64,000 nucleotides of DNA, taken from Phoronis australis (Eukaryota; Animalia; Phoronida). The translations under genes were made by a program, and so were the position numbers. A model generated the notes under the pieces. The model was not told the origin of the DNA and ran no database searches. It was given only the letters and a program-made list of their open reading frames with translations. The stretch lies in NCBI GenBank assembly GCA_002633005.1, contig NMRA01000683.1, positions 142,070 to 206,069 of the forward strand, given 5' to 3'. Of the stretch, positions 1 through 64,000 are shown piece after piece (within the stretch, counting starts at the first letter, position 1; every line of letters begins with the position of its first letter).

Positions 1-856
1 ACTCGTGTCATCCCTTTCATTGCAAGAAAAGCCTTCCATATAGCCTTGCCCTAAGAATTCGACGCATTTGTTCAGAAGAAACTTCCTTTAATAACCGTTT
101 AAAAGAACTCAAGTACTATCTAATTCAACGTCATTTCCCCTTACATCTTATACACAAACAGTTTGACAAAGTCCGCTCAATTACTCGAAATGAATCTTTA
201 AGAACTAAAACTAAAGGCAATACTACTAATAGAATACCTTTCATAACTATGTTCAATCCATGTTTAAACGGAATTAGCCACGTCTTCAAAAAACATCTTT
301 CTACGCTGCATATTTCCCCTCAAATGAAAAACCTATTTCCTCATCCCCCTAAAATTTCTTGGAAAAATGTACAAATCTAAAAAATTATTTAGTTAAAGCT
401 AATATCGACAATATACACCAAACTTACAAACCTATTGGCAACACACAATGTAACAAAACTAGGTGTAAAATGTGTAACTTCATCAACGATAGCACTTTTT
501 TCCAGTCTTCCCAAACCAATGAAAACTTTGAAATAAAACATTATTCTGATTGCACCACCCACAATATTATATACCTTATAACTTGTAAAAAATGTTCTAT
601 CCAATACGTAGGACAAACTCAACATAATCTACAAACTCGGTTTCGTAATCACAGATTTAACATAATACATAGAAACATTTTTGATACCATAGGTAATCAT
701 TTCAATTCCAAAAACCATAATATTCAAGATCTTTCTGTACAAATAATAGAAAAACTCCAACACCCCAGTACCCCTCACAGACTTAAAAAAGAACAATATT
801 GGATAGACAAACTGAATACAAGAGAACCTCATGGATTGAACATAAAAACTTCTTAA
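1..856 (+). mobile_element. 3' end of Penelope-like retroelement (RT thumb + GIY-YIG endonuclease), frameshifted
   Basis: Frame 3 from nt 3 reads SCHPFHCKKSLPYSLALRIRRICSEE (Penelope RT C-terminus). ORF 359-856 has a Cys-rich linker (CNKTRCKMC), NIIYLITCKKCSIQYVGQT, RFRNH and EQYWIDKLNTREPHGLN. A one-base frameshift in the A-run at 363-367 separates the two parts. Confidence 0.92.
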
Positions 857-2009
857 AATATGTCATTGAATTTTTTACGCAAAAATGTATCATTTTCATA
901 ACACCATATCTTATATGTCAATTGTCATTTTGTGTTTGATTTTACTTTATTTCTGTTTTTGTTGATAAAGGAAGTTGTTACATTCGAAAATTTCAAATTT
1001 CAGTTGAAACATTAAAATAGAAATGTTAGTAAAATGAGGAGTAACACAGAAATTGTTAATGGAGTTAGCACCTCGTTTTATTTCTCCGTGTGAATTAAGC
1101 AGGTGACCCGCAATTGAAAGATTTTGCATTGAAATGCCTAGTTTTTGCACACCAAGCATTTTGCAAAGAAGACCGCTGATTTTTTTACAAAAATGCCTTG
1201 TTTTGCGAGCTAATTTGGCATAAAACGTTTATTAAGTAAGTTATCAGAAACTACTCACAGCGTTTTTGGGACTTAAAGTATGTGATTCAAAAAAGATTTA
1301 GTAAAATCAGCTGGGGGCTATTTTGCTATAAATGTGCCTTTCTTGCGCATGAAAACTTGACTTAAACACGTTTACAATAATAAGGACACCGTAGTATAAA
1401 GCATATTTTTAGAATTCTCGATCATTTTTCTTTCAGAAAACAAGTAAAATTAATGGTTGACAAAACATTGGTTCATTTGAGCTCCAATAGTTTATTTTGA
1501 CGCGTATCTGTTTATTAGACATGTTTACTTACCTGAGTTACCTGACTGGAATAGAGTGAACATTTGAGAATGGTTTAGTAACAATAAAACAAACAATTAA
1601 TACAGTCCATTTTACATGTGCTGATTTTGCAGTTCGTACTCGTATTTTGGTCTACCAAAATTCTGATAGATAACAGGTCGTTTACGTTTGTAATTTTATT
1701 AGCGGTTACCGGTATGTGGACAGTGATAATGTTAACCACAATACTACTGATGGCGTACATGCATCAGATCACGTGAAATTGAACAGAACAATATTGCTTT
1801 ATTGGTCCATGTGACCTGTTATCACCCTCGATATCAGTCCATACTGGTATCATATCACCGTCGAGATAGGTCCTTTCTTGCATAGTGGCACCATTTTTAC
1901 AACAGTGGGTCATGGTGAACAGTAATGTGAAAATACTACAGGAACACACAACCCCAGTGTACCAGATTAAATATCACTTCGCAGTTATGTACTCAATGGC
2001 TAGGGAAAG

Positions 2010-2164
2010 CAGGGGCGGATCCAGGATTTTGAGTTGGGGGGGCAAGTCAGAGTATTAGCCAGGTTTTTGCTCGTCAGACGTTCCCGCCTCCGAAATGCCA
2101 AATAGATCTAGGCGAAATTTAGGGAGGCCATGGCCCCCTTGGCCCACCTCTAAATCCACCACTG
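2010..2164. mobile_element. 155-bp MITE with imperfect TIRs and 4-bp TSD
   Basis: Ends are caggggcggatccagg and ctaaatccaccactg, with aaag on both sides. The paralogous copy has the empty site gaaagggcca at ~49171. Confidence 0.8.
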
Positions 2165-2514
2165 AAAGGGTCATCTACTGAATAGTTCACTATTTCATAG
2201 TTACACTGTGGCGGACAAGTATCAGTCGCAGAACAATGCAATGAAATTACAAGTATATCTCTTTAAGTTAGAAAGCAAATTGTAATAACAATGCTTTTTA
2301 CGAGATTTAACACGGTTGTGTGGTTTAAATTAATTGATAATGCGATTTGTGAAGGAAAACAGTTTCTAGTTTACGGTACGTAATAGTGTAAACGCGGTTA
2401 ATCTTTGCAGTCCAAGACACGGCACTGGGCGTGACACGTTTTATGCCTAAATTGTTCGTCAACCGGGATAACAAATACATCATGAGTATAGCTCATTCTT
2501 TTCTATCTTTACAG

Positions 2515-2662
2515 CAAACCCTGTGGAGGCAAACCGAGATTCCGTTGCCGCAATCGCATACACGGGGTCGCTGTCAGACTTGTACGATGCGCGAAAGACC
2601 GTCGGAGATACATTCCGAAGATGATCCCATACCCGGATGGCTGTATTTGCGAAAAACGTTGA
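2515..2662 (+). CDS. Terminal coding exon of paralog A of the cationic cystine-knot-like secreted protein (upstream exons outside window)
   Basis: Phase-2 acceptor ttctatctttacag|c. It reads KPCGGKPRFRCRNRIHGVAVRLVRCAKDRRRYIPKMIPYPDGCICEKR*. It aligns without gaps to exon 49518-49674, and AATAAA follows at ~2784. Confidence 0.82.
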
Positions 2663-4557
2663 CTAAATGCTAGGGAATTTGAATTATGAGGATCGCTATG
2701 GCTTGCTTCAGATCGCTGTCTCGTCAATAAGTTAAAATTACAGTTTGATGTACTGAGATTAAAGAGAAGCAATTAAATTTAAAAATAAAGCAAAATAAGC
2801 GCACTATAGATGTTTTACGAATACATTGGATGAGTTACGTAATTTTTTGCACGAAATAGTCGAGACATTCGACAAACACACTGTGAAATAGAAAATACAA
2901 AGACAATTAGCCAGTGCAATGTTTCTATTTGCCTTGGTTTGTTGTTACTTGAGGTCATTTATGTTAAACGTCAAATGACAAGATTTTTAGAGACACCAAA
3001 ATCCTCAAGATCAGTCTGATACAGTAGGGACACGTCTGCTTTGTTTTGCTTCCGCTTAATCAACGCTGAACTCTTCAAGGTAGATCACAATTCTCAAGTA
3101 AAATATTACCATTATCGCAAAAAGCTGACACCAAACAACGATAGACGGAGTCAAGAAACGCAGACAGCAGACGAACGTTTTGCTAAAAATAGGATCGATT
3201 ATGGTTTTCAGTTTTCTTGAGATATCAAAGTTCTGAGCATAAATGTATACTGCACAATTATGGCAAAACGTTTTTCGCTTGATTTGAAACGGGTTTTGGC
3301 AGAGTTTTGATGGATACGTTATCGATGTAATTCACCTATTTCTGAAGGCCCAGATCAAATACAGCAGCCCTTTCACCGTGACCATACGTAGGAATTTTCA
3401 TCGGTAAATTTCTTGCCCTTAGTTTTCGGAACTTGCACATGATAATTTTTTCCATCAAAACACTGCACACGATTCCTGAACTGCAGCTCTACCGTGAATG
3501 CATTTGTGATATACTTTTCTGTATTACACTACATGTATGTGTTTTATGGCAATTCTCATGGCCTTACACAAACTCTATGGAATAAATGTTATCACTGTAA
3601 GAACTGCGGGCACGGTGCTTCACATAATGTCGCAGTAACTCGTGTGCAGACACACCCATCAATACTTGCATGAAAACACAAACGTTAAACATCACAAAAC
3701 AGCCAACAACCTTAAGTTTTGTTGTTTGCTATCCCTTATTTTACGATTTTAGTCTATTTTAACTGTTTGGATTAGAAAATAGGAGGCACTTCGAGAGCCA
3801 GCGCAAAATGTTGAATATTTTCAAGAAACGCGTATGTTTTTAAAAATCGTCAAAATTAATATTTATTTTTGACACTTGAACTGAACAAAAATCGTGCGCA
3901 GCATGCTAGTTTCCAGCGACAGTTGATAATAGGTTATTTTTATGACTAGAGTCTTGTGGTACAACAAAATGTAAGAGAATAGTTAAATAAAGGCACATGG
4001 ATAACATCAGCCCATGGGAGCCGAGAGCAGTTCAAATTCAAGACTCGTGCGTGATAAGCCAATATAGAGGCTGCTAATAACTATAACCTACGCATAAGAA
4101 ATTAGGGACCAGGCCAAAAGTAAAAAGCTGGTATATGGTAGAAGAGGCCATTTACTCACATAAATGTATTGAACGAAAGAAACACCATTTATGTTCGACA
4201 CCTGGACTGAACAAAAATCATGCGTCGCAACTCGTTTCCAGTGATGAAAAGGAGACCGCAAGTTGGCGAAAATACATGTACAGTGTAGCTTCATTTATAG
4301 CTGGCAGACTATCAGGCGTCAAGTGAAAGCACGTGGTCCGAGAGGAATTTAAAGGGAACATTGACGGGTGTCGAACGGATTTAGAGAGATTAATTCGACG
4401 CTACTCTCTGGAAATTACCGAATGCCCAAAAGACCGCGCTGCAAATTGAGGGTGTTAAAGCTCTATCTGGCACACTACTGTGCGAAGCTCATACATTTAT
4501 TTTGGCTATTTGACTAAATTGGCAATGCATTCCACCCGGTAGCTACTGGCTGCAAGC

Positions 4558-5410
4558 GATCGTTCTAAAACCCCCCTCGACCACCACATCCCAGGACCCC
4601 TTCGACTCACATCTCCCTGGCCCCACAACCCTCTCGACCCACGACCTTACGCTTCTTACACAATTCAGAATCATATTACTTCGCTGTATGACTGTCCCAT
4701 AAGACATTCCAACACGAGAATATGCTCTAGCTCAAGAATTGTTGCTTAAAACGGAAATTCGCGTAAGAACATACAGTATGACCTGAATTAGCGATTTGTG
4801 AGCGTGTTGTCGTTGTCACGGAAATAGTTCCACGAGCGGCTCAGAATTACTATGTTCAATTAAACTTAGGGACATGGTACGTCAACGTGAATGGACATAA
4901 TTTCACATTTTTATTATTTGTTTACCGTTCCATACTCGTTTACAATATACTCCACATAAAGTTTATGCAATATTTTAGTTAACAGTTTGTTTTTCAAACT
5001 TTATTTACTGAAGAAATTACATATTCGCCGGTTCCTCGAACGCTCCCAAAAACTTTGAATCTGCCATTCACTGAAGAGCAGACGAGACACTTTGCCGGGA
5101 ACGACAATTATACAGTGGGTATGTCTTTTGTTTTGCTGGCGTTGTTTCTTTTTCTGATTTTGACTTTCAAACTTGATGATTTGACGCTCTTAATTTTGCA
5201 AAAAATTAGGGAAAAAGCCAGCCGAACTCACGGGCAGATTAGTTGGACCTGCAGGTAAGCGCTTACTCCACGTTCAGATGAATTCGAGTTTTTATGTAGA
5301 ATGAGTCGAGGGGTTGTGCGCTGTGGGTCGAGGAGACCCTGGATCGAGGGGGTGGTGAGGTGTGGGGTTTGAGGGGGGTAAGGGGGTCGTGGGGTTTTTA
5401 GCACAATCCC
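4558..5410. mobile_element. Mutator-like (MULE) non-autonomous element with 9-bp TSD
   Basis: TIRs gatcgttctaaaacccc / ggggtttttagcacaatccc with C-rich/G-rich subterminal repeats. Flanks are gctgcaagc (4549-4557) and gcttcaagc (5411-5419). Confidence 0.75.
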
Positions 5411-6400
5411 GCTTCAAGCTCCCCTCTCTGTCCAATCGTGACTCCTGGTAGTCTCGAATGTGGTACAGCAAGTCAGTAGACCGACCCTAATTCCCCCTGA
5501 CGTTTCCTCCGGCATGAGCTTCCGTGTCAAGGTTCCTCGTCTTAGAATTGCAAATGCGTAAAGCATCAGTTAGGATCAGTGAAGGTAGTTATCATTCCGC
5601 TGACTGGCCGAGACACTTTTAAATTATTACTTGTTTGTTGAAAATGCTCTTTGGTCACGATGCAATTTAGAACTCGTTTAAAAACTACACGGGTTTATTT
5701 TTCAGCGCTAAAAATTACCCTTGACGTCATTTGCACAAGGTACAAATTAATGTTACTCCAGTACCACTCTGCTATTGCTTACCGTAGAAATGCCTGTTGA
5801 CCATTTAAGTATCATAAAAATGTCCATTGCCTCTTCAATATTTTCAAATGGTTCGGCGGGTCCGATAAAAATTGACACAAAATCAAATAGCCGGGCGTCC
5901 GGTAAGGTAGCTCAAGTGGAGTTTTGAGTGTACTTGAATGCTGCAGCACGCCCTGGTGACCTCATCAATAATGACAGAGCTTTTTATATTCTTTGATTAT
6001 TTTGAACATCACAGTCACCGATTAGAAAAATGAAGTATTTGTATTTGTAGTAAGACATTACCGGGCAAGGTCTAATATTTTGGCACATTTGAACGTGCTT
6101 TCAAATGTATCTTCAAACATTCAGATTTGCATGGGACCGAGCGCTGTGATTTGAAGATGAAGTCTTCGCCTGCAAAATCACACTTCGGACTCGGCATATT
6201 GCATGTTAGTGGCACTGGGGTGGGTTGTTTCACCCCTACAACAGTCAACGCTTTTTAATATGTGACGCATACTTCTTAGAGTCTATCGATGAGTGTAAAA
6301 TGTAACGCCGTGAATACAAAAAAGCACCGAGAGTGGAGAACATGAAGTAACATCTCACGAGACAATAATCCGCGGAATAATGTGTAGTGGGATATATATG

Positions 6401-7277
6401 TAGATTATTACATGGCGAAGTCGTTATCCCCCGTTATCTAGAGCCCGAGTGGATTTTGGAGAATTATCGCCCGAGGGGCGTTAGCCCCGAGGGTGATAAT
6501 TCTCCAAAATCCACGAGGGCTCTAGATAAGGGGGATAACGGCTGAGAACATGTAATAATCTATTTATACCACATACTAAACGAGAAATATTGCAATGAAT
6601 CGATTTACCTTTTCTGACTCTCCACGGCTTTGTAACTACTTTCTATGTCAGAGGCCCGGGGTCGGAGGTCGTGACCTTTTAAGAAAAGCCCGGCTATTTT
6701 TGTCAAATAATGCTTTTACTCAAAACCAATTGAAAACTTAAATATTATATAAATAAATTGAATTTATAAATTAAGGTTTACCAACTATTATAGCTTAAAA
6801 CACGTTTTTTCACGCTAAGCTTTGACCGGGAAATTATCGTCTGCTAAAGTAGGTTACCCCTGGTAACTGAATATAATTCTCAAGTCAAAGATCCTGACGA
6901 CACGATACCCGCATTCAAACTATAGATCGGTGATTTACAAGTAAGAGGACATGAGAGAAAAATTTCACCGAATTAAGATATCATTTTTATGGAAATTATG
7001 TGTCGTATTTTTCGTAGCGTATAAGTACAGTGCAATGTGGTTTGTTGAACGGGCGATTATTGCGCGTGCTCCTTTAAGTATTCTATTTTCACTCTTAATG
7101 ACGTCAGTCGCTGCGTGGTGTAGTGGTAAAGTCGGCGACTAGCAATATTAGGGTCCCGGGTTCGACCCCGTCCTCGGTTTCCCGCCAAATCGTTATCTCA
7201 CAAGTGAGATAACTTTATGGGTTATTACACGGTTGTATTTGCCATTTGACGCTAATATTGTGGTATAAAATAGGTTA
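6401..7277. mobile_element. Non-autonomous element with long terminal palindrome (possibly Crypton-like)
   Basis: A ~160-bp near-perfect palindrome at 6401-6562 is centred on cccgaggggcgttagccccgaggg. taatctatttataccaca (6556-6573) is inverted at 7259-7277. The family assignment is inference. Confidence 0.55.
7110..7178 (+). pseudogene. tRNA-derived sequence (Pol III A/B boxes); SINE head or tRNA pseudogene
   Basis: A box TGGTGTAGTGG and B box GGTTCGACCC at tRNA-like spacing, but no clean acceptor or anticodon stems. Confidence 0.55.
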
Positions 7278-7311
7278 TCCCACATATACAGGAATACTAC
7301 TGCCATATCCT

Positions 7312-7393
7312 GTCGAAAATTCATTTCATCTGGTAATGTCCCAACGAGACCGCAGTTCGAAATGGGGCATTCTTTAGGTGAAATGAATTCGAC
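7312..7393. repeat. ~80-bp imperfect palindrome
   Basis: gtcgaaaattcatttcatct..aatgtccca pairs with tggggcatt..aggtgaaatgaattcgac. Confidence 0.65.
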
Positions 7394-7739
7394 TCACCAA
7401 CGCCTGAATTGTGCACGTTTGTCTCATTTTTGTAAATTTTTGTGAATGTTTTGTACTGTATCTTATCTGTCGATCGTGTCCTCTAACTGACATTGAATTA
7501 GACGTGTTACGTCATATCAATCACACCTACTTCCACGCCGGTTACACGATGCCTAGTCCTAAACAAAACGCAGGGGTGTCGAAGGACGTAAGCAACAGAG
7601 GGACTTCCGACTTGATTAATGAAAAGTTTGAGAAGCTTACTTTTGCAATCGAGTCTTTACGGATCCAACACATTCAAGGTTCTAAATAGTCTCAGCTGGA
7701 GCAAACTAGCAACTCGCAGTAAACTCCACCTGTTCGTGT

Positions 7740-10690
7740 ACATATAGCATTGGAGTACTATCACGTTCCGGAGCATATCATTCGCATGTTAACATATTAT
7801 TTCCGAGGTCTAGTTGAAGTTTACTGCAGGTGCCGTCACTACAGACTGGATGAAGTTGGAAAGAGGGATAATAACTTGATGTAACATTTCTCTTACTCTG
7901 TTCATCATGGCGATGATAAATTTTCCGATAAAGGCCGAAGAAAGAGAATGTAGGGATCCGAGACTACAGTCCGGTATCGTGGTGCATTTAATGGGAGCAT
8001 TTACGGACGGCTTGATAATAATTACGGTGATGCATGTGCAAGCTCGGTTGGTGTTGGCAGCACCAGCAGACAATGTAATATGGGTTCGTTTGAAGTACAA
8101 GTCGAGACTCCTGATAATGAGAGGCGAGAAAGTGGTCAACAGATTCACCTTGACCATTCAAGGCGAAGAAAGTCCACCAATTGTTAACAACCCCATCAAG
8201 TGCCTAGTAGGCAAATGGTACGATGATCTCCTGTGCGACAAGAACAACACCAAGCAGATGGAGACTCAGGTCAAAGAGTGGCTGAAGAATATAGAGAAAA
8301 GCGGTCTTCCTGGCAAGTACAAGGCGTGGAGTTACCAGCAGGGCCTGTTACCTCGTGCAACATGGGGTCTTATGCTGTACGGCATCGTGATATCTGCAGC
8401 GGAGTGCCTTGAAAGAGCAGTAACCAAGTGGCTGGGAGCCCCAAGAAGCTTCACAGAGATTGGTCTTTACAGCACAACTGCAGAGCTTCAGCTGCCACTA
8501 GCGTCAATTACGAAGGAGTTTAAAGTAGCAAAGTGTAGGCTGGTACCAACATTACGCGACTCTAGAGATTCGAAGGTGAGGGAGGAAGGTGTCATGACGA
8601 CATCAGGGAAACAGTGGTGAGTGGGCACATCTGTCAGCCAGACGGAGAGCTTGTTACAGAACAGAGATACAATTGATAGCACCTGCGTAGGACGTCAGGG
8701 GTTGGGGACATCCAAGTTCCAACAGTGGGAGAAGGCGAATGAGAGGCATCGGAGAGAGATGGTGTCAGATGTTTGACTGTGGGTTTGTTTAAAAGGTAGC
8801 TATGCTTTGAGATTGTGCGTAGATGGAGAGTGAATAATCAAATCCAGTAATTAATTTATTATATGATAACCCTTAATAATACAAATGAAACCAATTGTTA
8901 ATTAAATAATCAAGTACAAAGAGAAACTACGCTAGCGCCCTCTTTAAAGATTACTTTAATCAAACAACCAAAACGGTCAAATGTCTTATCTGCTATCCAA
9001 GCTAGGACTCTCCACTTGTTGGATGTCTGTCCTGTTGGTGAATCTTCGAACTACACACACACTGTATAGCGACAGTGTACTTGCTGGTCACCGTCTCTGG
9101 TGATGCAACACTTGCAGACAATTTCTTCTACCCGCGACTCTTCTTGCTGGTCACAGTCTCTGGCTGATGACACAACACTTCAGGTAGTATATTACTATCC
9201 ACAATGCAAGTGACAAGCTCTTTGTTAACTTACTGTTCGTTAACCCTTGCCCTTGCCAAGATCCTTTCTAGGATCTTCCACGAGATGGCTCTGTCGTACA
9301 ATTTCCTCTGTACACTGTAGCAAGTATTTATGCTTCAACTACTATAGCTCATCTAATTATCTTGTTGATTTCAGCCCATAATATAACATTCTACTTATTT
9401 AGTGATTGGCTAATAAAAACCACATGATCCTATCCACTCATATTATTGGCTGTTACAATTTGTTCTCAGAATTGTCTAGAATCTCTAGAGTACTTTGACC
9501 CCAGAACCCAAAGTTGTAAACACCATCTAAAAATAGATTTTGACGTTAAAATACATGTCAACAAGTGTGACCCCATGACTTAAAAGTACATATGCACAAA
9601 TTTTGGGCAACTTAAAATGGATCTATTCTTACTAATTACTTAATCAATATTTATTCTGACAGATGGTCCAAGCTGAGGTGAGAGCATCAGCAGAGGAAGT
9701 GCGGAAAGCTAAATCAGTCCAACTGAGCCAGAGGGAACATGGACCAGGTGGAATTTTCCAGACAGGAAGATATTGTGTGGAGACATGTGGAGGATGGAGT
9801 CAATGCGTATTCAGTTTCTACTCCGCTCGGCTTACGACGTGTTACCATCGCCTGCGAACGTTCTACGTTTGGGCCTAGTGAATAACCCAGCCTGCCAGTT
9901 GTGTGGAGGAACAAGTACACTGGCCCACATCTTATCAGGGTGCAAGATGACACTTCAGCAGGGCCGATACAGATGGCATCACGACCAAGTACTGAAGACC
10001 CTAGCAGACATCATAGATGGAGAGCGTAAGGCAAGAGCAATACAGCCTAAGGCAAGTAGCCACATACAATTCGTTAGGGCAGGTGAGATACGGAAGAAGT
10101 CACGTCAGCAGACTTGCATTCTGGGTGGAATAAGCTGGGAAATGAGAGTAGATCTTGGAATTAGAAAGCTTGTGTTCCCGAGTATTGTTGAAACATCACT
10201 GCGGCAAGACATCATTCTGTGGTCGGATATTCGTCAACGCATTGTGATTATAGAGCTCATAGTCCTTTGGGGGGGAAGTATGCGAAGAAGCCCATGAGAG
10301 GAAGTTATCTAAGTACAGCGAGCTGGCGGAGATATGCAGAGCTTGAGGCTGGCGGACTTGGTTGTTTCCTTTAGAGGTGGAATGTAGATAATTCCCTCCA
10401 AGATCTGTACGGTGGTTGCTGGAGAAGATCGGTGTCCGAGGGGGAAGGAAGAAAGCTGCTGCAGTGAGAAGACTGGGTGAGACAGCTGAGAGGACATCTT
10501 GTTGGCTGCGGTAACATCAGAATGAAGGAAGTTGGAGGCCCCCGTCATGCACAGTGGGTTGGCCGCCTCTGTGAATTCACCAGTGGAGACCGTTATGATT
10601 CAGGGACGAAACCAGTCAAGGAATCTGGAGGCCATCTGACGATATCAAGCCAGGCTTTCAAGTACAAGTTAATGTATGACGGTTAAAAGA
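7740..10690 (+). mobile_element. Degraded HERO-like non-LTR retrotransposon (RT, CCHC knuckle, restriction-like endonuclease), split by a solo LTR
   Basis: RT remnants: ALEYYHVPEHII..TTDWMKLERGII and ORF 7907-8620 (GLPGKYKAWSYQQGLLPR). ORF 9773-10297 has CQLCGGTSTLAHILSGC..QGRYRWHHDQVL and an RLE-like RQDIILW..IVIIEL. Several stops and frameshifts are present, and the ends are approximate. Confidence 0.85.
8763..9661 (-). mobile_element. Solo LTR (899 bp) with 5-bp TSD
   Basis: Termini TGTCAGA...TCTGACA with gatgg duplicated on both sides. It interrupts HERO coding sequence, and a second copy lies at 36344-37129. Strand is inferred from CCAAT/TATA-like motifs. Confidence 0.85.
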
Positions 10691-12620
10691 GGCTCTTGGT
10701 TCAGCTGTTACTACTGAAAAGGGGGCGACAAGACGTCAGACTGCATAGAAGCCTGCCAACTATTGAGGCAGATAACATCACTGTAAGTAAACATATCGTA
10801 TTGAAAATTCTGTGGAACCACGTTAATTTAGTGTCCCAAAATTATTGCGTAGAACGTTTATCAAAACTCTCACCAACATTTCCACTGTCATGTCGTGAAC
10901 GTTTGTGGCCTTAAGTCCATGGTTAACTTTTAATTATTATTGAATTTGTTGGAAACGGATTTGTGTATTACAAACCCAGTCATCGTGCAATGCCGCTATC
11001 AGTTTCTAATCAAAGATGATAGCGAAATCTTGACTAAAATCTAAAGCGTTCCACATTTCATTAATTTGCTGGTTATGGTTCACGATTCAGAACACAAAAC
11101 TGTGGCTCAACCAGCTTGCAACTAGGTTGATTCAGTTCACAAAATTCAAAGCGGACGCAACTGAGCACAAGTGCACGAGGTTTAGATAAAATGATAAAGA
11201 AATTCTCAATGCTTGTTTTTGGATAGTTTTCACAAAATGGCTCGTTCACTTTCGGGGCGTCAGTGTCGAGGTAACCTGTTGCGTTTAGGGTCGTTTTATT
11301 TAATTTCTGTGAAACATGGTGTTCGAACTTCAGCAAATCGGTGTACTTGCCCAATTTTCATTTTTCACACTTCCTAATTAAGGTACCGCAAACTAATGAG
11401 AATCTGCCACTTTCACGCTTTTTATTGATTCAAATACTAGGGTCGAAGAACATCTTCATTTCTGTAGAGAGGATAAAACACTTGTGTGGATGTTTGGCTA
11501 CTGTAGCTTAATACAGATTCGCTCATATTCAACCTAGCTAACCATAAACAGCGTCGTACTTTCAGCAAGGTTTCTATGCACGAAGAGATCCTTCCAATTT
11601 TTTAAGAGTTGCATAAGCAAAGCTCTTCGTTGCGTTAAGCAGTGAAAATCAGGCCTCAAACAACGGGGATCTTCATAATTCCTATTGTGTACCTTCATTT
11701 CTGCTTCGTCACGCTGCAAAGAACTTCGCTTTTGTGACTCTAATCCGGTTCAGTAGACCAACTATGCGATGCGACATAACGTACACAGTATTCCACCAAG
11801 CTGCACTGAGAAATGGAAGTTGTGCCTTGTAGATGTTGTTTATTTTTATAACTAGACTGTAACTGAATTTACTTTGTAGTAAGCACTTGTGCATGAATTC
11901 CGTATGACAACCCACTTTCAATGAAAACTAGTCCAAATCCCTCAGAAATATCAGACTGTGTTGTTTTAAGAATGTAGGGGCCTGTTCAACATAGAATTGT
12001 TGCGCTTTTTGTATGAGCGTTATAAGTTATTCTAATGATTCGGTGACCGCAGGTATAGCCGATTAGTCCCCAGTTCTCAAAAAAATATTTCCCTAAGTTC
12101 AACATAACACAATTTAAGAACTTACACATCATTGTGGAAGGAGCCCCTGTTCTTTGAAATCGATAGGAATGTTTTCAATATGGGACAAAATGATATCACG
12201 GTGGGTATCCTCACGTTAAGATGTAAGTCGCAAGTAAAATTTTCCAGTCTGCAATCAGTTCTTCGTAACAAACCACAGATTGTTATATTTACAAACAGTA
12301 TTGTGTTTGTGGATAGATCAGAAATAATCGATTTTTGAAGTTGGTTTATGCGTAAACAAGATTTAACATCTCAACCTCCTCGTTTCCAAAAGTAGTCCTA
12401 CTCTGCATCCACAGCTGTCAAGACGTTTCTCACATTATCGCAATGGTTGCATCTAGGGACGCCCTTGAAATACTTTTGAAACAGCACTCGCTGTCCATTA
12501 TGGGAAGCCTGGTGAAAGAGTTGAACCATAAATCAGGTGATTTTAAAACCCCATGGTGTATTAGCAATTTGCTAAATATCCATTGTGTACATTGCACTGT
12601 GTCCTCTTTAAATAAATTCA

Positions 12621-12690
12621 CCAATAACAATCACAATAACAACAACAACAACAACAATAATAATAGTCATAGAAATAATGATAATGATAA
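12621..12690. repeat. (AAC/AAT)n microsatellite
   Basis: aataacaacaacaacaacaacaataataat run. Confidence 0.9.
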
Positions 12691-13093
12691 GCGTATTCCT
12701 TTAGAAGAGGTATACGAAAATTGTCGCCCAAAAGGTGCACTGGTCTTTCACCGCAAAAAATACTCTCCAAAATGGTGCCCTTCTTGAAAAAAACAACAGG
12801 TAAAAGGGTGCCACATTTTAATTTTTGGAACAAAAATGTGAAACTTAACACAAAATTTCTCTCTAAATGGGCCAATTTTTGTCCAAAGCTACTCCCTAAA
12901 TGGGTACTTGGTACCCAAATTTTTGGGTGGCGACCCTCAACCAAAAATACTCGAGTACCAGTCGACGTGCCAGATACCACTTGTTTGTAGTTTTGGTCAT
13001 GTACTTTGTGAAATGAGGTTGGTTTCGTAATTATTACATTTATCGCATTACAGAGTGCGGGTGTCACAAGATGTTAAATTACGTGATATTTAA

Positions 13094-14150
13094 AGGAGAA
13101 TGCCACCCAAAAATCAACCTATTTTGAATCAATTAAGATCGACTAGTTCCATTCGATAACTGCAAGTACAGCTCTTTTACCTGACACCTGACGGCAGACG
13201 GAGGTGTTGAAATTAACCAATGACGTCAGAGGTTCAAATGCAATTTGTTCAGCAGTTAACAACACGCTTACTGGTGTCAGGTTATCGCTTGTCTAAATAT
13301 ATCGTTTTACACCAATAAATCTTCAAAACTGGATGTAAAGCCCTTGCTAATAACCTGAGTTATTGAACAAATGAGTTATTTTATTTCGCGATTACTGATT
13401 TTTAGGTATTTGAACGTACAATAGGCCAATTTATCAAGGTCGGTCGCGGTAGTTTGGGCAGGGTGTGTTCGGTGAAATTATTCGTCCGTGAAATACAGAC
13501 AGTTGAACATAGCTGCGTGCTATAATTTTAGACTAGTTTTTTTACAGTTCTAAACACACAAAACGCTTGCTATTCCGGGCCAGTGGCTCGTAATCTGATC
13601 AGGCCCACCACGGCCGGACTGAAGATGTCACGAACACAAACCAGCCAACGTTGGAAACTAAGCTTCGAGTCACGAAAAGACTATACTGGTGATCCAAAGA
13701 AAAAATGTGCACGTGGTTATTTTTGTGAATTAGTCGCAAAACTGAAAATTTACTTACTAGCTAGTAGGGGGGCGCGAAGGCAGGTTACCCTTCCACATCG
13801 GAACCGTCAAGTTAAAAGTTGTACAGTACCAATGATTCGAATAATGTATATGAATGTCTAAGTAAAGATTACCCTAACATCCTGACAATAGGGTGTAAAA
13901 TGGAGGTGTTGTTTCACAACAGCTTTCTCTCAGAAAACATTGAATTAGCATGCGCTCACACGGCCTCGGAGCCCGGTCAATTATTTTATTGCATCTAAAG
14001 CCCGTAACACAGTATCTGGCTTCTCAAAACATTTGCACTCACGAACACTTCAGGGCATTACAATCTGTATCTAATGAGACATACTTTGTTTCAGTTTTAT
14101 ATAAGCATTGGATACGATTTACATATTTCAATGAAGACGCGACTTAGATC
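13094..14150 (+). mobile_element. Truncated Kolobok-type DNA transposon (left part)
   Basis: Terminus TTAA|AGGAGAATGCCACCC; colinear with the full copies at 37413 and 54837. Confidence 0.8.
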
Positions 14151-14455
14151 TGTTTATTCTAGTTCAATTCAGTTCTTTAAAACTCTCTAAATAACGAATA
14201 TTGTCACTGGAGTTCATGAAAACATGGCTGACAAATTATCGTATTTTCATAAACATCGTTCCATTTTTTTAAATGCACTCCAGAATTGATTGTGCGAAGT
14301 TTCCAGAAAAAATCAAATGTGTAAGAATCACTAACATGACTGAATACTTGAAAATGACATTCAGTTGTCGTAGGTTTTGCTGCTGCAAAAAGAGAATTTG
14401 TAGCTTAGAAATTATCTCTATGCCATACGATAGACTATTATTAATTATTAATATA

Positions 14456-15754
14456 CGAAGGTCGTTCAATAAGTTCTCGGCCTCACCAAGAAAACAGAGA
14501 AGCAGGTTAAGTTTTTTCACCATAGTAAAATTTCATCTTTTAAAACAGCACTGCGTTCATGTTGAATTAGTACGGTCAACCGCCGCTGGGTGTCGCTGCT
14601 TCAAAAAGCAGAAGACAACACCTTTAGCAACATGGAGATAACGGAGACGAAAGCCGTCATGACGTATTTGGGTAAAAAAGGATGAAACCAAAAGATATTC
14701 ATGAAGAGATGCGAAAAACACTCGGAGCAGACTCCCCGAACTACTCCACTGTAAAAAAGTGGTCAGCTTGTTTCAAGAGGGTTAGAAAAATCGTTGAAGA
14801 TGAACCTCGTCCAGGACGTCTCAGATTATCGACCTCCAGTGAAAATGTGCAGAAAATTCATGCTGTGTTATGAAAGACAGGCGAATGACTATTCAACATT
14901 TGGCAAACACTGTTGGCATCAGCAATGGGTCCGTCTCTAACATTTTGAGTGAAGATTTGGGCATGAGGAAGCTGAGTGCACGATGAGTGCCAAGAATGTT
15001 AACTCAAGATCAGAAAATGACCAGAATGCAAATTTCAAAGGAACTTCTAGGAACATTCCAAGCAGATCCAGCCAAATTTTCCAGAAGACTTGTAACCCAG
15101 GATGAGACATGGGTCCACCACTTTGACCTGGAATCAAAACAACAAAGTAAACAATGGAAGCATGTGGGTTCCCCAAGCCCGAGAAAGTTCAAGTTGGAGG
15201 CCTCTGCCAGCAAAGTTATGGCATTTGAGTTCTGGGACAGCGAAGGTACAGTGTATTCAGATGATCGACTACTTGCGACGAGGACACACTGCTACTGGGA
15301 ATTACTATGCATCACTTTTGGAAAAACTAAAAAAAGCAAACAAGGAAAAGAAACGCGGGAGGTTTCGGGATGGAGTGCTGTTGCTTCCAGAAAACGCACC
15401 TGCCCAAACTACCCAAGTTGCGGTGACTGAAGCAACTAGATGTGGCTTTGAAATCCTTCTGCACCCCGCCTATTCTCCAGACCTGGCCCCATCTGATTTG
15501 ATTTGTTTCCACATTTGAAGGCCAACATGCTGCGTGGACGCCAGTATATGAGCGATGGTGACGTCATGAGTGCAGTGGAGAAGTATTCTGAGGGGCTCGA
15601 CAAAAGTTTCTTTTACGAAGGCATTGCAAAACTGAAGCACAGATGGAAAAAATGCTTTGATGTAACGGGAGATTATATTGAAAAATAAAAGTCAAAATTA
15701 GTTGCTATCGCGTTGTTTTCTGGGTGAGGCCGATAACTTATTCAACGACCCTCG
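14456..15754 (+). mobile_element. Full-length mariner element with disrupted transposase (~14632-15688)
   Basis: TIRs cgaaggtcgttcaataagttctcggcctcacc / ggtgaggccgataacttattcaacgaccctcg with TA TSD. Motifs (W)VPRML, LVTQDETWVHHFD and HPAYSPDLAPSD are present, with frameshifts and stops. Confidence 0.95.
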
Positions 15755-15921
15755 TAGATAACGACCATGTAATGAAATACAAAAATCCAGAAAACATGTA
15801 AAAAAACAGGTGTTTATATTGCTGTTCCTTCGGGTTAGATTTAGCAACACGTAACTTAGAATAGAGTTATTTGTTGTATATTGGGTGTAGTGGCTATGTG
15901 CTAAACGCATGAACGCGTTAA

Positions 15922-18900
15922 GAGTGAAGAACGGCTCACAGCAGGCAAAAATGCCCAGAGGGGTGATAAACCCAATGTCACCGATTTGAACCATACTATG
16001 CATTTTAGTTACCTTTGGGATGATAAACAAAACAGTAAAGTACAATCTCATTTTACCTTGTTTAAGTGGGAGAAATCAGGGAGCCTCTATTTTGGGGGTA
16101 TGCCGTGCAATGAACTCGCCGAAAATGCCTTATTTGCACTGCTCAATAAAAAATATCGGCGCACGAGATCATAATTTGTTTGTAATTTTTAAATAAAGCA
16201 AGTCTTCGACTTTACAAAGATGTTAAACAATACTCATTTACTCTGCCGCTAAGTTAAAAATTTCAGGCATAAAGTATCGAGGGGTCAGAGGTTAACAAAT
16301 CATTGCAATTTCGCCACACTTTGAGCCCGTATATCTCAGCTGGCACAACACTGATCAACACCAGACTTTAACACAAGACGTTTTTATCTTATTGCTGTTG
16401 ATTAATACAATAAATTTTTCTGGCGCGGAACATTTTTCTATACAAATTGCAAGATTGCGACAACCACCTGAGTAGAAATTACCTTCAATACCGATACCTG
16501 TTTGGAACACCAGTAAAGTGCATAGTTTTGATTCAAAAGTTGATTTATTAATATTTAGTTATGTGTCATTAAGTCAGGCCCAATTGTTTAAGGTATTTTT
16601 CCCTTTTAATTAAAATTCCGCGTTTTTCGTGAACCAAGTGTCCAACAACAGGTGTCACTTTAGGGGTGGCAAAATGGTTCCGGTTGGCGAATCCTGACTT
16701 GCTGTGTTATCTGCTAGTATGATGGAGTGTGATGAAGTGTATGGAACCTCAAAAGAATGTCCTCGGCACGTGTGTGAAATCTTGATGCGGCATATAGTGA
16801 GTAGCAAACCACCGCACCTACAGACTGTGCGGCAACTGATTTTGGCGAGAGTCGGACAATTTATATATGCGTGTTCACCGGACCCGTGTCACACCTGTGT
16901 GACTGCGTCCAAAGCAAGGGCAAGACACCGGGCTCATCTTGGAATTCTGTGGAAACCATATAGACCCTGCAAACACCCATTTCATTAGTGGTAGCTCGAG
17001 TGCCAAGCCTGAAGTGGGGATGCTGGTTGAAATGTCTAAAGTCAACTTACTTTCACAGGAACTCAACAATGTCAATGCATTTGTGTTCTTTCCTGTTGGA
17101 TCTGGTGAGTACTACTACTGCTTTGTTTGAATTTGAGGTTATCACGATAGCATTGTGGCGATAATAGTCAGTTTTGTGGATACATGATTCGAGAACCAGT
17201 TAGCAGCGCTAGAAACAACAGGTGTTATTCTAATACAGTACCCTGCAATGCAAGTTACTGGTTCCTCCTTTCAGGAAGATCAAAAACTGTGTGACCATGC
17301 ATGTACCACAAAAATGTAACAACAATACTTGTTTTTGAACATGTAGTATAGACAGAGCTTTTTATTGTACACACTGTTGAAATCTAGTAGTCCTATGCCT
17401 GCATCACTGTTAACAACTGATTAACAGTCTTGTGTTCCTAACGGCAAATCAGTGATATACCTGCCCTGTCGCCGTTGTTGGAGTCTAGGCTAGCCTAGAG
17501 CTATTCAGTCCACTTACTAGTAGCGTCTTGTGTTAGTTGTAAGTTTAGTCTGAGATTATGTGCACCTAGTGACCTGTACCTGTTTCAAGCGGAAAATGCA
17601 ATATCTCGGACTTTCACTTTTCAACAACCGATATTGTTGTGATGCGTCTTCTTTTTAGTTCATTACAGGAAGTATTTTTTCTATAGATATATTGATGAAT
17701 GCTGTAGTTATAGCATAATAAATTCCAATTTTAACTGACAACCTGCGTGCTGGAATTTCTTTTCACTTCAGCTGTCAGTGAATTATGTTATTCTGGAAAT
17801 CATAGCGTGTCGTTATGTTTTATGAGTACCACTATGTTGACATTTGTTGTCTGGATATGATATTCATTTGATGTCCAAAGGAATCCAATCAAACTGACAA
17901 AAATAAATCAAGTACCCACATTGTTTTTTCTTGTTGTACTTATGGCCGTTTTACATATTACACTCCATGGGTCAAATGAATTATCTCAGCTAAAATCATT
18001 GGATCACTCAGCGGCAGTCACACATGTGTAGTGGCTGGGCTCTGCAAAGTTCTGCAAAAAGTGTATAATTCGAGAGTGTTACAACCTGACTGTCATTTTT
18101 CAGAATGTAGAGCAACAAAGCAGACCCCGCAAAAACTGCACAGGCGATGAAGACGGATGAGCAGTTTCGGGAGGAAGGCTGGCTGACACTACAACAGGAT
18201 AAAGGTTTCTTCTCACGCTTGGCTGCCTTGAACCGCGCTGGAAAATGGTCAAATGAGGGAGATAATGAACTTGACAGTCAGTGATGTCCAGTAATACTCC
18301 GGATTTCATCTTTGTTCGAACATTATACAATCTTTTGGGTTGTCTGAGTGATTTAACCACTTGTTATTGATGTGATATTGTAGAAACTGAGATAAATGCA
18401 AAATGCAATATAGCAACACTTGCTGTGATTTTGTCAGTAAAATTTAGGATGTTTAGTCATTGTTCTGGTTGAAACTTTGCTGTCCAATTTATTTAAAGAT
18501 GCTGGTATTTCAGTTTTCATCTTTCAAATTCATATTACACTCAGTCTCTCCTAACTAAAAAGCAAAGCCTTATCTGAGTGTTAACTTATGTACAAGCTTC
18601 AGGAAGGGTAAAGACTTAGGCATACCTGAATTTATACAAACTACCATGGAAAACACGAGATGTCTAAATGTGCACACTGGCATTCAGATCAAAGAACACA
18701 CTTGCATGTCTCGTTTTTCCACGCTACTTTGTACCACTTAACTGGATGACCAGTGTTAAACCAAATTACAGTCACATTAAATATAATTTTGACTTTAATC
18801 TGTTCCAACATTGTTTTTGCAGAATGAGAGATATTTATACGGTATGTGATGATGAGTTAAGGGTGTTGCCGAGATCACCTGTATTCTGAATTGTTAACTT

Positions 18901-20965
18901 CGGGAGTGTCATGTTTGAGCCAATTCACTGGTATTTAGATCTTTTAACACATTTAGACATCTCGTGTTTTCCATGGTAGTTTGTATAAATTAACCAGGCA
19001 ATGAGTGTTAAACCAGATTCTGGTCGCATTAAATGTCACTTTTTACTTTAATGTGGTCCAACATTGTATATACAGACTGGGGAGTTACGTGTACCGTATG
19101 GGATGAGGAGGTACATGTAAGCGAGATCACCTGTATTTTAAACAACTAACATAGGAGTCTCCTATTTGAGCCAGCCCATTATAATTAAGATCAAACACCA
19201 CATTTAGATATCTCTGATGTGACTTTGCCTTAGAAAGTTGGTAGTCTTGCTATTAAAGCACCTCGAAGACTAATTAGCAGTTAGAACCCAATGTGCATGA
19301 AGTTATATTTTGAACTGAGTTTCAAAGTTTATATGTTGTATATTGTTTGTCTGCTGAGAAGTCATGGGAAAACATGAGCTACATTACAATACTTGTCGTG
19401 TTCTCATGGACTTTATACTGAAAGCAGTCTTTATCATCCTCACTTTTTTCACATGACCTCTGCACTGGATCATGCATCCAACATGAGGCATTTATATAGT
19501 CAAGTAACAGCTGATCACCTGGAACAGGATACATGTACGTTTGCCCTCTGGAGGACTGGGGAGTAATATGAATTCACTCTTTAGACTTCTCACAACTAGT
19601 CACACACACTTATTCAAGTACGTTCCTCTGTGCCTCCCACTGCTCAAGTGAAATATCTTCTCACTGGTAGCTGGTTCCATGTTGTAAGCCCCCATTGCTA
19701 CTCCAAGTCTCCTATTTTTCACTTGTGTCAATCACAGCAAAATGCGCGCAGATAACAAAATGATAACGATAGCCAGCCATGCCACTTCAAAAGTGAAGTT
19801 ATTATGACATTGGCGGCTATATAACGTCCACGGAATGACTCCGACCAGTGGTTTTGCATTTGCCTCTCCTGTAATTGCCAATGAATCTTTCACCTTGACA
19901 CTGTCCTCCGCTTTCAACGCCCTGCATCAAAACCACTTGAAGATTCTTAAAGAAATGTTTGCTCAGACACACTCCACAGCTAACCCACAGTAAAAGCATC
20001 TTTGTAAACAGGACAATCTCAGATAAAGCCATAAATAAATGATCTTGTTCATACAACACTGTAAGATTTGAAACGTCGCAAGTGGGGAGAGGGCATCACG
20101 ATTTTTGAAGGAAAATGTTCTGAAAATGATGTGTCGGCGTTTTTTTCTTTTTAGCCTTGCAAATAAGATTACTGAGCTTTGTAAAACCAGTGAGATTTGA
20201 ATTTCGACTCTCGCAAAAGGTGTCCTGCCAAAACTACTGCTATTTGCGTAGTAAGTATCCTAATTCCATGACTACGAGCACTTTTAGAAATAATGTAGTG
20301 TACCCTCGTTGCCTAGAAAATACGAAATTTGATGAATGATAAATTGATTCGCCGTTTGCTGGCCAACTATTAACAAATGTTCACTTTTTGTTGACGTTTG
20401 TCGGCATTACTCATTGGGGTGAAATGGCGTAACCACCAGTCATTTTTAACTTCAAATGACATGAAATCCGTTCGCGCCAGGAAATTTTTTTTGTCTCATT
20501 TTGTAGACCTAAAATAGCTCAACACACTGGTTGGCACTAAAATGTTCTGAAACCTGTGCCAGCTGAGATATCGGGATACGAATTTAGCCAATTTTGACAG
20601 TTTCAAAAGTCACTTAAAGTACTCATCTTATGCGGCTCTAAAGACAGACAAAAATATCAAAATCGTTTAAATTTTCATGAATAAAGTAGTCGAAGGTCAC
20701 ACCTGATCAATAACACAGGTTCAATATTTCAATGTTACTTCCACTGCGTAACGTAACTGTCGGAATTTTACTTAAACTTAACTGCCGCCAGGCTGAAAAC
20801 TTGTCGGAAACAAATAGTATCCATGCAAACCAAAAGGGGGCGTTTTGAAAAAAATAAAGGTGTTCCGGAGTCAGTGGGGCCAGTGTCATCTCACAGACAA
20901 AATATAAAGAGAATCTGTGACATAGCGTTTATGACCCTCTGCCTGGTCAATTCGCGAACATGCTC
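15922..20965 (-). mobile_element. Sola3-like DNA transposon relic with long degenerate TIRs
   Basis: Ends TTAA|GAG ... CTC|TTAA. Inverted matches extend several hundred bp (cagaggggtgataaac/gtttatgaccctctg, tatctcagctggcaca 16333 vs 20555, ctggcgcg 16420 vs 20472). Weak transposase-like remnants lie on - at ~19690-19950. Confidence 0.6.
18629..19215. repeat. Perfect 44-bp inverted repeat plus ~250-bp degenerate tandem duplication
   Basis: 18629-18672 is the exact reverse complement of 18948-18991. gtgttaaacca..gagatcacctgtatt recurs at ~18753 and ~19005. Confidence 0.8.
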
Positions 20966-21299
20966 TTAAGTCGTGGAAAGTAAATCCACTCTTTCAATCT
21001 TGTTGAACGTTTCATTGTTCTGTGGCATTTGATATTTGAAAACACCTCGCATTTTGACTTACGCAATTTTTGTATAGCAATTTTGATCTCTTGTATGACA
21101 TTATTTTGGAAGAGGAGACGCCATTAGGTGACTCTTTAGCCAGTCACAAGCTAAGAAACTGAGAATATTCACAATGTCGTATTCATTACCTTAACAAATG
21201 ATGCGAAAATGAAACTGATACTTTGGAAACCGTCAACTTTTTGTTTATATCCATTAAGTAAACAATGCAAGCATCAGCAAATATTGTTAAAATTTTAAA

Positions 21300-21900
21300 T
21301 TTTAAGTAATTCTTTGCGACATAAATTAACTTTCAACTGCGTGAAGTAATTACTGGCGGCGTCAAATGATTATTTGCGGTGTTAAAATTTAACTGTTCAC
21401 CCCAAATAAATACTTTACACTGTTAAATGTTAATTTGCGGTGCTAAAGGTTAATTTACGCCGCAAATAATAACTTTACGCCGCAAATAATTACTTTATGC
21501 CAATAAACGATAATTTACGTGGCAAATAATTATTTAACGCCGCTAATATTTAATTTGAGCTGTTAAAAGTGAATTGGCACACAGGTACTTTAAGCCGCAA
21601 ATAAATACTTTACGCTGCAAATAATTACTTCACGCCACAAATAAGAGTTTTACACAGCTAAAATTTAGTTTATGACATAAAATAATACTTTAAGCCGCAA
21701 ATCATTACTTTACGAAGTAAATACTTTCCTTACGCCAGTAAAAATTAGTTTACACCGCAAATAATTACTCTACGCCGCAATTAATTACTTAACGCCCAAA
21801 AATACTTTACGTGGAAAACAAATACTTCACGCCTCAAATAATTTCTTTACTTAAAAATAATAGCTTTACGCCGTTAATGATTAATTTACGTCACTAACAA
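21300..21900. repeat. ~22-bp minisatellite (tttacgccgcaaataattac) with inverted units at its left end
   Basis: Many ttacgccgcaaataa units at 21455-21900; reverse-oriented ttatttgcgg units at 21370-21445. Confidence 0.85.
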
Positions 21901-22666
21901 AATTGATTTACACAGTCACGTAATTTTCTTGCGTAACGTTCACCCAACGATACAGGACTTGTTGCGAGAGTTTGCACTGTGAATATTCGACTGTCTGCTC
22001 AACTGAATTGTGATCGAGTGTTTGAATTATCAAATCAAGCCTTATTTCATTGCTTCATTTTCCTTTTCATTTTGTCGCGTTTGCTCTTCAAGCGAGACTT
22101 TGGACTACGTTTCTAGACAACCAGCGATTTCCTGGCAAAATTAGTCAACAAAACCGATAAATACGTTTAGCAATTCTTTATTCACCCCTACCTTTGGCCC
22201 TGGTCCCATACCAGGAATACTCCGGCCTATGAAATCTTTTCATCTCTTAGAACCACTTTTGACATCTTATCAAATTACATGCCAGGAGTTTTTCAACAAG
22301 TCGTTTTTGGTGTTAAAATTACGTTACTGTATTTTACTTAAAGAAGTGACATTTGGTACCTGAATGTTTGTTCTGCAGTTATAAATGAAAATTTTAGCCT
22401 CTACTAGCAGATGTGTTTACGTGACTTGCATAGCTAAATCTGTGTGTTTGTGTTTGGATGAATTATTTCTGTTTTCAATTGTTTCTATAATAACTCATTT
22501 TTTCAATGTTTACCTGTTGTCCAGGCTTTTTTCCTTATTCAATTTTGAGCTATGAATGTTATCTGTTAACTTACACATTCCCGTGAAATAAAATTCAAGA
22601 AAAGAAAATTAAAAAATTCCAATTCAATACTTTCTTTTGCTGACAGCGTACATTGTACTTGCCAAT

Positions 22667-25405
22667 GGGGCTATTCGGAGAATTCTCCTCGCGGTGTCAC
22701 TGCTGTACTAGTGGTGATTGAATTGCGCATGCGTGGCTGTCTGCATGTAAACAACTGGTAAAAGATGGAATTTTTATCAAAATACGTCGTCGCGCTAAGC
22801 CTTATTACTGCTAATTTCCCTGGCTCAAGTCTTCGACAGGTGGCCACAAATTCCCAAAAGACCTAAGGTTACTATATTCGTGGACAACTGCGGTCAACAG
22901 GGTCAACTAACTGACAAAAAAGTGTGTGGATGCTGAAGCCCCGTGTGTGCTCTATGTCTATGACTATGCAGTAATTCGGGGACTACACAACATTACTTGG
23001 TAAGTTTTTAGCAATCAGTTTCTATCAACATCGTTCGGTGATGTTATCCCCACCATTTACCCCACTGAGTAACAGTTTTATTGAGTGGAACTAAGTGTTT
23101 CTTTTTGGAAACTCACCCGATGCCGAGTACGCTAGCAGCACATATTCATATTGTCCTGGGTGGGAGTGCTCCCAAAATAAGAGGTGTATGGTACGTGATA
23201 CACAGAAGTCAAGAGTGACTTTTTCACAGCAGTTTCTCTTCAAAACTATGCTCTTTCCAATAAAATTCTCTAGATGAGTGAGTTTCCTTATTTTATCGTG
23301 GACCCCACCCCCAGGCCCACCAGCTCAGTTATCGAATTAACATGAATAAGTCTAAATTCAGTAAATGTCGTAACATTGCATTGGAAAAAATTGACACCTA
23401 GAATGAATTTTACTTGTTGAGATCAGAAGCACATTTTAAGTGTCATGAAAAATACACATTGTTTAATCACTTTTAGCCTGTTTCACATATTTTATGCAGT
23501 TATTAAATAAGACTTGGGTACAAAGATTATTAGTTTCTACATATAAACATGAAGATGAAACGTCAAGTATGTTCTGCCTTACTAAAGTAGTTTTGTCTTG
23601 TCTTTTCTTTTACAATTTGCTAATATTTCTATTCTGTTACACGCAAGGAAAAGCAACTGAAACCAACCGCCTGACCATCTATTTCACCGTTGGACAAAGT
23701 GAAAAGCAATCCTTTAGCAATAACCTGAGAGAATTGAACGTAATTCAGTAATTCAGCACCTGGTGTGCCTGATTATGGACTCCCTCACAATGTTGTTTCT
23801 TTCTGTGCTTTTTCAGTTTGCCATTTGTTTTTAAATACACTGATAATTGTTTATTCTCGAATCTTATGCATAGCAGCTAGCTACAATTGAAAACATACAA
23901 TAAGACAATCGATGCAGTCACTGAATGTCATTTCCCCATAATCTGTACCAAATTGAAAAGTTTTTACCAATAGTATAAAGCCTTTCTTCTGAAAGGAAAA
24001 TTTAATGTCACTCAGCTTTTGGGTTTCATTTCAGTGGGTTCTAGTTTCAATGGCCTATAGAAGCGCTTGTAAAAAAGGTCCAGTTTCAACACGTGGCTTT
24101 CTTTCATGTAACCTCATTCAGCCTCAATAACATCCACAATTAGACCCTTGAAGGTAAACACAGCAACATATCACTTGAACCGTTTTGAGCCCAAAATCAG
24201 ACTCTGAACTAGACCAGAGTGTGACTAGGTCTTCTTTAGCTTCAGTCCCTCATGTTTCTTCCAGGAAAGGATATAAGCTATTGTCCACACATGACTCATT
24301 GCCTATGAAAGGGCATCCTCACCAACAAGGCTTATTTGTGTAGCAGTCAGATGTAGTTCGTCTGGATACACAGACACTCCACTGGCACATTGTCTTATGG
24401 TAACTTAGTACTGCGATTCACATTTCTCCAGGGCCACTGACTTGCACATTGTGCTATGCAGCACTGCTGGTGTGTGGAAGTGCTGTGGGAAGAGAACGGA
24501 GTAACAAAGCTTGACTATGATACAGCTTGAAGTGGCCTTAAAATGTCACTGAACCTGGAACAAATATTGAAATATGAATAATTAAGTACTCCAGATTGGA
24601 TCAAAAATGTTATCTCTGTTTTTCAAAAATATATGGTGATTGGTCTACAGTTTCACATAAAAGTAAATAATTACTATTTTCAGAAACCAAGGGTGTATAT
24701 AATGAATATTGCATAAAACTGTGTCTTTATTTTTTATCCCTAGCCATAACAATTCTTTGAACGCATATCTTCTCTGCACGGTACAAGCCTTCAAACCTAA
24801 AAACCAAAGGTTACGTGAAAACGAACGTGCTAGATTTTCATTTTAACGTGTAGATTTCCAGAAGACATATGATAGGGAGTAAACAAATAGTCTAATGCAA
24901 TGGATATTTATCACTCACGTACCCTTTGCCATTGGGATTGGATTGTAATCTTAACTCATTAACCTGTATCGAGTTGACAGCATAAACATTCAGCATTGAT
25001 TGATGTAACTGTCACTGATAAACTTCTAGAAATCATTCCAAAAAAAATAATGCTTTGATGTACGAAAAGATTCCGATTGCTACGTCAAGTATCGTATCAC
25101 ATATCACAACATACAAAGATTAACCAGACTCTGGCTGGCGACTGACTGCCGCGAAGTCGACATCGGCGAGTGCCTCAGTTAACAGGCATCGGTAGAATAA
25201 TCATGGAATAATCGTTTAAATAATCACAAACCTTACCTTTGTATGAGGTCGTGCTTACTTCCTTTTTACGCAATCTCAGATTCAGTTGGCACGACTGCAA
25301 GCCATTTCACCATGTATTTAAAGGGCTCGCGAAATCGAGGCTGTTAAACCATCACCACTAGTACACGCACGCCCTATAGTTATTGTAGATTTTCTGAATA
25401 GCCCC
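22667..25405. mobile_element. Degraded ISL2EU/IS4EU-like DNA transposon
   Basis: TIRs AT|GGGGCTATTC..GAATAGCCCC|AT, plus an inverted tgtactagtggtgat. A THAP-like remnant is on + (KFPKD..RVCS, 22848-22956) and a SAP-like remnant is on - (KWLQS..LRKKGSKHDLIQ|gtaag, ~25235-25312). The TIR element is clear; the superfamily is inference. Confidence 0.6.
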
Positions 25406-28400
25406 ATTGACCTACCGCCAAGACCTACGACTGACGTCTTAACTGACCAATCACAACGCAGCATTATTGACACACCATCGTCTGCGTTTCCAAGCCGCCA
25501 TTTTGCCCGACAAGTAACACGTTGTCGTGTAAAACGAATTTTAGTCTAAGGCTCAAGAAAATAAGCGATAATAAAGGCGAAACGATGTTGACTTTACGTT
25601 TGTAATTCCGAAAGCCGTCATGTTGCTCAGGAAGAATATCCCGTCATTTTTAGGCATCTCCTAAACTGAAAACTGGTGTCGAAAATAATAAACTATGGAT
25701 CAAACTGTGTGAACGGCCACACGAGACGCTGAACTTGGCAATGGTGCTTGATTTCTAGAAGGTTAAACAAAAATATATTTTATATTTGGTACTCACTTTT
25801 CATTTTGGTGGCTGGAGTGTAGGCCTACCTGATTTTGACTCCTTAGTTTTACTCGTCAGGCCGCTTTTGTCTCGGCACATGATTGATCTCAGCACTAGCC
25901 CTAGTGGTCGTCCCCGGAAATTGTTTTAAAAGAAAGATATTTTTATTATTTATATTTCATTTATTTCGACCTAATGGACATCATTTCACGGTTTCATAAC
26001 AGAGGCATATCTTTTGTTATTTGTATATCCGTAGGGTGGAATTCAGCTGCTCAGGGAGAGGCACTGGAATACTGAACTCAAAGCCTTGTTCCAGCAGTTG
26101 TCACGAAAAAATATAAACTCCTGAATTAACTTTTGATAAGAACCTCTTGTATACAATTCGCTTGTAGAGTTAGTTGTAGAGTTAGATAGAAATCATTCTG
26201 AAGTTTTTCAAATAGAATTAGAGTTAATTTTGTGAATAGCCATTTTTGTCGTTACACCAGACCTGTCATCCTTTGTAACCATACCACACTTAAGTGATCA
26301 TGCTACTTTTGAAATTAATTGAAAGTTACCTTTATGCAATGAAACACAAACTTCGAAGTTCATTGGAAGGTAGGCCTAACTGAATGTCTTAATGGTGCAA
26401 TTACGGCCGATTACATGCATTAATTTGACTTGGACACAGCCCTACACCTACCGGAGCTAACTTCTTGACTAGGACAAGATATCTGTGTACTTGAACTATG
26501 AACCTGATATTTTTATCACAATATTTCGTTAGAAAAGCGTAAACAGTTCTATAGACTGGACCTACTTTACTCTGGAAATTCCATTAGTTGTGACCTACTC
26601 TTATTTGGCGGAATTTAGCAGACGGCAGAATAACAATATTGGTGAATCTTCACGCTCCTTTTTCAATTCAGATGACTTAGACGCTTTCTGAGCCATCTAA
26701 TGGCCATTTTATTATACTAAAACGCCAGTAGAAGCACACCGTTTGCGGTGCTATCGTGGGCGCATTTCAATGCTCCACGTTGTCTTTGTTTATGTTACTA
26801 TTACACCCTGTTATTTTTCACATTTAGGTACACTATTAGATTTTAGAATCAAAAAATAATATTTTTAAACCTGTCGGCCATGCAAAATTAGGATTCTTTA
26901 CGAATTAAATTACTTAATTATTTTCATCTGCTGTAATCACGCAACATCAACAACTGATGAAGGGGTTTCTAATCATGCTATTCGGTTTAAAAACGGCGGA
27001 CTTGCGAAAAGTTTTAGTGAGAGTAAATTTCATAGGAATAACAACACTGGAACAAACAAATACGCAAACAAATGCCACGCACGCACTGCGCAAACTCAGC
27101 AGATCGAAGTTGGCATGCCGGAGCTGGATCTCTATGCTACTAACCTACTTGATGACTATCTCTGCCACCTGGTGATGCGAAATACCAACAAAAAGGCTAA
27201 TTGTCCCTAATTGTTCTAGCCTGTGTGTCCTCTACGATCAATGGTTTTCTTTGGGCATATTGTGCAAAGCAACTTTTGAATAGGACCGTCTTAAAACCTG
27301 ATTACGCACGATATGTTCTCCCTAAATCGTGTGTAATCGTGTACCCTGGTCATTGATGGGACTTTAAAGAGATTCTGCAATTTGTGACATTCATGTATTG
27401 TTCAGCGTGAGAAAAAATTAATGCAAACTGGTTTGTGAGCAAAATTAAACGAGCGTGAGTATCTCATTGGTATCGTAACGATGCTGCTAACTGCGTTGAC
27501 CATGACGGATACTCAACTACACAGACGTCATTTGTCACTTCGCTCGCAAACCCAAGGCGTGGGAAAATCAGAATAAGCCTAACAACCACGTAAGGGGTCG
27601 CGGCAATTAGCATATTTTATGACTAAGATATTACAACGATCACTTTTTTTTAAAGTATTTTCTTTACGCACCAATTCTTTCGGCGAGGAGTCGCATTTAC
27701 TGACATTTACTCCAATGCCAAACCCTAGACTGCATGCGTTGTTGGTTAACACAAGTGATTAAATCACAAATACTTTTTCAACATTACTTTTCTAGTTGGA
27801 ATGGGGGTGGATCCCAACACGGAAATTTTAGTCGAGCGTTATCAATGCGCCAACGTATCTAATCCACTCTCATCATTAATACATAACGACAAAATATTGT
27901 TTTGACAAAATCACCAAAAGATATTTGTAGCACGGGCCTCATACAGTAGGGCACCTGGTGCAGAGTAATATACCCAAGGCTGAAACAACACAAATTACTT
28001 CAATTTGTTGATAAAGGAGTAATTTTGTAGGGAATTAAATCGAAAAGGCGCATTTTCGTTATAATTTTTTCGTGGCATCCGTTTGCAGGGAAATGATCGT
28101 ACTAAGTCACACATAGAGCGACGCGTCCAGTGCTGCAGTGGGGCGTAGGCGCACGTAGGCGCAGACAACCACCTTGTGGCTTTGAATATGGCACCTACGC
28201 ACCGTAAGTTATGTTGAATGCTCAAGTTTATACGCTGGGCTTTGGGAGCCTACTTATCTCTAATTTTACCACTACGGCACTGGTCCTGTACGCCTCGTTT
28301 CTAGGTGAGTACCCCTCGATGTGAAACTAGTGATTTGGTTTTAAATGAAGTGTATTGTGACTTGGAAACTGATATGCATTACCATATCCTTCTTAAGCCG

Positions 28401-30429
28401 AGCTTTATTTCTGAAGTATATTTACTACAATTCGCGTACCCGTGCAAATTCACGAGTGTTTTCCGAATCTTATAGAATTTGTGTCTGTAAGTCAGTTGAT
28501 TCTTGAGTGTTAACAAAAATGTTGAACATGTTAAGAACATTGGTTTTGAACTATTGACAAAGCTGAATTGATATCGAATTGAATTTTAGTCGGTTAAAGT
28601 CAATGTAAGCTCTGCTCACATTCGTTATATGCTTGCAGCCATTCAAGGCGGGATCGGGACGTTCGTAAACTCTGTCGGGTTCAACCGAAACACTTCGGGT
28701 ATTTGCGTAGTCTGAACTTCCCTAGGAAGTGAACTTTACTTTTAAAGACTGTGTACGAATTAACAGCTAATGTGTTTTGATAAAAACGGATGGAAATTGT
28801 CCTCATGTAACAACAAATTTGAGTCACGAGTTTTGTAGTCACAGAACGTTTCCTCTACCATTTACAGAATGATTAGGTGTCAGTGCATTTCTGAAAAGAA
28901 GTAAACGACAAGCCTGATTATCAACAATTACATTTACTTTAAATACCATTTCATCTTTCTCAAGCTATCATTTAGCTGCCAAAAGGATGTTTATTGACCA
29001 TCGCCTCTGTTGACTTTGATGTTTTAGTCGGTGTGAGGCATAATTCGCCGAAAAGCTTCCGGCGAGTGGAGCGCCTATAGGAGCTGCTCTCGTCGGGCCA
29101 ACAGAGGCGATGGTCATTGCCTATTTGTTTATAACACTTACATGTTCCTTAGCAATTAAGTGAGTCTGTGTGTCAAACACCATTTTAGTATACCAAGGTT
29201 CTTGTTTTGCGAAATCAACGGTTCGGCAAAGGTGACTGGCGTTGGACGCGATTACACGTACATGTACGTGTATGTGTGTGTGCCATAAGTCGGGCAGTCT
29301 GGCACTTAAAATCATGCTCATCACAAAACTTTGATCCGGATCTGATTAGCTTTGCTGTGTATTTAGTTTGACTAAACACGCCACCCGTTTAATACCTTAC
29401 GTGTAGTTAGCCGGGATTTTTTTTCAAATCTTTAACTTAAAGACCTTCTCTTAAGGGGTTATTCTATGTCAAACTATAGGTCTGTCCCGGTGTACACGCA
29501 GATAATTTAAAAGCTCTCCTTTGTCCAGGAGGTGAGAAAGCGCTCTGATTTTATTGACTTAGTTTTAAAAGTTAGGCACATTTTCACATTGGTCGTGTCA
29601 GAAACCGCCGAGGTGTATGGCCGTAAAATATTCCGATTCCAACCGCTTAAAAATGCCGGTATCGAAAGGTATCCCAAAGAAAGGAGATTCTGTTCGGTTC
29701 AGTATTGACCCGACGCACTTGGTTGAGAAAACTCGCTCAAGTTAAGAAACAATAACATCTAAATAAAGATTCCCCAAACATCTGACCGTAGCATATAAAA
29801 TCGAGTTCTCGTTTCACAACAGCTTTCTGTCAGGAAACACTGAATTAGCATGCGCTCACACGGCCTCGGTGCCCGGTCACTTACATGTACCTCTTTTGCA
29901 TCTAAAGCCGGTAACACAATGATTTATTCATTGCTGGCTTCTCCTAAAATTTGCTGTCACGAACACTCTAAAAGAATTACGAACTGTATCTTATGAGACA
30001 GACTTTGTTTCAGTTTATTGGTTGGGGTGAGAATAATTCATTTTGAAACAGAACGCACAATAATAAACGTCAACATGGCAACTTGCAATCCCGACTTAGA
30101 CGAGATCTCATCCGACGAAGACTTTACAGGTTGATCGTTAGGTTTCACTGATTATCAGTTAGTACCAGAATACACTGATTAAGGAATACTAATGTGACGG
30201 GACGTTCGTAAAATGTAACAGAGCAAGTCTCCACTGAGCATCAAAAATGTGTATTTCACTTCATCAGGTATACGCTCAGTTCAGTTACACATGATAACGA
30301 CCAGTTTCATGTTGGCAAAGGAAGGAAACACCCTTCTCCCAAGCCTGTCGCTAGCGAAGTGCCCGACACATACAGTCGCTCCGCATGCCCACGTAACAAA
30401 GGCGCACTGAGACGCAACAAAGACGTTCA

Positions 30430-31185
30430 TTGAGGGGCAGTGCCGCTGAATTGCTTGAATCTGATTTGTCTGTAAACGAATTGCTTGGTAAGTTAAAGTC
30501 TAGATACGGTGATGTGTTACCTGTTGGAAAAATTGTTGAAAAATTCTACAGTTCTAGACAGGATAAAAATGAAAGCGTTACCGAATGGGCTGCGCGCTTA
30601 GAGAAATTAGTAGTTCAAAAGAAAATGTCCAAATCATGCTCTATTCCGAAAGAGGCGCTGCCAGCTGTGCTAAAATCACATTTTGTGTCTGATTTGCTGT
30701 CGAATGACGTCAGCGTTGGTCGAAAGCATTTTGTGGAACGCAATAGTGAGGAATCATTTGACGAGCTACTGATTTGCGCCCGTCGTTTAGACACTGAGTT
30801 CAGCAGAAAATCGCAGTCACATCACTCTCTTGATAGTGGTGATAAAACTGGTAAAATGGTCACTATGATAGATGCTTTGGCTAAAAGAATAGAGAAACTT
30901 GAAGGTAGTTTCACTCGAAATAGGTCCAATGTAGTTTTCAACGCGAACTCTAAGTTCCGCGGACAACCCTATGGTAATGTGAACTGGCAACGTTCAGAAC
31001 AACAAGGTATTGGCCAGTCTACTGATGTGCGGGCTGACAACTCTTTACCCAGATTTGACGGCGTTTGTTTCCGGTGGCATAAATACGGTCATAGGGTTGC
31101 CAATTGCACGGTTGCTTTAAACTTCAATCGGTCGTCGACGGGGGGGGGGGCTTCCGACCGAACGCATGGAAAGCCCCCTCAGTAG
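30430..31185 (+). pseudogene. gag: Gypsy gag (N-truncated capsid + degenerate CCHC knuckle)
   Basis: FYSSRQDKNESVTEWAARLE (MHR-like); CFRWHKYGHRVANC. Confidence 0.85.
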
Positions 31186-34100
31186 GCTTAGTAGGGGAGT
31201 CCTTTGAAAAGGAATTTATGATTGCAAATGTGAGATGTATATGTTTACTCGATACAGGTTCTAGAGTAAGTACGATCTCCGAGAGCTTGTGTCAGCATAT
31301 TGGTTTGTCTGTGCTGCCTATTTCAGATATTACTGGACCTTTGTGTGTTGAGTGCGCTAACGGAAAAGTTTTGCCTGACAAGGGTTATGTTAGTGTCACT
31401 GTTGGAGTACCCGATACCGATGAGTCAATTGATGTTTTGTTTTTGGTTGTTCCAAACAATTCTTATAATTTCAGTGTTAATGTTATAGTGGGTACTAATG
31501 CTTTGCGTGTTTTGATCGATCTCGTTGATAATGACGATCGCTCGGACTGGTTGCTGTTGTTGAAAAATGTTATGTTTAATCGTGAAACCTCTCTTTCAGG
31601 CGTTGTTAAGACTGACATACCTGTTACCATTCCGTCTGGAATGTCCCATCGATGCTTGTATTTGTGTTAACCCATGTACATCTTGTAGTTTACAGGTTGT
31701 CACCGAAGAGTATGGTTCACTGTCACTTCCTAGTAACTTGCAGGTGTGGCCCACATTGCATGAGATTAACCCTGGGGATCATATGATTCAGCTGAGAATT
31801 CTGAGGAGTTCATAATAAGCCCAGATTTAAGTATTGAGCAGCGCAGCCGAGCCGAATGATTTGGATCTTGGTCATGTTACTCAGGCTCAGCATAAGATAC
31901 ATTGACAAGGGATGCTCCTTTTAAACACCGACATCGCTCTATTCCTCCTAACATGTTGGATGAAGTTAGAGCTCACTTAAAGGATATGTTGCAACTGGGG
32001 GTTATCAGACCGTCCACTAGTAAATATGCTTCTAGTATTGTCTTAGTACGTAAGAAGTCTGGAGAGTTGCGATTTTGCTTAGATTTTCGTAAATTGAACG
32101 AGATCACGGTAAAGGATGCTTATGCTTTGCCTAGTGCGACTGAAAATTTGCATACGCTCCATGGTTCTCAATATTTTGCAACTCTTGACATGAAATCTGC
32201 TTATTTGCTAGTAGATATAGCAGAGGAAGACAAGCATATCGCGGCATTCACTGTAGGTCCACTCGGAGTGCAATAGACTTCAGTTTGACTTAACCAATGC
32301 TCATGCAACGTTTCAACGAGTGATGGAGATGTGTATGGGGGACTTGTATTTGTCTGAGTGTTTGATATTGTTGGATGATATTTTGGTGTTTAGTGATACA
32401 TTTGAGAATCATCTAACCCGATTGAGAAATGTGTTTCAACGCGTATGTGAGTTTGGTATGAAACTTAAACCGTCAAAATGTGAGTTCTTTAAGCAGCGAA
32501 CTGTGTATTTGGGTCACGTGATTTCTCAACAACGGGTCGAATGTGATCCCGATGAGATAGAGGTTGTGTTGGATTGGCCTAATCCAAAGTGTGTGAAAGA
32601 CTTGCAAAGTTTTTTAGTTTTCGTTGGGTTTTATTCAAGACATTGCATCAATTGCTCAGCCTCTTCATGCACTTACAAAGGGAGTAACGGGTCGTAAACG
32701 TAATTCTTCTGATACCTCAAATGGACTGTTTGTTTGGGGTGATAAAGAAGAGTATGCTTTTGAAGAACTTAAACTCAGGTGCACGAGTAGCCCTGTACTG
32801 GCATTTGCGGATTTTACGCAGCCATTTTCTGTGACGCCAGCATGACGTTGTTAGGTGCGGTATTATATCAGGAGTCGGGGGGATTGAATAGACCCATTGC
32901 CTTTGCGAGTCGTTGTTTGAGTGAAGCCGAGAAACGTTATCCTGTACATAAACTTGAGTTTCTGGCTCTTAAGTGGTCCATAACGTCTAAGTTTCACGAT
33001 TACCTATACGGCGGTTTGCCGTTTGTAGTGTACACTGACAATAACCCTGTTACATATGCATTGTCTACAGCTACTCTGGATACAGGCTCTCAGAGGTGGG
33101 TTTCTGAGTAAGCGAATTATAATTTTCAGATTGTGTACAAGACTGGTAAGTCGAACTTAGACGCTGACGAGCTGTCAAGAATAGTGTGGCCTGATCACGG
33201 CCAGGCTTTGCTTTGTGGTGTTACGACACGTAGTGGGTTGGACTTTTCGTCGTCATTCCCTACTCTAACAAACGCCGAATTAGTGAATTTACAACGTAAT
33301 GATATTATTCTTGGTGGGGTGATGGAATGCTTGCGAGCAAAACGTAAGCCTGATGACACCGCAAATAGCGGTGTACGGAAATATTTGAAGTATTGGAGTG
33401 ATCTGTACTTAGATCGGGAATGCTGTTCATAAACAGGGTCTCTTCAGTTGATAATGAAGTTGTTAGTATGTTAGTTGTGCCACAGTCGCTACGAAGTGAG
33501 ATTATGGTGTCTCTGCGCACGATGCAGCTGGGCACCAAGGGTATGAGAGAAAATTTTCTTTGATTAGCAATCGCTACTTTTGGGTAGGCATGCAAAAAGA
33601 TGTGGCAGACTATTGCAAATCATGTGCGAGGTGTCAAATTTCTAAGGGTCCATACAAGAAACCGAGGACTACCATGAGTCACTTGACTGCATGTAGACCC
33701 AATAAAGTGTTAGTCGTTGATTTTACTGTTCTAGAGCCGTACAGTGACGGTAGGGAAAACGTCTTCTTGGTGATGACTGACGTATTCACGAAGTTTACGC
33801 AGGTTGTTGTGACACGCAATCAAACTGCCCTAACTGTTGCCAAGGCTCTGACTGAGCAATGGCTCAATAAGTTCGGTATTCCGGACAGGATTCATCATAT
33901 AGCGATCAGGGTCGCAATTTTGAAAGCGATTTGGTTAAACAGTTGTGCAAATTATATGACATTCAGAAATCCCGTACAACCCCATATCATCCTGAGGGAA
34001 ATTCACAGTGTGAGCGTTTTAATCGCACATTGCATAATCTGTTGAAAACTTTGCCAATTGATCACAAGCGTAAATGGCCGCAGTTTGTGCATGATCTGGT

Positions 34101-34559
34101 GATGTCGTATAATTCTACTCCACACAGCACTACTAAGTACTCTCCGTTTTTCTTGTTCTTTGGCAGGGAACCGAAATTTCCTTTGGATTTTCCCCTGCGG
34201 TTTGATGCAGCAAATCCGGCATACTGTTGCACAGATGAGTATGTAAAGTTAGAGCAGATAAAATGAAAGACACTTGGCAGCGTGCTCGGTATTTTACTGA
34301 CACTTCGAATGATAGAAATAAAGCTAGAAATGATACACGTGCGTTCGCCCAATCACTTCCGGTTGGTGCAACGGTATTTCTGAGAGAACTCAGTATCATA
34401 GGGAGGAATAAAATTCAGAATGCATTTGGTTCAGTTCCTTATTGTATTGTCTCTCGGAGAAATAATGTGTATTCTGTGCGGGCGGCAGATGGTGCCGGAC
34501 CGATTAAAACTGTAAATAGGTCGGACATCTTGAATGGTAGGGACTTGGTAGGTCTCTAG
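31104..34559 (+). pseudogene. pol: Gypsy pol fragments (protease, RT, RNase H, integrase)
   Basis: [68 protein letters not shown]; many frameshifts. Confidence 0.93.
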
Positions 34560-35249
34560 TATTTGGAGTTTTGCTGCTGTTGAGAGCGCGCCAGGCGTTG
34601 TCGTGCTGAAAGTGGAATGTGCGTTGTGATGTCTGTAGCCAGCGAGGAGTCTGAATGATTTCCATTTCACTGCGTTTTGTTTTCATATTGTATGTTAATG
34701 ATGTCGGGACGACATTTTTTGTTAGTGGGGAGATTGTGACGGGACGTTCGTAACTTTACGCTTATTGTTATTCTTATTTATTTGCAAATGTTCAGTTATT
34801 CCTATGCTAATGTCTTTGTTGCGTCTTAGTGCGCCTTTGTTACGTGGGCATGCGGGGCGACTGTATGTGTCGGGCACTTCGCTAGCGACAGGCTTAGGAG
34901 AAGGGTGTTCCCTTCCTTTGCTTACATGAAATTGATCGTTATCATGTATAACTGAACTGAACGTATGCCTGATGAGGTGAAATACACATTTTTGATGCTC
35001 AGTGGAGACTTGCTCTGTTACACTAGAGAGGCGCTATGAACGTACACTGACAGGGGAACGCATGGATATTTACGAAAACCGTTTGGATGACGTGTCATGG
35101 TTGTTAGTGCGCTAACTGCACAATAATGGAAACGACTGACGCTTGCGTCTGCTGTCACGAAATTCTGCAAGTAAAACGCCTGTTTGGAGAAGCGCAGGTG
35201 TTTCTCACGGACCATCCTGATTTTTTGGGCGGCGAAAGCAAAGAAATCA

Positions 35250-37200
35250 ATAAATGTACAAGTTTACAAAGCCTCAAAGATTTCACGACAGATATTTTGC
35301 CAAGAGGAGTTAGAATTCTCCTGTTCCACGAATTTATACTATTTTGTCCTCAAGTTTTTCTTCATAACTTTAGTGAAAACATCCGAGAAAGGTCTAAACT
35401 AAATGCAACTCCCGGTGTTGTAAAAGGTTTTCTGCTCCATTTTAAGTTTCTCTCGGGACACAAGCGTCTGTCGCTAAACTTCATAGGCATTCAAGCCCGA
35501 AAACATGGAATTGATGAAGTAAATTAAGAGTATTTTTCAGAGATTCCCTAGAACCATGGAGTATAATTTCGGTATTATCGACATATTGGATTATTTTATG
35601 AGATCCGCCACCTACCTTGATTCCTTTAATTACAAAATTTTGCCTATAGTAAACAAGATACTCATAATCACCGCATACATGGTGAACAAGTAATGAGAAA
35701 TTGGAATCCTCTGCCACCACGAAAAATTTCAAATTTGTCTGAAGGCAAAGTGTGTTGGATCACAGAAAGCCGAGATTACGTATTGAGTAGACAAATTCAC
35801 AAAAAAAATATTTTCCAAAATTGAAAAATAGGCACGATATATACAAATTTCCAGTACACAGAATCAACGCCTTTTCAAAATAAATCTACCAACGTTAATA
35901 GCCAAGTAATATTTTCGTGTTCAGTATGTTAAATTAATCATAAATGTTTCTAATATATCTGCTCTTGAGAAATCTCTTGATTTCCATGTATGAGGTGACC
36001 AGTTACCAATTTCAGGCGCTGCGCAAAGCATCTAGACAAAATTTGATAGCTGTTGTTGCAGAGTGAAATAGGAAATCAGTTGCTGATATAGTATCTACAT
36101 TTGTTACCTTTTGGTAAGGGCGAAATTATAACATAATTTTGAGTGGGAGGTAAACCTCCATCAACATTCATGTAACTATTGTTAAGCGAATGAGTCAGAA
36201 AAGGGAAAATGTCTTGACAGAAAATCTTATAAAACTTAATTGAAAAGCCCTCGGATCCTGGTAAATTGTCATGCTTCATATTTTTATCACAACTGAAGCC
36301 TCCGTAAAAAATATTGGCCCGTAGAGATTGGATCTATTTACATTTTCAGAAAGTGACTTTGGGTTTGTTTAAAAGGTAGCTGGGCTTTGAGATTGCGCGT
36401 GGATGGAGAGAAAGTGATCAAATCCAGTTAATGATTAATTATGTGATAACCACTAATTAAAATGAGTGGAACATGTTGTTAACTAAGTAATCTAACCATG
36501 ACGAATAGCAACTACGCGAGCACCCTCAACTAACTATAAATAATAAGCTACCCAAGCTTAAGGACTCGACACTTGTTGGATGACAGTCATGTTGGTGAAT
36601 TTTTGAACTACAATGCACTGTACTGCGACAGTGTACTTACTGTTCACAGACCCTTCGTGACACAACCCAACGACACGCGTAGGCAGTATCCTACTACCCA
36701 CGATCCAAGTGACAAGCTCTTAGTTAACTTCCTGTTCGTTAAACCCTTGCCCTTGCCAAGATCCTCTTTAGAATCTTCTGAGAGATGGCTCTGCTGTACA
36801 ATTTCTTCTGTACAATGTAGCAAATTATCTATTCTCAACTACTAAATCTCACGTAAGTATTTTGAAAATGTCTGGCCAAATTATAATAATGTACTAATTT
36901 AATGATTGCCTAATAAAACCACGTGATCTTATCCAATCATTTCATTGGCTGTTACTATTTGCTCTTTAGAGTGCCTTGACCCCAGAACCAAAATGATGAA
37001 CATCATCTAAAAATAGATCTTGACGTCAGAATACTAGTGAATGATGGTTTAAGAGTACATAGGCACACATTTTGGGCAACTGAAATGAAACTTTCTCTAC
37101 TAATAACTTAATTAATATTTATTCTGACAGACATTACTCAGTTTTGATATTTCATTTTCATTAATAACAGTTCCTACGCCCATACCTTCTAAAAACCATA
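35250..37200 (-). mobile_element. Degraded L1/Tx1-clade LINE RT fragment, split by a solo LTR
   Basis: LPGSEGFSIKFYKIF..IISPLPKGNK (RT N-terminal part) and IKGIKVGGGSHKIIQYVDNT (YADD-like). Ends are approximate. Confidence 0.8.
36344..37129 (-). mobile_element. Solo LTR, second copy of the 8763-9661 family
   Basis: Colinear with 8763-9661; ends tttcaga...tctgaca; flanks tacat/gacat. Confidence 0.82.
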
Positions 37201-37412
37201 TCATATTGAATAAAAATCTTTGTAAAAGTAAGTGGTTCACAAAGGCTTCGATTAAAATTTGCATATCACCAGTAGCTTTCGTTTCTTCATGGTCATTCGG
37301 ATTCCGTTTTCTTTGAAAAAAAATGAAGTAATTTTCTTCATTGCGCAGTGAAGCAGACGACGGAATTGGAATGGTAGTGCGCAGTGCCACTGTCGGTTGC
37401 CTGGGATATTAA

Positions 37413-39024
37413 AGGAGCATGCCACCCAAAAAACAACCTAATTTGTACCAATTCAGATCGAGTAGTTCTACTCCTTAACATCACATACGGTTGCGTTACC
37501 TGATACCTGACGGCAGACGGAGGTGTTGAAATTATCCAATGACGTTATCGGTTTCACACGCAGTCTGTTCAGCAGTTCACAACACGGGTTACTGGTGTCA
37601 GCTTATCGCTTGAAGTCATCGTTTAACATCAATAAATCATCAAACTTCGATGTAACACCCGTAAAAAGACACCGAGTTCTTATAAAAATGTGTTGTTTTA
37701 TTTTGCTGTTACCGATTCATTGGTATTTAGACACACCGTAGCCTACAAAGTTCGGCAGACCAGTAAGGTCCGTAGCAGGAGTTTGGGGACTGTTCGAAGA
37801 TAATTTCGAAGTATTTTCCGTGAAATACAGACAGGAGAACCTAGATTTCTGTTGTTTAGACTTGTGATTTTTTGAGTTCTAAACACAAAACGCTTGTTAG
37901 CCTGGCCAGTGTATGATCAGACATCACGAACATAAACCAGCCAAATTTCAGTGGAAACTAAACTTCTAGTCAAGAAAATACTATACTAGTGAGCCAAAGT
38001 AATGTGCACCTGATTATGTTGGTGAATTAGCCACGAAAATGCAAATCTACTTACTCGTTAGGGCCGTCGCGAATTCAGGTTCCGCTTTGGCCACAGCACC
38101 GTTAGGGCAGAAGTTGTACATTGACAATCATTATTTGAGTAATGTAAATGTAAATAAAGAGTCCCCTAACACCTAGCTGTGGGATGAAAATCGAGTTGCT
38201 TCACAACAGTTTCTGCCAGCAAACACTAAATTAGCATGAGTTCACACGGCCTAGGTGCCCCGTCAATTAGTTTTATGGCACCTAAAGCCGGTAACGCAGT
38301 GATTTATTCATTGCTGGCTTCTCAAATCATTTGCAATCACGAACGCGCCAAAGGCATTACAAATTGCATCTAATGAGACAGACTTTGTTTCAGTTTTATA
38401 TAAGTATTGGTTAGGGTGAGAATAATTCATTTTGAAGCAGAACGCTCAGTAATAAACGCCAACATGGCAACTCGGAATCCCGACTTAGGACGAGCTAGAT
38501 CTCATCAGTCCCAACTTCGCAGGTGAATCGTTAAGTTGTGCAGGCTATCAATTCGAACAGGAATACAGTGATGAAGAAATACTAGAGAGGTGCCGTGAAC
38601 AAACTCAGACAACGGGACGTATGGAGTTATTTGGTAAGCCGGCATTCGTCAGACACTGTCGACGTCTGCAGGCCACAGACACGGAAATGTTTCACGGCCT
38701 CATACTTGCTATTTACAGCGTACATTTCATTCTTCACTAACATGAGCCACTTCCTAAGCATTCCTGACTCTTGAGGAAGTAATAAAAAACGATATACCCG
38801 CTTTCCTCGCAGCTGCTTGGTTCGGACAAGCGGGAACGATGCACGGCAACGTAGCGGCATTCATTCTGCATATGAACCACTGACGTCGCCAGCGTCGTTT
38901 CTCACCTTCCTCACAGGTTAACGCGACACCTCTTGGCAAGGTAAGGTCGATCGTATGCGAGGTGATGTGGATATAGACCGATTAAGATGGCAAAAAGACT
39001 AAGTAAATCGGGTGGCATTCTCCT
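37413..39024. mobile_element. Complete non-autonomous Kolobok element (~1.6 kb) with THAP and KolX-start remnants
   Basis: Ends TTAA|AGGAGCATGCCACCC ... GGGTGGCATTCTCCT|TTAA. On -: CIVPACPN..SFF / LPQESGMLRKWL..RVCG (THAP). On +: GYQFEQEYSDEE. Confidence 0.88.
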
Positions 39025-42000
39025 TTAAGCACGTATCCCCCGAGAGCGCCATTACTTAGCCATAGTTCCGTTATGATTGCTCCGGTTGTCTGAATCAGAC
39101 ACTTGAAATGGGGTCTGAGTCCCCCCGCTCCTCACGCACACACGCACACACAAACTAAAACTGCACCCATTGTTGAATCTTGTTTCAGCCGTATAATGTA
39201 AATTACCGGGGTTAATTGATAACCTCAATATTTCCTCACGCTCTTGGTGTTTTATACTCGCGGCAGAAAAAGGGGAGGGGTCGCGGGCCCACTGGGCACC
39301 CTAAATCCGCCTGTGTTCCTTGTCGACTAATTTTGTAATACCTTTGCTAACGAAGTTTCTTTTTTATGTATTACTGAAATATTTTGTCGTCTTTTAGTCT
39401 CGGTCAATCCATACAGCACGACTACTAATCATGGCAACTCTCATGCGTTCCTCGTGCAAAATAATCAATTCAGGAGACATCTGTTTCAAAGTCACATCAA
39501 AAGCGGAAGATTTCGTTATTTGCAATTATTTGAAATTGAATGGCAGTGTAATTATGTAGTTTTGTTTTTGTTTGGCTTGACTTCGCTAGTTTTTTGCTAG
39601 CTTCGTGTACATTTCCACCCCAAGAGATTTTCAAGGTGGCTATGAAGGTTACTTTTAACCTTATTCGTAAACGTTGTGCATGGTTTTTAAGCATTTTATT
39701 GCTATGTCGTTTATGTAAATTGCGCGGTTTTTGTAAGTACCTGGTATAACGTTTAGTTTGTATATATATTGCATCTTTGTGAATGTTTTGTCCGTGTTGC
39801 GCCGTTAGTGTTTTCCTTTTTTGAGTTTACGTTATCGATAAACAGGCATTTTGCACATGATATTGCACTATGTAAAATCCTCTTTCGTTAAAGTCACCAA
39901 GGTATAAGCTTTTGAAAAATATCCTAGAGTACACCACCAATTCATTGAATTCGCAATAAATGTTCTATTCCTTACCTTATCCTAAAGCTCATAATATATG
40001 AACATGAACATAACCGATTCAGGGAACTTGAACGATCTTAGTGTTTAAAAACACGAAGATAGCGCATGGAATGTGACAAAAATGATATGAAAGAAAACAG
40101 GCGCAAGTATTTAGAGGGAATGGTGACATCTTTCAAAACTGACTGCTGGCATTGACCATGTAATTGTTTATGATGAGGAACAGCACCTGGACGGCAGTAG
40201 CTGGGGTCAAATATGAGCTATATCGACCCAAGAGATAACGGCACAAAACATTTGTGGCATGGGTAATTCATTTACACACTGTAGTTCATCCAGGTGTCGT
40301 ATTTTTTCAGTTTACAGAGATCAGATTGCAAATGCTCTGTTGTGTAAAACGGACTGAAAAGAATGCCGCACGCCTGTCGAAACACGGTCCACCGCGCACA
40401 GTATGTGGGTTGAGTGTCCGGACGAGATACAGACGAGTTGAAAAGCTGATATGAGCGATCACCATTTTCGGGAAACCGTAAACATGTTAAAAAAGTGAAA
40501 ATGCACCCACCTGCACAACTTTTAAGTAGTGCTTTTACATGAATCACTTTTTGGAGTTAGAAAAAAGGATAGGATGGAATATTTGTTTAGCATAAAATAG
40601 AATTGTCTGGTTCAGGTGGAAATTGTTTCAGTTTATGTTTTGCGTTTGAAATAGATCTTTTAAAAAGTACGAGAAAATGTTTTCTTTAGCTTTAGTTTTG
40701 GCTTGCGTATACTAATCATTTGATACCGCGCGAATCTTTCGAGTTTCACGGCCGTTTTGTCACACAATTTTTAACAAATAAGTATATGTTAAATAACACG
40801 TCTTTTTATCTGGGTTAGTTTTTAGCCATGTGAGTATTTCGGCCACTATTTTCATGAGGCCGAAAGATTATTGCACGGACAAATGGCGCGGTTATTGTAC
40901 GGTCTTGTCAACATGCAAGTAATGTAAAATAAGTTACCAGAAGGTCCAATCAACCGAATAATCATCCCTTTGGTTTGAGTTCGTATTGCAATAAATTACC
41001 AAACTCACCGTGCGTGAAAGTAAATTACTCCGCCATGTACTATTCAAACCCTCCAGAGCAAAACGTCGCGCTATTTATAATACCGATACTTGATGAATAC
41101 ATGAATGATCAACATATTAAGACGTTAGTGCTGCATGTACCCTTAAAATCATATCGAGTTTTATAAAGCCAATAGAAGGGCAATACATCCGTACAGGGTG
41201 TCCAAAAATGTACTTTCACCACTTCAATAACTGCACCAATTATTTATTGAATACCAGACAAAACATAATTAGTTTAAATTCTCAAAATTTTAAAGCAAAA
41301 TAGTTGTATTGTAGATTAACTCGGGAAGAAAGTCGAGGGTATATATATTTGCATTTTATTGTCCTTTTTTAAGTCAATAGTTCTGAAATATTGTCGCCTG
41401 ATTGACATTCCCGTGTATACGTATACAGAGCAGGGGAAGACTCACGCCCCTAAGTTCACTAGAGCGTCGGCACGGATTGCAAAAGGCTCTGGGTTGAAGC
41501 CCCGGTTGTGGCAGCAATCTTTCCAGACGTGTATACTAGGGCACGTAATGCGACCACTTATGACTCTGCAGGCTGCCTTCTCTGTGCAAATGTGGTTATC
41601 GCCACTGGAAGTGTGGGTACATTTGGATACACGCTGTATAGATAAGTGAAAATAGAGACCCCAAACTTTGGTCTGTTAAGAGAATAGCGAAGTACATGTA
41701 CTTGCATAGTTCACTTATTCGTAAAAATGGTGTTCGCGCAAGAATCGTAGTGAGAAACAGGTCACACATTGGAGAAAGCCAGTGAGAAGATCTACATGTA
41801 TACCAAATTTGAAAATGTTGGGTTCAAGGATAGCGTAGCTTGAGCTTGAGAAAATTGATTAATGGAAACATCACAGTGCCATTTTGAGTCTCATTGCGCA
41901 CAAAAACAAAGTTCATCGAGGTATTGATTATATATCTATAAATTTCATGTCGATCAGAAGAAAAATGCTATCTCTAGCACGAACATGTTAGGCCAACAAA

Positions 42001-43421
42001 TTGAAGATAAAAATAAGTAAATCTCGAAAACGGTGAGTCAGACCAAGAAACGGGTTTCACGATGCATAAAACGATCTATCACCAGCATACAAAATTTCTG
42101 ACAAAACCGCCAGCGTACGCCGAAGATGCGACGCTAAAACTCATTGGAGAGCAGTCATCAAAAATCTCGTATTACACGAGAACGGCAACTCTTAGAGCAA
42201 AAGACATGGCACAAGACCGATAGCCTGTGAAATGATCCATCCATAGAAAAACAAAACATTATAAAAATCTCTTCAGAGACAGGGCACTTTGGCTTCGCAA
42301 ACCAATTCAGTGAAAAATGGCCACCACAACTCCATCTTGATTATATTTTAAACCAAAAGCAACAGGCTTCGAACCAACCACGAGACTGGTGTTGTGTGTG
42401 AATTTCGTGTTAATCGAGAGCAAAATGCTACATGTTGCGTTCGAACAGAAAATAAAAACAAAACGGCAATAAATACACAGCCTCGGGTGATATTTTTTCT
42501 ATCTCTTTCCCCATAATACGTTTAATATCCCCCGAACCATTCAATAACCTATTCATCTCTCACTTTTCTGTTATATAAGTAATATTCGCCATCTGGTAGA
42601 AACCTTCAGCTCCTTCATGTTGATGCTTTTGGGGCTACTTGGATGACGCCATTGGTTATCAGGTCAACAATAATGGCAACAAAAATGGGAATGATTGTCG
42701 TGTGATCTTTTAAATGGTTGCTAAATTCAGTGAAGAAAGTTCCCAAGATTTGATGTTATTTAAAGCAGGAGACGGACAAAAGATACGGTCCTTTGATGAA
42801 GTTGGAAGACGAGCAGGGGTTAGTTCAGTGGAAGAAAAGTACAAAGACGTAAAGTAAAGCAAAGTACGATGTTAATGACCTTCGAAATGTGGCTCTTGGC
42901 AATCCGACCACATGTTGAAAAAAATTGTGGTAGTTCTCTACGAAATTGATAAGATGGCCTTAAAAGTATCCCCCTTCCACGAGTGTCTACCAACTTAGGA
43001 ATTGGTAGGAATTGGGAGATCCCGTGCAAACCTATTGTTAATACGAAACTCTTTGACTGTCACTAATGTAGGATTACAACCGAGCAGGCCCGTAGCCAGG
43101 GGTGGTTCGGGGGCTCGATCGACCCCCCACGCGGGAAAGGTGCAGCCCCGACCTATCCGTTAAAATGGGATATAGATGGACAACAACAACAAAATTGTTG
43201 CAGTTACTGGTACTACTCATTACAATGATAACTAAGTCACTAATAGTTTTAAATTCAATTCGCGTAACTTTCGGGCCGTACCCGGTCAACTTCGTGCGAA
43301 TGGTGCTTGATGGTAGGATCGTGCAGAGGAGGCTTTATGTTATTCATCGGCATTGAACGCGCGTGATGGTTACAGCATAGGGTAACACGGGAGTCTAGAA
43401 GTAAATGTATACACCTAGATA

Positions 43422-43677
43422 CATGTGCGCATCCAGGGGGGGGGGGCTCAAAGGAACCCCCCTCATTTGGCCAAGTGGGCAAAAACGTCCGCCTCAGACA
43501 AACAAAAAGCTCGAGAAAACGAGACAAAAGTCCGCTAAAAAGCATGAACGCACAATTCAAAGCTCCGAACGTGGTGCCCGTTTTTTTTTAGTTTTAGTCC
43601 TCACGCTTTTTTGTTCGTTAAAGGTCCACATCGTCGGAAATTCGGGACCCCCATCTTACAGGCTGGGTGCGCACATG
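43422..43677. mobile_element. 256-bp MITE with 15-bp TIR and 6-bp TSD
   Basis: catgtgcgcatccag / ctgggtgcgcacatg, with tagata on both sides. Confidence 0.82.
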
Positions 43678-44232
43678 TAGATAGGATATATAGCAGCGAG
43701 AGAGCGCCCAAAAAGTAGTGCCGTGTGAATGTCTTAAAATCGACCAGGAAACAAAATAGTAGAAAGTAAGTTTATCTGCTATTTTTATAGTGGCAGAGTA
43801 CAGTAAATTGCAGACGACATTTTCAAATTTACACGTTGGTTGTGGATTGAAGGATGACATGCATACCGTGTACACGTGTGTGCGTTTCCATTCTTTTAAA
43901 CTCAGTACACGCCGATGATAATTTAATTCACTACAGGCAGTCCTCCGTCCGTCGTCAAAAATCCAACATTTAACTACATGGGCGGCGCAGGGGCTATAGT
44001 CCCCACTTTTTTCAGTGCTGCACCCTCCATTACATACCTATTTTATTGTACTAAGAAAACCCCAACGAGCAACTTCATATTTTTGGGAAAAGTTGGTCTA
44101 GAACTAATAAAAAGTTTTGTCAATGAAGAAAGTCTTCTCTTGTCATTCAGTGCAGATGGCGCACAGCCTCGCAGGCGTCATATGAGCTTAAAACTTGATG
44201 GAAAAGATTTCCAAGGTTACATATCACTATTC

Positions 44233-45070
44233 TGAAGGTTGGTCACTCCGAAAGTCCACTACTCCGAAGTTACTGCGAAGGTTCGCTACCTTCGAAAGTT
44301 CACTACTTCGAATGTCCACAATTCCGAAACCAGAACTCCGACAGTTCATTACTCTGATTGTCTGCTAACGAGTCAGAACTGACATGAGAAAAGTATTGGA
44401 TTTGTGCCCATTTAGTAACTATTTAAAGGGTGTACAAAAGTTGAATAGTTCTTAGAACATTGATTACATTGTTTACAAATGAGCTCAGTTCCAATCACTG
44501 CCAATCGTGAATATTCAATCTAACTAACGACTCATTCAGCCTGAAGCAGAACAACATCGGGTCAGGACTTCAGCGACCAATAGCGGCGGTTTTAAATTTA
44601 AGAAGACTGAATGAGACTCTCCGACTTCGTGAAGACTGGCAGGGGCAGGGTAGCCTACTGACTACGTTTAGTTTTGACCCGGCCATGCGCATAGTTCCGA
44701 TGGGTGAGTTTGAGGGGCAGCAGCCCCAAACTAGCTCAGTCACGCTGTGAAATGATGCGACCTTGCATGGATTTGAGGAATGTATCATGGTTGATAAGTC
44801 ATTAAGAGTCCTACTTCATAATTCATTTTTTAAAAATTGAAGAACGTATTCGAAAAACATGCGGACAATTTCGCATGCGCATAAAATCCTGGTGTTGTTT
44901 GATCATAGGTACACCACCTAGATTGTCTAATAACCGAAGTGTCGTTTATTTTTGCAGGTAAAATGGGAAATCTGATACACCCAACTTCGAAATCTTAGAT
45001 CTTTTCGGAGTAATGAACCTTTGGAATAGTGAACCTTCAAAGTCAGTGAACCTTTGGAATACTAGGCTGT
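44233..45070. mobile_element. Foldback-like element with ~15-bp subrepeats in inverted orientation at each end
   Basis: Left units resemble cgaaggttcactactc (44233-44357); right units resemble gagtaatgaacctt (45003-45060). Confidence 0.55.
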
Positions 45071-45942
45071 TCGCATTTCCAGCGATGTAAGCAAGTTAAG
45101 TAACTCACAAAATACAACCGGATCAAAATATTCCAAGTTGACCATGCATCGATTAAATATTTACGTCCGAGTATGTATTGAGGTGTAATCACTCATTTAA
45201 GCACGCCCGGTTTTAAAGTTTGGCACGGGTTAACGCGGCAACATCCCCTTTCAGGAAAACATTACATCCGAATTGGGTCTGGTTCTTTTTGAGCAACCGT
45301 CAGGGCATCGTCATTCCTGGTATTACCAGGCCGTCTGATCTTGGGAACATAGAGTTGTGTATATAGATCCCCCCCACGCAATGCTGGCAATGGGCCTGAC
45401 CGAGTGTTTAATAGATTTCGAATCAGTTACAGAATTAAGTCATCGAAGAGTTTTGAACAATCATGATCCTGTTCAAAGCTTTTCTCTCGGATTCCCGAAC
45501 ACTAAATATCGCACGCCTTGAGAAGTACATGTAAATACGACGTTTTTAAATACACTGTATGTCGTTTCTCATTACTTAGTTGCAAACAATTAGAAATAAA
45601 TTATGCAATTAGTGCCGCAATGTCCCGTATCACAATATAGCTTTACCTACAAGAGCATCAAAACCAACAGCGACCTGAGAAAACCATAGTTGGCTAACCA
45701 TTAGCCAACTGCCTGTGACTTGTTTAATGACTTATTTGGCAACAACTTAGGATGAGTGTGAAATTGTTTAAACCCCCAAATGCTTTGGTGTGGAATTCAT
45801 TATCAACAATTTAACAGTACATAAGTGCGTCCTTATGCATAGGCAAACTTTTTGTTACGATTCATGGGCTTCCTAGTCCCTGTGGAAAGGGTAGGCAAGT
45901 CTCTTTACGTCGTGATCTTGATCACGCCACGCCAACAAACTC

Positions 45943-46100
45943 GGAATTTTCCACGCCTCATTTTTAAAGCTGACAATGAACAAGGCGTGTTTTCGCAATG
46001 AATTGTATTCTTTCCCACGACGTGGCAATTTTGCCGAGACTGTTTTCACAGCCGACGATTACCTATAAAAACCCTGTATAAGCAGTAGGTGCACACAGTT
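45943..46100 (+). promoter_or_regulatory. Core promoter of secreted protein gene: kB-like site, TATA box, initiator
   Basis: GGAATTTTCC at 45943-45952, TATAAAA at 46064-46070, acagtt Inr-like ~30 nt downstream, and caacATG at 46135. Confidence 0.6.
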
Positions 46101-46134
46101 GACAACAACCCCTTGTTGTGAATACCTGAGCAAC

Positions 46135-46146
46135 ATGAAGCGTTTG
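46135..46146 (+). CDS. Exon 1 (MKRL) of secreted cationic cystine-knot-like prepropeptide
   Basis: caacATG aag cgt ttg|gtaag, phase 0; it completes the signal peptide begun in exon 2. Confidence 0.78.
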
Positions 46147-46858
46147 GTAAGATTAGCTGGCTGCTTAAAGTCATTAGTGAAGATTTTGAGAGTGCAGTGC
46201 AACCGTTTTTGTAATGCCATCAACATTTTGTTTTTAAGAAAATATCTTAATTGGCGTAGGTGGTCATTTAGTAAAGGTTCCGTTTTTATAGACAGTTTCT
46301 GCCTTCATGTTTGTGTTTTGTTATTGAGTGATTTGTAAGAAATTTTATTTATGCCTACTGGGAGTTATCAGTTTCACGTTAAAATGTGAAAATATACCGG
46401 AACACAGAGCTAATCACCCTGTAAACGTAGACAGTTTTAAAGAGATCGCTCGGTGTTTTAAACTAAGTTGATGTCTCTCTAATAGTTAGTGACATTCCAA
46501 CTTCTTCGTCTGTGTTCTCGTGCAGATTAGACAGACAAAATAAAATTGTCTCTCTCTCTTTACCAAGACCTACCTAGTGATAAATTGAACACCACAGTAA
46601 TGTTTTAATGAGTAGGCTAGTTTTTCCAATCTAAGTTGCCTCTCAAACCAAATGTTAAAGAGCAGAGCCCAAATTCATGAAAATTCAAGTTTGCCATCTG
46701 TTTCACCATCAGCTGTGATTTTCAACTAAGTCACAAAAACAAAATTACCTGCAATTAACGAGACTCAAGCCCAAACCACTTCCCAACCTATTTTTCTTGT
46801 TAAGGGATGTAAACCTATCTGTACATTCATTTCCGTAATATCAGTCCCCTACATTTAG

Positions 46859-47190
46859 GTTCTAGCATGTGTGTTCCTCGCCGTGTGCGGGACACTGGTG
46901 TTTGCAGTGGATGACAACCTCGAGGAAGAAATCGAGTACACGGACGACAACTCCGTCGACGAAAAAGAGCTCACAGACGACAATTCGATAGAGGAAAAAG
47001 AATTCACAGACGAAACCGACGGTGATGAAGCGGAACAGCAAGTGGACGAAAAGGAAGAAGAGCCTGATTTGGAGGTGGAATCTAAAGGCGTCCGCTGCCG
47101 CACGAGAAGGATCACTATTCGGAGGTTCAACTGTTACGTAATTCGCGGCCGACCTATCCGTGGTAGAATTTGCACTCGTCTTACCAATGG
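46859..47190 (+). CDS. Exon 2: signal peptide, acidic propiece, first part of Arg/Cys-rich domain
   Basis: Acceptor cctacatttag|gtt. Reads VLACVFLAVCGTLVFA-VDDNLEEE...ESKG-VRCRTRRITIRRFNCYVIRGRPIRGRICTRLTNG. Donor gg|gtaagt, phase 2. Confidence 0.88.
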
Positions 47191-49517
47191 GTAAGTACGT
47201 TCGTATTTCTTTCGTCATGCTCATGTTGCAGTTTTGTAAAATGATGGAAATCCAAGGACCTTCAAATCTTATAGCTTTTTCTGATGATTTAAAAGCTAAT
47301 GTTTACAACGCTAACATTTCACAGAAACTTTAGAACAAATCACTTTAGTTCAAAATGACGTATTCACGAAAAAGTTGAAGAATAACAATATGGGACGGTG
47401 GTGTACCTCGAGGTACATAAGTTAATAAGTCCACGAATCAAAGATTGGATAGATTTGAAATAACCTCAAGCGTATACCTAAAAAAGGTCTAAAGCCACTG
47501 TTCGGGCCTGTAAGTCCCTCAAAATGAGGCGAGTCCTAGTAGAAATAATGGCGGTTAATTACCGGCGGACAACTGGGGCTGGGGGTATATAGCCCTCCTT
47601 TTTTCAGTGCTGCATCGCCCAGCTATTAAGAAAGTATTTGGAGTTGCTTTGAGTAGAGTCCACTCTTCTGGCTTCTGTTGTTTTACTTTAAAGATTTTGC
47701 TTCAAATACTCGTGACCATCAGACAAATGGGAATTGTCAAAATTCTGTTTCGCAACGGCATAGTTTAGTCAAAATTTCTCGTCTTCAGAGGACACGAGCC
47801 TTTGGAGTCGTGTATTCACTCTGGGACCGAGATAGTCGTGAATACGTGACTTTGGGAAGAAGATTTCAATCCATTTTCGGTCATTTTAGAACCCGGAAAT
47901 TTATTCAGAACCAAAACAATGGCTTCGTTGAGTTTCTTCATTAGTGAAAAACCCACTGAGTGTACTTTCTGGAACGTATGTATTTTTGTCATGTTCTGAG
48001 CTTTTCTTGGACCAGTTTGTGACTTAGACGAGAGCAGCCAGTAAAACTGTGGCCTTAGCACAAGAATTTTAAAAGTAAAGTAGAAGCGTTAGTAAACTGA
48101 GAAGTAACCCAACACCGGCTAATGAAGTTGGCACCTCATTTCAGTTCTCTCCTTGAATTGAGCAGTCTACTGAGATGTCCCTCCTTTTCTGATCTTCGTG
48201 TCGCATAGACTATTTCCAACGACGTCGACACTCGGATCCATCAGGCGACGCGCAATTGCAAGATTATTGCTTTAAAATGCCGAGTTTTCGCGTACCAAGT
48301 GATATACGAATAAGACCACTGTGAAAGTACCTGTACCGTTCTTGATGCACGTGAAAATTTGACTTAAAACATGGTCACGTGACAAAAATAAAGACACAGG
48401 AGTAAGAAGCATATTTTTAGAATCCTCAATCTTTTTACTTTCAGCAAGTATATAATTTAATGGTTAAAAAAACGTTAGTTCATTTGAGCTCCAACTGTTT
48501 TGATTTCTGGTCTCTCCCTCACAATGCATTTCGACGTCTATCCGCGCAGTCTGTTCTCCACCTGTGTTACCCGACTGGAATATTGTGGATATTTGTCTTG
48601 CGAATGGTTTGGTGACAATAAACCGAAACGTCGATTGATATAATGCATTTTTACATATGCGCTGATTTTGCAGTTCGTTCCCAATTTTTGGCATAAAACA
48701 AATGTAAAAGATAACTGGTCGTTCACTTTTGTAATTTTATTAGCGGTTACCGGTATGTGGACACCGATAATGTAAACCACAATACTCCTGATGGTTGATA
48801 CTCTAAATACGGTTTGCGTATCTTTTAACATACGGAAATTTCAGAGGAACGAAACGTCAGTGGGTCAAATGATAAAACAAATATTGACCAATCCCTTAGG
48901 CGTATGAGATCACGTAGACCTCAGTAGGATAACTTTGCTCTATCTTGGCTCATGCCTGATATGACCTTCGATATAGGTTCGGTGACATGATACCATGGTA
49001 TCATGTCACCGTCACGGTCGAGATCGGTCCTTTTGTACATCATCATTTTTAGTACATTGGATTAAAGTGAACCTCAGGATTATACTGAACCAGTGACGTG
49101 AAAATGATATAGGAACACAAAATCCCATTGTACCAGAATACATTTTGCAAGAGTGTCTTCAAAGGCTAGAGAAAGGGCCATCTACTGATCAGATCACTAC
49201 TTTGCTGTTACGGTGTGACGGACAAGTATCGGTTGCAAAACAATGCATGAAATTACAAGTACATTTCTCAGCAAACAAATTGTGGTAGCAACACTTTTTC
49301 TACTAGACTTAACACGGTTGTGTGGTTTAAAAAACTTAATGATGCGATTTGTGAAGGAAAGCGATTATTTAGTTTACCGTAGACGCGGTTAATCTTTTCA
49401 GTCCAAGACGCGGCACAGTGCGTGACACGTATTACACATGTACTGTATGTCTAAATCGTTCGTCAACCAGGGTAACAAATACAACATGACTATACCTCAT
49501 TTTTTTCTTTTTTACAG

Positions 49518-49674
49518 CAAAAGCTGTGGAATCAACCCACTGTACCGATGCCGCACTCTGTTAAGGGGGTTCGCCACCAGACGTGTACAATGCTTGAGAA
49601 AAGGTTGCAGATCCATTACTGCGAGAATCCCGATTCCGGTCGGCTGTGCGTGCCGAAGATTCTTCAAAGGCTAG
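49518..49674 (+). CDS. Exon 3 (terminal) of secreted cationic cystine-knot-like prepropeptide
   Basis: Phase-2 acceptor ttttttcttttttacag|c. Reads KSCGINPLYRCRTLLRGFATRRVQCLRKGCRSITARIPIPVGCACRRFFKG*. AATAAA at 49778. Confidence 0.85.
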
Positions 49675-51183
49675 GGAAGTTAGAATTATGAGAATCACCA
49701 TGGCTTGCTTCAGATCGTTGTCACTTCAATAAGTTTATTTTAGTTGCCAGTTGGATGTTCTGAGATTAAAGAGAAGCAATAAAATATGATATCAAAAGAA
49801 AATAAAGTCACTTTTGATTTTTTAAGAATGCATGTGCTAAGTTACGTAAGTATCTTCATCAAGTAATGGAGACATTTGATTCGTCGACAAACACGCTGAA
49901 AAATTGAAAACGCAAAGACAATTAGACAATACGAATGTTTCCATTTGTTTTGGTTTGTTTTTACATGAAGTCATTTATATTAAACGTACCCGTGGTGGTC
50001 ATATGACGAGATTTTTAGAGACGCCAAAATCATCAATATCACTGTCTGATACAGTAGGGACACATATGTTTTGTTTCGCTTCCATTGAACCAACCCTAGA
50101 CACTTCGAAGTCGATTTCAAATCCCAAGTAAAATATTGCTTTTATCACAAAAACCCGACACCAAACAACGATAGAGGGATTCAAGAAACGCAAACAGCAG
50201 ACAATCGTTTTGCTAAAAAAAACATCGATTTTAGGTTTCAATTTTCCAGACACATCTTAGTTTTGAGTATAAATGTATTGCGCAATTATGGCAACACGTT
50301 TTTCGCTTGATTTGAAATGGGTTTTGGCAGGGTTTTGATGGGGACGTTGTCGATGTAATTCACATATTTCTGAACACCCAGATTACATATAGCATCCCGA
50401 TCACTGTGACCATGCGCAGCAATGTATATCGGTAAATTTTGGCCCTTAGTTTTTAGAAGTGAGAATTTTTTTTCCATTAAAACACTGTACACGATCGTGA
50501 AATACAGTTCTTCCGACCTACTCTTCTGTATTACACTACATGTAAGTATTTCATGGCAACTCTCATGCCCTTATACAAACATTATGAAATAAATGTTATC
50601 ACTGCATGACCTGCGGTCACGGTGCTTCACATAATGTGGCAGTAACTCGTATGCAGCTATACAACTATACTTCCATGAAAACACAAACGTTAAACGTCAG
50701 AAAACAGCCAACAATCCTACGTTTTGATGTTCATTAGCCCTTATTTTACGATTTTAGAATAAACAATTGTTTGGAATAGAAACTGTGAGCTACTTCAGGA
50801 TTCATCACACAATGTTGATTTTCAACAAACACTTATATTTTTGAATATGCATGTTAGACGATTTGAAAATCGTCAAAATTAATACTTATGCTTGACACTT
50901 GGACTAAACAAAAGTCGTGGGTCGCTTGCTTGTTTCCGGAGATGGAACTGAGACCATAGGTGATAGCAGGCTATCCATTATGACTAAACTAGTGGTACAA
51001 CACAATGTAAGAGAATAGATAAATAATAATGAAATCATATTATCTTTGGAAAGATAGCTAATAAAAAGTTCAAAGCAGAGGAACGAGAAAACCATAAGAT
51101 AAGGGGTGGAATGGGGCTAAATGTTTGAGAGAATTCGCACGTCATGTTACATGATCAACGAATTATGCAGTGGAACAAGTTGT

Positions 51184-52429
51184 AACTAGAAAGATTATTG
51201 TCACGGCGTGAGAATAACGGACTCTGCGCGTGCGAATCACTGGAATTATTATGGGAAGTTAAGGACAGCAGCCCATTTATCAATATGAAAAGGAATTCTT
51301 GAAAATTGTAGGAGATATTACATATTAATTTTTTGATGACCTTTCCACCAATTGACCTCTTCCGGTGCATTATGAGACACGATGAAGGAGTAATTGTTAA
51401 CTCGATTAAAAGTGTGGTTAATGCTAATAATCACAGATGTTTTACTTTAAGCACTTGAGAATACAAGATGAATGAAGTGGTCAAACTTTCAGAAGAAAAA
51501 TGCACCTAATGACCCCATGGGTGCATCAAATGACCTGAAAATTTAGAATTCAAACTCAATCGCACTTAGTAAACAGATATGTAATTTTGAAGTCTCTAGG
51601 TCAAAATTTTAGTTTGCACTCAATGACCTTTGATCTATTTTTTCTGATTGGTTAAGCCTATTGCGAAGTAAAGTAGGGTATTCAATTGGCATGTTGACTT
51701 ACAGCAGTGCGCTGAATTTGAAAAGAATTCCTTGAAAAACGTAAGAGATATAACAATTTAAACGTTACATGACCTTTCCACTAATTGACCCTATCCGGTG
51801 CATTATAAGCGTCTTTAGGAGAATTACTGCAAAGCCCATCAAAAATGTGTTTAATGCTGAGAATCACAGCTGTCTAACGGTTGACGCATCAAAATACTTC
51901 CTGATTGAAAGGGTCAAATTTTCAGAAAGAAAAATGCACCCAATGACCCCATGTTTGCACTAAATGACCTTAAACTTTGGATTCCGATTTGATTTACCTG
52001 TGGCAATCAGACCTGTCAATTTGAAGTGTCTAGCTCAAAATTTTAGTTTGCACCTAATGACCTTCGACCTATTTCACCTGATTGGATGACCCGATTACTT
52101 AGAAAAGTAATTTTTTAAATTGTCATGTTCACTTATACCTGTGCACCGAATTTGAAAAAGATAGCTTTAAAACTGAATTAAGAGTAGCATTTTGAAAATT
52201 ATATGACCTTTGCACCAAACGACCTCTTCCGGTGCAATATGGAATATGATTACATAACTAATCAAAATTTATATACTGTCATATGCTAAATTTAAAGACC
52301 GTACCTGCACCCAATGTGGAGTTATTAAGTCTCAAAGTTGGTCGGAAGAAGAATAAGAATAAGAAGAAGAATACAATTGAAGAAAACCAGGAACAACAAT
52401 ACTCTGCGTTTACACGCGCAGAGTAATAA
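51184..52429 (-). mobile_element. HINE/DINE-1-like (Helentron-associated) non-autonomous element, copy 1
   Basis: 12-bp subTIRs actctgcgcgtg (51221) / cacgcgcagagt (52413). Terminal hairpin ttattgtcacggcgtgagaataa next to a CTAGTT end (- strand). Short IR beside the other subTIR, an AAG/AAT microsatellite, and ~433-bp internal repeats (51336, 51769, 52203). Confidence 0.8.
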
Positions 52430-52548
52430 TACCAAAAAACTCCTAAGTGCACGTGACAAACATCAACCTATGGGAGCCTAGAGAAGACCAAATTCAAGAC
52501 CCGTTGGCGGCAAGCCAATAGAGAGAACGGTAATAACTATAGCCTTCA

Positions 52549-53829
52549 AACTAGAAAGATTATTGTCACGGCGTGACATTAACGGACTCTGCGCGTGCGT
52601 ATTACTAGAATTATTATGGGAAGTTACTGACAGCAACCCGTTTACCAATATGAAAAGGGATTCTTTAAAATTGTAGGAAAAATTACATATTAATTTTTTG
52701 ATGACCTTTCCACTAATGGACCTCTTCCGGTGCATTATGAGCGCCGATGAGGGAGTAATTGTTAACTCGATTAAAACTGTGGTTAATGCTAATAATCACA
52801 GATGTTTTACTTTAAGCATTTCAGAATACAAGATGAATGAAATGGTCAAACTTTCAGAAGAAAAGTGCATTTAATGACCCCATGGGTGCACCAAATGACC
52901 TGAAAATTTAGAATTCAAACTCAATCGCATTTAGTAAACAGATACGTAATTCTGAAGTCTCTAGCTCAAAATTTTAGTTTGCACTCAATGACCTTTGACC
53001 TATTTTTCTGATTGGTTAGGCTTATTGCGAAGTAAAGTAGGGCATTCAATTGGTATTTTGACTTACACCAGTATGCTGAAATTGAAAAGAATTCCTTGAA
53101 AAACGTAAGACATATAACATTTTGAACGTTACATGACCTTTGCACTAATTGACCTTATCCGTTGCATTTTAAGCATCTTTAGGAGAATTATTGCAAAGCC
53201 CATGGAAAATGTGTTTGACGCTGAGAATCACAGTTGTCTAACGGTTGACACATCAGAATACTTGCTGATTAAAAAGGTCAAATATTCAGAAGAAAATGCA
53301 CCTAATGACCCCATGTTAGCACTAAATGATCTGAAACTTTGGATTCCGATTTGGTTTACCTCTGGCAATCAGACCCGGCAATTTGAAGTGTCTAGCTCAA
53401 AATTTTAGTTTGCACCTAATGACCTTTGACCAATTTCACCTGATTGGATGACCCGATTACTTAGAAAAGTAATTTTTTAAATTTTCATGTTGACTTGTAC
53501 CTGTGCATCGTATTTGAAAGAGATAGCTTTGAAACTGAAGGAGTAGCATTTTGAAAATTATATGACCTTTGCACCAAACGACCTCTTCCGGTGCAATATG
53601 GAATATGATTATATAACCAATAAAAATTTATATACTGTCAAAAGTCATATGCTGAATTTAAAGACCGTACCTACACCAAGAATAAGAAGAATAAGAAGAA
53701 TAAAATTGAAGAAAACCCAGGAACAACAGTACTCTGCGCTTACACGCGCAGAGTAATAACAAGAATAAGAATAAGAATAAGAATAAGAATAAAATTGAAG
53801 AAACAACAGTACTACGCGCAGAGTAATAA
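52549..53829 (-). mobile_element. HINE/DINE-1-like element, copy 2, with duplicated terminus
   Basis: Closely similar to 51184-52429. The terminus acgcgcagagtaataa occurs twice (53744, 53814), separated by (AAGAAT)n. Confidence 0.8.
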
Positions 53830-54291
53830 GAAATTGGGGACCAGGCCAAAAGTAAAAAGTGATGTTGGGTAGGAAGAGTCCCAGTTACTCACATGAATGT
53901 ACTGAACAACTGAAACACCATTTATGTTCGACACTTGGACTGAACAAAAATAGTGCATCGCAGCTCGTTTCCAGAGATGAAAAGGAGACCGCAGGTTGGC
54001 GTAAATGCAAGTACAGTGTAGGTCATTTATTATGGGCAGATTATCAGGCGTCAGGGGAAGACACGAGGACCCTGAGCGAACAAAATGGAAAATTGATGGG
54101 TTACGAACAGATTTGTTCGGAGTAATTTGACGGTAGTCACAGGAAATTACTGAATGCCCAAGGGGCGCTGCAAATTGAGGGGCTACATGATCTGTCTCCA
54201 GCTCCCTTTGGCAGACTACTGTGTGAAGCTCAGATATGGCTATTTGACTAAATTGACAATGCATTCCACCCGGTAGCTACTGGCTGCAAGC

Positions 54292-54492
54292 CATTGTTCT
54301 AAAACCCCCTCAACCCCCACATCCCAGGACCCCTCGACTCACAAATCCCACGACCTACACCCCCTCGACCAACTTGAAAGACCTGTGGCAATAGATGTGA
54401 CTGCGCTTTTTGCACATTTCATAATCATATTTCGTTACGTGGGTCGAGGGGATCGTGGGGTGTGGGTGTCTAGGGGTTTTTAGAACAATCCC
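54292..54492. mobile_element. Internally deleted copy of the MULE-like element at the orthologous site
   Basis: TIRs attgttctaaaacccc / ggggtttttagaacaatccc; perfect 9-bp TSD gctgcaagc. Confidence 0.8.
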
Positions 54493-54836
54493 GCTGCAAG
54501 CTCCTCTCTCTGTGCATTCGTGACTGATGGTAGTCTCGACAGTCGTACTGCAAATCAGTAGACCTACCCTAATGCATCCTAAACGTTTCCTCCGGCATGA
54601 GCATCCTTATCAAGATTCTTCGTCTTAGAATTGCAAACAGGTAAAGCATGAGTTAGGATCAGTTAAGGGAGTTATCATTCCGCTGGCTGACTGAGACACT
54701 TTTAAATTATTACTTGTCTGTTGAAAATGCTCATTAATTAACATCCTTTTCACGGGGTACAGACTTAATGTTACACCAGTACCACTATGCTTTAGTACTA
54801 ATTTGCTTACAGTAGCACTGCCTGTTAACCATGTAA

Positions 54837-56337
54837 AGGCGATTGCCACCTAAAGAGCAACCTGTTTTGTATCAATTTAGATCAATAACAGCAACTTCAG
54901 TTGTTTAACCTGACACCTAACGGCAGACGGAGGTGTTGAAATTAACCAATGACATATTCGGTTCTAACGCAGTCTGTTCAGCCGTTCACAACACGCTTAC
55001 TGGTGTCAACTTATCGCTTGAGTTCATCGTTGTACATCAATAAATCATCAAAATTCGATGACACCCCTTACAAATACATCGACTTCTTGAACAAACGTGT
55101 TGTTTTATCTCACTGTCATTTGAACGTACCGTAGCCTACAGAGTTCGGCAGGCCAATTTCCCGTGGTTGATCGCGGGAGTTTTTATGTTAGGGGATAAAT
55201 TCGAATCATTCTTCCGTGAAATACAGACGGGGGAACATAGCTGTGATTTTTTTCAGTTCTAAACACACCTAACGCTTGTTACTCTCCGCCAGTGGCTCGG
55301 AACCCGATCAGGCCTGTCGCGCCGCCGGGACTGTACGTCACAAACAGAAACCAGCCTTAGTTAAAAACTAAACCTCCAGTAACGATAAAACTATAATAGT
55401 GAGCCAAAAAATAATGTGCACGTAATTATTTAGGTGAATTTTCCACCAAACTTAAAATCTACTCACTGGTCGGGGGCCGCGAAGTCAGGTTCCCCTTCCA
55501 CCGAACCGTCAGGGCAAAGGTTGTACAGTAACAATGATTTGAATAATGCATTTGTATATCTAAATAAAGATTCCCCTAACATGTGACCACATCATATAAA
55601 AACCAGTTATTAATTGTTTCACAACAGCTTTCTGTCAGCAAACACTGAATTAGCATGCGCTCACACGGCCTCGCTGCCCGGTCAATTACTTTTCATGCAT
55701 CTAAAGCCGGTAACGCAGTGGTTTATTATTGCTGGCTTTTCAAAACATTTCCACTCTGGAATACTCCAAAAGCATTCCAAATTGTATATAATGAAACGAA
55801 CTTTGTTTCAGTTTTATATAATGAAACGGACTTTGTTTCAGTTTTACATAAGCATTGGTTAGGGTGAGAATAATTTATTTTGAAAAAGAACGCAGAATAA
55901 TAAGCGTCTACATGGCACAGGCAACAGAAGATATGGATAGTTCTTTGGTAAGACGGAATTCGTCAGAGAAATCACTGTCGACGAAATGCCGGCCACTGAC
56001 ACGGAGATGTTGCATGGCCTCATACTTGCTATTAACAGCGCACTTTTCATTATTCACTACCGCGAGCCACTTCCTAAGCATTTCAGGCTCTCGAGGAAGA
56101 GAAAAAAAACGATATACCCGCTTTCTTCGCAGCTTCATAGTTCGGACAAGCGGGAAGGATGCACCCCAATATAGAGCAGCATTCACTCTGCAGATGAACA
56201 CTGACGTCGTTTCTCACCTTCCTCACAGGTTAACGCGACACCTCTCGGCAAGGTGAGGTCGACCGTATCAGAGCACGATGTGAATATAGACCGATTAAGA
56301 CGGTAAAAAGACTAATTAAATCGGGTGGCATTCTCCT
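54837..56337. mobile_element. Complete non-autonomous Kolobok element with THAP remnant
   Basis: Ends AGGCGATTGCCACC ... GGGTGGCATTCTCCT. On -: FFSLPREPEMLRKWL..LRVSGRHFVDSDF. Confidence 0.85.
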
Positions 56338-57415
56338 TTTATGAAGTTCTTCACATCTGTCATTATGTCAGAAGAACCCCATAGCACGTAATAAGTTTAA
56401 GACAAAACTATTAATAAAAAGTAAACGAGGTTACATTACATGAGGAAAGCGTGTTTTTTCAAATGTTGCGTCACGAGGTTGAAAGTTTTTGATACGTCGC
56501 GCTTTTAGGCAAAAAGGTCGTTTTTACAGTTCATGAGAGAGCCCAAATCGGCAAGCCTCCGGATTTTGACATGGGACTCGTATAGGATTCTCTGTTTATC
56601 GCAGTGAGATATCAGTTCCCTAAAAACAATAGAGGATGTTGCATGGCTCTTATCATATATGATGAGGCAAATATAGTTCGGCCCACTCAATTTCAGCAGC
56701 CACATCATTCGTAAAATGTTTGGTAGCGGTTGATGTGATACGGTGGGTATAGTGTAAAATACATGCTCTGGAACGTTATCCGTTCTGTTTACCTTGAAAC
56801 AGGGTTCAATCCACTGAGCTTGCCCCTAATTCTACGTGGCTGTATATTATTCCTGGGAGTTTTTCCAAGAAGCTCTGCGATATTTTTTGCTATATTTTCA
56901 GACATTTATGACAGATTTTTGTTTTTAGATTGAACGACTTTACATTTTATGCGAGCGTGTTATGATTTCTACGAACTCTTTATGAAAAACAGAACGGTCA
57001 ATTAACTAGTTTGCCGACATTTTTGTCTTTAGGATACTGGAAAGGGAGTCCAGCGTTGCTTGCGTGTTTGAGCAATTTTCGCACCTACTCCGATGTACCG
57101 TGGCAGAAAACCAACAACATTTGTCCTGGCACCTTCCAATTAGCTGTTATGGAATGCTGGTTTGCCTTGTGGGGAATATTTGTGTTCCCAAACATCACGT
57201 TACGAGGCCAAAGGTCAATCTTTAGGGGATTGTTTTTATTATGGATTTGAAACAATGTCAGTCAAACTCACGTTTATTAGGAAAAGATACATCACAGTGA
57301 CACCACCTTGTAGGACTTTGCAATTTAAGGTTAAGAATGATGCAAACGTTGGTGAGAAATCCTTAGTCACAGTTGTTGCTCAATCACGGCGTTCTCCCTT
57401 ATAATCAGTGTCTTT

Positions 57416-57575
57416 CTAAAGTTCACTAAAGTACTCCTCAGGAGTGTGGAAAGTGATGCCAACTTTCTCGGCGAACAATTTGTCCGAGTTGCTAAGATCT
57501 CCGGGTCTCCCTGCGGCGTCTCCAACATACACCGCAGTGGACGGGTCAATGGTCTTGAACTGATTCAGTCTGCAG
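57416..57575 (-). CDS. Terminal exon of GMC-PNK3P gene: HAD motif IV of polynucleotide 3'-phosphatase-like domain
   Basis: Phase-2 acceptor attcttacag|c. Reads CRLNQFKTIDPSTAVYVGDAAGRPGDLSNSDKLFAEKVGITFHTPEEYFSEL*. Confidence 0.88.
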
Positions 57576-59170
57576 CTGTAAGAATATTTTGTGTATGTTA
57601 ATGGTGTGTAGCACTTTATCGACTGGTCTAGGTATTTCTAGGTATCAAACAAAATATCTGAAAAACTATATATTTTAATACAAAAAGTATACAGTTTCCG
57701 AAAATAGAAAGCCTGTGGAACTTGCTTTTTGAATTTACATGTACATCAATCTGTCATTACTTGGGTCACGTGAATACAAACAACATTATCAACTACAATA
57801 TCAAAACTCATTTGACTTAAATGTTTCTGATAAAATCTCAAAACGGTGTGACAGTTTTCTTAATTGTCATTTCGTTTTCGTTTTATACATCTGTTGATTT
57901 TTTTTCTTAACCATCTGTAAAAGTCATAATCGGAATATCCCATCTTGCAAAAGTGAAGAATTTTAAAGCCAATCAAATACCGTGTTAGAGAACAGCGTAA
58001 ATACGATCAGCTATTTCTGTGATATGATGTTTCGACATTTGCCAAATTTGGACATTTTCTATTGCCCTACATAATCGTAAGCCACGTAGGACATTTATTT
58101 TCTATTTACATAACTGTGGATGTAGGTATGGAATTCAACCATGTAAAAGTACACATTTTCTGAAAGTAGAAAACTTTTAGAATTTGATATTTTACGTAAT
58201 GTTAATATGCTCTTAATTGGACCGCATCTTTTTACTGATATTTACAAAAGGTGAAAATACTTTTATATCAAAAAACCCATAACGAACAAAGAAACTTCCG
58301 TCAATATAAATATTCGATGTGAAATCACCAAAACACCAATACAGCTATCTAAACAGTCTTACCGTTTTCGTCTTATTTTGATTTCATTTTGCTTCCTAAA
58401 CATTTTGAATGTCCCAATTTTGATGATCTTTCAAGGCAAAATATAATGCATAAAAATAATTTGTAACAGAATTTTAGAGAACAGTGCAGAATCCGATTTG
58501 AATTCGATCAGTCATCTTTGAGATATGATGTACGACGTTAGCCACTTTATCTAATGCCTCACGTGACCTTAATATTCAATGGATGAAACGGGATATTTAA
58601 AGGTTCATAGTCTCATTAAATTGTGAATATGGAAGTGAAATGCCAATCGCAATCAACCACGGTCCTCCTCCATCATCAGAGATCCAGTTACTATTACACT
58701 GTACAATCTTGCGAATTTCATTATCAAATAACGATTGCGTGATAATTGGAATTGCTAGTTTTCAATATGTGCACAGTTAGTTATTTTTAACGTGTATCAG
58801 TTGAAGTGTTTTCTATAACAAAGCAATTTTTACAAATTGTTTCTTTTTTGGATTTAGCTGTACACACAGTTCTCCAGGACGTCATTAGGTGGTGCTTGAT
58901 ACAAATTCAAATATTCGTGGTTTTAAAGAGACAGGGCATCTGTAAGTTAACTATGAACTATTCTTCCAGACGATCCTCAATAAGATGAGACATATTTAAG
59001 CACACTCGCTGTGTAGCATTATCATGAAAGTGGTTGCAAAATGCTATACTGTACAGTAGTTATCAGTATAACATATTCCATGTGTTTGTTAGTCAAAATT
59101 TAACGGAAACGCCGTCCAGTAGACAGCAAATGGGCCAAAAAAGGCCTGCACAAGATAACATTTTCCATGC

Positions 59171-59322
59171 CTGTAATATGTCCACATCCCGGTGTCAGGC
59201 TTACGAAGATCGTTGTACTCTGTGGCGCCTAGGACAAACATGGGTACACCCAGTTCATTCGTGATGGCTTCAATCTTTGACATCCACTCGTCTTTATTCT
59301 GAGAGCCGCTCCCGATTCCGGC
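59171..59322 (-). CDS. Exon of PNK 3'-phosphatase-like domain (motif III RKP)
   Basis: Phase-0 acceptor ttgttgcag|gcc. Reads AGIGSGSQNKDEWMSKIEAITNELGVPMFVLGATEYNDLRKPDTGMWTYY. The donor appears to be GC (ag|gcatgg), phase 2. Confidence 0.83.
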
Positions 59323-59617
59323 CTGCAACAAATACGTAAGAGAATGATCAACAACCTACAAATCTTTGAACAATCTCCGGCTTGAATTTACTGCAAAATC
59401 GTTTAATTCCGTACTTAGGCGTTACATGGTGGTACTGTGCGTAATAGCGAAGGAAAGGCCCGAAAGGCATTTAATTCAGCCATTGAATGCGACCCCTACG
59501 TGAATCGTTTATAGCAAAAAACCCATCCGGAAATGGAATACGCACATTTGAAACGGCCACGTAGGGGACTCTTAAACTTAAAAAAATCCGTTTGGCTTCG
59601 GCCTAATATAGATATAT

Positions 59618-59620
<3 letters not shown>

Positions 59621-59654
<34 letters not shown>
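59621..59654. repeat. (GT)17 microsatellite in intron
   Basis: Direct read. Confidence 0.95.
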
Positions 59655-59656
<2 letters not shown>

Positions 59657-59931
59657 CATTGAAAAGTAAATGTACAGTGTTTTATTTACTATTTCAACTG
59701 CCATCTGAAGAAAGACATTTATGTAGACAATACGAAAGTTTGTTGAACAAGCTATCTAATGCCAAGAACAGCTTACTTACAATGAAACATGTATAAAAGA
59801 AGGTCTGCTACCCAAATACAAAGATTTTTGTATATCTATATGCATATATGGTTCTAACAATCATATTCTTTTGCAAATTACAGAGTCGCTTGAATATAGC
59901 GTGGAAATGAACGTACGTCTGAATGTTTTAC

Positions 59932-60478
59932 CTGGTTGCTCATAATAACGTTACTGATGCCTCTCTTGTGATTGTCTTGTATTTTGAGTTTGACATTTTC
60001 GGATGTGAATGTCCAGTCTTTTTCATCGACAGGGAAATCTCTTCCACTTTTCGTCTTACTAATGGTATTGTCCAGATCAAAAGACACCACGTGCTCATTT
60101 GAATAAATCCGCCTATTCGTTTCGTAGTAGAGAAGACCGTTGGAGAGCTGTGTCCACCAGCCAGGGAGGGTGTTGAGCGGGGGATATTCACGAGAGAAGC
60201 GACGACCTGAGCTCCAAAACACAGTCTCGAGGAGAAATCCGGCCAGCTCCTCATACCAGTCAGTGTCTGGGTTGGCAATCATCGAGCCCGTGCGGAAGAA
60301 TGCCGAAGATCCCGGGTGGCGGGCGACCACTTTTTTTGTCGCGTAGTAGTCCACCAATGGAAGTGCTAGGTCAGGCTCTTTGTAAATCCACTCACGTTTG
60401 GAGTCATCCACATATACAAGTATGGAGCATATCTCCGGCTGACAGTTCAGGGTGAAGCAGTGCTCAGACCCACGAACC
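59932..60478 (-). CDS. Exon: end of unknown domain + start of PNK 3'-phosphatase (HAD motifs I, II)
   Basis: Phase-2 acceptor cataacag|g. Contains VVSFDLDNTISKTKSGRDFPVDEKDW..VIMSNQ|gtaaa, phase 0. Confidence 0.87.
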
Positions 60479-60975
60479 CTGTTATGTACGCACAAGTTGG
60501 TATTAAGCAACAGCTGGCAGTCAGAGACACAGTAACATTCTTAGCTATTTGGCATTATCTTTTAATTATTGGAATACAGTGGCTTATTGAATATAATTTT
60601 CTCTTTTTCTTGGCAAATCACATGCGGAACGTTAGAAAGTTTAGTTAGCAATAGCTTGCAGGAGGGGAAATAACGTGCCCAAAGTATTGAACGCACGAAA
60701 CTTTGTTTCTCAAAGCACACTCTTGACTGAAAATCGTGTTTAATTCCTGTTTTCTACATCAGGTGTCACAAGCTTTTCAAGATTATGCAACGAGCATCTC
60801 AAAACACAACAGATGAAAGTATGTGCATGATATGTTCGTGTCTACTAAAACAGCATACGATTTGTCCACTTAGTTTAACTCCCAAATGACGATCTACCTG
60901 AGTTTGTCCGAACTATCTTATTATACCATGCTTTTCCATATTTAGCCTGCTCATGTAAAAGAGCTGCGAACATAC

Positions 60976-61927
60976 CTGCCGCCTTCTCCCTTCCATGAAC
61001 CAGCTTTCGCCCATAATGCATCGGGATCGACACCTGAGAAAGCTTGGCACCACACGGCAAAAACGTAGGGGGATACCTTATGCTTTGGAGTCGGCTCTTT
61101 TGGATCGGGAGTTGCTTCTGGTCTGTTGAACTTGGGGTAACCTTCAGCATTGCAACCGTCTTTTGGATCAGTTCCCAATGTAGCCACAGCTGCTAAGTCT
61201 GCAATTTCACGCTCATTGGTGCCTTCGTCGCAAACAAAGGACCATTTAACAATCAAAGCTGAAGTATCTTTCCCTGTTGAAATCCATTCAGAGGACACCG
61301 ACACATTCATGCAATTTGAAGCTGATTTCACAGAGCCCATGTCTATAGTTGCATGACCAGGAGGTAGTTCGGACTCGAAGGCAGTTTTTTCTCTTGGAAT
61401 TGTTAAGTCTTTACGAACTGCCACGTTTACGTATTTCAGATATTGGAACTTGAGCATGTCTGCCAGTTTTTCACCCATAGCGAAAAGAGTAGCGGATGGA
61501 TTTCCGTCGGTTTGTGTTGCGAAGGCTGAGGCATCACATACTCTGAGATTAGAAACTCCTCTCACTTGTAGAAACTCATCAGCACAGTCTGGCATTTTGC
61601 ATGTACCGACAGGGTGAAGTGCAGACACCAGCATTCCACGCAACCATGTGTTCAGCTTGTCGTCCGTATCTATATCCATTCCCGGCTCAATTTCCCCCAA
61701 AATCAGGTCTTTCAACTCTTTCCTAACATTTTTTCCAAAGAACATACTGCGCAACACGTGAATTTGATCTCGATAAAACTTAGAGACCTTCTTGAACGAT
61801 TCTGTTGGTACTCCATCATTAGTGTATTCCCAACCATACTCTACCTCCGGCTTGTCGAATATGTTTGAAGTAAGTGCTTTGACATGGCCGCGGTACTCAG
61901 GCCACTGATCGATGACACGAATAGTAC
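60976..61927 (-). CDS. Exon: GMC oxidoreductase C-terminal domain + start of unknown domain
   Basis: Phase-1 acceptor gctttag|gt. Contains PEYRGHV and ALHPVGTCKM..LQVRGVSNLRVCDASAF..GNPSATLFAMGEKLADML. Donor ggcag|gtatgt, phase 2. Confidence 0.88.
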
Positions 61928-62449
61928 CTAAAGCAGTCAAAGTAATGTTTTTTCTCAGAGGTATACATCATGATTAAATCACTTAAATCACAATGTGAAG
62001 CAGCACTGTCTTTCATTTTGCTATCAAAATCAATTTCCAATAAATATATGCATATACATATTTAAAGATGTATTTTTATGCTTCTAATCATGCTTATGTT
62101 AAGAAAGAACTACGTTAATTAAAATGCAGTTGTATTTACTGAAAACTTGTAAATGTGAAAACCAAAAATCCTGCAAATAGGTAACCCGTGCAGTAATTAC
62201 GTATATCGGTGGCTCACTGACATAGCCCGTAGCATGTAGTGTTATTCCCCAGCACCATGTCATGAAATTTAATCACTGGACGAGGCTAGGTGAATTGAGG
62301 TGGATGATTTTCGTCGAAAAACTCGTTCTTAAACACATTTGGAAATTTCTAACCTACGTCATATTCAAGTTGTCACTGCAAGTTGTGTTTCTAACTAGAT
62401 TGGCCAATTATTACAAAGATAAGGACTTAAGCTATCAGTTCCACTTTAC

Positions 62450-62749
62450 GTACTTGGTTTGAACACAGAATTTTGTCAAATACACTTTGGTGGAGACACA
62501 CACGTCTAAATTTCGGCGTATTTCTCAGTCCGCCAAAGAGCAAAAATACAGCAGACGACCAAGAGACATTGAATTGATACATGGAAAGAATGTTAAATTC
62601 GAGACAGGTCTTCACTTCATCTGTTTGTGAATGATCTTCATCCGAAAAGCGAAGTGCATTATGAATAATTTTACCGTGTGTAAACTCCTCCTCTTGATAG
62701 TTCTTCGCATCATCGTACTGATTAGGACGATCTTTTAAACATAACGGAC
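62450..62749 (-). CDS. Probable upstream exon of the GMC gene (donor uncertain)
   Basis: Good acceptor ttatttcctttccacag|gt and an open frame (GPLCLKDRPNQYDD..). The phase-compatible donor (gtac|gtaaag) is weak. Confidence 0.5.
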
Positions 62750-63239
62750 CTGTGGAAAGGAAATAATGAAAGAAAAAAATGGTGTTAATCATGCTGACTG
62801 TTAGCCAGTCAGCAAACACTATGAACACTAACGTCAAAATACAACTAGGACTTGAGCATTAAGTTCATAGAACTCAAAATTTCACTGTCCGGGTATTTCT
62901 GCTCGTCACCTCATCTTGAAACTTACATCAACGTGTTGAGCCCGGTGATGGGGGTTCATGCAAAATTTGGGAAGCCAACCGGCACTGACTGACCGTGCCC
63001 GTTACAACCGTTTAAGTGGAAAGCCATTTAATGAAAGTCATTTTCTAGCGTCACTCTCCGTTTTCGTCAACTTGAAAACTGTATGCTCATGAAATGCGCA
63101 TCCGTCATTTGCTAACTTAGTAAGATATCTTTTTGGAAATGATGGCAGCTTTGATGAAGCAAAATTGATAAGAAGTTCGGTTTGCTGGTACTAAAATACT
63201 AAGTACTTTTACTGAAGTGAGAACAGCTACCATAATATG

Positions 63240-63480
63240 GTACTCTGCGCATACTAGCGCTGAGTGTAGTCATTCTCGGGTTTTTATCTTTTTCTTTTTA
63301 TGACTCCCCGTACAAGAACAGATTCTTTTAGTCCTGGTTTTTTAAATCTTTTTTCTTCTTATTACCCTGCGCGTACAAGCGCTGAGTCTTGTTATTCTCG
63401 GGTCTTTACTTTTTTGTATTATTATTATGCGCGTCCTAGTGCAGATTCTTGTATCTCTTGAGTTTTTATCTTGTTTCTTA
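63240..63480 (+). repeat. Degenerate ~60-bp tandem array of HINE-terminus-like units
   Basis: Four units such as attaccctgcgcgtacaagcgctgagtcttgttattctcgggt resemble the reverse complement of the HINE end at 53710-53759. Confidence 0.6.
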
Positions 63481-63930
63481 TTATTTTTCATGTTTATTGT
63501 GATATAGTCAATACAATAAATATACAGACCCAGAAAGGGTGAAGAGGCATTGTATCTGGGCTAAACAGTTCAATACAATGAAATCTTTATACAATTACGA
63601 ACATGTGTGCTCCCATCTTAGAAGATGATGGGGCTCGAATTTTTTAGAGTGTTGAGTTTTTAATAAAGAAATAAAAAACGGAGTACGTTCAGAGCTATGA
63701 ATTGCTCTTAACTTCATAGTGGACTTTTGTCGTATTTTCTACTGTATCTCTGTGGCAAACCTATTTGCCCACATAGCCAAATGGATGACTCATTCGAGCT
63801 CCCGAGCTCCCCTCCACCCTTAATGCGCGTATGATACACACATAAATTAATTGATAAACTAAGATTAAGATTACAATGCTATGTTCTAAATGTAAACATT
63901 AGTACGAATATAATGGAATCATTTTTTTCG

Positions 63931-64000
63931 TACTACTCTGCGCGCACCAGTTTTAGAGAATATCGGGTCATCTAATCAGATTAAATAGGTTAAAGGCCAT
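63931..64000 (+). mobile_element. HINE fragment running off the window end
   Basis: actctgcgcg subTIR, then tcgggtcatctaatcag..aggttaaaggccat, similar to the reverse complement of the HINE internal repeat. Confidence 0.6.

What the first reader, a model, noticed from the sequence alone, without database searches (positions are those of the whole stretch)
46064..49783. Hidden 3-exon gene for a secreted, charge-polarised, hyper-cationic cystine-knot-like protein
Seen in sequence: exons 46135-46146, 46859-47190 and 49518-49674 join with canonical GT-AG sites in matching phases (0, 2) to give 166 aa. The protein has a ~20-aa signal peptide, a 61-aa propiece with 30 D/E and 4 K (net about -26), and an 85-aa domain with 21 R, 3 K, no D/E (net about +24) and 9 Cys, ending IPVGCACRRFFKG. 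Established knowledge: an acidic propiece neutralising a cationic mature peptide is the layout of defensin-type antimicrobial and toxin precursors, and a terminal PxGCxC preceded by C-x8-C-x7-C resembles spaetzle/neurotrophin/IL-17 cystine knots. Inference: this may be a cytokine-type fold repurposed as a membrane- or polyanion-binding effector, a combination I do not recognise as a named family. The terminal Gly may allow amidation.
Basis: partly seen in the sequence, partly recalled or inferred. Interest (0 to 1): 0.85.

Follow-up and report, generated by a model that had tools for sequence, protein, structure and literature searches.

The report
Orphan arginine-rich cystine-knot-like defence protein family
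A spliced, well-expressed gene of a likely invertebrate animal encodes a likely secreted protein whose very acidic front half balances an arginine-packed, cysteine-rich back half, and it belongs to a small, fast-changing family without a match in the searches run here that likely acts as a defence peptide, predicted from cysteine spacing alone to be built on a growth-factor-type knot.

Summary
The gene is real. The three exons join as stated, and both introns are spliced in 3 of 3 raw RNA runs. The acidic part (about -26) and the basic domain (about +23) nearly cancel. New here: it belongs to a family of at least three expressed genes. One tandem paralog in the window and one outside it keep the terminal PxGCxC. 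The paralog's coding exon differs at 51 of 141 bases, about twice the rate of its flanks (p 4e-7), though dN>dS is not significant. No true homologue turned up, including a full HMMER search of 1.84 billion proteins; every database search used single exons. Six cysteines fit the spacing of the human noggin knot (0.7% of random placements, post hoc). The fold is untested: only a half-domain could be modelled, and badly. Best reading: a propiece-masked cationic defence protein on a growth-factor-type knot (0.4). Processing site, amidation, fold and activity are not shown. The scan's earlier notes hold no similar finding.

The parts
46064..46070 (+). TATA box
   Evidence: sequence; about 40 nt before the commonest read 5' ends
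46103..46146 (+). exon 1: 5' UTR, and CDS 46135-46146 (first 4 residues of the signal peptide)
   Evidence: read 5' ends at 46103 and 46106; splice reads
46147..46858 (+). intron 1, 712 nt, GT-AG, phase 0
   Evidence: 94/158/273 joint reads in X1-X3
46859..46906 (+). exon 2: rest of the predicted signal peptide (residues 5-20)
   Evidence: translation; signal peptide inferred by eye
46907..47089 (+). exon 2: acidic propiece (residues 21-81, 30 D/E, net about -26), with an imperfect internal repeat
47090..47190 (+). exon 2: first part of the Arg-rich domain, with Cys3, Cys15 and Cys28
47191..49517 (+). intron 2, 2327 nt, GT-AG, phase 2; holds dispersed-repeat fragments near 47590-47620 and 48350-48640
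   Evidence: 54/142/360 joint reads and one X4 contig; repeat-type reads on both strands
49518..49674 (+). exon 3 CDS: Cys37, 45, 59, 64, 77, 79, terminal PxGCxC and stop
49675..49796 (+). 3' UTR, with AATAAA at 49778-49783
   Evidence: reads and X4 contig reach 49776-49796
2515..2790 (+). last exon of a tandem paralog (CDS 2515-2662; 42% amino-acid identity; lacks the Cys64 equivalent). Its upstream exons were not found in the window.
   Evidence: tblastn E 2e-6, alignment; spliced and expressed in X3 only, depth about 30
2164..3990 (+). segment duplicated with 49171-51026 (75% blastn identity); similarity continues in pieces to about 5650 versus 54735
   Evidence: self-blastn

Best explanation
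This spliced, well-expressed gene encodes a likely secreted precursor whose acidic half likely masks an arginine-rich domain, predicted to fold as a growth-factor-type cystine knot, that would act as a defence protein by binding anionic microbial surfaces. Shown: splicing, expression, charge balance, a family of at least three genes, fast coding divergence with fixed cysteines. Inferred steps: (1) the signal peptide directs secretion. (2) The propiece (about -26) neutralises the domain (about +23) during folding and storage. (3) Disulfides Cys3-45, 28-77 and 37-79 form the knot; Cys15-59 would staple the two fingers; Cys64, absent in the paralog, would be free or intermolecular. (4) Cleavage near residue 80, or a change of salt or pH on release, would free the domain. 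(5) The freed domain would bind LPS, teichoic acid, anionic lipid or other polyanions, and would kill, clump or mark microbes.
For: Splicing in 3 of 3 raw RNA runs, exon-bin depth 32-591. Pro -26.5, mature +23.2, pro plus mature -2.8 at pH 7.5. Charge neutralisation by an anionic propiece is the stated model for alpha-defensins (PMC7073735, passages). A tandem paralog plus a third expressed member seen as read ends. Coding exon 3 differs at 51 of 141 nt, against 277 of 1613 aligned flank positions (Fisher p 4e-7; nonsynonymous sites alone p 7e-7), while 5 of 6 exon-3 cysteines and the C-x8-C across the intron are kept. Duplication with a hypervariable mature region is the pattern reported for antimicrobial peptides and toxins (PMC4558851, abstract). 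Best six-Cys gaps are 24, 8, 7, 31, 1, against 22, 5, 7, 35, 1 for the human noggin knot (positions from PMC9034678); 0.7% of 50,000 random placements of 9 Cys fit as well. The last segment before CxC has the strongest beta-strand periodicity.
Against: No structure supports the knot. The exon-3 half gave pLDDT 53 and no fold match, which is uninformative. The spacing tests were chosen after seeing the sequence: a loose knot pattern is met by 2.0% of shuffles, and the noggin fit by 1.9% of placements that contain a CxC. Several families were considered, so the real odds are weaker. Pfam and PDB sequence scans of single exons gave no knot family. dN 0.53 against dS 0.40 is not significant (21% of bootstraps give pN-pS at or below 0), and synonymous sites are also raised (p 0.03 against flanks), so local hypermutation or flank-alignment bias could contribute. 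There is no clear processing site: the only furin-type RTRR (85-88) lies after the first knot cysteine and is lost in the X4 variant. Mussel MgCRP-I peptides have a similar layout and evolution, yet showed no antimicrobial or toxic activity (PMC4558851, abstract). In frogs, the charge correlation between propiece and mature peptide was weak and not significant when pooled.
Confidence: 0.4

Rival explanations
1. It is a propiece-masked cationic defence peptide or toxin, but the disulfide fold is not a growth-factor knot; the spacing resembles one by chance.
For: All the functional evidence holds whatever the fold: charge balance, duplication and fast divergence. No family or fold search supports a knot. 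2% of shuffles meet the loose pattern.
Against: Five of five knot gaps lie within 4 residues of noggin's. The extra Cys64 sits 12 residues before Cys V, as noggin Cys215 does before Cys228, and the Pro at noggin position 223 is kept in both window copies. The terminal PxGCxC is kept in 3 of 3 family members.
Confidence: 0.2
2. It is a structural, adhesive, mucus or gamete-surface protein that cross-links polyanions (sulfated glycans, phosphoproteins). The acidic segment serves as a storage counter-ion or a calcium-binding tail and may never be cut off.
For: High and variable expression (57-183 reads laid per million read, an upper bound that includes repeat reads). No conserved processing site. 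Fast evolution and strong positive charge also mark gamete-recognition and adhesive proteins (recalled, not tested).
Against: The basic domain has no tandem repeats and is not Gly- or Tyr-rich. It is a compact domain with fixed cysteines. The near-exact charge balance suits a masking propiece. The tissues of the runs are not given, so expression cannot separate the two.
Confidence: 0.2
3. It is a diverged signalling protein of the noggin-like/trunk/IL-17 or sclerostin kind, held on heparan sulfate by its arginines and acting on a receptor or on BMP/Wnt ligands.
For: Noggin-like spacing. Noggin-like proteins lack the clip domain and vary in length (PMC9071555, passages). Sclerostin has a knot plus a finger-tip disulfide and binds heparin through Arg/Lys (PMC9104784, passages). 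Invertebrate IL-17s share little sequence (PMC11087794, passages).
Against: No hit to any knot family or homologue. Paralogs are 42% identical while their flanks are 82-84% identical, which is unlike a developmental ligand. The domain is 25% Arg with no acidic residue. Expression is higher than usual for a cytokine (inference).
Confidence: 0.15

Closest known systems
Alpha-defensin and frog-skin antimicrobial precursors (signal peptide, anionic propiece, cationic mature peptide; net-charge-balance model, PMC7073735 passages)
   Same: Three-part layout, near-zero net charge of the pro-form, gene duplication, diversifying mature region.
   Different: The mature part is 85 residues with 8-9 Cys and net charge about +23. 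That is much larger and more basic than defensins (6 Cys, about 30-45 residues; recalled). No sequence match, no clear dibasic cut site, and activity untested.
Noggin / noggin-like / trunk / PTTH cystine-knot branch (human noggin knot Cys155, 178, 184, 192, 228, 230; PMC9034678 passages)
   Same: Knot-cysteine gaps 24, 8, 7, 31, 1 against 22, 5, 7, 35, 1; a Cys 12 residues before Cys V; the Pro equivalent to Pro223; no CxGxC ring.
   Different: Residues at noggin Trp217 and Tyr222 are Ser and Ile. There is an extra Cys in finger 1 and no final Cys232 equivalent. The N-terminal part is an acidic low-complexity stretch. No Pfam or PDB match on single exons.
Sclerostin / SOSTDC1 (DAN family; PMC9104784 and PMC7473711 passages)
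   Same: Knot plus one finger-tip disulfide would account for the 8 cysteines shared by the two window copies as far as seen; Arg/Lys surface that binds polyanions. The C-x13-C-x17-CxC tail resembles DAN-family spacing (recalled).
   Different: II-III gap of 8, not the CxGxC ring (recalled). The III-IV loop is only 7 residues, so the long receptor-binding loop 2 is missing. Acidic propiece; fast evolution.
IL-17 and Spaetzle
   Same: C-terminal Cys-rich domain behind a pro-region; terminal VGCxC resembles IL-17 ends (recalled); six cysteines compatible with the ancestral T1A type.
   Different: No profile hit on single exons; extreme charge polarity; spacings not compared numerically here.
Mytilus MgCRP-I (PMC4558851, abstract)
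   Same: Lineage-restricted, duplicated, cationic pre-pro Cys-rich family.
   Different: Short six-Cys peptides with another pattern; assays there found no antimicrobial or toxic activity, which is a caution for this case.

Membership tests
Cystine-knot growth factor superfamily | Six cysteines in an order and spacing that allow I-IV, II-V, III-VI, ending in CxC | tested here: met
   Cys 3, 28, 37, 45, 77, 79; 0.7% of random placements fit noggin's gaps as well; loose pattern met by 2.0% of shuffles; post hoc
Cystine-knot growth factor superfamily | Two beta-hairpin fingers knotted by those three disulfides (PMC11087794, PMC4079206) | tested here: inconclusive
   Only the exon-3 half was modelled: pLDDT 53, no match in Foldseek PDB or among 48,161 chains
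TGF-beta / glycoprotein hormone / bursicon / DAN branch | CxGxC between Cys II and III (motif recalled; conserved Gly noted in PMC4079206 figure legend) | tested here: not met
   The II-III gap is 8 residues in both window copies
Noggin / noggin-like | Sequence match to the family profile or to solved noggin chains | tested here: inconclusive
   No Pfam or PDB hit at E up to 10, but only single exons were scanned; that Pfam holds a noggin model is recalled
Noggin / noggin-like | Aromatic residues of finger 2 (Trp217, Tyr222) and Cys232 | tested here: not met
   Registered by Cys V, the positions hold Ser and Ile and there is no Cys after VI (noggin positions; sequence)
Noggin (canonical) | N-terminal clip domain (PMC9071555) | tested here: not met
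   The N-terminal region is a D/E-rich low-complexity stretch; the exon-2 scan gave only compositional hits
Spaetzle, NGF, IL-17 | Match to family profile or solved chains | tested here: inconclusive
   No hit with single exons; the whole domain was not scanned
Defensin-type pre-pro antimicrobial peptides (works-like test) | Signal peptide, anionic propiece and cationic Cys-rich mature part with balanced charge | tested here: met
   -26.5 and +23.2, pro-form -2.8; signal peptide by eye
Defensin-type pre-pro antimicrobial peptides (works-like test) | Gene duplication with a fast-diverging mature region and fixed cysteines | tested here: met
   formal dN>dS not significant
Defensins (membership) | Six-Cys defensin array in a 30-50 residue peptide (recalled); defensin profile match | tested here: not met
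   85 residues, 9 Cys, no profile hit
Defensin-type pre-pro antimicrobial peptides (works-like test) | Proteolytic release of the mature peptide and antimicrobial activity | not testable with these tools
   The only furin-type site falls inside the Cys frame and is not kept in X4

The most novel reading that the evidence does not exclude
A lineage-specific family has turned the noggin/IL-17-type growth-factor cystine knot into a directly acting, hyper-cationic immune effector. The domain is stored behind a charge-matched acidic propiece and diversifies by tandem duplication: a cytokine fold used as a defensin.
Probability: 0.35. Interest if true: 0.8.

Novelty: new variant of a known kind. Interest (0 to 1): 0.6.

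Why it matters
A review passage separates the growth-factor knot from the non-homologous inhibitor and cyclic knots used by toxins and inhibitors (PMC4079206). A growth-factor-type knot serving as a propiece-masked antimicrobial would cross that divide. It would show a signalling fold recruited as a weapon, and would give a new, very stable cationic scaffold. I found no such case in the listings of seven full-text searches, but the library lacks most subscription papers. Even if the knot is wrong, this is an expressed, fast-evolving secreted family with no match in the searches run, and one fold prediction plus one assay would settle it.

Tried and rejected
Artefact or chance exon join: rejected by splice reads. 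No whole genome is held for this window, so family size is a lower bound. The run search listed no RNA run as an indexed holder; the four runs came by species label. Word-indexed protein searches were blank: exon 2 at near lengths, and the two-sequence exon-3 profile at longer and near lengths. The full HMMER search gave 5 hits at E up to 0.001; 5 of 5 were long repeat-containing proteins matching in many short stretches without the Cys frame, and all were dropped. Metagenome scan: 94 pattern matches, 0 confirmed. Pfam, NCBIfam and PDB sequence scans gave only compositional or weak unrelated rows. The ESM Atlas gave no answer. AlphaFold on the exon-3 half and both fold searches were uninformative. 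The scan's notes held nothing by sequence, relatives or words. Tatritin was considered and rejected: 68-aa precursor, no propiece, inhibitor-type knot (PMC8984021 passages). A term search in a marine AMP review returned no passages. Amidation as a family trait was rejected: the terminal Gly is present in 1 of 3 members. Furin cleavage at RTRR was judged unlikely. Macins were considered from memory only (their pattern differs; not tested).
Full report
OBSERVATION. Four runs under the same species label were laid on 45900-50000. In 3 of 3 raw RNA runs the reads are stranded and confined mainly to the exons, and they skip intron 1 (94, 158, 273 reads) and intron 2 (54, 142, 360). A contig of the fourth run (RNA status a guess) also crosses intron 2. 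Molecule ends cluster at 46103-46106 and 49750-49776. A TATA box lies at 46064 and AATAAA at 49778. Reads laid amount to 57, 101 and 183 per million read, an upper bound because repeat-derived reads in intron 2 are included. The gene is real and well expressed.

ANATOMY. Residues 1-20 look like a signal peptide (by eye). Residues 21-81 carry a net charge of -26.5 and residues 82-166 +23.2, so the pro-form is -2.8. The basic domain is 25% Arg and has no acidic residue. Its cysteines are at 3, 15, 28, 37, 45, 59, 64, 77 and 79. No processing site is established. The only furin-type site before the Cys frame is complete, RTRR at 85-88, would cut after the first cysteine. The X4 variant changes two of its residues (T86F, R88N, from a truncated list of differences, 51 rows not shown). 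A monobasic cut at Lys80, or no cut at all, remain possible.

FAMILY. tblastn of the window found a second copy of exon 3 at 2516-2656 (E 2e-6), inside a duplicated segment (2164-3990 against 49171-51026). It is 42% identical in protein, keeps 5 of 6 cysteines, lacks Cys64 and is still basic (10 R, 5 K, 3 D/E). It is spliced and expressed in 1 of 3 raw runs (X3, depth about 30). Thirteen reads show the end of its upstream exon, which keeps C-x8-C across the intron. In all three raw runs, 7-9 reads come from a third member that is not in the window and ends PVGCxC with no terminal Gly. So the family has at least three genes, and amidation is possible in only one.

EVOLUTION. The two exon-3 copies differ at 51 of 141 coding bases, but at only 16-18% of aligned positions in the intron, 3' UTR and downstream DNA. 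Fisher p is 4e-7 for coding against all flanks and 7e-7 for nonsynonymous sites alone. Against a simple selection reading: dN 0.53 and dS 0.40 do not differ significantly (21% of bootstraps at or below zero), synonymous sites are also raised (p 0.03), and gapped alignment flatters flank identity. The pattern is still that of fast-changing secreted effectors with fixed cysteines, not of developmental ligands (inference).

HOMOLOGY. Every database search used single exons, because the spliced product was not available to those tools; sensitivity is therefore reduced. Blank results: Pfam, NCBIfam, PDB sequences, three word-indexed searches of 5.8 billion proteins and metagenome contigs (0 of 94 pattern matches confirmed). 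HMMER over 1.84 billion representatives with the two-sequence exon-3 profile gave 5 hits, and 5 of 5 were repeat artefacts. The family has no match at this sensitivity. Earlier AI notes call the genome a likely lophotrochozoan marine invertebrate; I did not test that.

FOLD. The growth-factor knot has disulfides I-IV, II-V and III-VI across two pairs of strands (PMC11087794, PMC4079206; passages). Human noggin's knot cysteines are 155, 178, 184, 192, 228 and 230 (PMC9034678, passages), giving gaps of 22, 5, 7, 35, 1. The best six cysteines here give 24, 8, 7, 31, 1. Random placement of nine cysteines does as well in 0.7% of 50,000 trials, and in 1.9% of those having a CxC. A loose knot pattern is met by 2.0% of shuffles and a terminal PxGCxC by 0.07%. 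All of these tests are post hoc, with several families in mind. Registered on Cys V, Cys64 matches noggin Cys215 and a Pro kept in both window copies matches Pro223, but Trp217 and Tyr222 are not kept (PMC4972895 table passages). Cys15 and Cys59 would give a finger-tip disulfide as in sclerostin (PMC9104784, passages). AlphaFold of the exon-3 half reached only pLDDT 53 and matched nothing, which says nothing either way. I put the knot at about 0.6-0.65 and do not file the protein in any named family.

MECHANISM. Most likely the acidic segment masks the basic domain inside the secretory pathway, as proposed for alpha-defensins (PMC7073735, passages; that paper found the charge correlation weak in frogs). 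On release, the rigid Arg-coated domain would bind anionic microbial surfaces. Secretion, masking, release, fold and target are all inferred. Rivals: the same function on another fold (0.2); a structural, adhesive or gamete-surface polyanion binder (0.2); a heparan-tethered signalling ligand or antagonist (0.15). MgCRP-I shows that this layout and evolution do not guarantee antimicrobial activity (PMC4558851, abstract and section list).

LITERATURE SEEN. Passages: PMC8984021, PMC11087794, PMC9071555, PMC7073735, PMC4079206, PMC9104784, PMC7473711, PMC3843708, PMC9034678, PMC4972895. Abstract and section list: PMC4558851. A term search with no passages: PMC13518417. Other papers were seen only as search listings. 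No supplements were read. The listings showed no growth-factor-knot antimicrobial and no family like this one. Defensin size, the CxGxC motif, DAN spacing, IL-17 ends and gamete-protein traits are recalled.

VERDICT. Observation confirmed and extended; interpretation partly supported. A real, expressed, fast-evolving secreted family with defensin-like precursor logic and a plausible but unproven growth-factor-type knot. New variant of a known kind; interest 0.6, or 0.8 if the knot and direct activity are both shown.

Noticed in passing
window 57420-61967 and probably beyond, minus strand: Open frames encode a GMC oxidoreductase C-terminal domain (PF05199, E 7e-18) and, about 400 nt downstream, the start of a PNK3P phosphatase domain (PF08645, E 3e-12). 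Further frames near 59100-59350 and 57420-57550 look by eye like the rest of that phosphatase domain. This may be one spliced GMC-PNK3P fusion gene or two neighbours; splicing was not tested.
   Followed up: partly
window 1-860: Penelope-like element remnant with a GIY-YIG domain (PF01541, E 6e-8), lying where intron 2 of the paralog would be.
   Followed up: partly
window 7880-10297, 14987-15518, 30397-34266: Frameshifted remains that look by eye like a non-LTR retrotransposon, a mariner-type transposase and a Gypsy element; labels recalled, not scanned.
   Followed up: no
window 51184-53760: Tandem duplications of about 0.5-1.2 kb, 70-89% identical, downstream of the gene.
   Followed up: no
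window 46869-46871: About half of the reads in X1 and X2 carry two changes in the signal peptide (C8Y, V9L), alongside two silent changes in exon 3; probably a second allele.
   Followed up: partly
window 48980-49011 and 6395-6568: Palindromic stretches that match themselves on the opposite strand, 32 nt and about 175 nt.
   Followed up: no
window 35108-35527: Short frame with a Cys cluster that recalls the P2X-like domains found beside some DNA transposons (recalled).
   Followed up: no

Follow-up and report, generated by a model that had tools for sequence, protein, structure and literature searches.

PNKP-type phosphatases are known for healing DNA ends in the nucleus and in mitochondria. 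The mouse protein (3ZVL) is the closest described counterpart of one part of the protein that is the subject here. The counterparts of a second part are GMC flavoenzymes: Arthrobacter choline oxidase (2JBV, 4MJW), BetA (9LQ0) and a fungal FAD glucose dehydrogenase (7VZS). Those of a third are helix-grip proteins: XoxI (3CNW), the PYR/PYL receptors, onion lachrymatory factor synthase (5GTE) and norcoclaurine synthase (2VNE). A nematode-dominated cluster in the ESM Atlas, a lead only, may also place GMC and phosphatase domains in one chain, but its phosphatase is of the PF00702/PF13242 kind, with no PNK3P listed, and its Atlas score of 0.85 is below the lead threshold of 0.9. At the locus described here, in a window of 64,000 nucleotides from the phoronid Phoronis australis, one spliced protein combines a GMC flavin domain with a START/SRPBCC pocket domain and a HAD 3'-phosphatase domain that is intact.

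Gene structure and transcripts

Five minus-strand exons in the window join into a single open frame of 628 amino acids. The features of the gene, all on the minus strand, are as follows.

62749-62675, minus: short exon of 75 bp, internal to the gene, phase 1-1; codes for an acidic loop within the GMC substrate-binding domain (RNA joint 61924/62672, phases, alignment to the relative P0025)
62674-61928, minus: intron (6 RNA reads)
61927-60976, minus: GMC exon, 952 bp, phase 1-2; C-terminal GMC domain, half helix-grip unit and start of the SRPBCC domain (Pfam PF05199)
61616, minus: catalytic His, in HPVGTC, aligned with choline oxidase H466
61508, minus: catalytic Asn, in DGNP, aligned with choline oxidase N510
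about 61433-61173, minus: half helix-grip unit (structure model of the homologous part of P0025)
from about 61067, minus: first strand and helix of the SRPBCC domain (P0025 model)
60975-60479, minus: junction intron, 497 bp, GT-AG, phase 2; interrupts the SRPBCC domain
60478-59932, minus: exon, 547 bp, phase 2-0; remainder of the SRPBCC domain, then HAD motifs I and II (PF08645, alignment, RNA depth)
60351, minus: conserved Tyr/Lys of the SRPBCC domain (alignment)
60300, minus: conserved Arg of the SRPBCC domain (alignment)
60078, minus: HAD motif I, DLDNT
59940, minus: HAD motif II, SNQ
59931-59323, minus: intron (10 RNA reads; joint 59321/59931)
59322-59171, minus: exon, 152 bp, phase 0-2; HAD motif III (RNA joints)
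59205, minus: HAD motif III, RKP
59170-57576, minus: last intron, 1,595 bp, GC-AG (19 RNA reads; joint 57575/59171)
57575-57416, minus: last coding exon; HAD motif IV, C-terminal FSEL (57430-57419) and TAG stop (57418-57416) (PF08645, RNA)
57523, minus: HAD motif IV, GDAAGR
57278 and 57240, minus: AATAAA signals past the stop

The gene's 5' half, with the FAD-binding domain (about 430 amino acids by homology), and the leader lie beyond the window end, and no GMC_N match is present in the six frames of the window. A 300-bp version of the upstream exon (62749-62450) was ruled out, since RNA puts the donor at 62674.

The preliminary description read this locus as a GMC oxidoreductase fused in frame to an unknown domain and a PNKP-type 3'-phosphatase, and the fusion has proved real: the exon chain, the open frame, one alignment to P0025 and fused relatives all speak for it. 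The motifs that had been picked out are all in place in the window protein. At the junction, GTATGT after 60976 is a phase-2 donor and CAG before 60478 an acceptor of matching phase, a pairing that had been proposed from the letters and is borne out by the sequence together with three reads from a divergent copy.

Those reads come from one of three RNA runs, labelled as the same species, that were aligned to the window. RNA joints cover three of the four introns; the joint lists do not include 60975-60479. In run X2, three reads stop at 60481 and continue with letters that best match 60979 (25 of 30), the next-best plus-strand match in the window being 18 of 30; this is the junction splice, in a divergent copy. 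Among the 55 best-supported sites listed for the divergent RNA class there are 22 synonymous and 27 non-synonymous codons and no stops.

Both an in-frame stop (60953-60951) and an ATTAAA (60744) lie within the junction intron, and one could suppose that two adjoining genes are merged only by the gene model. The gap in the joint lists fits that supposition, as does a read pair inside the intron (X1, 60765-60917), just upstream of the ATTAAA. In none of the three runs, however, is there any RNA depth over 60918-60968 or 60510-60764, at the two ends of the intron, so that no read continues into the in-frame stop. The three reads of one run do span the junction, if in a divergent copy, the intron sits within one folded domain, and the fused protein is found in many relatives, some of them on transcript-sized contigs. 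We regard a pair of separate genes as scarcely credible.

Relatives and spread of the architecture

The window protein and P0025, its closest relative (1,065 amino acids), align in one local alignment that crosses the junction (68.9% identity, 631 columns, 10 gap columns); the GMC exon by itself is 72% identical (tblastn). Of 33 relatives, 19 have GMC and PNK3P in the same protein, as do 15 of 24 members of another hit set; fused proteins occur in Dendronephthya, Mytilus, crinoids, Amphiura, Diplonema and Adineta. Four fused relatives are on Logan contigs of only 3.4-4.1 kb, which are likely to be transcripts because they barely exceed the coding sequence. Identity is 54-69% across cnidarians, molluscs and echinoderms, and 34% in a diplonemid. 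Of 19 collinear fusions, 18 retain HAD motifs I to IV; of the four order-shuffled Adineta-type proteins, none retains motif IV. GMC-only members occur in several clades, with four changes of fused state on the GMC tree, which suggests one old fusion with losses (a quick tree of 45 rows, its long branches flagged). In two clusters (P0018, P0268) the same architecture carries an N-terminal non-specific endonuclease, with leaders.

Pattern scans, which reach close relatives only, found little elsewhere. A single one of 30 GTDB matches proved genuine, an ordinary bacterial GMC protein that lacks the family's flavin-loop motif; a prokaryotic origin or operon context was rejected on that ground. Viral contigs gave none of nine, and metagenome contigs two of 123, both near the GMC-only animal-type form. 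Named database records are 'uncharacterized' or bear a transferred name. The preliminary description knew of no such fusion, and no description of the fused protein was found in the searchable literature (subscription journals and supplements fall outside it). To that extent the claim of novelty stands, but the architecture is wider than one genome, extending to several animal phyla and to protists. The same literature, with the same bounds, gave no match for a nucleoside oxidase of GMC type, nor for a nematode choline dehydrogenase-haloacid dehalogenase fusion.

The GMC domain

GMC_oxred_C (PF05199) is recognized in exon 61927-60976 with E 6.8e-18 and 66 bits, against a gathering score of 24.6, and full-length relatives have the N-terminal FAD-binding domain (GxGxxG/A, GMC_oxred_N). 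The GMC part shares its fold with choline oxidase, BetA and glucose dehydrogenase (Z 38.6, rmsd 2.5-2.9, about 490-500 aligned), along with the GxG dinucleotide motif and the catalytic His and Asn; the pair that had been called putative aligns with H466 and N510. Identity to these enzymes is only 22-25%, and they lack the Cys-rich inserts that are specific to the fused family, its extra SRPBCC and HAD domains and its likely ER-luminal site.

Both by sequence and in Foldseek the best matches are choline oxidase and dehydrogenase, and choline oxidase shares the His/Asn pair. This raises the idea of a phosphocholine phosphatase joined to a choline oxidase that makes the osmolyte glycine betaine. 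The Z score, however, is tied with that of glucose dehydrogenase, at the low identity already given, and P0025 falls far below the NCBIfam cut-offs for betA (169.8 vs 732.1) and PRK02106 (207.4 vs 605). In choline oxidase, according to PMC10980864, Glu312 holds the charge of choline. The corresponding position in the fused family, after the QDH motif, is Ser (read in relatives); that of the covalent-FAD His99 is Val, Ile or Leu, and Tyr replaces Asn100 in the flavin loop. Betaine synthesis is, on this evidence, most improbable.

The middle domain

The domain that had been left as unknown is a START/SRPBCC helix-grip fold, as modelled on the corresponding segment of the 69%-identical P0025 (pLDDT 85, pTM 0.87). 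The model has a curved antiparallel sheet gripping a long C-terminal helix, and matches XoxI (Z 12.6, rmsd 2.2 A, 129 aligned), PYL9 (Z 12.2) and onion lachrymatory factor synthase (Z 10.5), the whole set of helix-grip proteins named above falling between Z 10.5 and 12.6. In contrast to these, with which identity is 10-20%, the middle domain is preceded by a half helix-grip unit, is embedded between two enzymes and has its own conserved set of Tyr (19 of 19 rows), Arg (19 of 19) and Lys (18 of 19), which, judged from the strand register of the model, would face the cavity. The full-length model (pTM 0.83) suggests that the domains are packed together. No Pfam match is found for the middle domain in the animal proteins. 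Its profile aligns weakly with the relatives' canonical PF10604 copies (probability 2%, E 0.023), an ESM Atlas search returned no usable match, and a search with the domain gave eight matches, all of them known fusions.

Much of the fold-search output consists of PYL receptors. The three modules might, by analogy with plant PYR/PYL receptors and PP2C, be uncoupled, the GMC domain acting alone as a luminal oxidase while the SRPBCC domain, as a ligand sensor, switches the phosphatase; the existence of GMC-only and dead-phosphatase forms, and the shuffled domain order of Adineta-type proteins, would suit such an arrangement. But a fold held in common does not reveal a function (equally high scores go to bacterial proteins whose function is unknown), and the PP2C fold differs from that of the HAD-type phosphatase here. 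Moreover, proteins with a dead phosphatase still keep the SRPBCC Tyr and Arg, which ties the pocket more to the GMC domain than to the phosphatase. We hold the ligand-switch reading to be rather unlikely.

The phosphatase domain

Three exons share the PNK3P profile (PF08645), matching its positions 2-59, 54-105 and 110-161, and each scores above the cut-off; P0025 passes the TIGR01664 DNA 3'-phosphatase cut-off (158.5 vs 107.65 bits). The fusion phosphatase has in common with mouse PNKP the four HAD motifs and the cap aromatic residue. As was first noted from the sequence, there is no FHA or kinase domain, and the stop follows the phosphatase directly; the fused relatives likewise have neither domain, unlike FHA-PNKPs. 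The motif-IV loop is short, and the basic WAPG-RKKK loop of the mouse enzyme is missing. The fusion phosphatase is acidic where PNKP is basic. Its mean net charge is -4.0 (n=21) against +4.6 (n=57; p 3e-9) in the rows compared with it, the whole protein being equally acidic; the window domain has -5, and 10 FHA-PNKPs range from 0 to +12. Of 17 animal-type rows, none has a basic residue at the position of PNKP R224 and two have one at that of K226; in the window protein both positions hold Ser.

In a tree of 35 rows (34 from a 78-row set, plus the window domain), FHA-PNKPs form their own clade, free of fused domains (support 96/85), and the fusion phosphatase falls outside it. An AU test leaves standing a sister relation to the FHA-bearing host PNKPs (p 0.26), so that a horizontal origin would be conjecture.

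Likely location in the endoplasmic reticulum

The window protein ends in FSEL, an ER-retrieval-type tail. A KDEL-like C-terminal [ED]L is found in 19 of 34 family proteins and in none of 134 non-family controls; the 15 family proteins that end otherwise include Diplonema P0016 and the endonuclease fusion P0018. Leaders of at least 20 residues are present in 24 of 34 relatives, all 24 with a hydrophobic stretch (KD9 2.0-4.0 in a hydropathy scan, which is not a signal-peptide predictor), while the other 10 have a short leader or none as called; P0025 itself has no hydrophobic leader as called. According to PMC2140024, F is effective at position -4 of the retrieval tail and any residue but P at -3, the positions having been tested singly, and by these rules FSEL fits a retrieval signal. 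HXEL is a working ER signal, according to PMC5818367. From its own tail and the relatives' leaders and tails, the window protein is likely to be ER-luminal, a point that the preliminary description had missed.

A luminal site argues against DNA repair. Of the two functions first proposed, an oxidase coupled to the repair of oxidative DNA breaks and a two-step enzyme that dephosphorylates and then oxidises a small molecule, the second is the better and the first is unsupported. A nuclear repair enzyme would accord with the intact PNKP-type active site, the TIGR01664 score and the outcome of the AU test; the hydrophobic leaders and ER-type tails, the missing FHA and kinase domains, the missing basic residues and loop, and the separate FHA-PNKP clade make it barely plausible.

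A second secretory alternative is a digestive or defensive enzyme of the secretory-lysosomal route, its oxidase making H2O2 and its phosphatase clearing 3'-phosphates from the ends of ingested DNA or RNA so that nucleases can act. The hosts named for the fusion are aquatic particle feeders or phagotrophs, two endonuclease fusions have leaders and several family members have no ER tail. Set against this are the tail on most animal fusions, the acidity of the phosphatase domain (although the whole protein is no less acidic) and the rarity of basic residues at the R224 and K226 positions; we consider such a role quite unlikely.

Proposed function

On balance, we favour, with modest confidence, an ER-lumen enzyme that dephosphorylates a small molecule and then oxidises the freed alcohol. 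The HAD domain would act first, removing the phosphate, and the GMC domain would follow, coupling the two activities; oxygen may serve as the GMC electron acceptor, giving H2O2. The SRPBCC pocket is predicted to hold the anionic substrate or an intermediate. The leading guess at the substrate, a tentative one, is a product of nucleic-acid breakdown, either a nucleoside 3'-phosphate or a short nucleotide, for which we count the TIGR01664 result of P0025, the kept cap aromatic residue and the two endonuclease-fusion clusters. The last of these is only a loose hint, because Serratia-type endonucleases leave 5'-phosphates, and those are no target for a 3'-phosphatase. The second guess, an improbable one, is a phosphorylated sugar or polyol. 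The two activities are not always coupled in the family, as GMC-only members and the Adineta-type proteins without motif IV illustrate.

Implications

A conserved PNKP-type domain in a likely ER-luminal flavoenzyme implies a second job for this phosphatase, in another compartment, and points to an undescribed luminal pathway of aquatic eukaryotes. As one soluble protein with two assayable active sites and one pocket, it lends itself to direct testing. It is conceivable, if doubtful, that a DNA-repair phosphatase domain moved to the ER lumen and into an ancient nucleotide line of nuclease, 3'-phosphatase, pocket and flavin oxidase. If that were true, there would be a eukaryotic nucleoside oxidase of GMC type, in an animal pathway absent from searchable papers, and oxidised nucleosides and H2O2 would be produced in the secretory pathway of corals, mussels, echinoderms and some protists.

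Gene structure

The gene at 57416-62749 is spliced, lies on the minus strand and is set in repeat-rich eukaryotic DNA. Its five joined exons give 628 codons and one stop; by comparison with P0025 (1,065 aa), the closest relative of its product, about 430 residues of the gene's 5' part fall outside the window. The phase-2 donor and acceptor paired in the preliminary description do agree, as do the splice phases along the whole exon chain, and a Pfam search finds GMC_oxred_C in one exon and PNK3P as three consecutive parts in the next three. Three stranded RNA runs with the same species label (X1, X2 and X3; about a fifth of each examined) have reads over the exons in the expected orientation.

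Exons (boundaries as corrected from RNA) and RNA-joined introns of the fusion gene
62749-62675, minus: exon
62674-61928, minus: intron; RNA joint, 6 reads
61927-60976, minus: exon with GMC_oxred_C (Pfam)
60478-59932, minus: exon, first PNK3P part (Pfam)
59931-59323, minus: intron; RNA joint, 10 reads
59322-59171, minus: exon, second PNK3P part (Pfam)
59170-57576, minus: GC-AG intron, donor GCATGG; RNA joint, 19 reads
57575-57416, minus: exon, third PNK3P part (Pfam)

Third-codon-position GC rises from 0.42 in the GMC exon (61927-60976) to 0.57-0.60 in the three exons that follow it (60478-57416). Elsewhere in the window, transposon remains lie at 353-856 (a GIY-YIG domain), 14987-15518 (a mariner-type transposase piece) and 30397-34266 (a broken LTR-retrotransposon that matches protease, RT and integrase); frames at 7880-10297 look by eye like a non-LTR element and have no Pfam hit. 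A THAP-domain frame (55908-56213, minus; PF05485, E 3.2e-6) is probably transposon-derived, and related repeats at 53419-53770 and 63240-64000, ~10 kb apart, direct and inverted (D4, I2, I4, I6), which flank the gene's 3' half, are probably dispersed elements.

Conservation and the key junction

Conservation settles the in-frame fusion. Among 24 longer proteins related to the GMC exon, 15 have GMC_N, GMC_C and PNK3P on one chain, and with profile search 19 of 33 relatives do; named hosts are Dendronephthya gigantea, Mytilus galloprovincialis, Antedon mediterranea, Anneissia japonica, Amphiura filiformis, Diplonema papillatum and Adineta ricciae, and a Paramoeba aestuarina fragment carries the C-terminal part. 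The window protein aligns in a single piece with P0025 (68.9% identity), with five named animals of the same domain order (54-61%) and with Diplonema (33.9%). Only about a dozen clusters among 1.84 billion representatives rise above the background of GMC and PNKP proteins in general, which makes this a small subfamily. No member turned up in GTDB or in viral contigs by pattern scans, whose reach is limited to close relatives.

The intron between the GMC and first PNK3P exons (60975-60479) is absent from the joint tables of the three runs at the sampled fifth, which a gene-model artefact would allow; given the conserved architecture, that reading is scarcely credible. The intron is visible as a loose end: three X2 reads depart the exon at 60481 and continue as 60979 onward at 25/30 (runner-up site on the same strand, 18). 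Since these reads belong to a divergent class, ~85-92% alike to the window (binned), which may represent a paralogue or distant allele, what they demonstrate is the splice of that copy; the one proposed from sequence for the window's own gene is inferred. The alternative of a GMC gene ending at the in-frame stop (60953-60951) is very unlikely: in the three runs no read continues past the donor into intron sequence, and termination at 60951 would cut a domain, because the intron's place is behind helix 1 of the full helix-grip copy described below. One X1 read pair lies inside the intron (60765-60917, minus), in mRNA orientation and shortly before the ATTAAA at 60744; it comes from pre-mRNA or from a rare short isoform lacking the phosphatase.

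Two read classes, at least 99% and ~85-92% alike to the window, occur at 60000-61500 and in other exons; X3 is nearly all divergent (2 of 57 reads at 99+), X1 mainly matching (34 of 50). The divergent class may stem from a second gene copy, from a distant allele or from a cryptic species.

The middle domain

The 261-residue middle part of P0025 gives a confident predicted model (pLDDT 85, pTM 0.87), in which residues 120-257 match START/SRPBCC proteins of the helix-grip fold (XoxI, Z 12.6, rmsd 2.2, 129 aligned; PYL9, Z 12.2; Foldseek E 5e-7). Residues 1-85, barely probed by fold searches, are modelled as strand-helix-hairpin-helix, the order of half a helix-grip fold. Tyr and Arg are each present in 19 of 19 aligned SRPBCC copies and Lys in 18; from the strand register, all three would point into the cavity, where they would suit an anion. 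A second, canonical PF10604 copy is found in several protist-like and rotifer-like members, and the Adineta-type order is GMC-PNK3P-SRPBCC-divergent SRPBCC.

Cellular location

A C-terminal [ED]L ends 19 of 34 family proteins and 0 of 134 non-family hits (HSEL, HIEL, HNEL, HTEL, RDEL, KDEL and others), and a hydrophobic stretch occurs in all 24 family leaders of at least 20 residues. The window protein ends in FSEL; among single-position variants, F at -4 equals K or H in effect and any residue except Pro serves at -3 (PMC2140024), and HXEL is an ER signal of carboxylesterases (PMC5818367). Tails and leaders, weighed against P0025, which as called has no leader, and the 15 of 34 without the tail, make an ER-lumen location likely for the animal-type fusion.

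Active sites and a proposed mechanism

The GMC domain keeps its His/Asn pair. Its nearest solved structures are choline oxidase and glucose dehydrogenase (tied at Z 38.6, 24-25% identity), and the former might suggest betaine synthesis; the fused GMC lacks equivalents of choline oxidase His99 and of Glu312, which holds choline's charge (PMC10980864), and we regard that role as very unlikely. Tyr stands at the flavin-loop Asn position and the next residue is Gly, in contrast to the bulky Phe of alcohol oxidase (PMC4961394), and a substrate-side-strand Arg is conserved in the core family; the set would suit a larger polar substrate.

All four phosphatase motifs are present in 18 of 19 fusions collinear with the window protein, whereas motif IV is lost in all four shuffled, Adineta-type ones (P0083, P0272, P0273, P0275), likely pseudo-phosphatases. 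Uncoupled or sensor-controlled modules, for which the shuffled forms speak, are an unlikely account. The fused phosphatase keeps the cap aromatic residue of mouse PNKP but lacks its basic residues and loop (the DNA-site residues compared being those predicted in PMC7746193), so that coupling to DNA repair, one of two roles first suggested, is hardly tenable. The domain's net charge is negative; this may be an effect of compartment, since the rest of the protein is negative too.

The other early suggestion, dephosphorylation and oxidation of a small molecule, leads, and we consider it rather probable in this form: in the ER lumen the phosphatase would remove the phosphate, the helix-grip pocket would hold the molecule and the GMC flavin site would oxidise its alcohol. 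A nucleotide breakdown product is our leading guess at the substrate, because the phosphatase belongs to a 3'-phosphatase family and a nuclease is found with the architecture in two cases; our second choice is a sugar phosphate. The joining nuclease is an N-terminal non-specific endonuclease, added in two clusters (P0018, P0268), which might also speak for a digestive role combining H2O2 with end-unblocking; with PNKP's basic residues missing, we find this doubtful. Both proteins are unnamed (1,571-1,581 aa), carry endonuclease, GMC, divergent SRPBCC, PNK3P and canonical SRPBCC on one chain and have an intact endonuclease DRGH motif.

Origin and significance

The phosphatase tree places the animal fused phosphatases in one clade (100/99), grouped weakly with the protist-like set plus a single unrelated row (84/86), with FHA-bearing PNKPs standing apart (96/85); a sister relation to the latter is compatible with the data (AU p 0.26). 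GMC-only forms nest among fused ones in the GMC tree. This would fit an old fusion that was lost repeatedly, with transfer among aquatic eukaryotes as another possibility. An ESM Atlas cluster of 68 members, mostly nematode, joins GMC to a different HAD family (PF00702/PF13242; score 0.85, under the Atlas lead threshold of 0.9), possibly an independent GMC-phosphatase fusion.

The architecture is entered in databases as a Pfam combination, without comment, and spans several phyla. Each single domain is known; searches of open-access full text turned up no description of the combination, the middle-part fold or the luminal signals. Within the subfamily, unnamed proteins that have the GMC domain alone (P0017, P0019-P0023, P0071) form a clade; all have a hydrophobic leader and a KDEL-like tail, and they offer simpler targets for a GMC substrate search. 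The fusion itself is real, conserved and testable.
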